From: Mobula hypostoma
Lineage: Eukaryota
Reading direction: 5' to 3'
Length of the DNA stretch: 64,000 bases
NCBI RefSeq assembly: GCF_963921235.1
Contig: NC_086097.1
Span: 142,726,001-142,790,000, forward strand
The notes beneath the pieces are model-generated. The model made no database searches, was not told the origin of the DNA, and saw only the letters and a program-made list of their open reading frames with translations. Positions 1 through 64,000 of this stretch are shown here, in pieces; positions within the stretch are counted from its first letter, which is position 1, and every line of letters begins with the position of its first letter. The position numbers were made by a program, and so were the translations under genes.

Positions 1-327
1 CATACTAAACAAATACATAATGGTTATCTTTTTTACAATCTGAGAGCCATGAAATATTTTCACAGAAATGGCGCATGCTGGCTTGGTGCCAGCTTGAAAA
101 CATGACAGCGTATGACACATTTTGAAATCCCTGCAGACCAGAGCTGTACAGTGCCTGTAAAAAGTGTTCACCCTCCTTGGAGGTCTGTCTTCATGTTTTA
201 TCGTTTTACAGCATTGAATCACAGTGGGTTTAATTTGGCTTTTTTCACTGATAACAGAAAAAGTCTCTTTTGTGTCAAAGTGAAAGCAAAAAGTGATCTA
301 AATTAATTACAAATATTGTATAAGTAT

Positions 328-1751
328 TCATCATCATCAAGTGCCATGCCCAGTTTGAGCTTTGACTACCAGGGCCCACACACTCCTGCTTTGGGTTAAG
401 TGGATCAATTCATTGGTATTCATTTCCAGTTCTCTGGCTGTTGTCTCCATCATTATTTGTCTTTGCCTTCCTCTTGCTTTCTTCCCTTCAATCTTTCCCA
501 TAATTACCATTCATGCTAACTTCTCTTTCCTAATCATATGTCCAATGAAGTTACATTGTCTTTTCATGATCTCATACATTATTTCTCTTTTTGTGCTTGC
601 ACTGTTCATGACATCCTCGTTAGGTATTCGTTTCGTCCATGATATTCTTTGCATCCTCCTCTGCTGCTACAATTCGTTTCCTCATGTTACTAGACATTGT
701 CCAACATTCTGAACCATATAACATAACTGGATAAACGTAACATTTCAGTACTCTGAGGCGGGATGTCATGCCTAGTTTAGTGTTGGTCAGTATATTCTTC
801 ATTCTCGTAAAGGTGTCTTTTGCCATCCCTATTCTTCTTTTGATGTCATGTCGCATCTGCCATCTGATGTCACTCAGCTTCCTAAGCAGCAAAAGTTCTG
901 TACTTGTTTTATGTCTTCCCACTTATTCTCAGCCTGCAGATAGGATTCTCCTTTTTGGATATCACCATACATTCTTGTCTTTTTGCTATTGATAGATAGA
1001 CCCATTTTTTCACTTTCTTCAACAACTATATCAATTAAGTTTTGTAGTTCTTCCTCCGTACTTGCAATTAACACAGTGTCACCCGCATATCTGAAATTAT
1101 TGATGATTTCACGCCAACTTTGATTCCCAAAGATGTCTCTTATTTTTTGTAATATTGTTTCACTGTACACATTAAACAAATCAGGGGAGAAAACACACCC
1201 TTGTCTAACGCCTCTCTTGATTTTCATAAACTGACTCACTTCTCCATCTATTCTTAGAGCGGCAGTTTATTCCCAGTACAGATTTCTGATTAGGCAGAGG
1301 TCTTTCGAATCTAGATCTAGAGTTTCCTGTAATATTTCAAATAACTTATTGTGCTTCACTTTATCAAATGCTTTTGTGTAGTCGATAAAACAAACAAACA
1401 AATCTTTTTGCACTTGAATAGCTCGTTCTGATAGAATCCTTAACACCAATATCGTGTTTCTTGTACCTTTGTCTTTCACAAAACCATATTGTTCTTTACC
1501 TATTTCAGCTTGTATCTTACTTCTAGCTCTTGTCATCAAAATTCTTAGAAGTATCTTAGTGATATGACTCATTAAATTCATGGTCCTATGTAATTCACAT
1601 TCTATTTAAAATATGAAGTTTGTAATGCAATAAATAAGATGAAGAAAGGAAAGGCAGCAGGACCTGTTGAATTAGCAATAGAACAAATTATCGTCCTCGA
1701 AGATTATGGAATTGAAAAACTTACTGATTTAATCAATGACATTTATAAGAC
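328..1751 (-). mobile_element. RTE-clade LINE, 5'-truncated with a 5' inversion
   Basis: (TCA)n tail at 328-339. Minus ORFs carry RTE RT motifs (EQYGFVKDKGTRN, FIDYTKAFDKV, GVRQGCVFSP, NNFRYAGD). Segment 1606-1751 reads on + as LKYEVCNAINKMKKGKAAGP..INDIYK. Confidence 0.9.
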
Positions 1752-1929
1752 ACACTAAATTCACTGGTGCAGCCAATTTGTTTTAGAATTCACATAATTA
1801 GTTAAGTGGAGATCTGTGTTTTGGAGACTTGTGTGCAGTCAAGCTTGTTTCAATTGATTGTAGTAAAATTACACCTGTACCTGGAAGGACCAACTGCTGG
1901 TGAGTCAGTATCCTGGCAAAAAATACACC

Positions 1930-2929
1930 ATGAAGACAAAAGAACACTCCAAACAACTCCACAAAAAGGTTATTGAAAAGCCCAAGTCAGGAGATGGATA
2001 CAAGAAAATCCCTTGGAATACAGTTACATCAATCATCAAGAAATGGAAAGAATATGGCACCGCTGTAAATCTGTTTAGAGCAGGCTGTCCTCAAAAACTG
2101 AGTAACCATGCAAAAAGGGGACTAGTTGGGGAGGCCAGCAAGAGACCTATGACAACTATAGAGGAGTTACAAGCTTCAGTGACTGAGATGGGAGAGACTG
2201 CGCATACAACAACTGCTGCCCGGGTGCTTCACCAGTCACAGCTTTATGGGAGAGTGGTAAAGAGAAAGCCACTGTTGAAAAAATCTCATGAGATCTTGGC
2301 TAGAGTTTGCCAGAAGGCATGTAGGAGACTCTGAAGTCGGCAGGAAGAAGGTTCTATGGTTTGATGAAACCAAAATTGAGCTTTTTGGCCATCAGACTAA
2401 ATGGTATGTTTGGAGTAAGTCAAACACCGCACATCGTCAAAAACACGCCATCCCGCCTGTGAAGCATGATGGTGGCTGCATCATGCTGTGGAGATGCTTC
2501 ATTGCATCATGCTTCAATGGAAAGCCTGTGAAGGTAGAGGGTAAAATGAATGCAGCAAAATACTGAAAAATCCTGGAGGAAAACCTGATGCAGTCTGCAA
2601 GAGAACTGCGACTTGGGAGATTTGTTTTCTAGCAAGACAATGACCCCAAGCATAAAGCCAAAGCTACACAGGAATGGCTTAAAAACAACAAAGTTAATGT
2701 CCTGTAGTGGCCAAGTCAGGATCCAGACCTCAATTCAATTGAGAATTTGTGTCTGGACTTGAAAAGGTTGTTTACTTGCCATCCCCATGCAATCTGACAA
2801 AGCTTGAGCCCTTTTGTAAAGAAGAATGGTGAAAAATTGCAGTGTCCAGGTGTGCAAAGCTGATAAGAGACTTATCCACACAGACTCAAGGCTGTAGTTG
2901 CTACCAAAAGTGCATCTACTAAATACTGA
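1930..2929 (+). pseudogene. Tc1 transposase pseudogene
   Basis: MKTKEHSKQL.. HTH region, WFDETKIELFG, QDNDPKH and WPSQDPDLNSIENLC motifs. Broken by frameshifts and stops. Confidence 0.92.
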
Positions 2930-3446
2930 CTTGAAGGGAGTGAATACTTAGGCAATCAATTATTTTGTTTTTTATATTTGCAATTAATTTAGATCATTTT
3001 GTAGATATCTATTTTCAGTTGATCAGTGTCAAGAAAGCCAAATTGATTCTACTGTGATTCAATGCTGTAAAACAACAGAACATGAAAACTTTCAAGGAAG
3101 TGAATACTTTTTATGGGCACTGTATATCAATATTTGGATAGTAACTGGTTACAATAATAATAGTTCAGAAATGTTATTCTTCAATTATCTTAAGATTAAT
3201 ATTAATAATTTTTGAACAGGTTTTTATAAAATTGCTTCATTTCAATTTGTCTCTGTTCTACTTCTATACAAAGAACACACATATATAAGCAATAGAACTC
3301 ATCCTTTTCCCCTCAAGTTCATAACTATTGTTACTAATTCATTAATGATAACCCCTGACAAAATAACTAAGCCATATACAAGAATCTTTTTTTAAGAAGA
3401 TAACTTGGGCATATACACTCAAAAAGGTTAAACATCCCTGCCTTAC

Positions 3447-3530
3447 CCTCCAATAATTATCAGTCCATGTCTCCCAGGCAGTCTTGGACTTCTGGTGATC
3501 TTGTCTCCGTAAGAATTTAGTTTCAGTGCC
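3447..3530 (-). other. Candidate internal exon (84 nt) of the minus-strand host gene
   Basis: Acceptor catttctgtgtttcag| and donor GG|gtaagg. Length is a multiple of 3. Open in phase 2 (ALKLNSYGDKITRSPRLPGRHGLIIIG) and phase 0 (GTETKFLRRQDHQKSKTAWETWTDNYWR). Confidence 0.65.
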
Positions 3531-3896
3531 CTGAAACACAGAAATGTGCTAACCTCCTTCTGAAAACCCACAGCCTAGATGGTCATGGTTCCTCTTGTCC
3601 CAACTTATTTCTTACTGCCTTGACTTTTGCTTCCCTCCTTTTCAAGTCAATTTCCTCTTACTTCCATAACACCTTTGTTTGCTTGTCTCAACTGGTTTAT
3701 TTTAAGCTGGATGTCCAATTTCTCGACATCATGATCGTCTTGGGATCTTTTCACTCCAAACATACAAATCAAGAGCAGAAGGCGGTCATTAGACCTGTCG
3801 AGTCTGCTCAGCCATTTAACAACTTCATGGCTGATTTAACTGAAAGACTGGCATGTCCAATCTATCCTTATAAATCAATTCACACCATTCCCAAGC

Positions 3897-4891
3897 TTGA
3901 AAGTGCATTTATTATCAAAGGACGTATAAATTATACAACCCTGAAATTTATCTGCTTACAGGCAGTCGCAAAGCAAGGAACTCGAAAGAACCCAATTAAA
4001 AACAAGACCAACCCCCAACGTGCACAGAGAAAGAGAAAGCAAATAGAAAACAAATCATATAAAGAAGTGAGCCACTGCATTCTGAACCAAATTGAGTCCT
4101 TAAATCCAAATCCCTACAATAGGCCCAAAACCTCAGTATTATATTTATATTAGCAGGGCAAATCGCCGCAAAGTTCTCAGACATGAAGCACAGCAGCCGT
4201 GGGAAGTCTCACAGTCTTAGCGTTGCGGAGAGAGAAGCCCCCAGACTATCTGGGCCGGCGTTTAAAGTGTCCGAACCTTGCACTAGGACCCGGGCTCCGT
4301 CACCAGCGAATTGCTCTGGACCTAGATTTCGCTGCCGAAGAAGCCGTTCTTGACCTCTCCAAATCAGCTAGGGCCTAGCGCAATCTAATCTTGTCCAACT
4401 CTCAACACCTGCCTTTCCAGTCTATATGGGCCAGCACTTATATTGTTCAAACAGCGGATTGGACCTTGCTTTAGGACCCGAGCCTTACAGTGGTGAGTCG
4501 CTCCGGCTTCACCAATGCACTTTGGACCTGAATTTCACTGCCGAGGCTGTTCTTGACCTTTCCAATTCAGCTCAGCGTTTAGAGAGATCCACCCTCGTAC
4601 CTGGGTTGGTTGGACAGGGATCAGTATCCTCTGTCCCATGTTCTCCCCTCCGAGTCGTTCACACCAACCAGCAAGGCTCCAAGTCCAAGTGCATCGATTT
4701 TGCAGCGGACTAACAGGGCACATCCCGTGAATTTGCTCTGCCTTCGCTCGCTTCTTCATTGACTGCAGTGATAGTTTACCACAATTTACTGAAACAAGTG
4801 TTCTTAATAATGGTTTTAATTGAATTTCTTTGCTTTCGAACTACCAGTAAGCTGCTGCACATCTTCGGTAGCGCCATCTTAAACCAGGAAG
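3897..4891 (-). mobile_element. Non-autonomous retroelement with a Rex1-like 3' tail
   Basis: Minus 5' end TTCCTGGTTTAAGATGGCG. The 3' end tttgataataaa resembles the tails of Rex1-type copies at ~38270 and ~48480 and the fragment at 49210-49475. No RT ORF. Confidence 0.6.
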
Positions 4892-6145
4892 TTATATATA
4901 TCAGTTCAGTAAATTTTCTTTGAACTGTTTTAATGCATTATGTAAGGACAGTAGTAATTTAGAGACTATTGCAAACGTGGTCTCACCAGTGCCCTATGTA
5001 ACTGAAGGATGCCCTTTCTTACTTGTTTTCAGTTTACTAGCAATAAACAATAATGAATTACAGTAAGGTCATAAGAGATAGGAGCAGAATGAGGCCACTT
5101 GGCTCATCATGTCTGCTCTGCCATTCCATCACGGCTGATTTGCCTCTCAACCCCATTCTCCTGCATTTTCCCCGTAACCTCTGAAACCCTGACTAACCAA
5201 GAAACTACAAATATCCGCTTTAAACATACTCTATGATTTGGCTTCCGCAGCTGACTGTGGCAATTAATTCCACAGATTCACCACCCTCTGGCTAAAGAAA
5301 TTACTTCCCATCTCTGTTCTAAACAGATGTCCTTTTATTCTGCGGCTGTGCCTTCTGGTCCTAGACTCTCCCACTATAGGAAACATCCTTTCCATAACCA
5401 CTCTGTCTAGGCCTTTCAATATCCGATAGGTTTCAATGAGATTACCCCCACCATTCTTCTAAACTCCAGCGAGTACAAGCCCAGAGCCATCAAATGCTCC
5501 TCATATGTAAACCCTTTCGTTCCCAGAATCATTCACATAAACCTCCTCTGAACCATCTCCAATACCAGCATGTTTTCTTAGAAAAGGGGCCCAAAACTGC
5601 TCGCTATAGTTCAAGTGCAGTCTGACCAATGCCTTATAAAGCCTCAGCATCACATAATTGCTCATCAGTCCACTTGAAACGAATGGTAACATTGCCTTTG
5701 CCTTCCTTACCGCGACTCAACCTGCAACTTAAACTTCAGGGAAGCCTGCAGCAGGTCTCCTAAATCCCTTTGCACCTCTGATTTTTGAATTTTCTTTGTT
5801 TGGAAAATAGTCCACACTTCTTTCTGCCAAAGCGCATGACCATACACTTCCCTACGCTACATTTCACCTGTAACTTCTTTGCCCATTCTCCCAATCTAAG
5901 TCCATCAGCAGACTCTACTTACACTACCTACCCCCTCCACCTATCTTTGTATCGTCCACAAACTTGGCCACCAAGCCATCAATTCCATTATCAAATGGTT
6001 GACATCTAATGTGAAAAGAAACTGATCCAATACCAACCTCTGTGGAACACCAATCGTCTCTGGCAACCAAACAGAATAGGCTCCCTTTATCTGACTCTTT
6101 GCCTCCTGCCAGTAAGCCAATCTTCTATCCATGCCAGTATCTTTC

Positions 6146-7158
6146 CAGATCACTCTGAGCACTGGTGCCCCACATGGCTGTGTACTCAGCCCCCTGCTGT
6201 ACTCACTGTACACCCATGATTGTGTAGCCAAGTTTCCATCAAACTCAATATATAAGTTCGCTGATGACACAACAATTGTAGGCCGTATCTTGGGTAATGA
6301 TGAGTTTGAGTACAGAGAGGAAATTAAGAACCTGGTGGCATGGTGCGAAGACAATAATCTATCCCTCAACGTCAGCAAGATGAAGGAATTGGTTGTTGAC
6401 TTCAGAAGGAGTAGCAGACCACACGAACCAATTTACATCGGTGGTGCGCAAGTGGAACAGGTCAAAAGCTTTAAGTTCCTCGGGGTCAATATCACAAATG
6501 ACCTGACTTGGACCAACCAAGCAGAGTCCACTGCCAAGAAGGCCCACCAGCGCCTTTACTTCCTGAGAAAACTAAAGAAATTTGGCCTGTCCCCTAAAAC
6601 CCTCACTAATTTTTATAGATGCACCATAGAAAGCATTCTTCTAGGGTGCATCACAACCTGGTATAGAAGTTGTCCTGTCCAAGACTGGAAGAAGCTGCAG
6701 AAGATCGTGAACACGGCGCAGCACATCACACAAACCAATCTTCCGTCTTTGGACTCACTTTACACCGCATACTGTCAGAGCAGTGCTGCCAGGATAATCA
6801 AGGACACCATCCACCCAGCCAACACACTTTTCGTCACTCTTCCCTCCGGGAGAAGGCACAGGAGCTTGAAGACTCATACAGCCAGATTTGGGAACAGCTT
6901 CTTTCCAACTGTGATAAGACTGCTGAACGGATCCTGACCCAGATCTGGGCCATACACTCCAAATATCTGGACCTGCCTCTTGGTTTATTTGTACGACCTT
7001 ACTTTCCATTTTCTATTTATGATTTATAATTTAAATTTTTAATATTTACTATTGATTTGTAATCCAGGGAGCGGGAAGCGCAGAATCAAGTATCGCTGTG
7101 ATGATTATACGTTCTAGTCTCAATTGTTTGGCGACAATAAAGTATAAAGTATAAAAGT
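6146..7158 (+). mobile_element. Rex1/Babar-type LINE, 5'-truncated, young (copy A)
   Basis: Open frame [42 protein letters not shown] ending at 6937, then a 3'UTR and AATAAAGTATAAAGTATAAA tail. Confidence 0.93.
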
Positions 7159-7196
7159 AATATCGCAGGCTCTTATTTAGTTAAGCAGTCTCATAC

Positions 7197-7368
7197 GGCA
7201 ATGGTCCCCAACCTCTAGGCCGCGGACCGATACATTGCTGTGAAGAATGCAGCGGTGTAGTGGTGGCTGTAATGCACCCAGCACATCTTTAAGAAAAAAG
7301 CCGAAATAAACAAGCTAATTAATTAGGTGCCACCCGGCACGTATATGTTGGCCCAGATCAGAGGTGAT
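7197..7368 (+). mobile_element. hAT-type MITE 5' fragment
   Basis: Starts with caatggtccccaacctctaggccgcggacc, similar to the hAT terminus at 11839. Confidence 0.55.
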
Positions 7369-8672
7369 TGCTGTTACTTTCTCAAAGAATTCCAAAAGAA
7401 TTGGTATACAATATCCAGCATTTTGTACAGATCCTTCTATATTTTGTGAGCATTGCAACAACTCACCATTTACATAATTTTAATTTTAAAAAAAGATGCA
7501 TTTTTCCTACCAGTCACATTTTCCCATATTATACTTTCCATTTCCTATTAAATAGTCAATTATCTATCCACACCAATATGTTACTCTTTACACTGTGAAA
7601 TATCATTTTCTTCAATAAACTTTTATCTTATGCTTTCAGGAAATAAAATATTTTACATCCACTCTTTATCCAAAACACATTATATCTTCAAAGGGCTGCA
7701 ATAAATTGGTCAATGATGGTTTTTTGTTTTTCCTCGACATAAAACTATGTTGACATTGCCTGATTACCTTGAATTTTTCCATTGCTATGCTATGACATAA
7801 CTGCTATGACATAATCTTGAATACTTTCCTCATGACAGATGTTAAACTAACTGGATTGCCTTCTGTTTCCTTTCCTTCACGAATAAATTAGTTACATTTG
7901 CTATTTTCAAACTAATGGGATCCTCCCAAATTGAGGAAAGAATTGAAAAATCAAAGCCAAATTATCAACTATTTTACTTTAATTAAGATTTAGAACAAAG
8001 TACATCAGCAGCTAAGTCCACAGCTCCAACCATTTGTTCAGTACTACTTCCTTGGTGGTTACAAGTTTCCCCAAGTTCCACCCTCCCAAGTACAGATATT
8101 TCCAGCGTAATACTTTATCGTCTGTAATGAAGATTAACGCAAAATACTTGCTTAATTCACTTGGCATCTCATTTTATTCCACAATAACTTTCAATTAGAA
8201 CTCTGATAATTATTTTCTTTTTTGGAAGGTTACAGAAAATGTTACTTGGTATTTCTGGCTGGCATTGCTTGTACTCTAATTTTACCTCTGTTAATCTTTT
8301 AGTCAATCTTTGCTGTTTCTTTTTAACCTATCATATACAATCTGATTGCCACGCATGTTTGCACAATTATATGCTTTTTCATTTAAATTGGGGGCTACAC
8401 GGTTGCTTAGCAGTTAGCATAATACTATTATGGCTCCAGAATGTGCTGTTCTAGGAACTTATCCTGAAACCAATATGAACTCCTTATTGTTCATATAGGA
8501 AAAATACCTTTCCTTGGTATTTTTATTTTATTTGTAAATAAAATTTCCCTTGAAAAGTCCAAATTCTCCTTTAATTTCACTCAATTCCTCTGAATCAACA
8601 CTATAGCTACAGGGAGCCATATGCAATAGAACAACGTTTGCCTTATTCCAGAAGACTTGGAACAACCTGTAT

Positions 8673-10210
8673 CAAAGTTCAAAGTAAAATTTATTATCAG
8701 TGTTTTCTCGTGGGTATACTTAGAAAATCTATAGAACAGTAACTGTAAGCAGGATCAATGAACAACAAACTCTGCAAATGCAAATATAAATAAACAGCAT
8801 GAAATAATAAGATAAAGAGTCCTTAAAGGGAAACCATCGGTTGTGGGAACACTAGAAAAAGAATGACTGTAGTTATCCACTTTTGTTGAAGAGCCTGGTG
8901 GTTGAGGGATAGTAACTGTTGTTGAACCTGGTGGTGCAAGTCCTGAGGCTTTTGTACCTTCAATCTGATGGCAGCAGTGAGAAAAAAAGCTTGGTCTGGG
9001 TGGTGAGGACCTTTGATGATGGATGCTGCTTTTCTAGGGCAACATTTCAAGTAGATGTGCTCAATGTTTGGGAGGGTATTACCTCTGCTGTACTGGGTTG
9101 AATCCACTACCTTTAGTACAATTTTCTGTTCAAAGGCATTGGTGTTCCCATACCAGGCAGAAATGAAGCCAGTCAGCCCACTTCTGACCACACATCTACA
9201 GAAGTTTGTCAAGGTTTTTGCTGACATGCCGAATCTCTGCAGACTCCAAAGGAAGTAGAGGCACTGTTGTGCTTTCTTTGCAATTACATTTAAGTCCTCT
9301 GAGATGGTGACACCCAGGGATTTAAAGTTACTGACCCGCTCCACCTCTGATCCTTCAATGAGTACTGGCTCATGGATCTCTGATTTCCCTTTCCTGAAAT
9401 CTACAATCAGTACCGTGGCCTTGCTGATATTGAGTGAGAGGTTGTTGTTATTATACCAATCAGGCAAATTTTCCATCTCCCTCCTGCATGCTGATTAATC
9501 ACCACCTTTGATACAGCCCACAACAGTGGTGTCATCAGCGAACTCTTATATAGTGTTAGAACTGTACTTAGCTGTACAGTCATAAAGATAAAGCGAGTAG
9601 AGCAGGACAGCCAGATATTCCATCTGGACTGGCTACTTTTCTTGGATTCACTCACTTGAAGGCAGCCTGCAAGTCATCTTCAGATACTGAGACCAAAGGA
9701 TCATTGAAGGACATATGAGTGTGCAATGACTCCTCCCTGTTCTGGTGGTCAAAGTGAGCATAGATGATGTTGAGTTCATCTGAAAGTGATGCTCTACTGT
9801 CCCTATGTCACTAGATTCAACTTTGTAGGAAGTTATAGCAATCAAGCTGTCAAGCATCCCTCATTGATTCTAGTCTAGTCTGGAATCTCCACTTTGCCTG
9901 TAAGATGGGTTTCTGAAGATCATAGCTGCATCCCTTGAAGTATTCTTGATCTCTCGACTTGCATGCCTCTGATCTTGCCCTCCATAAATTCTGGATTTCA
10001 TGCTTCATCCAGGGTGTCTGATTGGGGTAAACTCTGAACAATTTCATGGGGACAGACTCATCTATAGCTGTCTTAATAAAGTCTATAACGACCCTGGTGT
10101 AGTCACTCAGATCCTCAAATGAATGCTTGAACATAGCCCAGTCCTCTGACTCAAGACAATCCTGTAACTGTTCCTCTGTCTCCCACTACCAACTCTTAGT
10201 TGTCTAGATC
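8673..10210 (-). mobile_element. Rex1-type LINE, decayed, with internal deletion
   Basis: Minus ORFs 8823-9476 (NNNLSLNISK..VDFRK) and 9850-10134 (YPNQTPWM). DELNIIYAHFD lies at ~9750-9780. Confidence 0.88.
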
Positions 10211-10229
10211 TCTGGTATCAATCCTACTT

Positions 10230-10960
10230 GGGCGCTGTCTCTCATCTTTTCAGATACTGTGACAACTTAATTTTCTGCAGTCACACAGAATTTGAAGATT
10301 ACATCAGTTTTGCTAAAATTTCCACTTGGTTCTCACTTCCATATGGTTCAACTCAGAATCTTGCCCCTCTGCATCTCCATCTCAGGGAATGTTTGTTGTC
10401 TAGAATATATTACAATTCACCAACTGTATTGCTATCTTCACTGCAACTCCCCCATCTTGCCTCCAATCCATTTTCCCAGTGTTTCTGGCTCTGTCATATT
10501 TGTTCTGATGATTAGACTTTCAAGTGCTTCAGAGATGCTTTCCTTAATTGTGTCTCCCTTCCACCATTGCTCACAAGGTTCTCAGTCATTACCCACACTT
10601 CTGTTCCTTAGCTCTCTCCTCCCACTCCCATCTTATGCATTCAGAGAAACCTCCTCTAATTTCTGCCACCTTCAACACAACACCACAACCGGATGCATCG
10701 TCTCATCCCCTACCCTCCCAGCATTCCAAACTGACCATTCTGTCTGCGGCTAGTTCAGACTTCCTCCACCAACATTCTCCCTCTCATAGTAGCTTTGCGA
10801 GCAACTGCAGGAGATGCAACAATTCCCCCTTCACACCATCCAAACACTTCTTCCAGGTAAAGCAGTGGGACATTTGCATCTCTTTTCAATTTAGTACTCT
10901 GTATTTGGTGTTAATACAGTTGCAGAACACCTTTGGTCAAATTGAAAGTGTGACCCTGAG
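10230..10960 (+). mobile_element. Old Penelope-like element remnant
   Basis: LFRYCDN..SHTEFEDYISFA resembles the PLE RT RYxDD region. PLPAF..DHS and CRRCN-like pieces precede the GIY-YIG region. Confidence 0.55.
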
Positions 10961-10968
10961 TTTTCTAT

Positions 10969-11166
10969 AAACACAAGAGATTCTGCAGATGCTGGAAATT
11001 CAGATCAACACACACAAAATGCTGGAGGAACTCAGCAGGTTGGGCAGCATTTATGGAAAGGAATAACTAAATGATGTTTTGGGTTGATACCATAGGGGTC
11101 TATGACCCTATTCCTTTCCGTAGATGCTGCCTGACCTGCTGAGTTCATCCAGCATTTTAGGTGTTG
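10969..11166. mobile_element. Penelope terminal-repeat insertion (tail + inverted repeat)
   Basis: Tail aaacacaagagattctgcagatgctggaaat, then arms aaaatgctggaggaactcagcagg.. and ..cctgctgagttcatccagcatttt. Diverged TSD-like flanks gaccctgagttttct / gactttaagctttct. Confidence 0.8.
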
Positions 11167-11699
11167 ACTTTAAGCTTTCTGTTGCCTCTCACTTTATCTC
11201 TCCATTCAGCTTCCAGAGACATCAAGAACACTTGAAGTTGTAAAACTTTGTGAAAAATTGTTTCCTGATTTCACTAATGAATAATACTTCTTTCCGATTA
11301 CTCCTATTTGTTTTGGATTTGATCACTACAGGAAATAGTTTCTCTGCACATAGCGTCTGATCTTATTGTTTTAAATACAGGGGTGAGCTTCTCCCACGCT
11401 ATCTGGCAAATACAGTTTTGGAATAAGCTGCCAGAGAAAGCAGTGGAAACATTTGGACAGATACTTTGACAGGAAAGGGGAAGAGGGATACAAGACTAAT
11501 GCAGGCAAATGGGAGTAGTGTAGAGAGGCATCATGGGCAGCATGGACAAGGTGAGGTGCAAGAGCCTATTTCTGTGCTTCATGATTCTATGATACTATCT
11601 CAGATTGATTATACTTCAAGCATGTCAACTGTGAAAAGAGTTGTGTGAAAAATTCATGCAACTTCACTATCACCTTCTAGCTTGTACTCATTCCCTTCC

Positions 11700-11830
11700 C
11701 CCCACATACTTATTCTGGCTTCTTCCCCCTTCCTCTCCGGTCCTGATGAAGGTTCTTGGTCTGAAACGTCAACAGTTTATTCATTTCCACAGAAGCTGCC
11801 TGACCTGCTGAGTTCCTCCAGCATTTGGTA
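11700..11830 (+). mobile_element. Penelope terminal repeat with hammerhead core (helix I degenerate)
   Basis: gtc CTGATGA aggttcttggtct GAAA cgtc at 11740-11770, followed by gctgcctgacctgctgagttcctccagcattt. Confidence 0.75.
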
Positions 11831-11838
11831 GTGTAACA

Positions 11839-12987
11839 CAGGGGTCCCCAACCTTTTTCGCACTGCGGACCGGCCGACTGGGGGGGGTGGCGGTTGCCAG
11901 TGGACAAGAGTAGCAGTCAAATACGCTGGGTTTACCCCGAGGAAGACTACAATGACCATGAAGCCTTGCGCGGACACCAGTGCGCATGCATTACTTGCGC
12001 ATGCGTGTACGATTTTTTTCTACAAATCACTTTCGGCGATTCTGTTCAGGGGGAGGGGGGTGTTAATCACGATCAGAATATAGATAATTAGCTAATACAC
12101 TCAATTTCGTTTCTAAAAGGGTTTATCTAACGAATTTAATATTAAACACACAGCACATATTTTCCTCGCATGAATATAATGAGAAGTCAATTATCAGGGG
12201 AGGGCAGGGGAGCTTCAAGTAAATGTTGAATGAACTTCCAGTAGAAGTAGTGGTAGAGATATTATCATTTAAAGGAAAATTGGATAGGTATATGGACAGG
12301 AAAGGAATGGAGGGTTATGGGCTGAGTGCAGGTCGGTGGGAATAGGTGAGAGTAGCGTTCAGCATGGACTAGAAGGGCAGAGATGGCCTGTTTCCGTGCT
12401 ATAATTGTTATATAGTTATATAAGTCAATAGCATCATAACATTTTAAGTATCTTTTGGATATTAAACACGCAGCACATATTTTCCCCGTATGAACATCTA
12501 AAATCATTGCAACACATCAATATTGCTGTATCAGTGGGAGCCCTGGGCTTGTTTTCCTGCAACAACACGGACCCATCGAGGGGTGGCAAGAGACAGCGAT
12601 ACTCGAACGGGGTTCCTTATGTCCAGTCTATTCCGCAATTTAGTTTTCATTGCATTCATTGCAGAGATATGTTGGAAATGGAAGCAATGTTTTCAGTGCT
12701 TTTGTGGCTATCTCAGGATATTCAGCCTTGACTTTGATCCATAATGCCGGCAGAGATGTTATGTCAAACATGCTTTTCAGCCCGCCGTCGTTTGCAAGCT
12801 CCAGGAGTTGATCTTCTTCCCGTGCTGAAACGGATGACGCGCGGGTAATGACCTCACATGCGTAATGGCTCAACAGTGGCCGTGACAGGGAATGAGGATA
12901 GGTGCAGCTGACTCCTATCGCCAAATCGTATCGTTTCCTCGCGGCCCGGTAGCGCATCTTCTGCGGCTCGGTGTTTGGGGACCGCTG
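11839..12987 (-). mobile_element. hAT (Charlie-like) non-autonomous element
   Basis: TIRs CAGGGGTCCCCAAC / GTTTGGGGACCGCTG and 8-bp TSD GTGTAACA (11831-11838, 12988-12995). hAT C-terminal dimerisation remnant WIKVKAEYPEIATKALKTLLPFPTYLC. Internal CR1 3'-end piece at ~12240-12400. Confidence 0.92.
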
Positions 12988-13388
12988 GTGTAACACATAC
13001 AACAAGTTCCCCTGATTAGCTCCAAGTAACCTTTACTCTGCTCCATCCCAAAGCCAGTACAAACTTTCAGGGGAGACTGCTCAAACTGATATGTAAAGTT
13101 GTGCTCTTGTCAAATGCTTTGGAGCCTTAAGTTCATAATTCGAGCTGACAGTTCACAAGGCACCATTTCAGCAGAATACTGAAGGAGTGCTGCAATGTAG
13201 GGCAGCATTTAACAGAGGCTGGGACAGCCTTCGCCTGGTATCATGGCCAAGCTGTTCAAATGCAAAAACTGCTTATTTATATAGCCTGCAAATGTACTTA
13301 CATTAGAGGGACTGGAAGGCCACAATTTGTGTGGATCAGAAATAACATCTCCACTTCACTGATAATCAAAACCAGCTCAGCTCAAGGA

Positions 13389-13933
13389 ACAGGAATTCTG
13401 CAAATGCTGGAAATTCAAGCAACACACATCAAAGTTGCTGGTGAACGCAGCAGGCCAGGCAGCATCTCTAGGAAGAGGTACAGTCGACGTTTCAGGCCGA
13501 GACCCTTCGTCAGGACTAACTGAAGGAAGAGTTAGTAAGAGATTTGAAAGTGGGAGGGGGAGAGGGATATCCAAAATGATAGGAGAAGACAGGATGGGGA
13601 TGGATGGAGCCGAGAGCTGGACAGGTGATTGGCAAAGGGGATATGAGAGGATCATGGGACAGGAGGTCTGGGGAGAGAGACGGGGGGGGGGGAACCCAGA
13701 GGATGGGCAAGGGGTATAGTCAGAGGGACAGAGGGAGAAAAAGGAGAGTGAGAGAAAGAATGTGTGTATATAAATAAATAACGGATGGGATACGAGGGGG
13801 AGGTGGGGCATTAGTGGAAGTTAGAGAAGTCAATGTTCATGCCATCAGGTTGGAGGCTACCCAGACTGAATATAAAGTGTTGTTCCTCCAACCTGAGTGT
13901 GGCTTCATCTTTACAGTAGGGGAGGCCGTGGAT
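13389..13933 (-). mobile_element. Penelope-like element 3' fragment (GIY-YIG C-terminus + terminal repeat + tail)
   Basis: Minus translation IHGLPYCKDEATLRLEEQHFIFSLGSLQPDGMNIDFSNFH*. TSD TCAGCTCAAGGA (13377-13388, 13942-13953). Confidence 0.9.
13481..13518 (-). ncRNA. Minimal type-I hammerhead ribozyme
   Basis: Minus strand: AGTC-CTGACGA-AGGgtctcggCCT-GAAAC-GTC-GACT. Helix I AGUC/GACU, intact core, helix II AGG/CCU, palindromic ACGU in place of helix III, GUC cleavage triplet. Confidence 0.85.
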
Positions 13934-16900
13934 GCTCAAGGTCAGCTCAAGGATGTGTGCTTAGCCACTGCTCTACTCTCTCTACACCCATGACTGTGTG
14001 GCTAAGCACAGCTCAAATGTCATCATCAATTTGCTGATGACACAACTATTGTTGGCAGAATTTCAGATGGTGATGAGAGGGTGTACAGCAGTGAGATATA
14101 TCAGCTAGTGGAGTGGTGTTGCAGCAATAACCTTGCACTCAACATCAGTAAGACCAAAGTATTGATTGTGGACTTCAGAAAGAGTAAGACAACAGAGGGA
14201 TCAGAAGTGGAAAGAGTGAGCAATTTCAAGTTCCTAGTGTCAGTATCTCTGAGGATCTATCCTAGGCCCAACATATGTTTGCAGCTACAGCAGCTATATA
14301 TTTCATTAGGAGTTTTGAGGAGACTTGGTATGTTACTAAAGACACTGGCAAATTTCTACAAATGTACCATGAAGAACATTCTAACTGGCTGCATTACCAT
14401 CTGGTACGGGGGCACTGCACAGGATCAAAAGAAGCTGCAGAGTTGTAAACTTAGTCAGCTCCATTATGGGCACTAGTCTCCATAGTATCCAGGGCATCTT
14501 CCAGGAGTGATGCCTCAAAGAGGCGGCATCCATCACCAATGACATGCCTTATTCTCATTGCTACCATCAGGGAGGAGGTACAGAAGCCTCAAGGCACACT
14601 CAACCATTCAGGAATGGCTTCTTCCGCTCTGCCACCTGATTTTTGAATGGGCACTGAACCCATGACTTAATTTCTAATAGGTACTACTAATGACAAATGG
14701 AATCCTGGATTTGAATGAATTCCTCTGCCCTTCCCTCTACAAGGATCTCTAACAGTTTATCTGTCTCATCTTTTCTAGAACAACCTGATACTTCTGGACA
14801 TTATTTCAAGGTTCAAGCAGTAGGATTAAGTGCCCCTATTCAATAGAATCAGAGCTGATCTTTTGCCTTATCGTGTTCTTGTACAGGTAACCACTGCATT
14901 ATAGCAATGTGGGTAACAAAAATCCACCATTATAAAATTGACAAATTATAACCCATAATTTTGAGACATGGAATTAAATAAAATTTCTCATGTAAATTTG
15001 TTAACAAAGTAAAAAATTTTTAAAACTAGTTTCTTGATGCATGTGCAGATGACATGACATCTAAGAACACAAAATCCCCATAACATGGGCTCATCATGTA
15101 AACCTAATATCTTAGCTCCATACTCTCCAAGACAGAGAATTCTTAAGATTCACCACAATCTGGGTGAAGAGATTTCCTATCATTTTACCTCAACTGGTAG
15201 ACCTGTTATTTTGAGGCTACGACCTTCATTTCTAAATACCCTTTACAGGGTAAACATCATCCCTACATCTATTCTGTATAGCTCCAGAACAAAGTTGTAT
15301 TTTTTCTTCTGAAAGAATTATTGTCCCAGCCTGTTCAATATCTCCTGTTAGACCAATACCTCTCCATCCTAGGAAATAATCTGCTGAAGCTTTGTTGTAC
15401 TCTCTTCATTCGCCTTAGGTAGTAACATGATGCCTGAACACCATATTTCAGGTGCAGTCTTACACTGGCCAAATAACATACAGTATAATCCTCAATTTTC
15501 CCAGAATTAAAAATGTTTAATCCTCTAATAGAGTTGATGACTCAGTATCTGCAGAAAGCTGGAAGCAGAGTTCAAAAGATTCACCATATTCAGTATTAAA
15601 TGGTCAACACTGTTTTCAATACTCTTTAGTTCTAAGCCATGTTGTCTTTGAAATAAGCTTATGGCATCATCCTTAAAACTTCTTCAGAATTTTAAATATG
15701 CTTCAATGAGATCACCTGTCATTCTTCAAAACTATAGAAAATATTAGTCCATTTGGACTTTCAAAACAACTCCTCAGCCCAGGAATAAATCCAACAAATC
15801 TCTGCTTTACCCTCTCCAAGGTAAATGTTTTCTTAAATTAGGAAGCCAAAACTTTACCAAACTTCTGGACAACTGCTTATTTTCCCTCATTACACTTCAG
15901 CTGCCAATCATGTTATTAATTTGACTTGCATTGACCCCCTCTTGTAGTCTTTGTTTCCTCCTATCTTTGTATCAGCAAACTGGGATGTCCAAGTCTTACC
16001 CACCCACCACACACACACACACACCTCTAAACCCAAGACAAGCCAGCTCCAGGCCTCCAGTCCTTAGCCCTAGACTCACAAACACCAGGCCTTTGACCTC
16101 CAAACAAGCTGACACAGAGGCTTTGACCTTCAAGTTTCTACCTCCAGACTTTGCCAATCTCTGTGCATCAAATCCGTAAATATCCAATCACAGGTTTAAC
16201 ATTTGGGTTTTGACCCAGGACTTGCTTATCATGGGTTTGACCTTCAGGCCTTGATGCCAGGATTCATCGATCCAGGACTTGACCTCCGGAGACACACAGA
16301 TTTCTTACTCTGGTGACCTGGTGGGGGAGTTGGGGGCGGGGGTGTGGTGGGATCCACTGGCCTTTGCATCTCCCAGTTGGATAGATCTTCAATCCAGGGC
16401 CTAGGGATAGCCAATGTGAAAATCATTGGTCTCCTCAGTTCCTGCAGACTCAACCTCTGAGATCGCTGACCTTCGACAGAGGATGATGAACACCGGCTCC
16501 TGCCCTGACCTCTAATTCTCCCTCATCCCAGTCCCTGAACCCTAACCTGGCCTCTAACGCACTGCAGTGTCCCAAAAACCATTGCCATGAACCTAAAAAA
16601 ACAGCAACTAAGTTTGAGCCATGACATCACTGGACATCACAGCTTGGCATAATCTTGACCTAAACTTATCTTTTGTAGTAACCTTTTACATATGACATAA
16701 TCAAAGTTTTTTTGCAAATCCTTTTATTCTATGGGATACTTCAAGAATATAAACTTATTATAATATCTTTTCATTAAAGCACAGATAAACAAGTAACACC
16801 CGTTATCATTCAACAGCAAGCACTAGCATTTTCCACAACACTGAATCTAGGCTAACTGCACTGTTGTTGCTGCTTTTCCTATCCCCAGAGTATGTTTCAT

Positions 16901-18043
16901 TTGCTGTTTTCTGACTTGCCGTAACAGTTCCAGAATCTAGAGAATTAAAGGTAAAAAAAAACCCCTCCTATATTTGACATTATTAAACACTGTGACCAGT
17001 ACTGTTCAGAGTACTCTCAACTGTGGCTTGTTACAAGCCCAACATACATTTGCTGCTCCTTGATTCTCTCAACACTTGGCTTATTTCTCCCCTACTACCC
17101 CCAGAAATGTCTTTAGTGACTTGTACTCTTCTTCACTGCACCCTTTCGTGTAACTTGGACACTGATTTCCCAAGTAGTTCATAGCTTGATTATTCATACT
17201 ACCAAAATTGAATTCCTCACATTTGTTTGCTATTTACACTCCTCCTACAAATTAATGTCTTACCTCTATTTATATCGACACCTTCAGTTCTCCATTTGCA
17301 TGGACTCTTATCCAGTTATACACACACCCAGATTTTATACAATACTTATAACTTCAAATCAGTGGCTATAACACTGATCCTTTCCCGAGTCAGATTTATT
17401 ACATATATGCTTGCAAGTAAAAGATAAAATTATTATTATTAGCATAATCATTACACATCAAGGACAACCAGTGTACCTTTAAGATACACAGAATCATATA
17501 CTCTAGGATCGATAATTTGGCCTCATATTTTTCATGTACAGGTCCTAAAGTCTAAAATTATTAATATGACGTGCCACCCTTTTCAATAGGCTGTTTTATA
17601 AATTATGTTAAAAATTGTGCTTCAGAAATTTACCAAGGTTACAGATACAGTATGCCCCTCTCCCATAACCTCTACCATTGAGGACTAGGCATTACATTGA
17701 CCACTTTGTAAGAAAACAGTTTAAAATACATTGAAATGCTTTCACTAAACCAAGAAAATACACTGCAGTCACACGGAGACCCAGACCATTAAAAGTAATA
17801 GGTTCTCTTTTCAAAGGGCATTGATCAGTGAGTTGGGATTCAATACCTATTACAAAAACCAAGGGTCTTTGAGGAGAAGGAGAACTGAAAGTATAGGGAC
17901 TCTGTGCAGGAAACCCACGGTAGTGCACAGAGTGAAGAGCGGTGCTTTGCAACAATTTGTCAACATAGCAAAGTAAAATGGTTGACCTAAAAGTCACGTA
18001 GTCCCTTTGAGCATTTCATTCAAAATAAACAGGACAGAACATC

Positions 18044-18049
18044 TTTATT
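18044..18049 (-). promoter_or_regulatory. Candidate poly(A) signal
   Basis: AATAAA on the minus strand followed by GU/U-rich gatgttctgtcctgtttattttg, in a TE-poor block. Confidence 0.4.
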
Positions 18050-18310
18050 CAGAGGAGGAGGAGGAGGAGAAGAATGCTATAGTACTTTGAATATTTGAGG
18101 TGAATAACATGGATGCATTAAAAAGGATGCCGGCTGCAAGGTTCATTCTTACACCGCAAAAAAATGCAAGCTGAGCCAATCGCATTGAGTGACTAACTTT
18201 ATAAAACTCGCTGCATAAATATTAATTGGAAAATGAAATTACAATAGCTGGTGTTGATCAGGACTGAGATATGTTTAGAGTAATTAGTATGTTGCGAGAA
18301 CAGGAAATAA

Positions 18311-18418
18311 TTCACTTTGACAAGTAATGGCTTCCCATGGCAATGAACATGCAAATCAGGAATAAAGGCTGATCCTCATGTTCATTGCCATGGGAAGTTA
18401 TTACCCTGTTAAAGTGAA
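18311..18418. repeat. Long inverted repeat / hairpin
   Basis: CTTCCCATGGCAATGAACATG (18331-18351) is perfectly inverted at 18377-18397. The stem extends imperfectly to about 41 bp, with an inner stem ATCAG/CTGAT. Confidence 0.9.
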
Positions 18419-19032
18419 CATTTTCAGGTTAAAGTGGAAATAAGGGAGGCAAACAATTGCCGATACATTTCAGTTTCCAAACTATCCTCACTTACATATT
18501 ACTATTTTAAATTAATACAGTTATGATGGAAATTTGCAATGCAACAATACTATGCTTTATTTATACCATCCTATAAGTTTGAAGTCCTGCAGTGTCTCCC
18601 AGCAAGGAGGATGTAATTAATTAGATAACTTAGAAATTGGGAATTATACTGAATTGACAGGTTAATTAATTGGATTAATATCAGAAAATAATATACACCT
18701 ATTAACAAAATAAAATTCATGAGAATGCTGTTATATCGTCTTCATTTCAACCTAAATTAGTACCTCCTCAGACTTCAGTACTTAGAAGGATATTGCCATT
18801 TCTAGCCTGGTTCATGTCTGCATTCTCCAATGTCAACATGAGAGCTAGGTTTTAAAGTAAATTTATAGTCAATTAATACTCGTACAACTTTATAGAAATA
18901 ATTGCTGAAAAATATTTTCATATCATCTTCATATTGTATAGATTCCATAAACATGGAACATCCAATTTTGGATGCAGAACTGTGGAACATTTAATTAAAA
19001 GCATGAGTAATCACAGGAGTTGACTGTCTCAC

Positions 19033-19152
19033 CCCATCGTAAGCATGTCTCCAGTGGACTGAACTTGGGGAGGCATCGATAGTCCAGGTGACATATGCAG
19101 TTCGGTCCATCCTTCCCTTGTCGGTGATGGAGGGCGAGGAGAGGCAGGAGCC
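19033..19152 (-). other. Candidate internal exon (120 nt) of the minus-strand host gene
   Basis: Acceptor tctttcatgtcttctcacaag| and donor GG|gtgaga. GC- and CpG-richer than its flanks, with no stop in any frame. Phase 2 reads APASPRPPSPTREGWTELHMSPGLSMPPQVQSTGDMLTM. Confidence 0.7.
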
Positions 19153-19488
19153 CTTGTGAGAAGACATGAAAGACAAGTCAACAAATTGAACGTCTCATAG
19201 TCAAAGCATTGTGCAAATCATCACTTTGATGATACAGACTGAATGCTTAATGTGATACTTGTCTGCATGGTCACACATAGGTCACATAGTAAAGAAAACA
19301 TTTGCCAAGAATTGCTTAATATTGACTAGGAACTCAAAGATTAATCTTCTGGGCATTGAAAGGAAATTGGATACATGGCATTAGAAAAGTAGAACTGTAT
19401 GACTTAATTCTGCCAGATTATTACTGAGTAATCCTTTGCCTTCAGCAATACAACTGTACTTCCACTGTCGTTAAGTCAAGTATCTTAC

Positions 19489-19522
19489 ACAATCAGGCAT
19501 CCAGGCAACCTCCATTTGCCAT
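19489..19522 (-). other. Candidate 34-nt exon
   Basis: Acceptor tttctcatcttacag| and donor GT|gtaaga. Confidence 0.4.
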
Positions 19523-21112
19523 CTGTAAGATGAGAAATTGACAAGCCACCAAAACTCTTTTATATAGAGGCACTTCAATTAAACCAGTTTGACTACTGTG
19601 ATCCAAACACACAACTGGTTCTACTTTAGTTAAGAAAGTACTCGCATCTTTTTTAATGCAGAAATAAGAGGGCACACAAACCAGTTTTCACCTGGAAATC
19701 AGAAAAATGGTGGTACAGGCACTGGCACTTAAATGAGTAAAAGGCAAAGATACATAAAATGTTCTTCAAGCTTCATACTTTGTAATGACCTCCCAAGCAG
19801 TGGTAGAGGCAAAACTTCCAGAATCACTCAATAATGAACTGGATACAAAATTGGAGGAATCAGCTGAGGGGATGAATTAAGGTGATCTGTATGACTTTCC
19901 TCATTTGCAGTTTTCTCTCAAGAGTGACTTTGGTAAAACATTTATATCTGGGCTTCTCAATTTACCCAAAGCTTCTGAGAATTTTCTACAAACAAATTAC
20001 ATGCTCTTAAACATATTTACCGTGCAACTTTAATAGCTTTCAGTGCTCTTTCATATCCTTATGAACATCTTCCAGTTTATTTTCATCAAAAATGAATTTG
20101 TTTTGTGTAATACATACTGACACCCTCTAATTACTCTCTTCAGAAAACAGATCTTGGATGAATGTGACTTTCCAACCTATTCAAACTGCAAGAACACGTT
20201 CAACACATGCACATTTTTTCCATAAAAGCTACATTTCTGCCAACTCTTGTGCAGAGGAAGGAACACCACATACTTGCAGTCATTCTCTTTCAGATGAACA
20301 ATAAACAAAGATCTCAGCACATCCCAAAAATACTTTACAGCAAGTGAATTACTTTTTACTTACATTAAATTAATATATTAACCAGTTTATTTATGTGCTG
20401 ACTGAAGAATAACCATTCAGTGCTGTTAAGGGTCAGCCTAGATTGTGCACAAACATCTCAAGTGGGATCTGAACTACTGATCTTTTGGTTAAGAGCATTT
20501 CCAAAGGTGATGCATAAACAAATAGAATTCTACTCTTTCTCAAAAAGGTGCAATGGTGTCTTAACTATTATCTTGGAAGACAGAAATGTTTAACAATTTA
20601 TCTGAAAATTAGCATCTCAATACTGCAGCATTGTCTTTTTACTGGACAAAAGCATTATTCTGGATTCTGGACTTCAGTACTTGTATGATGGGTATGAGGG
20701 TTTGAAGTCACATTGCTTTCAAAATTGAGAGCTTTACTGAGTCATGATCAACTCCAAATGACGGTTTTCTCAAGTGTCATTAAAGATTTATTGACCCTTG
20801 CCACAGTTATGCAATGTTCCTTGTTAAATAAGCTACTACAGAAAAATCAACTATATTCTTCTAAAAATCAACTCACTGCTTTGAGTTGGTGGACTGTATT
20901 CATCTTCAAGTCTGAATGAATACGCCACAGTTGTTAATTTAGTAAAACCTGTGAGGATGAGTGTGTGCCTATGACAATGTACCTATATCTTATGGTCTTA
21001 TACTGTACATACCCGAATCAAAAGTAGTGGCTGAACTAGGAGATCGTTGTCTGCTGAGAGCTTAATCTGTGGCATTCAAGTTTGGTGATCCACAACTATA
21101 CAAGAAGGTCAG

Positions 21113-24100
21113 TGTGTTGCCCTTAAGGCATTGTTGGGTCTTCGCTTTAAATTATTCGTTTGTAACTATTTTCTAGTTAAAGTTAAAGGTTGATAATTCA
21201 GTTACAGTATAACAAAAGTAAATTCATTGTTTATGGTATATCGCGGCATGTGATGAGGTCACCTCCGGTTTCGCCGCGTCTTATGTGTCACCTCCGGTTT
21301 GGAGAAGGTGTAAAGGTGGGTGCCATGCGTGCAGCATGATCGTGAAGAGCTCCGTGTCTACTCACAAAGGAACATTATAGAAGCAACGTCGTAAGTTCCT
21401 ATGAAAGTATTTGAAGTAAAAATATTAACGCGGTTTCTGTTAAGGAAGTGGCGGTTCGGGTGGCGCACGTGTGTCGGCTTTTCAATTTCACATGCAGGGT
21501 GGGTTCGAGCCTGGTGGCAGTTTGACAGGACTCCCCCCCCCCCCGCTACTCGGGGCGGCTGGAGACACTCGCTAAAAGAGAGCGCGCGTGGTCTCCAGAA
21601 TGAAACAGACGCTGTATGTTTGAATTTTCTTGTCAACAGTTTTCACCATACGATGTTAATGTGGAAAAGTGCATAGTAAATGGTTAACCTTACTACCACT
21701 CTGTCTTCACTGGCTCCGGTTTAACTTGGTGTTTAGTCAGAGTTTCAACATAGTGCACAAGAACACTACAGTGAAAATACGGTATCATTCGGTGTTTTGA
21801 CAAGTGGTACCATGGCTTCGCGATCAAGCACCAAGTCGCTTGCACTCAGCGCCAAGAGCAGTAGGACGTCGACAAGTGTGGCTGCCCTTGTAAGAGCTAA
21901 AGCAGAAGCCGCCAAGGTGCGAGCCTCATACGTAACCAAGAAGCAAGACTGAAAATGGAAAAAGCTGCCAGAGAAGTGGAAAAGCAGTTGGAAAAGGCAA
22001 GGATAGATACAGAGTTAGAGGTGCTGATGCTATGAGGAGCTGATGTGGCCGCGGTGGAAGCACAACTGTTGGAAAATGCTGAAAAAATGTACGTTCTCAA
22101 CAAAACAGGAAAATCTATGTCAGAAAGGACCAAATTGGAACGCATCAGTAAATATGTCCAATATCAAATTGACCTGCAGATTCATTCTCCCTCTCCATAT
22201 TTGCCTATTGGCGTCCCATCTTGTGAAATCACAGGGAAGCTTCGTTGCATCGCGTCCACCTGGGGAAGACAACTCACAATTGCAACCTTGCCACAAAGTC
22301 AAGTATGAAAGGGCTGACTACGAATACTTCCTGACACCAAACTTACCAGACCCGGCGAGATCAGAGACAAAGGCCGAAGTCAGAACATCAAATCTCATCA
22401 TGAACGTACACGCTCAGTCATATGTCCCCCAACATATTCCCCCAGCTAGCACGCCACCTGCAGCAGAACCCTTGACACAGTATTTAGCGCGACGAGACCT
22501 CGTCAACTCAAGACTGTACCAGTTTGACAATAAGCCTGAAAGTTACCATACATTGTACTCCTCATTCACCAGCGCCACCAGCGGAGTCTAGCTCACAGCA
22601 ATCCAAGCGTTGGACCTTATGACTAAATGGCTGGGAAAGGAATCAAGTGAACAGGTGAAACGCATACGCTCAGTGTACGTCAGCAACCCCAAGCTAGCCT
22701 TACACAACGCATGGGAGAGACTGTGGGAGTGCTATGTGGCCCCTGAAATTATTGAGATGGTGCTATTTCAACGGCTGGACAATTTTCCTAGGGTGTCAGC
22801 CAAGGACCACACTAAATTACGAGAACTCGGAGATTTACTCATGGAGATTCAAGGTGCTAAAGAAGATGGCTATTTAACTGGCCTGTCGTATCTGGATACC
22901 TCACATGGAGTTGGACCAACTGTGGACAAACTTCCATTTGAGCTGCAGGGAAGATGGGTGTCTATTGGCTCAGAGTACAAGGAAGAGAACGGTGGTCGGT
23001 TCCCTCCCTTTGAGTATTTTAGTAGGTTTGTGTGCAAGGAGGCGAAACGACCCTAGCTTCATGAATCAAGGCAGCACCACAACTCACACCAACCCAGTCA
23101 AACCCATTTTGAACAATTTTGTCATCAATAAACCCATCTCAGTGCATAAAACCGAAGTCTCCACAATCAACGATGCCCTAACAAGAATTGTCCATTGCAC
23201 AACAAACCCCACCCCCTCAAAAAATGCAGAATGTTTTGAAACAAACCCTTTGACGAAAGAAAGGCCCTTCTCAAGGAAAAAAGAATATGTTTTAAGTGCT
23301 GTTCCTCTACCTCCCACCTTGCTAAAGAGTGTACGTTCCTCATAAAGTGCTCGGAATGTAACATCACTAATCACGATGGAGCCATGCATCCTGGCCCGTC
23401 ACCGCAAACTGCCAAAGCTCCTCCACTCCCACAAGAGGATGGCGGGGAGGGAGAGCATCACTCTGATACAACTATTGTCAGCTCAAGCTGCACAGAAGTT
23501 TGCAGTCCAGGTCAGTCGAGCCATTTGTGCTCAAAGATCTGCTTCACTAAGATGTACCCTAAGGGAGTTAAAGACAAGGCCATCAAAGCCTATGTAATTC
23601 TGGACGACCAGAACAACCGCTCGCTACTGAGACCAGAGTTCTTCGAGTTGTTCAGCGTAAAGGGTAATCCATTCCCATACTACCTCAGAACTTGCTCTGG
23701 CATCGCAGAAACATATGGCAAGAAGGCAGAAAGCTTCCAGCTCGAGTCGCTGGATGGCAAAGTCGTCATCAGTCTCCCTCCACTCTTAGAGTGCAATGAG
23801 ATCTTAAATAACCGATCCGAGATTCCGACGCCAAGCACAGTGCTACACCAACCCCATCTCCACCACATTGCCAAGCACATCCCAGAACTGGATCTGGAAG
23901 CAGAAATACTCCTGCTACTCGGAAGAGATGTTCTTAGGGTGCACAAAGTCAGGCAGCAGGTCAATGGACCACACAACGCCCCCTTTGCCCAACGTCTGGA
24001 TCTGGGCTGGGTGGTGATAGGAGAGGTGTGCCCTGGCAACGTACACAAACCGACAGTTAAGACGCTCAAGACTAACGTGCTAGAGAGAGGCCACCATTCA

Positions 24101-24979
24101 ATTTCTCAGCCCTCCACAAGTGTTGCGTGTATCAAGAAAGCACAACAAAGAGCAGGCAGTCAACCGGTTCACATCTTTACAACGAACCCTGAAAAGGAAA
24201 CCTGAGACCAGTTACAGAGATTGTTCTACTCCACTTAAAGACTGATCTAGAGACTAAAGTTCTATACCATGTTATAGTGACCTTACAAAGGTCAGGCGGG
24301 GAGTGTGTTGCCCTTAAGGCATTTATTTGACTTTGTTGGGTCTATGCTTTAAATGATTTGTTTGTAACTATTTTCTAGTTAAAGTTAAAAGTTGATAATT
24401 AAGTTACAGTATAACAAAGGTAAATTCATTGTCTATGGTAGATCATGGTATGTGATGACGTCACCTCCGCTTTCGCTGTGTCTTATGGGTAACCTCCGGT
24501 TTGGGAAGGTGTAAAGGTGGGTGCCATGCGTGCAGCATGATCGTGAAGAGCTTCGTGTCTACCCACAAAGAAACATTATAGAAGCAATGCCGTAAGTTCC
24601 TATGAAAGTATTTGAAGTAAAAATATTAACGCAGTTCTGTTGAGGAAGCAGCGGTTTGGGTGGTGCACGTGTGTCGGCTTTTCAATTTCAAACGCGGGGT
24701 GGGTTCGAGCCCGGCGGCAGTTTGACAGGACACCTCCCCCCCCCCGCTCGCTACTCGAGGCGGCTGGAGACACTCGCTAAAAGAGAGCGCGCGTGGACTC
24801 CAGAATGAAACAGACGCTGTATGTTTGTATTTTTTTTTTAAATCAAAGTTTTCACCATATGATGTTAATGTGGAAGAGTGAACAGTAAATGATTAACCTT
24901 ACTACGACTCTGTCTTCATTGGCTCTGGTTCAACTTGGTGTTTAGTCAGAGTTTCAACACACTGCACGAGAACACTATA
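21113..24979 (+). mobile_element. BEL/Pao LTR retrotransposon, internally deleted
   Basis: LTRs 21113-21770 (TG..CA) and 24304-24979 (TG..TA). 5-bp TSD GTCAG (21108-21112, 24980-24984). PPT GGCGGGGAG before the 3' LTR. Confidence 0.95.
21812..24245 (+). pseudogene. BEL/Pao gag-protease pseudogene; RT/RNaseH/IN deleted
   Basis: Three Cys/His knuckles (CPLHNKPHPLKKC, CFKCCSSTSHLAKEC, CSECNITNH), protease AYVILDDQNNRS, LLLGRD and AQRLDLGWVVIG. Ends in the IN tail LRPVTEIVLL. Stops and frameshifts present. Confidence 0.9.
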
Positions 24980-25029
24980 GTCAGGTATGATTTACGAAGG
25001 GCTATCTCGAGAGCAAAAGACCAATTCTG

Positions 25030-26590
25030 ATTGAGGTTAGAGGTGGAATCAGATGCATATCAACTCTGGTAGGGTTTGCAAGCCATTACTTCCCACAAAA
25101 CAAGGGAGAACAAAACTACCCATGAGGATCCCGGCAGCACTTGGTGACCTTGTGATCCCTGTCTCGGAGGCTGACCTCAGAACGTTTTACAAGAGGGTAA
25201 ACCATCACAAGGTGACAGACTGCAGTGGTGTACCTGGTAGGGCTCTGAAAACCTGTGTCAACTAACTGGCAGGTGTGTTGAAAGACATTTTCAATCTCTC
25301 ACTACCACTGGAAGTTCTCACCTACTTCAAAAGGGCAACAATCATACCATAGCACAAGAAGAGCAAGGTGAGCTGCCTAATGACTATTGTCCAGTGGCAC
25401 CCACATCCACAGTGATGAAATGCTTTGAGAATCAACTCCTGCCTCAGCAGAGATCTGGACCCACTGCAATTTGCCTATCACAACAACAAGTCTACAGCGG
25501 ATGCGATCGCATTGGCTGTTCATGAAGCCTTGGATCACCTGAACAATACTAATACTTACATCAGGCTGCTGCTTATTGACTACAGCTCAGTACTTAACAC
25601 AATCATTCCTACAATTCTGATTGAAAAGCTCCAAAACCTGGGCCTCTGTACTCCTCTTTGTAACTGGATCCTTAACTTACTCACCAGAAGACCACAGTCA
25701 GTGCAGATGGAAATAACATCTCCACCTCGATGACAATCAACACTAATGAACCTCAAGGATGTGAGCCCATTGCTCTACACCCATGACTGTGTGGCTAGGC
25801 ACAGCTCAAATGCCATTCATACGTTTGCTGATGATACAACTATTGTTGGCAGAGTTTCTGATGGTGATGAGAAGGTATACAGGATTGAGATAGATCAGCT
25901 AATCGAGTGATATCGTAGCAACAACCTTGCACTCAATGTCAGTAAGACCAAAGAATTGACGTGGACTTCAGAAAGGGTAAGACGAGGGAACACAGACCAA
26001 TCCTTATCGAGGGTTCAGCAGTGGAAAGGTTGAGCAATTTCAAGTTTCTGGGTGCCAGCATCTCTTGAGGGTCTATCCTGAGCCCAACATATTGATGCAG
26101 TTACAAAGGCGGCATGACAGCAGCCATATTTAATTAGGTGTTTGAGGAAATCTGATATGTCACCAAAGGCATTCGCAAATCTCTACAGAAGTACTATGGA
26201 GCATTCTGACTAGCTGCATCACTGTCTGGCATGGGGAGGAGTGCGAACTGCACAGAATTAAAGTAAACTGCAGAGTTGTAAACTGAGTCAGCTTCTTCAC
26301 AGACACTAGCCTCCCCAGTATCCAGGATGGCTTCAAGGAGCGATGCCACAAGAAGGCAGCATCCAACATTCAGGACCCTCATCACCCAGGACATGCCCTC
26401 TTCTGACTGCTACCATCAGAGAGGAAGGACAGGAGCCTGAAGGCACATACTCAATGATTCATGAACAGCTTCTTCCCTGTGCCGTCTGATTCCTGAATAG
26501 ACACTGAACCCATGAACACTACCTCACTACTTTTTTTCCCTCTTTTTTTGCACAACTTACTTAATTTAACTTTAAAATAAAAAAATATAC

Positions 26591-26622
<32 letters not shown>

Positions 26623-26715
26623 TTATACACTTTTAATTATGTATTGCAATTGACTGCAACTGCATAACAAACTTCACGACATATGCCAGTGATATTGAAC
26701 CCGATTCTCATTCTT
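25030..26715 (+). mobile_element. Rex1-type LINE, decayed; (CA)n at ~26595-26622
   Basis: [24 protein letters not shown] (ORF 25425-25733), FADDTT, and a 3' tail. Confidence 0.88.
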
Positions 26716-27769
26716 ATCATTGGTAAGGGTCAACACAAATCTTTAATCCATTTTAATCTCAAGGTTACATATTCATCTTCTAAGAGGAAATAGTTTCTGA
26801 CCTAGTAGTGAAATATTCCCAACTGGGCCACTTTTGTTTTTCCTTCAACCCCAATTCCATTCACTACTGATCTTCCCTCTCAAATTAAGATTTTATATAT
26901 ACTGAAAACAGTAAACAGATTATTACATAGATAGGTAACAGCTGATTTCTCACTAGGTCACGTGTGGTGATATAGTAAAAGAAGAAAGTCACAAAGAGGT
27001 TTGCACTTTTCATTATCTTGATATGCTTGATGTAGTATACAGCGAATTAGTACTTTCAAACAGTTATAAATGCTAGAAACGCATGCAAGAAGAATTCAAG
27101 ATTCAAATTCAAAGATTCAAAAAACTTTATTGTCATTCTAACCGTACATCAGCTCTGCAGGGCAGAATGAGAATACATAGATAATAAAAAATATCCTTAT
27201 CTATACAATGTTAATTTAGAATTAAATATGAACTAAGGAATAACTGCAATGCCCTCCTTTGAAATGTTGCCAGGGGATCTTATTTATACACTGATAGACT
27301 GTGGCCTGGTTTAAAATCTCATCCAAATTTCTCAACTGCCAGAACTGCAGCATTTCTCCAGTATTTCACCAGAATATATATATACATACACACACACACA
27401 CATACATCACCCTGAAATGGGATGTTAGACCTTAGGACTCAAGAGTTGAGAGTGCTTCTAATAAGATTGATACTCAAATAAATAGATCAGCAACAAATGA
27501 TCAAAGATTCAAAAATAACATCAGACATTTATAATTGGTCACAAATGGGTTGTCATCAAAATATATTTTGAATATACTTATGTTTTATGCATTTTAATTT
27601 TCTTTTCTTTTATTGGAGCAGAACTCTTTTGTGGAGATGGCTATCTTGATTATTCGAGATATTTTTCAGGTCCTTTCAAACAATATTTTCAGAAACAGGT
27701 CCTCCTCACTGTCACTCCCATTCACCATAACGTCTGAGTCCTCATGGAATACAGCTTCCTGCAGAGCAG

Positions 27770-27855
27770 CCTTAATGAAAGGACTCAGCCTAAAACATTG
27801 ACTGTTTATTCCCCTCCACAGATGCTGCTTGATCTGCTGAGGTCCTCCAGCACTG
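27770..27855 (+). mobile_element. Degenerate Penelope terminal repeat
   Basis: ttaatgaaaggactcagcctaaaacattgactg..gatgctgcttgatctgctgaggtcctccagca. Confidence 0.6.
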
Positions 27856-27939
27856 GAGAGTAGTACTTTTGCTTTTGAGTTGGAAGCATATATGCTCAAG
27901 TCTCACTGAATTTCTTTAACCATATAGCATAACCCTAGA

Positions 27940-29278
27940 TTCAGTCTAAGATCCCCTCGTGTTTTAAGAAGGCAACGGCACACATCAACCACAGCCTACT
28001 GGTCAACCTCGATGCTTTGCAATTCACCTACCGGAGCAACAGGTCAACGGCAGATGCCATCTCTCTGGCCCTACATTCCTCCTTAGAACACCTGGAGAAT
28101 AAAGATGCATACGTAAGTCTCCTTTTCATTGACTTCAGCTCTGCCTTTGATATCATCATGCCAAATAAACTGATTCCTAAACTTCGGAACCTGGGCCTTA
28201 GCACTCAGATCTGCAGCTGGATCTTCAACTTCCTCACAAACAGGACCCAGGCTGTAAAAATAGGGGACAAGCTCTCCTCTACAATCACTCTGAGCCCCGG
28301 TGCCCCACAAGGCTGTGTACTAGCCCCCTGGTGTACTCACTGTACACCCATGATTGTGCAGCCAAGTTTCCATCAAACTCAATATGTAAGTTTGCTGATG
28401 ACACAACAATTGTAGGCCGTATCTCGGGTAATGATGAGTTTGAGTACAGAGAGGAAATTAAGAACCTGGTGGCATGGTGCGAAGACAATAACCTATCTCT
28501 CAACGTCAGCAAGACGAAGGAATTGGTTGTTGACTTCAGAAGGAGTAGTGGACCGCACGACCCAATTTACATCGGTGGTGCGCAAGTGGAACAGGTCAAA
28601 AGCTTTAAGTTCCTCGGGGTCAATCTCACAAATGACCTGACTTGGACCAACCAAGCAGAGTCCACTGCCAAGAAGGCCCACCAGCACCTTTACTTCCTGA
28701 GAAAACTAAAGAAATTTGGCCTGTCCCCTAAAACCCTCACTAATTTTTATAGATGCACCGTAGAAAGCATTCTTCTCCGGTGCATCACAACCTGGTATGG
28801 AAGTTGTTCTGTCCAAGACCAGAAGAAGCTGCAGAAGATCGTGAACACGGCGCAGCACATCACACAAACCAATCTTCCGTCTTTGGACTCACTTTACACC
28901 GCATACTGTCAGAGCAGTGCTGCCAGGATAATCAAGGACACCACCCACCCAGCCAACACACTTTTCGTCACTCTTCCCTCCGGGAGAAGGCACAGGAGCT
29001 TGAAGACTCGTACAGCCAGATTTGGGAACAGCTTCTTTCCAACTGTGATAAGACTGCTGAACGGATCCTGACCCGGATCTGGGCCGTATCCGCCAAATAT
29101 CCTGACCTGCCTCTCGGTTTTTTTTTTGCACTACCTTACTTTCCATTTTCTATTTATGATTTATAATTTAAATTTTTAATATTTACGATCCAGGGAGCAG
29201 GAAGTGCAGTATCATATATCGCTGTGATGATTGTACATTCTAGTCTAAACTGGCAACAATAAACTATAAAGTATAAAA
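27940..29278 (+). mobile_element. Rex1/Babar-type LINE (copy B, near-identical to 6146-7158)
   Basis: ORFs 28017-28415 and 28331-29071 are joined by a 1-bp frameshift near 28322. Internal deletion at ~27977. Same tail as copy A. Confidence 0.93.
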
Positions 29279-30196
29279 GATAACTCATCAGTGCAATACT
29301 GGAGAGCTGAATTAACGGTCCCATATCTTGAATTTGACATTAAAACATGGTTGCTCACCAATCAGGTAGACATCAAAGATCTGGCTCTATTTAAAGAACA
29401 AATAAATGGGCAGATTTGCATTCACATGGCATGTTTCATAACTTTAGAGCCTCCCAAAATACATAAAATCTCAGGGTTTAAATCAAGCCCCGAGAGTCCT
29501 CTCCTTAGACTGCAATCCTTATTCTTTTAAATTAATACGTTTGGTACAATTGCTGATTCTAGTTACTTCCACATCTTCAGCACTCAGTTGCATCCCAAGC
29601 TCATGAAAATCTCTCTCCGAACTCTTACATTTGATCCCCTCCAATCTGGCTTGTGCTCTGCCATTGTACTAAAATTCCTTTAATCAAGTTCACAAATGAC
29701 TTCGTGTGTCTGTGATGCAGCTGGACTGAACCATTCACCTTTGCATTCAAGTCTTTGTAAAAGTAAATAAAAGGCACTTTGACAATGTCTGTTCCCACCA
29801 TCCAACTCAAGGGGATTCACCCTGCTCATTACACAGATCCAGGTATGGCCAGAGAATTACTTCTGATGGCTTCACACCAGCAGTTTTGGCAAATGCTGAT
29901 TCACAGAAAAGATCTCCACCTGTCTCTGCATTCACAGATCAACTGTTGGGATAAATATTTACAGAAATTATCTAATTTCACACACATCTGGAAAACAGAA
30001 AATGCTAGAAACATTCATCTGAGGAGGAAGAAACACATCCAGTATTTTAGGATGCTAACGCAAGTCTGTACTATCTCACTTAATTCCTGAAGTCCCTTTA
30101 CAGCGATAAACTGGCTGCCCAACAGCCAAACTTGGATCAGTCACAAATCCCCCTAGCTAATGTGAGAATTTCAAAACCACTTCCTATAGAGACGTA

Positions 30197-31780
30197 CAAA
30201 CCCCATTTCCAGAGAAGTTGGGATATTTTCCAAAATGCAATAAAAACAAAAATCTGTGATATGTTAATTCACGTGAACCTTTATTTAACTGACAAAAGTA
30301 CAAAGATTTTCAATAGTTTGACTGACCAACTTAATTGTATTTTGTAAACATACACAAATTTACAATATGATGGCTGCAACATACTCAACAAAAGTTGGGA
30401 CAGAGTTAAAATAAGATTGAAAAGTGCAGAGAATATTCAATTAACACCGGTTTGGAAGACTCCACATTAAGCAGGCTAATTGGTAGCAGGTGAGGTATCA
30501 TGACTGGGTATAAAAGTAGCATCCATCAAAGGCTCAGTCTTTGCAAGCAAGGATGGATCGTGGCTCACCCCTTTGTGCCAAAATTTGTGAGAGAATTGTT
30601 AGTCAGTTCAAAAGGAACATTTCTCAACGCAAGATTGCAGAGAATTTAGGTCTTTCAACATTTACAGTACATAATATTGTGAAAAGATCCAGAGAATTCA
30701 GAGACATCTCAGTGCATAAAGGGCAAGGTCGGAAACCACTGTTGAATGCGCGTGATCTTCGAGCACTCAGGCGGCACTGCCTAAGAAACCGTCATGCTAC
30801 TGTGACAATTATAGCCACCTGGGCTCGGGAGTACTTCGGAAAACCATTCTCACTCAACACAGTCCGTCGCTGCATCCAGAAATGCAACTTGAAACGGTAT
30901 TATGCAAGGAGGAATCCATACATCAACTCTATGCAGAAACGCCGGTGAGTTCTCTGGGCCCGAGCTCATCTCAGATGGACCGAAAGACTGTGGAACCGTG
31001 TGCTGTGGTCAGATGAGTCCACATTTCAGCTAGTTTTCGGAAAGCACGGGTGTCGAGTTCTCTGTGCCAAAGATGAAAACGACCATCCAGATTGTTATCA
31101 GCAAAAGGTGCAAAAGCCAGCATCTGTGATGGTATGGGGGTGCATCAGTGCCCACGGCATGGGTGAGTTGCATGTATGTGAAGGTACCATTGACTCTGAG
31201 GTGTATATTAGGATTTGAGAGAGACATATGTTGCCATCAAGGCGACGTCTCTTCCCAGGACGTCCATGCTTATTTCAGCAGGACAATGCCAGACCACATT
31301 CTGCACGGGCTACAACAGTGTGGCTTTGTAGACACAGAGTGCATGTGCTTGACTGGCCTGCTGCCAGTCCAGATCTATCTCCTATTGAAAAGGTATGGCG
31401 CATCATGAAGAGGAGAATCAGACAATGGACTGTTGAGCAGCTGAAGTCTTATATCAAGCAAGAATGGACAAAATTTGCAATTGCAAATCTACTACAATTA
31501 GTATCCTCAGTTCCAAATTAAAAAGTGTTATTAAAAGGAAAGGTGATGTAACACAATGGTAAACATGCCTCTGTCCCAACTTTTGTTGAGTGTGTTGCAG
31601 CCATCAAATACTAAATTTGTGTATGTTTACAAAATACAATTGTTGGTCAGTAAAACTACTGAAAATCTTTTCTTTGTACTTCTGTCAGTTAAATAAAGGT
31701 TCACGTGAATTAACATATCACAGATTTTTGTTTTTATTGCATTTTGGAAAATACCCCAACTTTTCTGGAAATGGGGTTTG
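30197..31780 (+). mobile_element. Full-length Tc1 transposon (1584 bp)
   Basis: TA|CAAACCCCATTTCCAGAGAAGTTGGG ... CCCAACTTTTCTGGAAATGGGGTTTG|TA, with long TIRs containing an inner AAAAGTTGGGACA repeat. Confidence 0.96.
30553..31562 (+). pseudogene. Tc1 DD34E transposase pseudogene
   Basis: WSDES, QQDNA and SPDLSPIE with 34 residues between the second D and E. Premature TGA at 30946 and a further break near 31216. Confidence 0.93.
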
Positions 31781-32139
31781 TATTTTAACCACAATCTTAG
31801 GCCAAATGGTATTCCTTCACAACCATAGCATTACTTTTAAATTTACCCATTTTCAAGGAACTAGATTCACTATCAAGACCAGTATTTCTTGCCCCTATTT
31901 GGCTTTAAGGTAGTGGTATCCTGTTTCAGTTCTTGTGCTGAGAGAACTCATCAATGCTGTGTGGATTTGGATCAGTGATAAAGTTCTTTCGGTGGCAAGA
32001 ATCACATAGAAAGCTATTTAGTTCATCAAGTGTTGCCAGCTCTCACACCAACTCCAACAGTCCTATTCCTTCATTTACTTTCTCCGTGACCTATTGTCTC
32101 ACTTGCCCATGAACACTCCTTTGATTCCCCAACAGAAAT

Positions 32140-32325
32140 TTACAAAAGTGGTAATTTATAATGGCCAGTTTACCTATAAGCGGACTCATCTTTGGGATAT
32201 AGGAGGAAATCAGAACACCCAAGGGAAGACATGGTCACAGAGGGAACAGAGAAACTCCATCTGACAGCACAGGGCAGAATTGAAACCAGGATGCTGGAGT
32301 TGCGAAACTGCTCCGCTACCTGCAG
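32140..32325 (-). mobile_element. tRNA-derived HE1/V-type SINE
   Basis: Minus: tRNA-like head ..cctggtttcaattc, body tggagtttctctgttccctctgtgaccatg..tttcctcc..cccaaagatg. Confidence 0.65.
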
Positions 32326-34534
32326 TATCATTACATAGTCCATTTTGGTGTTGGGCATTTGGTAGATCAGTAAATTCAGTGCATTTTGCAACCACTGTGT
32401 GCTAATAGCAAAGGCGATGAATTCTTAGCAGGATAAACGATGGATGAGCTGCTCAAGTTATTGGTGCTGCATTCATCCAGGCAAGTGGACAGTTTTCCAT
32501 CACTTTCCTGACCTATAACTTCTAGATGGTGGAAAGTGGGTGTTCAACCACACCCAAACAATCTGTGGGTGGCTCTTTTCGCTACACTATTTATATGGCT
32601 GGTGTTATTGAATTGAGCTTCAGATCAACTGGGATCTCTAGGATTCTAGGATTTATGTAGGACTCACTAGAACTCACTGATAGGAATGCCAATGAATAAA
32701 ATCTGGAGTGGAATAGTCCTGGCAAAATTCAAACAGTAAGCTATTGGTGTGTATGTGTCACTTGAAGAGATTGGCAATGATACCTTGCATCACACTTGAC
32801 AATGATGAGAAATAAACTAATTGAACAAGTAGTAGTTAGACTGGATTTGTCCTGTGGAGTGTTATGTAGGCAGTTTCCTACACTGCCCCATAGACTTCAG
32901 TGCTGTAGCTGTTCTGAAAAAGAAGCACTATTGGTTCTGGAGCAGAGATTAACCTTGTTCAATCTTACCCAATCTTCAAATGAGAAACTAACTTTATATC
33001 CTCTCCACAAAAAATTCCACTTCCTCCCACTTATTTCACATCTCAGCAATGCACATCCATACATCTTTTGTTTCCAAATTTGACTTTTTCAATATGCTAC
33101 TTAAGAGTGTAACTAAAAATGAGACATAAAATTAACTTTTTCCAAAGAAAGATCTTTTTAAAAACTATGAAAGAATGGGGCAGAATAAATAGAAAAAGAT
33201 TTCCTAGTGATGAGTGAGAAAAGCTACAAATACTTGATTAAAAAGGCAAGAAGTTTAGTGGACAGCATGAGACTTGCATTTAAAGATTAGCATGGCAATG
33301 CTTCAAGATGAACTATAGGAGTTGGTGATCAAATAAAGATCCTTCACATCTGCTTCTCAAGTGGAGAATAAACATCAACATGGCCAAGTTGAGTCAAAGT
33401 CTCACTCCAGTCTGGTTTTGATTTACTTCATCTGATTTCTTATTACTGTCATTAATACACTGCCTTTAGCAGAAAGCATCACCCTTACAGCCATCCCTCA
33501 AATCTAGTTGTCATAAAGCAGATTATCTAGCCATTTACCACATTATTCTTTCCACATTGGCTCTAATAGTGTTGTGCTAATTACTACAGTTAGCGCAGTG
33601 TCTCATGATTAGGTCATGGTTAATCACGTTTGTCAGCAGTTGCTGGCTCGGCATGGCTTGAAGAGCTGGAAGGGCCTACTAAACACGGTATAGTTAAATA
33701 AATAAATAAATAAACACCACCATCATTATTATGTGCCATGTTGTATGATGTGGGTGATCATGGCCTTCTGTCCATGATAGTTCTTGGCAAATTTTTCCAA
33801 CAGGAGTTATTTGCCATTGCCATCTTCTGGGCAATATCTTTACAACACAGGTGACCCAGCCACTTTCAATAATCTTCCGAGATTGTCTGCCTAGCGTCAG
33901 TGGTTGCAAAACCAGGACTTGTGAGATGCACCAGCTGCTCAGACGATCATACACCTGCTCCCATGGCTTCACATGACCCTGATCTGGGGGGTGGGGGCAA
34001 AGCAGGTACTACACTTTGCCCAAGGGAAGGAGGACCTTACACCTCCTTTGGTAGAGACACATCCCCACCTCGCCACCCAAAATAAATAAACATCCTTGCT
34101 ATAAGTAATGGTGAATGATAAGGCCCTGGAGTGCTAGAGAACAGAGGGACTAAGAGTGCAAGTACATTGTTCCCTGAAAGTGGAGTTGTAGTTAGGCATA
34201 GATAGGGTTAATGTACATAGTCTTTTTCCCCAGACATGGGGAAATCAAGAACTAGTGGGCTTTGTAGGGGGAAGAGATTTAACAGGGATCTGAGAAGGAA
34301 TTTTTTCCAAACAGAGGGTGATCAGTATATGGAATGGAAGCTAAGTCAGGAATATTAACAACATATAAAATACATATGGACAAGAAAAATTTGAAGGAAT
34401 GCGAACCAAACGTAAACTAATGGTACCAGCTTAGATGGGAACCTTGGTTAGCATGGACCAATCGGGTCAAAAGTCCTGATTCCATTCTTAATGACTCAAT
34501 ATGCAAATGCACTAATTTATTGAAAAACAAGTAA

Positions 34535-35185
34535 CTACAGGCAGTGAAAAAAGCTAATGGCATGCTGGCCTTCATAACAACGGGAATTGAGTATAAGGTC
34601 CTTCTGCAGCTGTACAGGGCCCTGGTGAGACCACACCTGGAGTACTGTGTGCAGTTCTGGTCTCCAAATTTGAGGAAGGACATTCTCGCTATTGAGGGAG
34701 TGCAGCGTAGGTTCACAAGGTTAATTCCTGGGATGGCGGGACTGTCATATGTCGAAAGATTGGAGCGACTGGGCTTGTATACACTGGAATTTACAAGGCT
34801 GAGAGGGGACCTTATTGAAACATATAAGATTATTAAGGGATTGGACACACTGCAGGCAGGAAGCATGTTCCAGCTGATGGGTGAGTCCAGAACCAGAGGC
34901 CACAGTTTAAGAATTAGGGGTAGGCCATTTAGAACGGAGTTGAGGAAAAACTTTTTCACCCAGAGTGGTGGATATATGGAATGCTTTGCCACAGAAAGCT
35001 GTGCAGGCCAAGTCTCTGGATGCTTTCAAAAAAGAGGTGGATAGAGCTCTTAAAGATAGTGGAATCAAAGGTTATGGGGATAAGGCAGGAACTGGATACT
35101 GACAGTGGATGATCAGCCATGATCACAGTGAATGGTGGTGCTGGCTCGAAGAGCCGAATGGCCTACTCCTGCACCTATTGTCTAC
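34535..35185 (+). mobile_element. CR1/HER1 LINE 3' fragment, young
   Basis: KKANGMLAFI..LYRALVRPHLEYCVQFWSP..RTRGHSLR; 3' end ggcctactcctgcacctattgtcta. Confidence 0.93.
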
Positions 35186-35488
35186 ATTTGAAAACTATTT
35201 TATTGACATGAGCCATTTTGGAATGTTCTGGGAGCTAAGGGCTTTTCAAATTAAAATCACACAAATTAATGGAAATCCTCTCTATGTGGCAGACATTTTC
35301 AATTTAGATCTGGAAAGAAAAAGTCTAGGAGATATCAAATGTTCATGTAATATCATTACTATATGAATCAGTGCTTCAGGAAAGAAGGGGACAGAACATG
35401 AGAATAGACAAAGCTCTGATAGCACTAGGCAACAAATTTTTTTGAAAGGTGTTGCCTCCTCAAAATTTTTTTGTTTATGATAGAACAC

Positions 35489-36229
35489 TTGAAGCTGAAC
35501 ACAAATATAATTTCAGACTACTTGTATCACATAGGAATTTAGAGAAACAAGAAATTAACCTTTATTGAATATAATGTGTTTAGTTGCTTTAACAGTGCTG
35601 ACGCTTTGCCACGTAGTTCAACTAAGCTAAAAATGTTTTGTCCATTGTTTTCATTTGTACGCAGTGTCCTAGGGTTCTTGCTTAAGTGTCCAACAATAAT
35701 CAGCCAGCATTGATGGATTCCAGTTGCCCTGATACCATTTCTCCATGACTGCAATGTCCTGGTGAAGGCTTTCACCATGCCCGTCACTGACAGTGCCAAG
35801 ATTTGCGGGGAAGGTGTCTAAATGGAAATGCAGAAAATGTATCTTTAATGACATGTTGCACTTCATGGTTTCGTATGCTTGAAGCATGTTGTCAACCAGC
35901 TGCACGTAGCTTGGTGCTCTGTAGTTGCCAAGAAAATTTTCAACAATATCGTTGAACTTCATCCATGCCATTTTCGCCAGTCCCACAAGAAGTTCTTCAA
36001 ATTGCCTGTTGTTGATGACCTGTTTGATTTGTGGACCAACAAAAAATGCTTTCCTTAATCTTGGCATCAGTTATTTTGACTTGAATTATGAATTGAAATA
36101 ACAAATGCAGGTGATTTTTTAAAAAAGTGCGTGATAGGGAAATTTCATGGTGATTTTCATGAATAGTAGCCCAAAATCCATAACATACTCCCAGAAATAT
36201 TCAGGAAGCAAAATCTTTGTTGCCCAGTG
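35489..36229 (-). mobile_element. Chapaev3-like DNA transposon, internally deleted
   Basis: Minus strand begins CACTGGGCAACAAAG. Transposase C-terminus FVGPQI..FLGNYRA..CNMSLKIHFLHFHLD..LGTVSDGHGESLHQDI..YQG..MLADYCW. Family assignment is from memory. Confidence 0.7.
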
Positions 36230-36312
36230 TAGTTTCGCCACTTACAGTCATCATGAAATTGGATTCAATGAAAAATCTGATAAATCAGTTCTAGATTGCA
36301 GGAACTCTTTGC

Positions 36313-36775
36313 AAAACACACAAAATGCTGGAGGAACCCCGGAGGCCAGGCAGCATCTATGGAAAATGTACAGTCGACATTTTGAGCTAAAACCCTTTGG
36401 CAGGACTGGAGGAAAAAAGATGAGTCGATTTAAAAGGTGGGACAGGGGAAAGAAAAACAGAAAGTGACAGGTGAAACCAAGAGGAGGAAGGATGAAGTAA
36501 AGAGTTGGGAAGTTATTGGTGAAAGAGATACAGGGCTGGAGAAGGGAGGAGTCTGATAGGATAGGACAGAAGGCCATGGAAGAAAGAAAAGGGGGGGAGA
36601 GGGAGGAGCACCAAAGGGAGGTGATGGGCAGGCAAGGAGATAAAGTGATAGAGGGAAAAAGGGATGGGAAATGGTGAAGGCAGTTGGGGGGTGGGGGGGA
36701 CATTACCGGAAGTTCAAGAAATCAATGTTCACGTCATCACGTTGAAAGCTACCCAGACAAAATACAAGGTGTGTA
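36313..36775 (-). mobile_element. Penelope-like 3' fragment with degenerate hammerhead
   Basis: HLVFCLGSFQRDDVNIDFLNFR*. Terminal repeat with the core mutated (CTGCCAA..CAAAATGTC). Confidence 0.82.
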
Positions 36776-37531
36776 CCACCAGCGTAAGTCTTTGGCTTGT
36801 TCTGACTTGAGTCAAGTGGTATAGAATTTAAATCCCACTTTTGACAAATCTGGAAAGAGGAGGCTGCAGCTCTGGTGTTACAGTCTGGATTAATGTTCAG
36901 TGGAATACCAGAGTTCAATGGTTTGGGATGCTCTCACTCCTCAATGCTCCTGCCTTATGCAAGCTACTGTAAAGACTAAAAACATGGAAGCAGCAACTAA
37001 CTTGAGACCAGTCTGCTACTCTTGTTATCTCAAACTGATGAAATGAAACCATTTACACTGACAAATCATTTTTGGCTGCTTACACCATTACCTAGGAATA
37101 TCCAATCCTTGACATCAGCAATCCGACCCAATAGACACGGCAACTAAAGCAGGTTGACAAGATAATTTGATGAAACACCGTCTAATCAACTTCTGTGATT
37201 AATTTATATCCCATATATAGTTGAATCCAAGGAACATGTAATTATAAAAAAGGGGTAGTAAAAGGAAGTATCACACAAATGGAAAAAACTTAGCAACTCA
37301 ATGTAATTTTGCTAGATGTTAAAGCTGAGAAAATAACTAACCCAGTTGTCTCAAAAATTCCCAGTGTGTGCAGGCAATACACTGCTATATTTTCTCCACT
37401 GACATTAAAATTTAAAAACTCTATATAAACTAAATGAACACGTTCTGCTTCTCTTCCATTTGAGAGAATAGTTTCTGCCAGTAATCTGTTACTGTAGTGC
37501 TGAATGTACGTATCGAATGCTTTGTACTCAC

Positions 37532-37572
37532 AATCTTCGTGACTTGCACAGATTATTATTTAAAATTTATCC
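37532..37572 (-). other. Candidate 41-nt exon with stops in all three frames
   Basis: Acceptor tgctttcttgtgatatag| and donor TT|gtgagt. Confidence 0.4.
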
Positions 37573-38742
37573 CTATATCACAAGAAAGCATTAAATAGGT
37601 GGAATGTCAATGACAGTTTTGCTAGACATTAAATGGAAGCCCCATTTCTTCCTGGTGATAAAGGTCACAGTAGGATGCAGAATACTGGATAGTTTGAGGA
37701 AAAACTAGAGCAACCACAAGAAAGAAAGTTTTCAGTCAGTCAGGAAAGAAGCAGACAACTTCAGATCAAAGACTATGTTCTAGAAAGATGTTTATTTCAG
37801 ATCCTTAGCATCTGATTTAATTTGCTTTGCAAAAACCAGCTTCAGGAAAAGGCATCAGATGGTTTTAAGTCTGTAACTGCTTTTCTTAGTGACTAACAGA
37901 GGAGCCTTAGGTCCTACACCACCAGTTCAGTTACAGTGGTTACCCCTCAACCATCAGGCTCTTGAACCAGAGTGGATAACTTCACTCAGCCCAACAATGA
38001 ACTGATTCCATAACCTACAGTATGGACTCACTTTCAACCTATGTACTCACATTCAAGGACTCTACAACATATGATCTCAATATTTATTACTTATTTGATA
38101 TTATTGCTTTTTTTCCCTTTTTTGTGTTTGCATGTTTGTTGTCTTTTATACATAGGTTGTTTCTCAATCTTTGTTATGTGCAGTTTTTCATTCATTCTAT
38201 AGTGTTTTTTGTACTTACTGTGAATGCCCACAAAAAATTAATCTCATGGTAGTACATGGTAACATATACGTACTTTGAAAATAAACTTACTTTGAACTTT
38301 GAGAAGCAAATCCTTCTTTACTTGTTGGCCTGTCTACAAATTTAGTCCCATATGACAGTAACGCACAGGACAGACCCTTTTTCTTGTACACAATTTGTAT
38401 CCCTCCATTCATGAGTCTAACTAAAGCCTTCTTAAATGCCAATGCTTCCACCACTACCTCTGGCAACTCACTCTCTGTACAAAAACTTGTCATGGTCACC
38501 TCCCCTCTTACTTTAAAAGCATGTATTTTAGTATTTGATATTTCTACCCTGGGAAATAGATTCTGACTGTCTACGCCTCTCACAATTTTATAAATATTGA
38601 TCAGGTTTCCCTTCATTCTCCAACACTCCAAAGAAAACTACCTGAGTTTGTCCAACTTCTTATAGCCCATACCCGCTAATCCAGGCAGCATCTTAGTTAA
38701 CTTCTGTACCCTCTCCAAAGCCTCCACATCCCTCTGGCAATG

Positions 38743-39246
38743 CACACACCAGCTGTGTGGCAAAAAAAAGCACAACAGCGTCCCTTCCATTTCAGGCAAC
38801 TGAAGAAGTTCGGCATGAGTCCCCAAATCCTCAAGAACTTCTACAGGGGCACCATTGAGAGCACTCTGACTGGCTGTATCACTGCCTGGTACGGGAACTG
38901 CACCAATCTTGATCGCTGTGCACCGCGGAGAGTGGTACAGACAGCCCAGCGCATCTGTGGATGTGAACTTCCCTCCACTGAGGACATTTACAGCAGCGGG
39001 TGCATAAATGAGGCCTGGAAGATCATCAAGGACACCAATCACCACAACCATAAACTGTTTCAGTTGCTTCTGTCTGGCAAATGGTACCGCAGTATTCAAG
39101 CCAAGACTAACAGGCTATGGGACAGCTTCTTTCTATAAGCCATTAGACTTATAAATTCATATGTCTGTACATTGTGACAGAGTCGTAATGCAAAGATTTT
39201 TACTCCCTCACGTTGTGGGATGGATGTAAGATTTAAATAAATTCAA
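38743..39246 (+). mobile_element. Rex1-type LINE 3' fragment
   Basis: KKAQQR..LKKFGMSPQILKNFYRGTIES..DSFF. Confidence 0.88.
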
Positions 39247-39304
39247 ATGCGGTGACCAGAACTGTACACAATACTCAAAGTGAAGCCTAACCAAAGTCTT
39301 AGAC

Positions 39305-39495
39305 CAGGGGTCAGCAACCTTTTTGCCTCTGTGGGCCGGATCACGTATTAATGAGCGGATGGTGGGCCAGATAAATGCCATAAAAAACTCGAAATATGGG
39401 AATTATCCATTTAAATAAATCTAGTTATGTTTTGCCTCAAATTAATGAATAACACATGCTAGAAAATCATTTGTGCTGAAGGTTGCCTACCACTG
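39305..39495. mobile_element. hAT MITE (191 bp)
   Basis: TIRs CAGGGGTCAGCAACCT / AGGTTGCCTACCACTG; 8-bp TSD TCTTAGAC on both sides. Confidence 0.92.
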
Positions 39496-40372
39496 TCTTA
39501 GACAGTTGCAACATGGTTTCCTTACTCTTATATTCAATGTCTTGGCTGATGGTGCAAATCATGTTATTATGATTTCTTTACAACCCCACCTACCCTTGTG
39601 GGACTACTGACTCTATCCCTCTATATATCAAAGTAAGTCCCATACATTTAGGATTAACTACTCTTGTGGAGTTATTTATCAAGCCACTAAATTATACAAA
39701 AACACTAAAGTCAACATGAAGAAGCACCTTCACGACATAGTGTTTGTCTTATTCTTAGGGATCTGCAGTGATACACATGTTCATAAAGTTAAAGTCCAAA
39801 AGATTCCCCTGCATTGTTCAAAGGAGGGAAGAAAATCCTTCCGATTCTAACCTGTGCTAAAAAACGGTGAGACCCCTAATCAATTATGCTCAAAAAAGTC
39901 TAACTGGTCATTCACCTCATTGTGTGATCTTACTGTGTGGAAATTACTGACTATGAAAAGCTGGCTTGATTTTAACATGATACACAAATTCTCAATAGGC
40001 TAGTGTGCAGGAAAGTTTAACAGAATGTTATTGTTTATTTCTCAAGAAACTGATTACAAAGGTAGGAAGATTACACTACAATTAGAGAGTACTGTTAAAT
40101 TCACACCCAGAGTATTGTGTGCAGTATTGATCCTATTTAAGGATGTTAAGGCATTGAAAACATTCACAGATTTGTTAATCTGGAATGGGTGGGTTGAATT
40201 TTGAAGGAAAATTAAACAGGTTTAGTTGGCCTTCAGAATTGTGGGAAGCCACCACATTAGACCCAGAGGTGGATGTGGTGATGATGTTTTCTCTTGGGGG
40301 TGGGGGAGGGGGGAGGTGAATCAACAACTAAGGAGTCACTGTTAAAGGTAAGAGCATCACCCACTTAAAGCA

Positions 40373-40561
40373 AACAATAGGAATTCTGCAGATGCTGGAA
40401 ATTCAAGCAACACACATAAAAGTTGCTGGTGAATGCAGCAGGCCAGGCAGCATCTCTAGGAAGAGGTGCAGTCGACGTTTCTCGGCCTGAAACGTCGACT
40501 GCACCGCTTCCTAGAGATGCTGCCTGGCCTGCTGCGTTCACCAGCAACTTTTATGTGTGTT
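40373..40561. mobile_element. Penelope terminal-repeat palindromic insertion
   Basis: 36-nt tail plus 73-bp inverted arms (40409-40481 / 40489-40561, 2 mismatches). 14-bp TSD ACCCACTTAAAGCA. Sits in an old CR1 fragment. Confidence 0.93.
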
Positions 40562-42342
40562 ACCCACTTAAAGCAGATGTGCCAAAATTATTTCTCTCAG
40601 AGTTGTCAATACTTGTATCTCCTTCCCCAGGAGTAGGGTGGAAGCAAAGTCTTTGAATATTTTGAGGCAGAGGTAGATGGGTCCTTGATAAGCAAGGGGT
40701 GAAGGTTACCAGAGATAAGCAGGAATGTGGAGCTGGGGTACAATAAGATCAGTTGCAATCTTATTAAATGCTGCTGCAAGCTTGAGCGGCTGATTAACCT
40801 TTAACTTTTTCTAATTTGCATGCAAGCATGTATTTGTACATGTTTTTTATACCACATTAGGACATCCTTGGTATTGTTTACTGCTGGCTGTGCTTAACAG
40901 AATGATGATGATGTTTAACTACCCACAGAATCTGAACACCTCCCTTAATTACTCCTACTTCTGACTAATTGTACTACATAGTTCCCACCTTTTTTAAGAA
41001 TCAGAAAGTTGAATATTGAGGGTCTGTTCTAGGGAGTAGACCATATGCAGATCACTGCACTCTGGTGCAGTGGGAGCAGTATACTCCTAGAAGTACTATA
41101 CTTTAAAATATAAAATATAAGGAGGCATAGTAAGCTGAAACAGTTGGACGAGGAGTGGACTCCCTGCTTTCTTCCCATCATCACTTTCATAGCTTTGATC
41201 ATTCACATCACTGCTGTCTATGAAACCTCAATAGCAAAAGCTGGCTGTTGTTTCCAATACTACAATAATGACCATACATCAAAATTCTTATTGGATTCTT
41301 ATTCCAGTGTATTTATAATGTACAAATTCTTTATTTCCACCACACCGGAACCCAAGCCCACACATTGACAACTGCCAAACATGAGTGACGTGACAAACAC
41401 AACTCAGTATCTTTATGTTTATTCATTAATGAGACATGGCCACTGCTAGTAATGGTAGCAATTTGGCATTAAGGTGGTGGTACTGGGTTACCTTCAACTA
41501 CTACAGTCCAAGTATATGTTCTACGGGTGTACTGTTATATAAAAAGTAGCTGAAGAAATGCTGAGAAATTTACAGGCCACAATGATATATGGCCTAGAGG
41601 GCAACCTGCAGCTGTGTCCCCATCAAATTATTTCCGTGTGCACAGAATGGCTGTAGCCAGTGTCGCCATCCATTCTATTTTTTTCTAAAATGCTGCTTTG
41701 ATGTCAGAATCAGATCAGACACTCCCAACTCACCTTCGAATTTCAGCCCTGCTGTCTGTCCATCTTTGGATAAAGATTGCATTGCGGCTTGGAGGCAAGT
41801 GGTCCAGGTGGAGACCAAAGAGAGGTTTGGTGAACGAGTTACGGGTTTAGGAACAATTTAAGAGCACTAACATTGACATCTCCCATCATAATGCTGGTAA
41901 TTCAGAGAAGAGCAGTTGTATAGTAACTCCACAGCTTGGACTTGTCTTGCTTTCTATGGACAGGTCACATATGGCCAATTTTCACATTTCTGGGTAATAA
42001 GCTGTTACAGCCAACACGCAGATAGTGTGCCAGAATGTCTTTATAAGTACAGCCAGGTTGCTGAAGCTTAAACGTTTGGGCTATTTCTTGATATTATACA
42101 CCACGAGTGGCTTTGACGATGGTGGGGATGTCAGTAGATGATCAGCCACTCAGCATTTCTGGGGGACCACAGCTGCAAAAATTTCAACACTGTCTTTTAC
42201 AGTCAAGTGTAAGACTCCACCATCTTTGAGGCGAGAATGCTGAAGGATCCTCCTCCTTCCATTAACTGTTATACCGCTCCACTGGCATTCATGGCTGGAT
42301 GTGGCAGAAGTGCAGGATTGCTGAACTGCTGTCGTGGGATCA

Positions 42343-42475
42343 TAAACACAAGAGATTCTGCAGATGCTGGAAATCCAGAGTAACACACACAAAATGCTGG
42401 AGGAACTCAGCAGGTCAGGCAGCATCTAAAGAGAGGATTAAAGAACCGACGTTTCAGGCTGAGACCCTTCATCAG
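42343..42475 (-). mobile_element. Penelope terminal-repeat insertion beginning at the hammerhead core
   Basis: Minus: CTGATGA AGGgtctcagCCT GAAACGTC...tail. 13-bp TSD TGTC(G/A)TGGGATCA. Confidence 0.88.
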
Positions 42476-42810
42476 TGTCATGGGATCACTTAACACTCTA
42501 TAAAGCACTGTATCTGGTGTTTTCAAGGATGCTGCTGATTATTGCTACTTTACAAGCAATGCTTAACTTAAGTACATCTGATGGTAGATTTTGCTATAGT
42601 CATTTACACAGTATTGTTGATTCCTTGGCTTGATGACAATGGCATAAAAGGAAACACCGGGCCATGGAGTAGTGGATCTTGGTGGCATACAGATCTACGG
42701 CTGCTGATAGCCCATAATGTAACATGAATATGCAGCTTTGAGCTGACTGACATGTTCTAATGTTATTGCATTTAGCACCAGGGCGCTGCCACTCTTTGCC
42801 TCCAGACGGT

Positions 42811-43602
42811 AGGAAACTTTGTCACATGGTGTGAGCAGAATTATCTGCAGCTTAATGTGAAAAAGACTAAGGAGCTGATGGTAGACCTGAGGAGAGCTAA
42901 GGTACCGGTGACCCCTGTTTCCATCCAGGGGGTCAGTGTGGACATGGTGGAGGATTACAAATACCCAGGGATACGAATTGACAATAAACTGGACTGGTCA
43001 AAGAACAGTGAGGCTGTCGACAAGAAGGGTCAGAGCCGTCTCTATTTCCTGAGGAAAATGAGGTCCTTTAACATCTGCCGGACAATGCTGAGGATGTTCT
43101 ACGAGTCTGTGGTGGCCAGTGCTATCATGTTTGCTATCAGTGTGCTGGGGCAGCAGGCTGAGGGAGGCAGACACCAACAGAATCAACAAACTCATTTGCA
43201 AGGCCAGTGATGTTGTAGGGATGGAACTGGACTCTCTCATGGTGGTGTCTGAAAAGAGGATGCTGTCTAAGTTGCATGCCACCTTGGTCAATGTCTCCCA
43301 TCCACTACATAATGACTGGGTGGGCACAGGAGTACATTCAGCCAGAGACTCATTCCACTGAGATGCAGCCCTGAGCGTCATAGGAAGTCATTCCCGCCTG
43401 TGGCCATCAAACTTTACAACTCCTCCCTTGGAGGGTCAGACATCCTGAGCCAATAGGCTGGTCCCGGATTTATTTCATAATTTACTGGCATAATTTACAT
43501 ATTACTATTTAACTATTTATGGTTCTATTACTATTTATTACTTATGGAGCAACTGTAACGAAAACCAATTTCCCCCGGGATTAATAAAGTATGACTATGA
43601 CA
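42811..43602 (+). mobile_element. Rex1-type LINE 3' fragment
   Basis: LNVKKTKELMVDLRR..KKGQSRLYFLR; tail aataaagtatgactatgac. Confidence 0.9.
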
Positions 43603-45818
43603 AACCTTGCAGTGATCGCTCCTAACAAATCTGTTACAACAGATGAATCTACGATAAATAGATTGAGCCAGACAGATTGATGAGGAGAAGGACAAGTAGG
43701 ATTTTACCCCTTGTGTTGGTTCTTTAACCACCTGCCCAACCCCAATTTGCACTTTTCACTTTGTCTCTTTCCCAAAGATAACCTCAGTGACTCCTGTAGG
43801 GAATGAGGAGAGAGAAAAAAGACAACTTGTGTTTATCTCATCACCATCATTCCTCTGTTATGTCCATCTCATACAAGTTATTTGCCTAGACATAATCTGT
43901 CCATTTCTGCAGTGGAGAATTCACTATTACGTAGAAAGATACAATGACTGACCAGGTACCAAATGCTAACAGGGAAACATCACTGATGTGACCAGTATTT
44001 GATGCTTAGTTAATTTTCCTGTGTGTGGTAGATCATTTCAGAGGCGATTTGATAAACATAATGACCACTCGTTCTGATGTTACGTCTGAATTTTAAAAAA
44101 CTTGGTTCAAATTCTCAAACCGCCACAGCAGTATCTGAACTCTAGAGACTCTATACTTCTAGTGCAGTAAATTAACTGTCCTGAAAACCGGGCTATGTAT
44201 TTGAGTGCACAGATAGCACCTCATTTTAGATAAGATGTTAACCTATGATGCCTATGACAGTGTAGCACTTCCCTAGAGCTGTACTTGTCAGCCCAGACTG
44301 CATCCTTGACTAAGGCTTAAATTTGCAAACTACAACTCACTTAATATAATTTTAACAAAACAAAGGCAGTTATTTATTTATTGAGATGCAGCTCGTAGCC
44401 ATGTAGCCCTGCAATCCAGCAATTTAATGCTAGACTAATTACAGGACAATTTACAATGACCAATTAACCTACCGACTGCATGTCTTTGGTCTGTGGAGGA
44501 AAATGGAGCACCTGGCGGAAACCCACGTGGTTATGGGGAGAACGTACAAACTCCTTACAGGCAGTTATACTGGAAATTGCAGAACTTATTAGATACATTC
44601 TTAGATACAGAAAACTTGGTAGTTTTCCACAAATTTCATGACTTTCAGAGGCAGCTCAGGTCAAAAGCATCTTTATTACAGAATGGTATTTTTTTGGGAA
44701 AAAAAAACTCAAGGAATTCAAAAACTAGATAGAAACTATTTCCTCTAGAAAAAGAGGTATAATCTTACAAATAGGTTAAGCTCTTCACAAGTAAGTCCAT
44801 GCAAGAAAAAAAAATTGGAATTCTTCTTCCTCAGAAAGTTTCAATTAAAATTCTTGAACTTTGAGATCGATAATATTTTGCTGGGCAAGGATATGGATCA
44901 AAGTTGATTACACAGAGGAGGTATAAATTTGAACAGAACAGGTCTGAGTTACCAAATCTACTTCTTTTAAATTATCTGTTAAACACTGAACTATATTGAA
45001 TTACAGCTCTGTCAATAGGGATTAAACCAATTAAAATTAGCATTTGGGATATGGAGGATGCTGACAAGTTTAGCATGCATTTCCCACTCCTGGTGCCAAG
45101 GTGGTCATGCATCCTCTCAGATAGGATGGAGATACATACCAGTCAGGCTGCAATGGAAAGATGGAATAGGCCAGAGGAGCTGACTGAACTATTCCCCTTC
45201 CTACAAAAGATCAGTGTTATTTCTGACCTCTAAATATAACTGACCACTTCATATTCTAAACAGATGATGTACCACAAGTACTACACCTAAGGGACAGAGC
45301 CAGCTATGTATCCACAACATTTCAACTGCAGAACACTATCAGGTACCAAATGTATGTCAGCTCTCACAGCGTCACAATTATAATGCAGAAGATGCAGTAC
45401 ATTAGGTTCTGCATCTCTGATAACTTTGGGTAGGTGGAGCCTTTGTAGTAGGAACATTAGACTGCTTGGTTTTAATAGTCCCAGATTTGCATGAGTGAAG
45501 TGGAAGAAAATAAATTAACAAACTTAAAGACTCCCATTCTTGGATCATGATCCTATGAAAAATTTGCTCGTGTGGATGTTGGATGAGGACAGGAATGGCT
45601 GCACCCCAGAAAGCTCCTACAGTAGAATTGTCTATCAATACTCTCTAATCTTTCAAATGAAAAATGGATATCAACATTCAATTCTGCATTATCACTCTAG
45701 GCTATCTGCCCCTTGTCAAGTTGCTTCTGATGTGCTCAAGAGTGAAGCACTTGAGAATTCTTACTTTCTTCTTCTTACTTTTTAATTTACATTATTTTTT
45801 GTATTTTTTTTCTCACCG

Positions 45819-46538
45819 TAACACGTCAAAGCTGCACCCTCTCGAACATGCTGGTAGAGAGTTTTATTTGGGTCTTTTTTAGTGCTGGAAATAAGATACA
45901 CCCCGACACGCGGGACAGAAGCAAGGTCGCATTGTGTATTCCAGAAACCAGCTAATGCCGGCTGGTTTAGCGAGCAGAGTAGCGGACACCCCTGCTGAAA
46001 TCCAGAGGAAAACACACAGAGCATGCAGAGGGGGATCACAAAGTCGAGGAAAGAGGACCGGGTCGAGACAACAGAGACTTTTGGAGAAGAGGAGTTCAGT
46101 GGGTAATACTGTTCCAGCTGACCGGAAGTGCACTGACAGCGGTAAGCATAAAGGAGTTGGGTGCTTACTGATCTGGTTAACAATGAATGGTGCAATCCGG
46201 GGCATATTACGATTGAGGAATGCGTTTGCAGACTGGATATTGAACTTTTTACTGTTGGACTTCGGCCACATTTCACTGTGATACAACACTTGGTGGCATG
46301 GGAGGTCATTCCTGCCTGTGGCCATCGAACGTGCAGCTCCTCCCTTGGAGGGTCAGACACTCTGAGCCAATAGACTGGTCCTGGACTTATTTTCCATCTG
46401 GCATAGTTTGCATTTTGTTGTTTGATTGTTGGTGGTTTTGTATTGCTATATTTACGCTCTATTCTTGGTTGGTGCGGCTGTAACGAAACTAAATTTCCCT
46501 TGGGATTAATAAAGTATGTCTATCTATCTAGCTATCTA
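45819..46538 (+). mobile_element. Internally deleted Rex1-type LINE (5' end fused to 3' end)
   Basis: 5' part: RACRGGS, ADRKCTDSGKHKG..WCNPGHITIEECVC..DIELFTVGLRP (endonuclease-like). It joins at ~46280 to a 3' end matching the 43380-43600 type, with a (TATC)n tail. Confidence 0.75.
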
Positions 46539-46859
46539 ATTCCCATTGCCAACAGAAATAAAGATGTTTAACAAAGTCAACTTCGTGGGGATTTCACTTC
46601 AAGTAAATGAATGGGATTTCAATCTGAAAACCACAAATATACAAGGCAAGTGAAAATACTAACTCAAATTAAAGTACTTATGATGCTATTTTGAAGAGGG
46701 AAATATTCTAGAAAATAATTTTTACCTCAACCAGAATCACAAAACACAGTTCAGTTAGTCAATTGGAAACACACAGACTGAACGTGTTGTAATCTTGAGG
46801 AAAAAGTAAAACTGCTGGAGCATCTCAGTAGGTCAGGCAACACCTGTCCAAATGGGAAT

Positions 46860-48495
46860 GATTGATGTTAGACTGACACCCCCTGGTCTGATGCCCTGTG
46901 ATTTCAGTCTCTAAGGCCAATGTGAGAGCATTCTTCAGGAGGGTGAATCCATGGAAAGCATCTAGCCTCTACGGCACATCTGGCTAAGTACAGCAGACTC
47001 GTGCTAATCACCTGGCTGGAGTGCTTATGGACATCTTCAAACTTTTGCTTCAGCATTGAGGTACCCAGCTGCTTCAAGCAGGCTTCAATCATACTGGTGT
47101 CCAAGGGGGAAAAAACATGGTAATCTGCCTCAATAACCATCATGCAGCAGCAATTACATCTTTGAGAGGCTGGTCTTGAAGCATATCAACTCCTGCTTGA
47201 GGAGTCACCTGGATCCACTCCAATTTGCCTACTGTCACAACAGGTCAACATCTATTGCCATTTCACAGGCTCTTCACTCAGCTCTGGAACACATGGACTG
47301 TGAAGATGCATGCATTAAGATGTTCTTCATTGAGTACACTGCAGCTCAGCATTAACACTATCATCCCCTCGAAACTAACCAATGAACCCTAAGACCTGGA
47401 TCTCTATATCTCCCTGTGCACTGGATTCACGAGTTCCTGACTTGTAGACCTCATTCAGTACAGACAGGCAACAACATCTCCTCCACAATTATTATTTGCA
47501 TGGGTGCACCACAAGGCTGTATGCATAGCCCCTGCTCTACTCGCTTTATACATATGACTGTGTGGCTAAGTACAGCTCCAATGCCATATTTAAATTTGCT
47601 GATGACCCTCCTCTTATTGGCTGAATCAAAAGTGATGATGAATCAGCACATAGGGAGGGAGATTGAAAATCTGGATGAATGATGTCACAGCAACAACCTG
47701 TCACTCAATGTCAGCAAAACCAAAGAGCTGATTATTGACTACAGGAGGAAAAAGGCACAGGTCCATGAGTCAGTCCTCAATCTAGTGAATCAGAGGTGGA
47801 GAGGCTCAACAACTTTAAATTCCTCGGTGTTACCATATCAGAGGATCTGTCCTGGGACCAGCATGTAAATGCCATCACAAAGAAGGCATGACAGCACCGC
47901 TACTTTCTTAGACATTTGCATAGATTTGGCATGTTATCTAACACGCTGACCAACTTCTATAGATACACAATGCAGTCCTGACTGGTTGCGTCACAGCCTG
48001 GTATGGGAACACCAGTGCCCAGGGATGGAGAATTCTACAGACAGTGATCACAGGCAAAGCCCTCCCTACCACTGAGCACATTTACAAGGAATGCTGCCGT
48101 AAGAAAACAGCAACCAGCATGAAGACCCCATCAGCCAAGCCACACTCTCTTCACTACTAGCATCAAGAGGACGTACAGGAGCCTTAGGTCCCACATCACC
48201 ACGTTCAGCAACAGTTTTTACCCATCAGGCTGTTGAACAAGCTTGGATAACTTCACTCTCCTCAACTCTGAACTGATTCCACAACCTACAGGCTCACATT
48301 CAAAGACTCTACGATATATGTTCTCGTATAAATTTATTTTTTATTTGCGTAATTTATCTTCTTTTGCACGTTGGTTGTTTGTCACTCTCTATGTAATTTT
48401 TCATAAATTATGTCTTTATTTTATGCAAATGTCAGCAGGAAAATGAATCTCAAGGTAGTATATGATGATATATACATACTTTGATAATAAATTTA
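46860..48495 (+). mobile_element. Rex1-type LINE, decayed
   Basis: [19 protein letters not shown] and NNLSLNVSKTKELI pieces; tail tttgataataaa. Confidence 0.88.
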
Positions 48496-48499
48496 TGTC

Positions 48500-48600
48500 A
48501 CCAGACCTGATAAAGGATCTTGTTCTGAAACAGTGACTGCCTATTTATTTCCATAGATGCTGCCTGACCTTCCGAGTTCTTCCAGCGTTTTGTGTGTGTT
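48500..48600 (+). mobile_element. Degenerate Penelope terminal repeat without tail
   Basis: cctgataaaggatcttgttctgaaacagtgactg...ccagcgttttgtgtgtgtt. Confidence 0.7.
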
Positions 48601-49649
48601 ACATAAATGTTGTCTCATTTACCTTTTCTCCTCAGGGGATCTCCTTCACTTCCCAACAGGTTCCAGATGACCACAGGATAACATGGTTTAGTGAATGGCA
48701 GAAGTCAAACTGGCAAACCTCAAAAAATTTGATTCCAGTTCTTGACTCGAGCCAAAAGGCAACTGACCCGAATGTCATTCAACAGAAAAAAAAACAAACG
48801 GCAGTGATTTAGGAAATAACTCAACTGGCGCTTCTGCACCATTTTGTTTAATCATGTGGAAATCACCAACAAGGCTGGCACTTACTGCCCCCCCCCCTTT
48901 TATGGGGGTGGCAGGCTGCTTCCTTGAGCAACTGCAATCCATGTTTGCAGTAACTGATACAACTAAATGGCTGCAGAGAACATTTAAGAGTTGGATGGGA
49001 TTGGAGTCAAATATGGGTCAAAACTGATATCCTTTGGGAAAGAAGCTTTCCACTGGTTACCATCCAACTGTGTAATAGACAAACCAGTAACGTTATATGT
49101 TTTATTTCTGGGATGTATAAAACAAATGAAAGTCTTTAACTCACAAATTATTAGTTCAAACTTCAGAGTTGGTAATCTGGTAACAAAGATGGGCTTATGG
49201 TTTCTGGTCCCTCCTTTTTTTGGCTGCTTTGAATCAAACGGCTTGCAAATAATGAGCACCTAGCTGAACTGAATAAGCCCGGTCCTTTTCGATTTTTTGT
49301 TTTATATTCAGCATTTTTTTGGCTCTTTTTTTTTGCCGCTGTTTGCGCAATGCTTTTTTGCGTGGGGGGATGTTTGATGGTTTTCTTTGTTTCATGGCTG
49401 TCCGTGGGAAACACAATCTCAGGGTTGTATACTGCATATATACTTTGATAATAAATGTACTTCGAATCTTTGAAGATACAACTTCATCAATAATCAATAC
49501 TAGGCTACTAGAGATGAAAATGGCAAGCTTGGAGGCGCAGAAAAGGATTAGATGAGCATTAAACTTAGCTGGGTTACTCTTTATGGTACAATAATCACCA
49601 TCTTAGCTCACACATTAATGGTAAAAAGATACTGTGGGAAGTCTATTCA

Positions 49650-50025
49650 GTCTGTAGTCCCATCATTTAGTTGAGGCATTAAACTAAATCTCTCTCAGGT
49701 GGTTGCAAAAGATCCTTTTTCAAGCAGAAGTTCATTACCCAGGTCAATAGTTTTCTTTAAAACAATCAAAAATAGATGCAAACAACAGGAATTCTGCAGA
49801 TGCTGGAAATTCAAGCAACACACATAAAAGTTGCTGCGTTCACCAGCAACTATTATGTGTGTTAATCAAAAATAGATTATTTGTTTATTTATTTCAGTGT
49901 TGCGAAAATTTGATGTGTGCAAATTACCTGCCGCATTACCTTATGATATAACCATAATTAAATCTTGAAACTAATATGTATGAAGTACTTTAGTGAGGGA
50001 GTACACTATATAAATTCACGTTTGT
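49650..50025 (+). mobile_element. Ancient Deu-domain SINE (SacSINE1/AmnSINE-like); further copies at ~13100, 20320, 26960, 61340 and 62110
   Basis: ctctcaggtggttgcaaaagatcc..agattatttgttt..tgtgtgcaaattacctgccgc..gaagtacttt..ctatataaat matches the remembered Deu-SINE layout. Confidence 0.6.
49778..49863. mobile_element. Minimal (86 bp) Penelope tail + palindrome insertion
   Basis: Tail plus aacacacataaaagttgctg / cagcaactattatgtgtgtt arms; 14-bp TSD AATCAAAAATAGAT. Confidence 0.9.
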
Positions 50026-51339
50026 TTGTTCAGAACTAAACTAAGTCGTGCTGATTTGAATACAAATTCTATGCAAGTTGAACAGCAAGGTAAAGTACTA
50101 CAAACAATATAAATTGAAAAGCAAAAAAAAACTTTGCATGTGCTAAAAATCTAGACTGGGGTGAGCAGCATTTTAAGGAGTTATTTTGAAAAAAGTAAGT
50201 CAATCCTTCTGGTGTACTCCCCTCACCACCTCTGCTTAGGTATAATGAAGGGTTTTCACCAGCAACACAAACTCACCTAAAAAGAGATTTAAATACTTAC
50301 TATTTCCAAAATATTCCACAGTTTCTTATTTTAAAATTATGCAGTGTCAAAAGCTAGTCAGAATAAAATGTGTATGAAGGACTTCCTCCTGCTGACAGTG
50401 GAGGTTAAATAAGGGCTCTATTCTTATTTGAATAATGTTTCAATACTAAGAAAGTAAAATTCTTCCTGTTGCACATGTGCAGATTTAGGGAGAGATTTAG
50501 TTGATTTGTAAGAGCAGGATGTGTAAAAGAAAAAAAACCATTGCTTGTTACAAAATTCATGATTATTATTTTCTTTGATGGCTGTAAGAATTTGTGATAA
50601 CAGCTTTAAGTGACTCAAGATGGCATCCAACTGTCTTCGTGGGTAGTGATGGTCACTGTGTATTTGTTATTTTTTGGTCTGACTGTTGCTCAGTCTGCTC
50701 TGTGTTACTCGTGCTTGTCCCACTATGTTCAATGAGATGGAGACAGTTGCCGATTGTTTTATACCAAACATCAGCACTTTGCCAAGTAAAACGAAGCCTC
50801 CTGAATGTAGTCTCCACTAGCCCTTCCCTGTAAATCTAATCTTCCCACAATTCTCCTTCTTTCTGCACTACCGTCCAATTAATCTAACCAAGACTGCTCT
50901 TATCACCCTTCAAAATACCGTACCTACCATCCCCCTAAAAAAGCCAGGTGTCGCAAGATTCGCCACCCACCCATTAGAATTACGCGAGCACCGTGGATTT
51001 TAGGCCTACTACCATCTCTCCCCAAAGCTATCTCGTGTGCGTCTGTGTTTTTATTCTCCTCTTTTTAAAGTTTACCCACCATTTACTTTACCTTCGAGCC
51101 ACACAAAGGGTGAAATAGTTTTAATCAAAATAGGGGTGGAGGGAATTAAAACACGAGGAAGAATGACCATCACGGGGGCCTGGGCTCCAGTCATTTTTGG
51201 ACCTTATGCCGAAGCACTGGTTCCATCTAATTTCTTTACTTTTTGCACTGTTACCTCAAGCCACATTTTATTTTTTATATTAAGCTTCACTGAAAACGAA
51301 TCAGATGACAATTAAATAAAATTATGTGATAAGAATAAA

Positions 51340-52210
51340 GAGATATTTCGGTTACTTACTCGGTCGGGTGCTCTGGGTCATAAGCGTCCCCCATCTTCAC
51401 CGAGCGGCGCTATTTTACTCAAAACATTCAGCATGAAAAACGAAAAAAAATAAAACAACGAGGGCAAAAAAAAAACCTCCAACGATTTTCTGAGCCGGCG
51501 TGTAAATTTCTTCTCCACCTTTGGAAGGTTCAGACTTCTGCTCCGGGACTGACAACTCGACGTTCCGAAATTAGGATCCCGGCGCCTGCGACGTTCCAAA
51601 ATCGAACCTTTTTGTATCAATTCTCCCTTCCGATCCGATAAAAATGTTGTCCTTCAGTTTTATTCCATGCTCGCTGCCGCTCCGCCGCCCGCCGCCGGCC
51701 GCCGGCCTCCTTATGGAATCCACACTCGAACTCCCTCTTTCTAAAACATCCTTCCCATATTTAAATATATATTGTACCTTGTGTGTGTATATACACATAT
51801 AAAAAACACCAGGCACGAGATCTATTTAATCCCCGCTTCGCCTCTGCAAAACAAAATGAATGCGAAAAAATTCTTCCATCAGAAAACAATGTACTTTTTT
51901 ATATTTATAGCCATTTTAATTTGTCTTCTTTCTTTCTGGTTCCCCTTTTGCTTTAAGCACACATTATATTTGTGTGTGTTTGTATTTTTTCAACCTCGAG
52001 AAAGAACACTAGGACGATGTACGTCGCTCCGTAACAAACGGAAATGAACCGAGAACAGTTTTTTTCGATGCGACTGGGACTTTCCTGTGAAATTGACAGT
52101 CATCCGGGCCAACTGAAAGTGTCGAGCCAGTTTATGAAACTGACTGCCATAAGAGATATTTTATTATGTTTCGTTTGTGAGGAGCTGCTGCTGAAACTGA
52201 TCAGGTTTGT
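51340..52210. promoter_or_regulatory. CpG island / probable bidirectional promoter
   Basis: The only long CpG-rich, TE-free stretch in the window. (GCC)n-like tract at 51673-51705. Outward-facing splice donors at 51359 (minus) and 52205 (plus). Confidence 0.8.
51360..51394 (-). CDS. First-exon ORF start (MGDAYDPEHPT, phase 2) of an unidentified gene; CDS start or uORF
   Basis: Kozak-compatible aagATGG, then donor GA|gtaagt at the edge of the CpG island. Confidence 0.6.
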
Positions 52211-52861
52211 GTTTGTTTCGTTGCATTTGTTTTCTGGAATAATTCTTGTTCCGACTTTTAATCTAAAAATTAAAAAAATCTGCAATGGATTTGGCGTCCA
52301 AGCACGCTTGCCAATATATCAGTTCTTTAATTCGATACATAAAGATAAATTGGAAAGAAAATGCTGCCACAGATAAAGGGATTGAGTTTAACCTGAACTT
52401 TTAAAAAATTTAGTGCGACGCAGTGTGGGAGGGTGAGGGGCAATTTCATAAATCTTTCGTCAACCTCCGGGCACTTTCATTTTTTTAACCCTCTGATCCA
52501 ATGCCCAGACAATAGACTGTGACCAATCGGATTAATATATAACGCTATAGTATGATAACGCGTTGAGTTTTTTTTAGGGACAATAGCATGATTTGGGATT
52601 CCTCCAAGTCTTTGCCAATATTGAATCTTACAGAACAGGAAGCGGCCATTCATGTTTCCATGTTGTGCCAGTAATTTTAAAGAAATTATTAATCTAATCC
52701 CAATTATTTGTTTATGCTCACATTTATTTTTGCTTATTTCTTTGAATATATATCCAATTTCCCTTTGAAACTTGCTATTGAATACTCTTGGACTATGTTT
52801 TATGATATACTGTATATTCCAGATATATGAAACAAATTTGCCTCATCTCTTTGGTCCTTTT

Positions 52862-54165
52862 ACCTTTTTTTCCCCAAAAATATACTTTAGTCACAAGTCA
52901 CAAAAATACAAGTACCTATCTTTTCTTACATTCATTGTACCATCAAGTCAGGCACTCTTAATCTGCATTAATGATACTTTATTTTTTTCCCCCTCTTTAA
53001 ACAATTCATTCACCCATGAAGTACAAACACTGATGATACACAGGACTCAGCCCCTCTGTGTCCAGGAGTGGTAGGACCTTAACTATGGTCTTTCCCTACA
53101 AAGACTTTGCAGTGGGAGGACTGAACTTCTATGCATCCTCAGCACATATTCCTGCACATCGGGACGTGCCTAAACGCCTTTTACTGGAAAACCAGCAAGT
53201 TTCAGGTGGACCAAACTGCATCTTTCACTGAGTTGATGATTTTGCAGCAGTTGATCTTTGTTATTGTGTGTGACCCTGGGATCAGCCCATGGAACGAAGC
53301 CCTCTATTGCATCCGTGCCCAGGAGACACTTCGATGAGAGTCACTGCATTCTTTTCCAGGCCTTGGCAAACACAGTCCTCAAGAGATGGACAATCATCTC
53401 ATGTGCACCACAGCCATCTCGAGGGCAGTGTGCAATGGGACTGAGAACTCTGGTTGTGCAGAGAGGATCTGATAGGGAATGCCCCTCTCAGCCAAGCAAG
53501 TCCTGATGTTTGTTTGTGAGTTGTCAGTACTGGTGATGAGGCATTGTGCCAAATGACTGACAGTGTGCCCGGGAAACCACTGTGTAGATCCATGATGTCC
53601 TTCCCTTATCGGACCTGTAGGACATTACATGTTGATTAATGCCTGATGAACCAATGACCAAAATGTTCTTCTGCAGAAACCTTTCCACAAAGGGGAAGTG
53701 GTGTGGTATGATACAAATAAATGCAACATTGCATGGCAATGAGACCAGATCAATCCTTCTCACTGGGGACAGGATGAACCTCACACTGGTTCTGTGCAGA
53801 ATTTAATGCAGCCTAACACAAAAGTCGCCATCAGGACAAGGGTTCTCCAGATGAAATGACTACCACAATACAAGAGCAAGGTATGGGCCATGTGTGCTCA
53901 AATACAGCAATACTGAGTGCACCTTGCACCTAAGGATCAGGTTCTTGCTGAATATTGAGAAGGTTCATTGCTTCCACGTACCCAGTTGTTGCTTTACCTT
54001 GGCTATCCGGCCCAGCCAATTCTTACATAGCCCCTATACCATTTCCAACTACCAACATGCACCTCCACCACCAACCCCCAGCTCCCCAGATTTCCAGACC
54101 TGATGATGAAGGAACAAAGGATTGGTTGTATCAGTTGCCAAAGAATATGGGCTCAGTCGTATTGT
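52862..54165 (-). mobile_element. L1/Tx1-clade LINE 3' fragment
   Basis: Minus: RFILSPVRRIDL..PHHFPFVERF; 3' end taaagtatatttttggggaaaaaaa. Confidence 0.7.
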
Positions 54166-55163
54166 GATTGATTCTGTTTTTCTGAGGCCAGCTCAGATTG
54201 GTTGTAGATGCTGATGGACTATGGGTCTGATGGTGATGTTATTAATATACATGTAGACAGTTCTGATGCAGAGTTTCAACTCAATGTCTATTATCTCTTT
54301 CTATCCACAGATACTGCTTGATAAATTAGGTTTCTCCACTATTTTGTTTTTTTTTGTTGCTCCAGATTATAGGATCTGTAATCTCTTGTGTCTGTAGATA
54401 GACTAGAGGTCTGAGTGTCCCCATTGCCAGGCATTATTATTCCTCTTATACCCATGTCTTTTCTGCTGGATTTACCAAAGGGCCTGATACAACATACAAA
54501 CCAGTCAGTGTGTAGAGCCATGCCTTACTCCAGGCTCGACAGGGAAGCTTTCTGTTTACCACCCATTAATTTCAACTGAGCCTGTTAATGACTGTGTGGA
54601 GCATTTCTATCCAATTCCTGATTTCCTCCCATTTTGGAAAGTAAATGTGCGATATCATGACAAAGATCTTCACCTGGTGTGAGCTGATCAGGCACGTTTC
54701 CCACTCATAATTCCTGGTATCTATGAGCAGTGCAATATTATCAATGATTTTCCTGCTCGGTTTGGTCTAATGCTTCTGCTTTTAGTATGTTGCTTCTTAG
54801 TACCCTTTATATACCTGAAAGACAGATATTTGGTTTTACGGTAAGATTAACTGACCAATCATCTGGTAAGTAGGTTACAGCCATGGAAGGAGCATTTACA
54901 ATGTAGTATAACAAAATGTAAATTTATTTACAAATACTTATGCTGTTTCACAATGTGTTTAGGTTATTCATTTCCATAAACCCACTTTGATGTTCTTCTA
55001 GATTATCAGTGACCAATAGCCATGTTTTATTTATTTGTCCTTGGTTCATGTAAGATGCAAAAAGAACAATCTCTCCCTGACATTGCAGACAGGTGAATTT
55101 ACTATTGAACTGTATTCTTGAATTAATTGGGGAGAGCTTTTTATCGGCTTTTGTTTCTCTTAG

Positions 55164-55201
55164 ATTATGGAAGGATTGCTATTGTAAATGCTGGAAAGCA
55201 T
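55164..55201 (+). other. Candidate 38-nt exon of a divergent plus-strand transcript
   Basis: Acceptor ttttgtttctcttag| and donor AT|gtaagt. Confidence 0.5.
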
Positions 55202-55329
55202 GTAAGTGAAAAATGAATGAATGAGTAGGTATTTTCTTAGTTATTTAGTTCTAAGGGAGTTTATATTTTATCTTCAAAAAATAAAAATAACGTGTGGCCC
55301 CTTTGATAAGGAAGCCGCATATGAGGCTG

Positions 55330-56745
55330 CTAAAAAGGATAGGAGCCCTAGATATTACGGGAAAGGTACTAGAAAAGATAGAAGTTTGTCTGACTGGCAG
55401 AAAGCAAAGAATGGGAATAACCTAGGCTCTTTCTGGTTAGCTGCTGGTGACTAGTGGTGTGCCACAAGGATTGGTATTATGCCCAGTACTTTTCATATTA
55501 TATATTTACAGACATCCCACCCTGCAAAAACTCATTTTAGGGAGGTAGCACCATCAATTTGCGGGAGACTCCTGGAACTTCTGGGAGAGGTGGGATGTCT
55601 GCAATACAGTAGCTCCTTATCAGCCAGCCAGCTAGTTTAAATAACGTTAGCTATGCTAATGAATGAATGACACCTGTTAAACTCACCTCAACATGTCTTT
55701 TACAGTCCTAACCCACCATGGGCAATAGAAAAGTCACTGTTGCAAACAGTTCAGTGAGCAACACTGTCATTATTTTTGACCCCTATTAGGCAGGGGTACA
55801 CTTTAGTGTAGTCTGGGGTGACGTACATTTTATATTTTCTTTTTTTGGAACACTCTGCCATGGCGCGCTTGTGCTCTCTCTCTCTCTTTCTCTCTTGCGT
55901 ACTCTCTCGCTCGCTCGCTCGCGAAAAAAATCGATTTCCAGGATATTGTATATAATTTGTGGGCATCAGGGAGCCACTATCAATATATGGGAGACTCCCG
56001 GAACTTCCGAGAGAGGTGAGATGTCTGTATCTATGATCTGGTTGATGAAATTGATGGCTTTATGGCCTAGTTTATAGATGATACAAAGATGGATGGAGGG
56101 ATAGGTAGTGTTGAGGAAGAAAGGAGTCTGCAGAAGACTTGGACGGATTAGGAGGATGAGCAAAGAAATGGCAGATGGAATACAGTATGGGAATGTGTAT
56201 GGTCATACACTTTGGTAGAAGGAAGAAAGACAGACGATTTTCAAGATGGGAGAAAAATCAGAAATTGGATATGCAAAGGGACTTCAGTGTCCTACTGCAG
56301 GATTCCCTAAAACTTAACTTGCAAGTTGAGTTGATGCAATGTTCATATTCCTTTTGAGAGGACTAGAATATAAAAGCAAAGATGCAATGAAAGGAAGCAA
56401 TGGCAAAACCTCGTGGAGTGCTGTGAGCAGTTTTGGGCCTCATATTTAAGGAATGATATGTTGGAATTGGAGAGGGTCCAGAGGAAGTTTAAGAGAGTCA
56501 TCCCGAGGATTAAAGGGTTAATGTATGAGGAGCATTTGTTGGCTGTGGTACTGTACTCATTGGAATTTAAAAGGATGAGGGTGGAGTCTGACTGAAACCT
56601 ACAGGATATTGATATAATGAATGTGGAGAGGATGTAAGGGTGTCAAAAATTGCAGGGAAAAAGCAGGAGAATGGGTTTGAAGGAATAGTAAGTCATCAAT
56701 GATTGAATGGTAGATTGGCCAAATGGCCAAATTCTGATCCTATGG
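55330..56745 (+). mobile_element. CR1 LINE fragment
   Basis: VTSGVPQG, DDTK, CEQFWASYLRNDMLELERVQRKF. Confidence 0.88.
55509..56027. mobile_element. Non-autonomous TIR element nested in CR1
   Basis: TA|CAGACATCCCACC ... GGTGAGATGTCTG|TA. A 39-bp terminal segment is repeated internally at 55563-55601. Confidence 0.7.
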
Positions 56746-59700
56746 GCATTTGAACAGTGGCCTATCAGCGATTAGGAGCGAGGGAAGAAGTGACTCACAC
56801 AGGTTGCCAAGTGTGCATTAAAAAGCAACGCTTTGCGGGTGTTTTGGCATTTGAACTGTGGCCAAACAGATTGGAATTCATTAGCAAGGGCAAATAAAAT
56901 AAGAAGGGGGCAGCAGAGCAGCCTTTGTTGGAGTGGGGAGTTGAGGCTTTAGCTTTTCGAGGCTTCAGTGAGGGGAGGCTTGAGTGAGAGAAGGCAAAAA
57001 GCTGTAAGATTTTTTTAAGCTAATTTATTGTTTCCTTCTTTCTAATGGCACAGTTAGAGCAGCAGGGATGCAGCAGGGAGACCTCCAGTGTCCCTGATGA
57101 TTTTACCTGCAAGAAGTGCATCCAGCTGCAGCTTCTAACAGACCGTGTTAAGGTGTTAGAGCTGGAACTAGATGAACTCTAGATCATGCAGGAGGCTGGG
57201 GCTGTGATAAACAGGACATATAGAGAGGTAGTTACACCCAAGGTGCAGGACCCAGGAAATTGTTTGACAGTCAGGAGGTTGAAAAAAGTTAAACAGCCTG
57301 TGCAGTGTACCCCTATGGCTATCCCCCTAAATAACAGGTATGCCACTGGATACTGTTGGGAGGATGACCTAGCAGTGGAAAGTCACAGTAGTCAGGTCTC
57401 TGGCACTGAGTTTGGCTCTATGGCTTGGAAGGGAAATGGGGAGAAGAGGAAAACTGTGGTGAAAGGGGATTCATTAGTTAGGGGAACAGAAAGGAGGTTT
57501 TGTGGATGAGAACGAGATTCCAGGATGGTATGTTGCTTCCTGGTTGCCAGGGTCTGAGCCATCTCATATCGAGTCCTCAGCATTCTCAAGTGGCAGGGTA
57601 AGCATCCAGAGATCATGGTCCATTTAGGTACCAATGACATAGGTAGGAAGAGGGACAAGGTTCAGTAAAGTGAGTTCAGGGAGTTAGGTTCTAAGTTAAA
57701 GGAAGGGCCTCCAGGGTTGTGATCCCAGTATTGTTACCCATGCCATGTGCTAGTGAGGCCAGAAATAGGCAGATCATACAGTTCAACATCTGTCTAAGGA
57801 GTTGGTGTAAGAGGGAGGGCATCAGATTTTTTTATATATCATTGGGCTCTCTTCCAGAGAAGGTGGGACCTGTACAGAAGAGATGGTTTCCACCTGAACT
57901 GGAGGGGGACTCTTATCCTACTGAGAAGGTTTGCTAGTTCTGCTTGATGGGGTTTAAACTAGAGTTGCAGGGGGACGGGAGTCAGCGTGTCAGAAGAGAT
58001 AGTGGAGTACTTGTGGAGACAGATATTGTTAAGATCTCAGACAAAGTCAGGAAGCAAAAGGTTGAGTATGGTGCGATTAATGTTCTGAGTTTCATATACT
58101 TCTTTGCAGATGAGCTCAGTACATGGATCATGGAATTATGATATTGTAGCCATAAGAAGAAAGGCATGACCATGTTAAGGGGGCTGTATGATAGACTACC
58201 CAACAGTCTCCAGGATTTAGAGGTACAAATTTGTAGAGAGATCATAGACTTGCAAGAAACATAAGGTTGTTATGGTAGGTGATTTAACTTCCCACATATT
58301 GACTGGGACAACCATACTGTAAAATGACCAGATGGGATAGAGTTTGACAAATACATTCAGCAAAGTTTCCTCAATCTGTACATAGATGTCCCAACGAGAG
58401 AGTGTGCAATACTTGAATTGCTATAATGGAATGAGACAGGGCAGGTGACAGAAGTTTGTGTAGGGGAACACTTTGCATCCAGTGATCATAAAGCCATTAG
58501 TTTCAAGGTGATTATGGAAAAGGATAGGTCTGGTCCTCGGGGTGTGATTCTAAATTGGAGAAAGACAAACTTTGGAGGTATCAGAAAGGACCTGGGAAGC
58601 GTGGATTGGAACAAACTGTTTTTTGCTGAAGATGTACTTGGTAAGTGGGAGGCATTCAAAGGTGTAGTTTGTAGGTGCCTGCCAGAATAAAAGGCAAGGA
58701 TAACTGGCTTGGGGAACCTTGGTTTTTGAGAGATATTGAGGCCATGGTTAAGAAAAAAGGAGGTGCATAGCATCTGCAGACAGGTAGGAACAATTGAAGT
58801 ACTTGAGGAATATAAGAAATGCAAGAGAACACTGGAGAAAGAAATCAGGAGGGCTAAAAGAAGGCATGAGGTTGCCCTAACAGACAAGCTTAAGGAGAAT
58901 CCTGAGGGCTTCTACAGATATGTTAAGAGCAAAAGGATTGCAAGGTACAACAGTGGTCCTGTGGAAGATCAGAATGGTAATCTATGCACGGATTTTTTGC
59001 ATCTATATTTTCGTGGGAGATGGATACAGAGCCTATAGAAGTGGGGCAAAGCAGCAGTGAGTTCATAGACCCTATGCAGACTACAGAGAAGGAGGTGTTT
59101 TTTGTTTTGAAGCAAATTGGGGTGGACTAATCCAGAGGGTCAGACAAGGACCCTGTGGGAGGTGGGTGCAGAAATTGCTGAGGCCCTAGCAGAAATATTT
59201 AAATCATCCTTGGTGACAGGTGAGGTACCAGAGGATTAGAGGATTGCTAATGTTGTTCTGCTGTTTAAGAAAGGCTCTAAAAATAAACCAGGAAGTGATA
59301 GGCTGGTGAGCCTGACATCGTTAGTGGGAACGTGATTGGTTAGATATCAACTGATTAGGGATAGTCAGCATGGCTTTGTGTGTGATAGATTGTTTCTAAC
59401 CAATTTTATAATAGAGTTTTTCAAGTAAGTTACCAGGAAAATTGATGAAGGTAAGGCAGTGGATATTGACAAGGCCCTGCGTGGTAGATTGGTCAAAAAC
59501 GTTTAGTTGCTTGGTATTTAAGATGAGGTAATAAATTGGATTAGATATTGGCTTTGCGGGAGAAACCAGAGAGTGATAGTAGATGGTTACCTCTCTGACT
59601 GGAGGCTTGTGTCTAGTTGAGTGCCGCAAGGATCAGTGCTGGGTCTGTTGTTTGTCATCTATGTCAGCGATTGGATGATAACCTGGTTAACTGGATCAGC

Positions 59701-60620
59701 TAATTTGTGGATGACACTAAGATTAGGGGTGTAATGGACAGCGAGGAAGACTATCAAAACCTGCAGCAGGATATAGACCAGCTGGAAAAATAGGGTTGAA
59801 AAATGTGAGATGGAACTTAATGCAGACAAGTGTGGGATGTTGCACTTTGGGAGGACCAACCAGGGTAGGTTTTCCACAGTGAGCGGTATGACACCTAGGA
59901 GTGCTGTAGCACAAAGGGAATACAGATCCATAATTCCTTGAAAGTGATGTCACAGGTAGATAAGGTTGCAAAGAAGTCTCTTGGCACATTGGCCTTCACA
60001 GATCAAAGTATTGAGTACAGGAGATGGGATGGTATGTTGGAGTTGCATAAGACATTGGTGAGGCCTAATTGGGAGTATTGTGTGCAGGTTTGGTCGCCTA
60101 CCTACAGTAAAGATGGAAAGATTACAGAGAAAATTTACAAGCATGTTGCTGGGATTGGAGGATCTGAGTTATAAGGAAAGATTGAATAGGTTAGAAATTT
60201 ATTCCCTAGAATGTAGAAGATTGCGGGAGATGTGATAGAGGTTTTGAGGGGTATAGATAAAGTAAAATCAGAATCAGGTTTATTATCACTGGCGTGTCGT
60301 GAAATTTGTAAATGCAAGCAGGCTTTTTCCACTGAGGTTGAGTGAGACTACAACTAGAGGTTATGGGTTAAGGGTGAAAGATGAAATGTTTAAGGGGAAC
60401 ATGAGGGGAAACTTCATTCAGAGGATGGTGACAGCAGTGTGGATGCAATTTTGAGTTCAACATTTAATAGAAGTTTAGATTTATATATGGATGGGAGGGG
60501 TATGGAGGGCTATGGTCCCAGTGCAAAACAGTTGGACGAGGCAGTTTAAATAGTTCTGCACAGACTAAACAGACAGAAGAGCTTGTTTCTGTGCTGTAGT
60601 TTTCTATAGCTCTATGTCTT
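56746..60620 (+). mobile_element. Near full-length decayed CR1 LINE (ORF1 zinc finger + SGNH esterase; ORF2 endonuclease-RT)
   Basis: ORF1: TCKKCIQLQLLTDRV, GDSLVRG, HLGTNDIG, RDGFHLNW. ORF2: VGDLTSHI (frameshifted), SSDHKAI, VPQGSVLG, LVRPNWEYCVQVWSP. Confidence 0.92.
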
Positions 60621-61009
60621 TTGGTGTAAGATGACCAGCACAAGGAGGTAAATAGAATCAGTCTTGCATATTGTAAAAGAAAATTTATTTTAAGAGAGGA
60701 TCAATGGGTGCATTTACTGGCCAATCCTGGCTGTGCCGAGAAAGGACTTATGGACTTCAGGGTCACTTTAGAAGCTATAAGTGTCATTCAGTAGTGTGGG
60801 GTAGGATCCACATTCAGGCTAAGACTAAGTGGGAGTTTCCAAGACATTAATGAAGACACTGGTTTTTGCCCTGCTTTATCGCCTGAGCACTGCAACTCCT
60901 TGGTCAAAAGATAAATTCAAGATCCATGCCTGAAGTTTGATGACCTAATCCAGGCTGATAGTGAGTAGTGAGAAGTGTACTGAAACAATATGACATTATT
61001 GTGATATTG

Positions 61010-61340
61010 GATGGCACAGTGACACAACAGTGAGTACTGCTGCCTCTCAGCACCTGGAATTTGGGTTCAGTCCTGGCCTTGGGAGCCTCCTTTGTGGATT
61101 TTGCATATTTTTCCTTGACAGGAAGGGTTTCCTCCCTCAACCCAATGACATGCCTGTCGGTTAACTGCCTGATGTAAATATTCACTTTTTGTAGTTAATG
61201 GAAAAAGTATCAAAACAGTGCATCGATGGGCAAATATGAGAGAGAGCATGTGTGCAGGGAATAAGGTGAGGGGGAATAGGACTGACGTGGTGGCTGCACT
61301 GGCCCTGTGGGCTGTATGGCTTCCTTTGGTGCCATTGTAA
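61010..61340 (+). mobile_element. HE1-type tRNA SINE
   Basis: ggcacagtgacacaacagtgagtactgctgcctctcagc..gggttcagtcctggcc..tgtggattttgcat. Confidence 0.7.
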
Positions 61341-62455
61341 GATAATAGATGTGCCACCCTCTGAATCAAATAATAAACCCTGCCAGCTATCTCAGAACTC
61401 ACGACCTGTATTTGAAGATGATAATGGAAATTCTCCCTGTTGTCCTGGTCATTAGTCATCCTCAAGCCAAATAACTTAAGATCAGTTTATCTGGTGATCC
61501 ATCCGTGTAGATTTCCTTGTCATTTTCCATATTTCACTCTATCTTCCTCCTAAGGTTTGGTCTGAGTTTTAAGTGAACACATCCAGGGGGTCAGGTTTGA
61601 GTTGGACATTCATTTCAGACCCTGATCCATTTTGTCACTGGGGAGTAATATCACTTAGATTGTAAAGTTAACATCTGTCTCATACCTAGCCTCACTGGCA
61701 AGGCCAGGCTTTTTTAAAATTTATACATTACTGTCAAGATCTATTTTTAGTGAGCCAAGCGTAGAGCAAGCAGCAGTCACTAGATTCGGATGTGGGAAGT
61801 TCCTTGTTTTCTCCACTGGGAGCATATTTAATCTTAAAATAGATCTAATCATTGGGGAAGCAAATCTAACATTGAACAGACACTTTTAATGTTAAAGATG
61901 ATTCTTTTTTTTGTACTGTTATTAGTTTTTTTTAAAGATTAGTTAAACAAGCTGGCAGAAATTAGGATTCCATTGAAAGATTTGAGAGTTTGGAATTGAA
62001 ATATGGCATTTCCTGGCAAGAATGAGTATGGAATCTGTTGAGTCCTACTCTCCATCACTGATGAATTTATTACTTGGGGAGGAGCAAGTTTAGTTTCCAA
62101 TGTAAGAATGTGCATTTAGATAGAGTATTTTATGACTTCAGGACATCTTGGAGTGCTTGTAGCCAGTTAAGTACTTTTGAAGTGCAGTCACTGTGTAATG
62201 GAAGAAATGCGGCAACTAGTTTCAGCACAGAAAAAAATATAGCTGATTTTAATTTTCTTTTCAAATTTTTGCATTTTATGGGACCCAGGCAATGCTCGTT
62301 AGGGTAGCATTCATTGTTCATCTCTAATTATATTTGAGAAGGTGGTGCTGATTTGCATTCTTGAAACAGTGCTTTCATTTTGAAAGTACTGAGAGTACTG
62401 TTGGAAAAGGACTTCCAGGAATTAAACTCAGTGATAATGAAGGAATGGTAATTTA

Positions 62456-64000
62456 CAGTCAGCTCTCCTTATCCGTGGGTTCTGCATGCGCGGATTCAAC
62501 CAACCGCGGATCCGGAGAACCTGGAAGTTCTCTCTCCAGCACTCATTGTTTGTTCGTCTCGCGTCTTGTGTTGTGAGTGAGAGGAAGGACTTTAATTAGA
62601 TTCAACTTTATTGTCATTGTGCCGAGTACAGATTCAAAGCCAGTGAAATGCAAAGAATAGTGTTACTCACAAAATAACTGCGAATAAAAAAAGTGCCACA
62701 GCACACAAATATAAAAGTACTGAGACAGTACAATATGGGTGCAATACTGCTTAGTGCTGTGATGAGAGGTTCAGCAGTGTCACAGCCTCAGGGAAGAAGC
62801 TCTTCCTGTGCCTGCTGGTGCGGGAGCGGAGGCTCCTGTAGTGCCTACCGGATGGGAGGGAGTAAAAAGTCCATGATTAGGGTGAGATGCATCCCTGATA
62901 ATGCCTTTCGCCCTGCCCAGGCAGTGTTTATGGTAGATGTTTTCAATGGTGGGCAATTGGGTGCCGATAATCCACTGGGCAGTTTTCACCACACGCTGGA
63001 GCGCTTTGCAGGCCGATACGGGACAATTGCCATACCACACTGAGATGCAGTTGGTGAGTATGCTCTCAATGGTACAGCGGTAAAAGTCCGTCAGTATCCT
63101 GGGACAGAGGTGAGCTTTCTTCATGCTCTGCAGGAAATAAAGGCGCTATTGCGCCTTTTTGATCAGGATGGAGGAGTTCAGGGACCAGGTGAGATCCTCC
63201 GAAATGTGGACACCAAGGAATTTGAAGCTTGATACACACTCCACTACAGCTCCGTTGATGTAGATGGGGACGTGAGTGTGACTCCTGGCATGCCTGAAAT
63301 CCACAATGATCTCTTTGGTCTTCTGGGTGTTAAGGGCCAGGTTGTTGTCGGCACACCACATGGCCAGGTGCTGGACCTCGTCCCTGTAGGCCGTCTCGTC
63401 ATCCCCTCTGATCAACCACCGTGGTGCTGTCTGCGAACTTGATTATGGAGTTGGAACCACGTACAGGAATGCAGTCATAGGTGAAAAGGGAATACAGAAG
63501 AGGGCTCAGCACACAGCCTTGAGGCACACCAGTGTTCAGGGTGAGAGTTGGGGAGGAGAGGTTGTCTAACTTAACTGATTGGGGTCTGTTAGTCAGAAAG
63601 TCCAAGGTCCAATTGCAGAGGGATACGCTGATACCAAGCTGGCGAAGTTTGGTGATCACCTTGAGGGGATCACAGGATTGAATGCCGAACTAAAGTCAAT
63701 GAACAGCATTCTGACGTAAGAGTTGGGGCTGTCCAGGTGGGTCAGGGCAGAGTGAAGTGCTAGTTCTTAAGGCTAGTAAGCAATGGCTGGCTAGGTATGT
63801 AAAGCACTACAGCCTCAAGAACTTCAGGATCACGGGAGAATCGGGATTGGCTGATGCGGAGGCGGCATCAGTGTTCCCAGAAGAGCTACGATGGTTGCGT
63901 CCGTACTGAACACGTACAGACTATTTTTCTTGTCATTATTCCCTAACTAACTATCTAACTAATAATACAGTATAACAACTATTTACATAGCATTTACATT
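62456..64000 (+). mobile_element. Tigger/pogo (MER8/Tigger3-like) MITE interrupted by a Rex1 LINE; runs off the window
   Basis: TA|CAGTCAGCTCTCCTTATCCGTGGGTTCTGCAT..GGATTCAACCAACCGCGGATC, and at 63903-64000 GTACTGAACACGTACAGAC..CTTGTCATTATTCCCTAA..TACAGTATAACAACTATTTACATAGCATTTACATT. Confidence 0.8.
62596..63760 (-). mobile_element. Rex1-type LINE, young, 5'-truncated
   Basis: Minus ORFs: [56 protein letters not shown]. Confidence 0.93.

Follow-up and report, generated by a model that had tools for sequence, protein, structure and literature searches.

The hammerhead motif and the insertion around it

The window, by which we mean the whole 64-kb stretch of Mobula hypostoma DNA that was analysed, carries on its minus strand a minimal type-I hammerhead motif, recognized by its sequence and its core pattern. 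It lies in a 5'-truncated insertion of a Penelope-like element (PLE), which in turn sits at the end of an unrelated LINE fragment. The features at this place are as follows.

13481..13518, minus strand: minimal type-I hammerhead motif
13514-13518 (5' strand) and 13481-13485 (3' strand), minus strand: helix I
13507-13513, minus strand: core CUGACGA, with C3 at 13513
13506, minus strand: extra A ahead of helix II
13502-13505 and 13494-13497, loop 13498-13501, minus strand: helix II, with U11.1 at 13494
13489-13493 and 13486-13488, minus strand: GAAAC and GUC
13486 (C17) / 13485, minus strand: predicted scissile bond
13389..13941, minus strand: 5'-truncated Penelope-like insertion, 553 nt, with the end of the ORF, a pyrimidine-rich 3' UTR/pLTR, the hammerhead and a 3' tail
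13811..13933, minus strand: GIY-YIG endonuclease C-terminus, last ~40 codons and stop, by likeness to full-length relatives
13942..13953, minus strand: target-site duplication, upstream copy, 12 bp, identical to 13377-13388
13377..13388, minus strand: target-site duplication, downstream copy, 12 bp
13948..14665, plus strand: unrelated LINE fragment at whose end the Penelope element inserted; its relatives in the window match RVT_1

All positions of the hammerhead core, namely C3 U4 G5 A6 N7 G8 A9, G12 A13 A14 A15.1 and U16.1 C17 in the definition of PMC3088659, are present. Helix I consists of UAGUC and GACUG, which make four Watson-Crick pairs and one U.G, helix II is formed by GGGU and GCCU around the loop CUCG with one extra A in front, and helix III is reduced to the palindrome ACGU, there being no loop III. 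The minus-strand letters, the full core, the pairing of helices I and II and the ACGU helix III given in the preliminary description are thus borne out by the sequence. Its word "intact" holds for the complete core and the paired helices and needs correction at 10.1-11.1, the most conserved pair, which is here a G.U wobble, paired but not G-C; no measurement on a G.U at this pair was found in the available text of PMC2837043 or PMC544870. A loose core pattern has nine matches within the 64-kb window. The Rfam hammerhead models, proposed earlier as a check, gave no match: scanning the window at E<=1 returned four matches and scanning 13300-13700 at E<=10 returned three, none of them to a hammerhead family, as is expected for a motif without helix III.

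The insertion at 13389-13941 is 92.7% identical over 548 nt to a tandem-array unit elsewhere in the genome. Its translated part, 13811-13933, gives no Pfam match by itself and is nearly identical to the C-terminus of the 785-aa frame, with reverse transcriptase (RT) and GIY-YIG parts, of the full-length relatives. The stop codon ends at 13811, 298 nt before C3, in agreement with the ~290 nt stated at the outset, and this anatomy likewise upholds the placement of the motif in a Penelope terminal repeat, a class of ribozyme location already known from PMC4209133.

Full-length relatives of the element were found by a protein search of the genome. At one locus (C40:574501-584500) units of 3510 nt follow one another head to tail, and three identical hammerheads recur at this same spacing. 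The 785-aa frame matches RVT_1 (E=4.3e-5) and GIY-YIG (E=0.0032) in Pfam, both below the curated cut-offs, and its translation reads two cysteines between GIY and YIG (CCHH) and a CX4CxxC linker. Upstream lies a frame of ~300 aa, whose first in-frame ATGs are ~170-220 nt downstream of the hammerhead core and which is offset by one base from the RT frame in 35 of 36 copies, all of them selected by a query with that offset; a programmed frameshift between the two frames is conceivable. The 3' ends of copies form two groups, at +83 to +104 and at +122 or beyond, and match the optional tail of PLEs. The loose ends of certain contigs also fit these two groups; the contigs come from four runs of one study that we guess to be RNA, none of the runs recorded as RNA being listed for this stretch, they show no strand, ends or levels, and they were compared over 13040-21050. 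Partial tandems of 3510-nt units, inverted truncated copies and the optional tail are all present in the family. Since two cysteines between GIY and YIG together with a CX2-5CxxC linker are described in PMC8557442 as marks of the EN+ Neptune and Nematis elements, the parent element is, by these sequence marks, an EN+ PLE of Neptune/Nematis type, the choice between Neptune and Nematis being one of motifs.

The host gene SETD2 and the neighbouring copies

The following exons and further copies of the family were annotated in the window.

19033..19152, minus strand: SETD2 exon, 120 nt, exact match in contigs, AG..GT ends on the minus strand only
51360..51394, minus strand: coding part of the first SETD2 exon, ATG to donor, by in-frame joining
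11740..11834, plus strand: older family copy, antisense in SETD2 pre-mRNA, core present, helices damaged
36311..36789, minus strand: older family copy in intron 1, sense, core broken (A6C lineage and further changes)
42355..42475, minus strand: older family copy in intron 1, sense, beginning at C3, core present, helix I 5' strand absent
40372..40563, no strand assigned: young fold-back copy, two inverted pLTR tails joined inside the hammerhead, with target duplication

The host gene was identified only through the flanking DNA, where minus-strand exons of a SET-domain gene are found, one of which matches human SETD2 best (E=2.8e-13). A single reading frame runs through the first coding exon (51394-51360), the exon of 120 nt and a large exon whose start is ~9.9 kb ahead of the window, and the 120-nt exon is contained exactly in contigs of 10.3-11.2 kb from three of the four possibly-RNA runs, ~0.1-0.8 kb from one contig end. 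The donor of 19033-19152 opens the intron that holds the motif, which lies 5.5 kb below it; the intron measures ~28.9 kb if, as we infer, splicing goes from 19033 directly to the downstream large exon, a micro-exon in between being possible. Exon order, frame joining and the match to human SETD2 identify the host gene as minus-strand SETD2, with the motif in one of its introns in sense orientation, which agrees with the earlier proposal that it lies sense in an intron of a minus-strand gene. The window alone would not have revealed the gene: there are 169 frames of at least 75 aa, and the 150 of them that were scanned with Pfam gave transposon domains and weak stray matches only, searches of PDB and Pfam with the 120-nt exon in its three frames were of no help, and splice-site scans of the window missed this exon. 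It encodes a proline-rich stretch. The introns hold other transposons as well. Frames at 21111-24981 in intron 1 look like those of a BEL/Pao-type LTR retrotransposon but have no database match, and two direct repeats of ~680 nt, 89% identical, flank them. LINE fragments of 1 kb at 6149-7157 and 28284-29279 are 93% identical to each other and have RVT_1 and ALKBH8_N matches in Pfam.

Regarding other copies of the family, the list in the preliminary description was right that members exist in the window, and it overlooked the fold-back copies at 10967-11164, 40372-40563 and 49780-49864. The first and the last of these are short insertions of two inverted pLTR tails, that at 49780-49864 with a target duplication. 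The further idea that the listed copies could serve as intronic dimer partners fails for each of them. In the pre-mRNA of SETD2 the copies at 11740, 27770 and 48505 appear in antisense, so that they present no hammerhead and are at most able to base-pair with sense copies; the cores at 27770 and 48505 are broken in addition. The 36370 copy reads CUGCCAA/AAAAU where the core should be, the 42447 copy has no helix I 5' strand, and both (36370 and 42447-42475) sit in the previous SETD2 intron, not in that of the motif.

SETD2 contains only one intact sense partner, an exact copy that belongs to the same intron but lies beyond the window, 14.7 kb downstream of the motif. It forms one arm of an inverted pair of 701 nt, 90% identical; this young Penelope pair has two exact hammerheads and is found at about -1384 to -654 relative to the window start. 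In pre-mRNA the pair would form a long double-stranded stem, possibly an editing substrate, so that the partner is likely to be double-stranded. Family sequence is very abundant in the four possibly-RNA runs, and partners in trans may exist for the intronic motif.

Copies across the genome and selection on the motif

The exact 31-nt core occurs 39,897 times in the 3.48-Gb genome and its reversed control 0 times; the intactness of the motif at 13481-13518 thus reflects youth. A CpG-tolerant core pattern with A6 has at least 79,154 matches, about one per 44 kb, so that a sense copy in a 29-kb intron is expected. Tail patterns gave 95,506 young and 22,754 older matches, and among 39 young copies ascertained by the tail, 11 carry an identical 39-mer, the copy at 13481-13518 being one of them. 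Our literature search found no paper on this Penelope family, which may be listed in the supplements of PMC4209133 and of a 2026 preprint that reports one chondrichthyan.

The most amplified young lineage carries U11.1, which makes the G.U closing pair, together with C7. The 31-mer with C11.1 has 6,207 exact copies against the 39,897 with U11.1, and 20 of 29 young copies ascertained by the tail carry U11.1, as do 21 of 22 motifs of long-frame loci, these loci having been selected by likeness to one young copy. At the 10.1-11.1 pair, 114 sampled copies have G.U in 61 cases and G-C in 44, and the extra A before helix II in 108. CpG decay was considered as the source of U11.1 and rejected, because U:C is 6.4:1 with other CpGs intact and U prevails in the (selected) long-frame motifs as well. 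The dominance of U11.1 and C7 may be due to selection for a weak ribozyme or to drift in one master. An older lineage has A6C, with at least 3,625 matches compared with 1,165 for A6G plus A6T; A6C is present in eight of ten spanning copies and in 9 of 25 older-tail copies. The copy at 36311-36789 in the window belongs to this lineage.

The ends of copies give some view of how the motif is used by the element. The 5' ends of young copies fall within -10 to +5 of C3 in 18 of 53 cases and within +22 to +33, the cut-site zone, in one, BLAST ends being uncertain by a few bases; the copy at 13481-13518 and most others span the cut site. These facts and the amplification of the A6C lineage argue that efficient cutting is not central to the element. 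A joint in contigs of two of the four possibly-RNA runs, leading from the tail at 13412 to 13485, the first base past the cut site, was considered as a trace of cleavage and rejected as not special genome-wide. There are 21 tail-to-body junctions in the genome with re-entry spread over +6 to +35, of which, by eye, two fit +28 and two more +29, mostly with microhomology.

A second, unrelated hammerhead family has the same core, the extra A and a G-C closing pair around a different 7-bp helix II (for example C1:93755518-93755553). Its pattern has 333 matches against 65 for the control, the family itself making up about two thirds of the 100 matches listed, as counted by eye. It is of lower copy number than the main family. 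The shared core supports a real hammerhead as far as sequence comparison can tell. In the main family, covariation among the 114 sampled copies is weak and variation consists mostly of CpG decay and loop II changes.

The effect of sense copies on introns was approached through giant laminin-G genes, located by Pfam exon hits, with five 200-kb stretches in three genes, on both strands and 1.0 Mb in all; these genes are of neuronal type and their strands come from the same exon hits. Intact copies (core and helix I) number 12 sense to 11 antisense, those without an inverted neighbour within 1.5 kb 8 to 8, and all family matches 78 to 80. This shows no strong selection against sense copies in introns: the 95% interval for 12 of 23 sense copies is 31-73%, which excludes strong depletion and is compatible with a mild one. 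As introns cut by slow hammerheads reportedly can still splice (PMC2995048), absence of a strand bias is no proof of absence of cutting. Successive intact sense copies are 1.4-75 kb apart (eight gaps), which makes the arrangement in SETD2 typical.

Folding, cleavage and likeness to known systems

The minimum free energy (MFE) structure of the 38-mer is a rod of -11.0 kcal/mol (z = -1.2), in which core GACG is paired with cut-site CGUC. The open, active-like monomer is computed at -7.0 kcal/mol, the active dimer at -11.5 against -22 kcal/mol for two rods, and helix I has a probability of 0.001 in its 438-nt native context. C7 strengthens the rod, which is -9.2 kcal/mol with U7. These nearest-neighbour energies are indicative only, since they omit core tertiary contacts, Mg2+ and proteins and therefore invariably score hammerhead folds too poorly. 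Neither the monomer nor the motif in its local context is predicted to adopt the active fold, and cleavage of host RNA by the motif at 13481-13518 is unlikely on this modelling.

The predicted rod agrees with experiments on other PLE motifs. For single min-HHRs (minimal hammerhead ribozymes) cleavage was undetectable and for dimers it was low (PMC4209133). The hammerhead of an anole PLE was cut only with its protein and was dispensable for insertion in vitro, and no reads ending at its cut site were found there (PMC11167929). Among natural frog dimers in vitro, eight of nine were uncut and one was active (bioRxiv 2026.07.22.740005). As for core changes, a natural hammerhead with A6C was weakly yet measurably active (PMC3088659), and variants altered in the CUGA turn were of low activity in a mutational scan (PMC9901934). 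Splicing of introns cut by slow hammerheads is reported second-hand in PMC2995048.

By analogy with published work on other PLEs, the hammerhead would be selected for its part in the element's own read-through RNA, where the hammerheads of neighbouring units may join by their ACGU palindromes and cleave behind GUC, a slow reaction that the element's protein probably aids. As the present copy extends across the scissile bond, the RNA from which it was made was uncut, or rejoined, at that point; reverse transcription probably began in the tail ~100 nt downstream of the core and ended ~430 nt upstream of it. Alone in the SETD2 pre-mRNA, the motif should, on the folding prediction, be an inactive rod, its core GACG paired with the cut-site CGUC.

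Our preferred reading, with a probability of about 0.85, is that the motif is a min-HHR in a 5'-truncated PLE copy, a neutral passenger that sits in sense orientation in a SETD2 intron and is predicted to remain uncut, since by itself it is unable to close helix III and no partner is free to pair with it. It is unlikely that the motif cuts the SETD2 pre-mRNA to a meaningful extent, either in a long-range dimer with the 14.7-kb copy or in trans through family RNA or protein, with SETD2 processing affected or else tolerant. The core and helices are complete and the motif is sense in a transcribed gene, but the rod and local misfolding are predicted and 10.1-11.1 is G.U. An exact sense copy does lie in the same intron; as an arm of the 701-nt inverted pair, however, it would be double-stranded. 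The abundance of family sequence in the possibly-RNA contigs and the protein-assisted cleavage shown for another PLE (PMC11167929) would make cutting in trans thinkable, whereas sense copies show no depletion (12:11), the anole site has no read ends in that same report, and eight of nine frog dimers stayed uncut (bioRxiv 2026.07.22.740005). A wider idea holds that the element's protein or its abundant RNA switches on tens of thousands of sense intronic hammerheads, a burst cutting host pre-mRNAs genome-wide, with the weak forms (G10.1.U11.1 with C7, and A6C) being those tolerable to the host. We regard it as very unlikely; if true, it would be a new route for a retrotransposon to affect host RNA, and the Mobula hypostoma genome would be an unusually powerful test system.

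At the level of the family, and compatible with the passenger reading, the motif might mainly be a structural landmark, at which the RNA starts or the copying enzyme stops, its catalysis being weak or dispensable. We hold this to be a tentative and rather doubtful view. The 5' ends pile up at the front edge, not at the cut site, and the 21 tail-to-body junctions re-enter anywhere from +6 to +35. A lineage with A6C, a change of low activity in PMC3088659, was amplified, but most lineages keep A6; the most amplified lineage has the rod-favouring U11.1 and C7, whereas the second family keeps the core, the extra A and a G-C closing pair around its own 7-bp helix II, and the same core around a different helix II is expected under selection on a real hammerhead. 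That the likeness to a hammerhead is due to chance is hardly conceivable: the missing Rfam match, the folding z-score of only -1.2 and the lack of any common double-sided compensatory change within the family would fit it, but all core positions are present in a place where PLE hammerheads are known (PMC4209133), the same core frames a different helix II in the second family (333 against 65 in the control), and the 31-mer has 39,897 exact copies against 0 for its reversed control.

Returning to the passenger reading, the finding as such matters little, since min-HHRs of PLE terminal repeats were described in 2014. What is specific to this case is the location in SETD2 and the small orientation test, the kind of motif itself being already known. 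The additions are this first small test of orientation in introns and the rod-favouring G.U and C7 in the most amplified lineage, and both are relevant to whether PLE hammerheads cut in vivo.

Among known systems, the closest are the min-HHRs of Cervera and De la Pena 2014 (PMC4209133), which likewise have the type-I layout, the full core, a helix I of 4-5 bp, the pLTR location, an extra nucleotide before helix II, a palindromic 15.2-16.2 and no loop III, and which occur mostly as solo copies spread through the genome. In contrast to them, helix II is here 4 bp with G10.1.U11.1, also in most young copies, where the usual pair is G-C, and there are at least 79,154 copies, compared with 4,000-9,000 in coelacanth and Xenopus. 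With the EN+ Neptune/Nematis PLEs of Craig et al. 2021 (PMC8557442) the element shares the order of RT and C-terminal GIY-YIG, the two cysteines, the CX4CxxC linker, the partial tandems, the inverted 5'-truncated copies and an optional tail of 30-40 nt. PAc, a Poseidon element of Anolis (Frangieh et al. 2024, PMC11167929), is similar in having its hammerhead upstream of the RT start sites, two 3' ends that define a tail, and copies made from uncut RNA; however, it belongs to another clade, and its ORF starts in stem II, whereas the ATGs are here ~170-220 nt past the core. The amniote hammerheads of RECK and C10orf118 (PMC3088659) are also sense inside host-gene introns, but those are conserved across species and cut in vitro as single motifs, whereas the motif described here belongs to a young, high-copy transposon insertion, has no stable helix III and has a rod as its monomer MFE structure. 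The non-LTR retrozymes of Li et al. (bioRxiv 10.64898/2026.07.22.740005), reported also from one chondrichthyan, have a type-I hammerhead of PLE-pLTR origin as well, but they are short non-coding tandem repeats, while the present copy is a solo insertion of 553 nt with the end of a PLE ORF. The motif at 13481-13518 is thus neither a canonical Rfam hammerhead nor a retrozyme nor a conserved intronic hammerhead of RECK type, and by its sequence descriptor it belongs to the min-HHRs of metazoan PLE terminal repeats.

Follow-up and report, generated by a model that had tools for sequence, protein, structure and literature searches.

A short head-to-head insertion with a one-sided tail that matches the integration pattern of Penelope-like elements

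Neptune and Nematis, two types of Penelope-like element (PLE), share, by definition, a C-terminal GIY-YIG that is preceded by a CX2-5CxxC linker motif (PMC8557442). The protein of an anole PLE nicks and extends both strands of its target and initiates at two internal sites, one on each side of the tail; it has been modelled as a dimer, and its template is uncleaved, unprocessed RNA (PMC11167929). That in-vitro work concerns a Poseidon element rather than a Neptune element, and it does not show double priming at one site. Minimal hammerheads are known from the Xena, Poseidon and Neptune elements of fish, and in Schistosoma hammerhead motif pairs lie on opposite strands, 100–700 bp apart (PMC4209133). 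Non-LTR retrozymes are recognised by a tandem arrangement in which every unit has a complete type-I hammerhead (10.64898/2026.07.22.740005). Here we describe a 189-bp insert from a ray genome and compare it with these systems. The window referred to below is the whole 64-kb stretch of DNA that was analysed.

Anatomy of the insert and its parent element

The insert occupies 40373–40561 and consists of a 36-nt tail followed by inverted 73-bp arms with a 7-nt loop, TCGGCCT, between them. The arms (40409–40481 and 40489–40561) match at 71 of 73 positions. An exact 14-bp direct repeat, ACCCACTTAAAGCA, lies at 40359–40372 and 40562–40575 and constitutes a target-site duplication (TSD); this 14-mer occurs twice in the whole window, both times flanking the insert. 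The dimensions given in the initial annotation for insert, TSD, tail, arms and loop were all reproduced on re-measurement, while its description of a perfect palindrome was too strong, arm identity being 97% and not 100%. The parts of the insert are as follows.

40359–40372, no strand: left TSD copy, 14 bp; the last 3 nt fit the tail terminus; present as a single copy in the organism D empty site
40373–40408, minus strand: PLE tail, 36 nt (39 if GCA is counted); putative outer reverse-transcription start; loose-end peaks at 40370 and 40372
40409–40481, minus strand: left arm, made of 73 nt from the PLE 3′ end; breaks off just beyond the hammerhead GAAAC
40480–40481, no strand: 2-nt microhomology, TC, common to both arms at the junction
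40482–40488, plus strand: 7-nt templated loop; helix II loop and 3′ strand, part of the tailless arm
40489–40561, plus strand: right, tailless arm; ends in GTGTGTT, the putative inner start site; loose-end peak at 40561
40562–40575, no strand: right TSD copy, an exact repeat of the left copy

The last three TSD bases, GCA, are also the terminus of the element tail, as seen in the 39-nt tail of the copy at 49778. Because GCA fits the TSD and the tail terminus alike, the insert is best parsed as a tail of 36–39 nt with a TSD of 11–14 bp, and the left primer may have matched the template over 3 nt. The letters also confirmed that both arms carry GAAACGTC-GACT and that CTGANGA is absent from both. 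The last letters of the left arm are GAAAC, which brings it to the base of helix II, and the right arm extends across the helix II loop and 3′ strand. The loop itself is sense-strand element sequence that extends the tailless arm, and where the two arms join they share TC, a 2-nt overlap. On the right arm the predicted hammerhead cut falls between 40496 and 40497, within the arm. We ruled out the ribozyme cut site as the turning point of this insert, as the arms pass the cut by 8 and 15–17 nt. Because both arms continue past the predicted cut, the template RNA would have been uncleaved.

The longest copy of the same subfamily (13389–13938, minus strand) contains a 41-aa C-terminus, a 3′ region, a minimal hammerhead core, the 73-nt segment and the tail. 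Since hammerhead, 73-nt segment and tail follow the GIY-YIG C-terminus in this copy, both ends of the insert are outward-facing element 3′ ends. The same copy bears out the earlier description of the repeat as hammerhead-bearing, as it joins the same end to the GIY-YIG C-terminus and to an intact minimal hammerhead core. Ray proteins have C-termini that match its 41-aa peptide with as much as 90% identity (best E 2e-14). The four ray homologues examined possess YIDD, a CX4CXXC linker (CKRNKCYTC or CKWNKCYTC in 4/4) and a GIY-YIG-like core with internal cysteines (GIY..C..C..YIG), and the Pfam GIY-YIG model matched three of six ray proteins at E 5e-4 to 2e-3, weaker than the curated cut-off. 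By the linker and GIY-YIG definitions of PMC8557442, the parent whose 3′ ends form both insert arms would be a Neptune- or Nematis-type PLE. No intact PLE ORF or full-length copy was found in the 64-kb window.

The hammerhead core motif occurs at 13513–13486, 42475–42448 and 11743–11770, with helices I and II predicted to fold; a search of Rfam at gathering thresholds gave no matches. A pattern scan of viral contigs (8 loci) and metagenome contigs (30 loci) yielded no usable copies, with 0/38 aligned over more than 44 nt. Three ray proteins, P0002, P0007 and P0008 (annotated as VKORC1L1, neuromedin-U receptor 1 and ABHD14A isoforms), include the PLE C-terminal peptide, which would reflect either exonisation or gene-model error.

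The PLE 3′-end repeat was found at 11 loci in the window. Three of the 11 are head-to-head, and in all three the tail is on one arm only. Tail lengths in the five window copies measured were 36, 39, 32, 38 and 38 nt. The copies that bear on the insert are listed here.

49764–49877, no strand: sibling head-to-head insertion of the same subfamily; exact 14-bp TSD, 39-nt tail, 20-nt arms, 5-nt microhomology
13374–13953, minus strand: longest same-subfamily copy; insert 13389–13938 (550 bp), 15-bp TSD with 1 mismatch, 32-nt tail, core at 13513–13486
10969–11165, no strand: head-to-head copy from the older subfamily; 38-nt tail, 56-nt arms matching at 88%, without a clear TSD
42330–42488, minus strand: older-subfamily single-arm copy with tail; 13-bp TSD (1 mismatch)
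48503–48602, plus strand: older-subfamily single-arm copy, tailless, placed by repeat alignment

The sibling at 49764–49877 has a 7-nt templated loop that again continues the tailless arm. The tailless end GTGTGTT recurs at 49863 and 48600, as first reported, although the older 48.5-kb copy may be up to 2 nt longer (its alignment reaches 48602). The 5′ end of the single-arm copy at 42343–42475 is exactly the first base of CTGATGA. A decayed PLE RT-to-endonuclease remnant with stops and frameshifts (10150–10960, plus strand) ends just before the head-to-head copy at 10969. An unrelated, MITE-like imperfect inverted repeat lies at 18299–18430, with an 86% match in its 36-nt core, 77% over arms of about 60 nt, and a 9-nt loop; no TSD was found around it. 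Long, broken gag/protease-like frames with Cys-rich motifs occupy 22028–24205 on the plus strand; we take them to be, probably, the remnant of a BEL/Pao-type LTR element.

Empty site, age and host context

Logan contigs from four runs were compared with positions 39700–41300. In organism B, from another study, one contig spans the left junction to 40396 and another spans the right junction from 40538. In organism D, a 1446-bp contig aligns to 39707–40358 and then to 40562–41087, at consecutive contig positions 902/903. The target is present once at this empty site, which is 203 bp shorter. On the simplest reading of these alignments, the insertion would postdate the split from organism D, the alternative being a precise loss between direct repeats in D.

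Flank divergence was 1.5% to organism B and 4.2% to organism D, or 0.75% and 2.1% per lineage. The per-arm decay of 1.4%, from 2 mismatches (95% interval 0.17–4.95%), lies between the per-lineage flank values for B and D, and the two arm mismatches would fit neutral decay from identical arms.

A CpG-rich segment at 51251–52000 (observed/expected reaches 1.45; median 0.26) contains a candidate 11-codon first exon, MGDAYDPEHPT, with its minus-strand ATG at 51394 and a GTAAGT donor at 51359, directed toward lower coordinates. If this candidate, some 11 kb away, is real, the insert would lie within a host intron, a placement that is only suggested. Two crude splice-site scans, and Pfam on 16 of the candidate frames (0 matches), identified no later host exon. 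A 58-codon frame at 48636–48812 (plus strand) follows a good polypyrimidine/AG acceptor and adjoins the 48.5-kb copy; a homologue search of this frame returned 0 matches among 2 candidates. The predicted hairpin energy of the insert is about −150 kcal/mol as RNA and −95 as DNA.

Outer ends, centres and the route of integration

Loose ends that run into unique flank were counted at the insert boundaries. Run X1 gave 117 contigs at 40370, 102 at 40372 and 287 at 40561, and run X5 gave 126, 94 and 276, these counts being drawn from the six rows listed per run, of 850 rows in all. The pile-ups at recurrent positions among the rows listed agree with the earlier proposal that the ends are fixed and not random across copies. 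Loose ends at 40561 are mixed, as some contigs run on into tail letters and the consensus starts with tail letters at an agreement of 0.43, and the row at 40379 is a variant of the first tail letters. Three run X1 contigs carry a joint from 40561 to 40370 that links the tailless end to the tail start (‘goes back 192’), possibly reflecting nested or tail-to-tail insertions.

Among the best-supported 15 of 158 joints, 14 are of the fold-back type and these fall at 14 different position pairs, which argues against a turn tied to helix II. The initial annotation placed the fold-back inside helix II, and this holds for the 189-bp insert but not as a fixed link, since the 49.8-kb sibling turns about 50 nt nearer the end. 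A hot spot at helix II was considered from the 189-bp insert, probably the 10.97-kb copy, and several joints with 85–89-nt arms. It was set aside, as arms longer than the reference collapse onto 40480 and the joints listed are 15 of 158 and 12 of 137.

Both breaks lie within the reference arms in nine usable joints; of the 15 listed, four that join at 40480, another with 40 letters in between and a further one of a different joint type were set aside. Overlaps of 2–5 nt were present in seven of these nine, against 15% expected over 8181 position pairs; the p-value of 5e-5 for this excess is not an unbiased test, because the joints were tool-selected (15 of 158) and five were removed before counting. 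Five further joints with templated extensions, among 12 of 137 listed, had overlaps of 2, 3, 2, 3 and 0 nt. As the rows are tool-selected, they convey variety and tendency, not frequencies. The two young window copies have junction overlaps of 2 and 5 nt.

The insert is probably the product of a single integration of a Neptune-type PLE: the two target nicks would each have primed a cDNA, with one start at either end of the tail, and the centre would have been closed at a short inverted word. The TSD and empty site show that the cut was staggered and duplicated 14 bp, and the GIY-YIG endonuclease would have nicked both target strands 14 nt apart. Each free 3′ end would then have primed reverse transcription on uncleaved element RNA, one at the outer tail end and the other at the inner tailless site; two priming sites are proposed because the insert has an element 3′ end on either side, each at a recurrent position. 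Priming of its own cDNA at each nick is made plausible by the activities of the anole PLE protein in PMC11167929. Both cDNAs would have stopped early. The centre would have been sealed at the 2-nt inverted word, where the overlap is observed and the chemistry is presumed: either the two cDNA ends would have annealed, or the longer, tailless cDNA would have folded back and been captured by the tailed one. The product would be a dead hairpin, neutrally decaying and devoid of a working hammerhead. More tentatively, and with somewhat less than even confidence, the micro-palindromes as a class may be in-vivo footprints of asymmetric double target-primed reverse transcription (TPRT): a dimeric PLE particle would use both nicks, one subunit always at the tail end and the other at the tailless site, with short inverted words serving to close the centre, either through DNA fold-back or through annealing. 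A literature search, largely outside subscription papers and Repbase, found no paper on PLE double priming or on this ray PLE family.

Self-priming before integration is the main competing route, and we regard it as unlikely. Here an antisense transcript or free cDNA would fold at a short palindrome and be copied into a hairpin, which the endonuclease would then integrate and trim, leaving a one-sided tail. Such self-priming has been put forward for PLE head-to-head junctions (PMC3846280), with the tail ascribed to endonuclease-mediated resolution (PMC8557442). Short loops are frequent among the joints listed (7, 7, 0, 5, 6, 10, 13 and 14 nt), which speaks for such self-priming on an antisense template. 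Both arms also share the same variants relative to the long copy, at arm positions 10 and 60, and given this sharing and the 7-nt loops in both young copies, a single-strand fold-back fits equally well. However, longer loops (19, 33 and 41 nt) exist too, as do arms that differ by at least 60 nt, and a fold-back of 2 bp is poorly suited to priming. The loop lies on the tailless strand in both young copies, so the tail would need to have been removed from the priming strand, and the two insert ends match the kind of two start sites that were mapped biochemically in PMC11167929.

The remaining explanations carry far less weight. A non-autonomous hairpin family, MITE-like or retrozyme-like and itself transcribed and re-mobilised as a unit, would account for a small, non-coding insert with near-perfect arms and a TSD, and non-autonomous elements derived from PLEs exist (PMC8557442; 10.64898/2026.07.22.740005). 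It is nonetheless very improbable, as the centre differs in each head-to-head copy (3/3 in the window; 14/14 fold-back joints listed), the hammerhead core is incomplete on either arm, and a transcript of the whole unit would have an antisense tail at one end. A MITE has the same internal structure in each copy and symmetric ends; here the ends are asymmetric owing to the tail, and the centres all differ among the copies seen. Retrozyme identity was rejected, the insert being inverted and not tandem, CTGANGA gone from both arms, and TRF finding 0 arrays in 36000–52000. The notion of a distinct tiny unit is not supported: there is no sign of self-propagation, and the head-to-head structures look like independent dead-on-arrival products. 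It is equally improbable that a regulatory hairpin was retained, as intronic dsRNA edited or diced to silence the PLE family or to tune a host gene. The predicted RNA fold (−146.5 kcal/mol on the minus strand, −151.8 on the plus strand), the retention in two species and the candidate minus-strand first exon upstream are in keeping with this, but arm decay is in line with neutral rates and the hairpin is missing from organism D. An assembly fold-back artefact, finally, would agree with the centre of the hairpin being bridged by no contig among the 31 pieces listed (102,897 more), yet both outward-facing junctions are present in a second species from another study, a third species has the exact empty site, and the TSD is exact while the arms differ at 2 sites. 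The annotation had named such an artefact as a risk, and with these junctions and this empty site it can be practically dismissed.

As a single locus, a dead scrap on a published pattern, the insert has little weight; its contribution is that one relative has the empty site and another shares the junctions. Being short, the inserts show their two ends, their junction and the empty site without ambiguity. As a class, micro-inserts can test how PLEs form head-to-head copies, may act as presence/absence markers between related rays, and are a possible source of intronic dsRNA. If the double-TPRT reading is true, the many datable ray copies would decide between it and the published self-priming model, a long-open step of PLE integration.

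Comparison with described systems

In L1 twin priming, the second primer pairs with an internal stretch of the same RNA, and the two halves therefore differ in sequence. The 189-bp insert is unlike this, as both halves are the same 3′ end. The proposed route does resemble twin priming, the subject of PMC2837659, in its two primers from two nicks, an inverted junction with microhomology, and one TSD.

The hammerhead in the 13389 copy is like the metazoan minimal type-I hammerheads of PMC4209133, with CUGANGA and GAAA, one additional base ahead of helix II and a helix III that is nearly absent. The 189-bp insert differs from the hammerheads described there in carrying the 3′ half of the motif only, on each arm.

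The Poseidon element of Anolis carolinensis, PAc (PMC11167929), is like the ray PLE in having a hammerhead upstream of the tail and two start sites bounding it, and like the proposed route in that both strands are nicked and extended on an uncleaved RNA template. Unlike PAc, the ray PLE has a Neptune/Nematis-type linker Zn-finger, and its target words are not ATT. The left primer end of the insert has a 3-nt template match, whereas PAc starts without homology in vitro (PMC11167929). We found no model of an inverted product in PMC11167929.

The insert is also like the head-to-head insertions of EN+ PLEs, as described for Pen2a_Av of Adineta vaga (PMC3846280, PMC8557442), which also have an adjoining inverted 5′-truncated copy, a one-sided tail (30–40 bp), a single TSD round the whole and a short overlap at the inverted junction. 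Of the EN+ PLE criteria, a GIY-YIG parent, a one-sided tail, an inverted 5′-truncated copy within one TSD and a predicted minimal hammerhead were all found. The ray insert departs from Pen2a_Av in that neither half reaches 120 nt and nothing of an ORF remains, in its TSD of 14 bp against 8–10 bp in A. vaga (PMC3846280, PMC8557442), and in having an empty site visible in a related species. The inverted copy plus tail, initially taken as a signature of Penelope-like integration, matches the published PLE pattern in PMC8557442 and PMC3846280. The 189-bp insert is thus a clean, small example of that described pattern and not a new kind of element.
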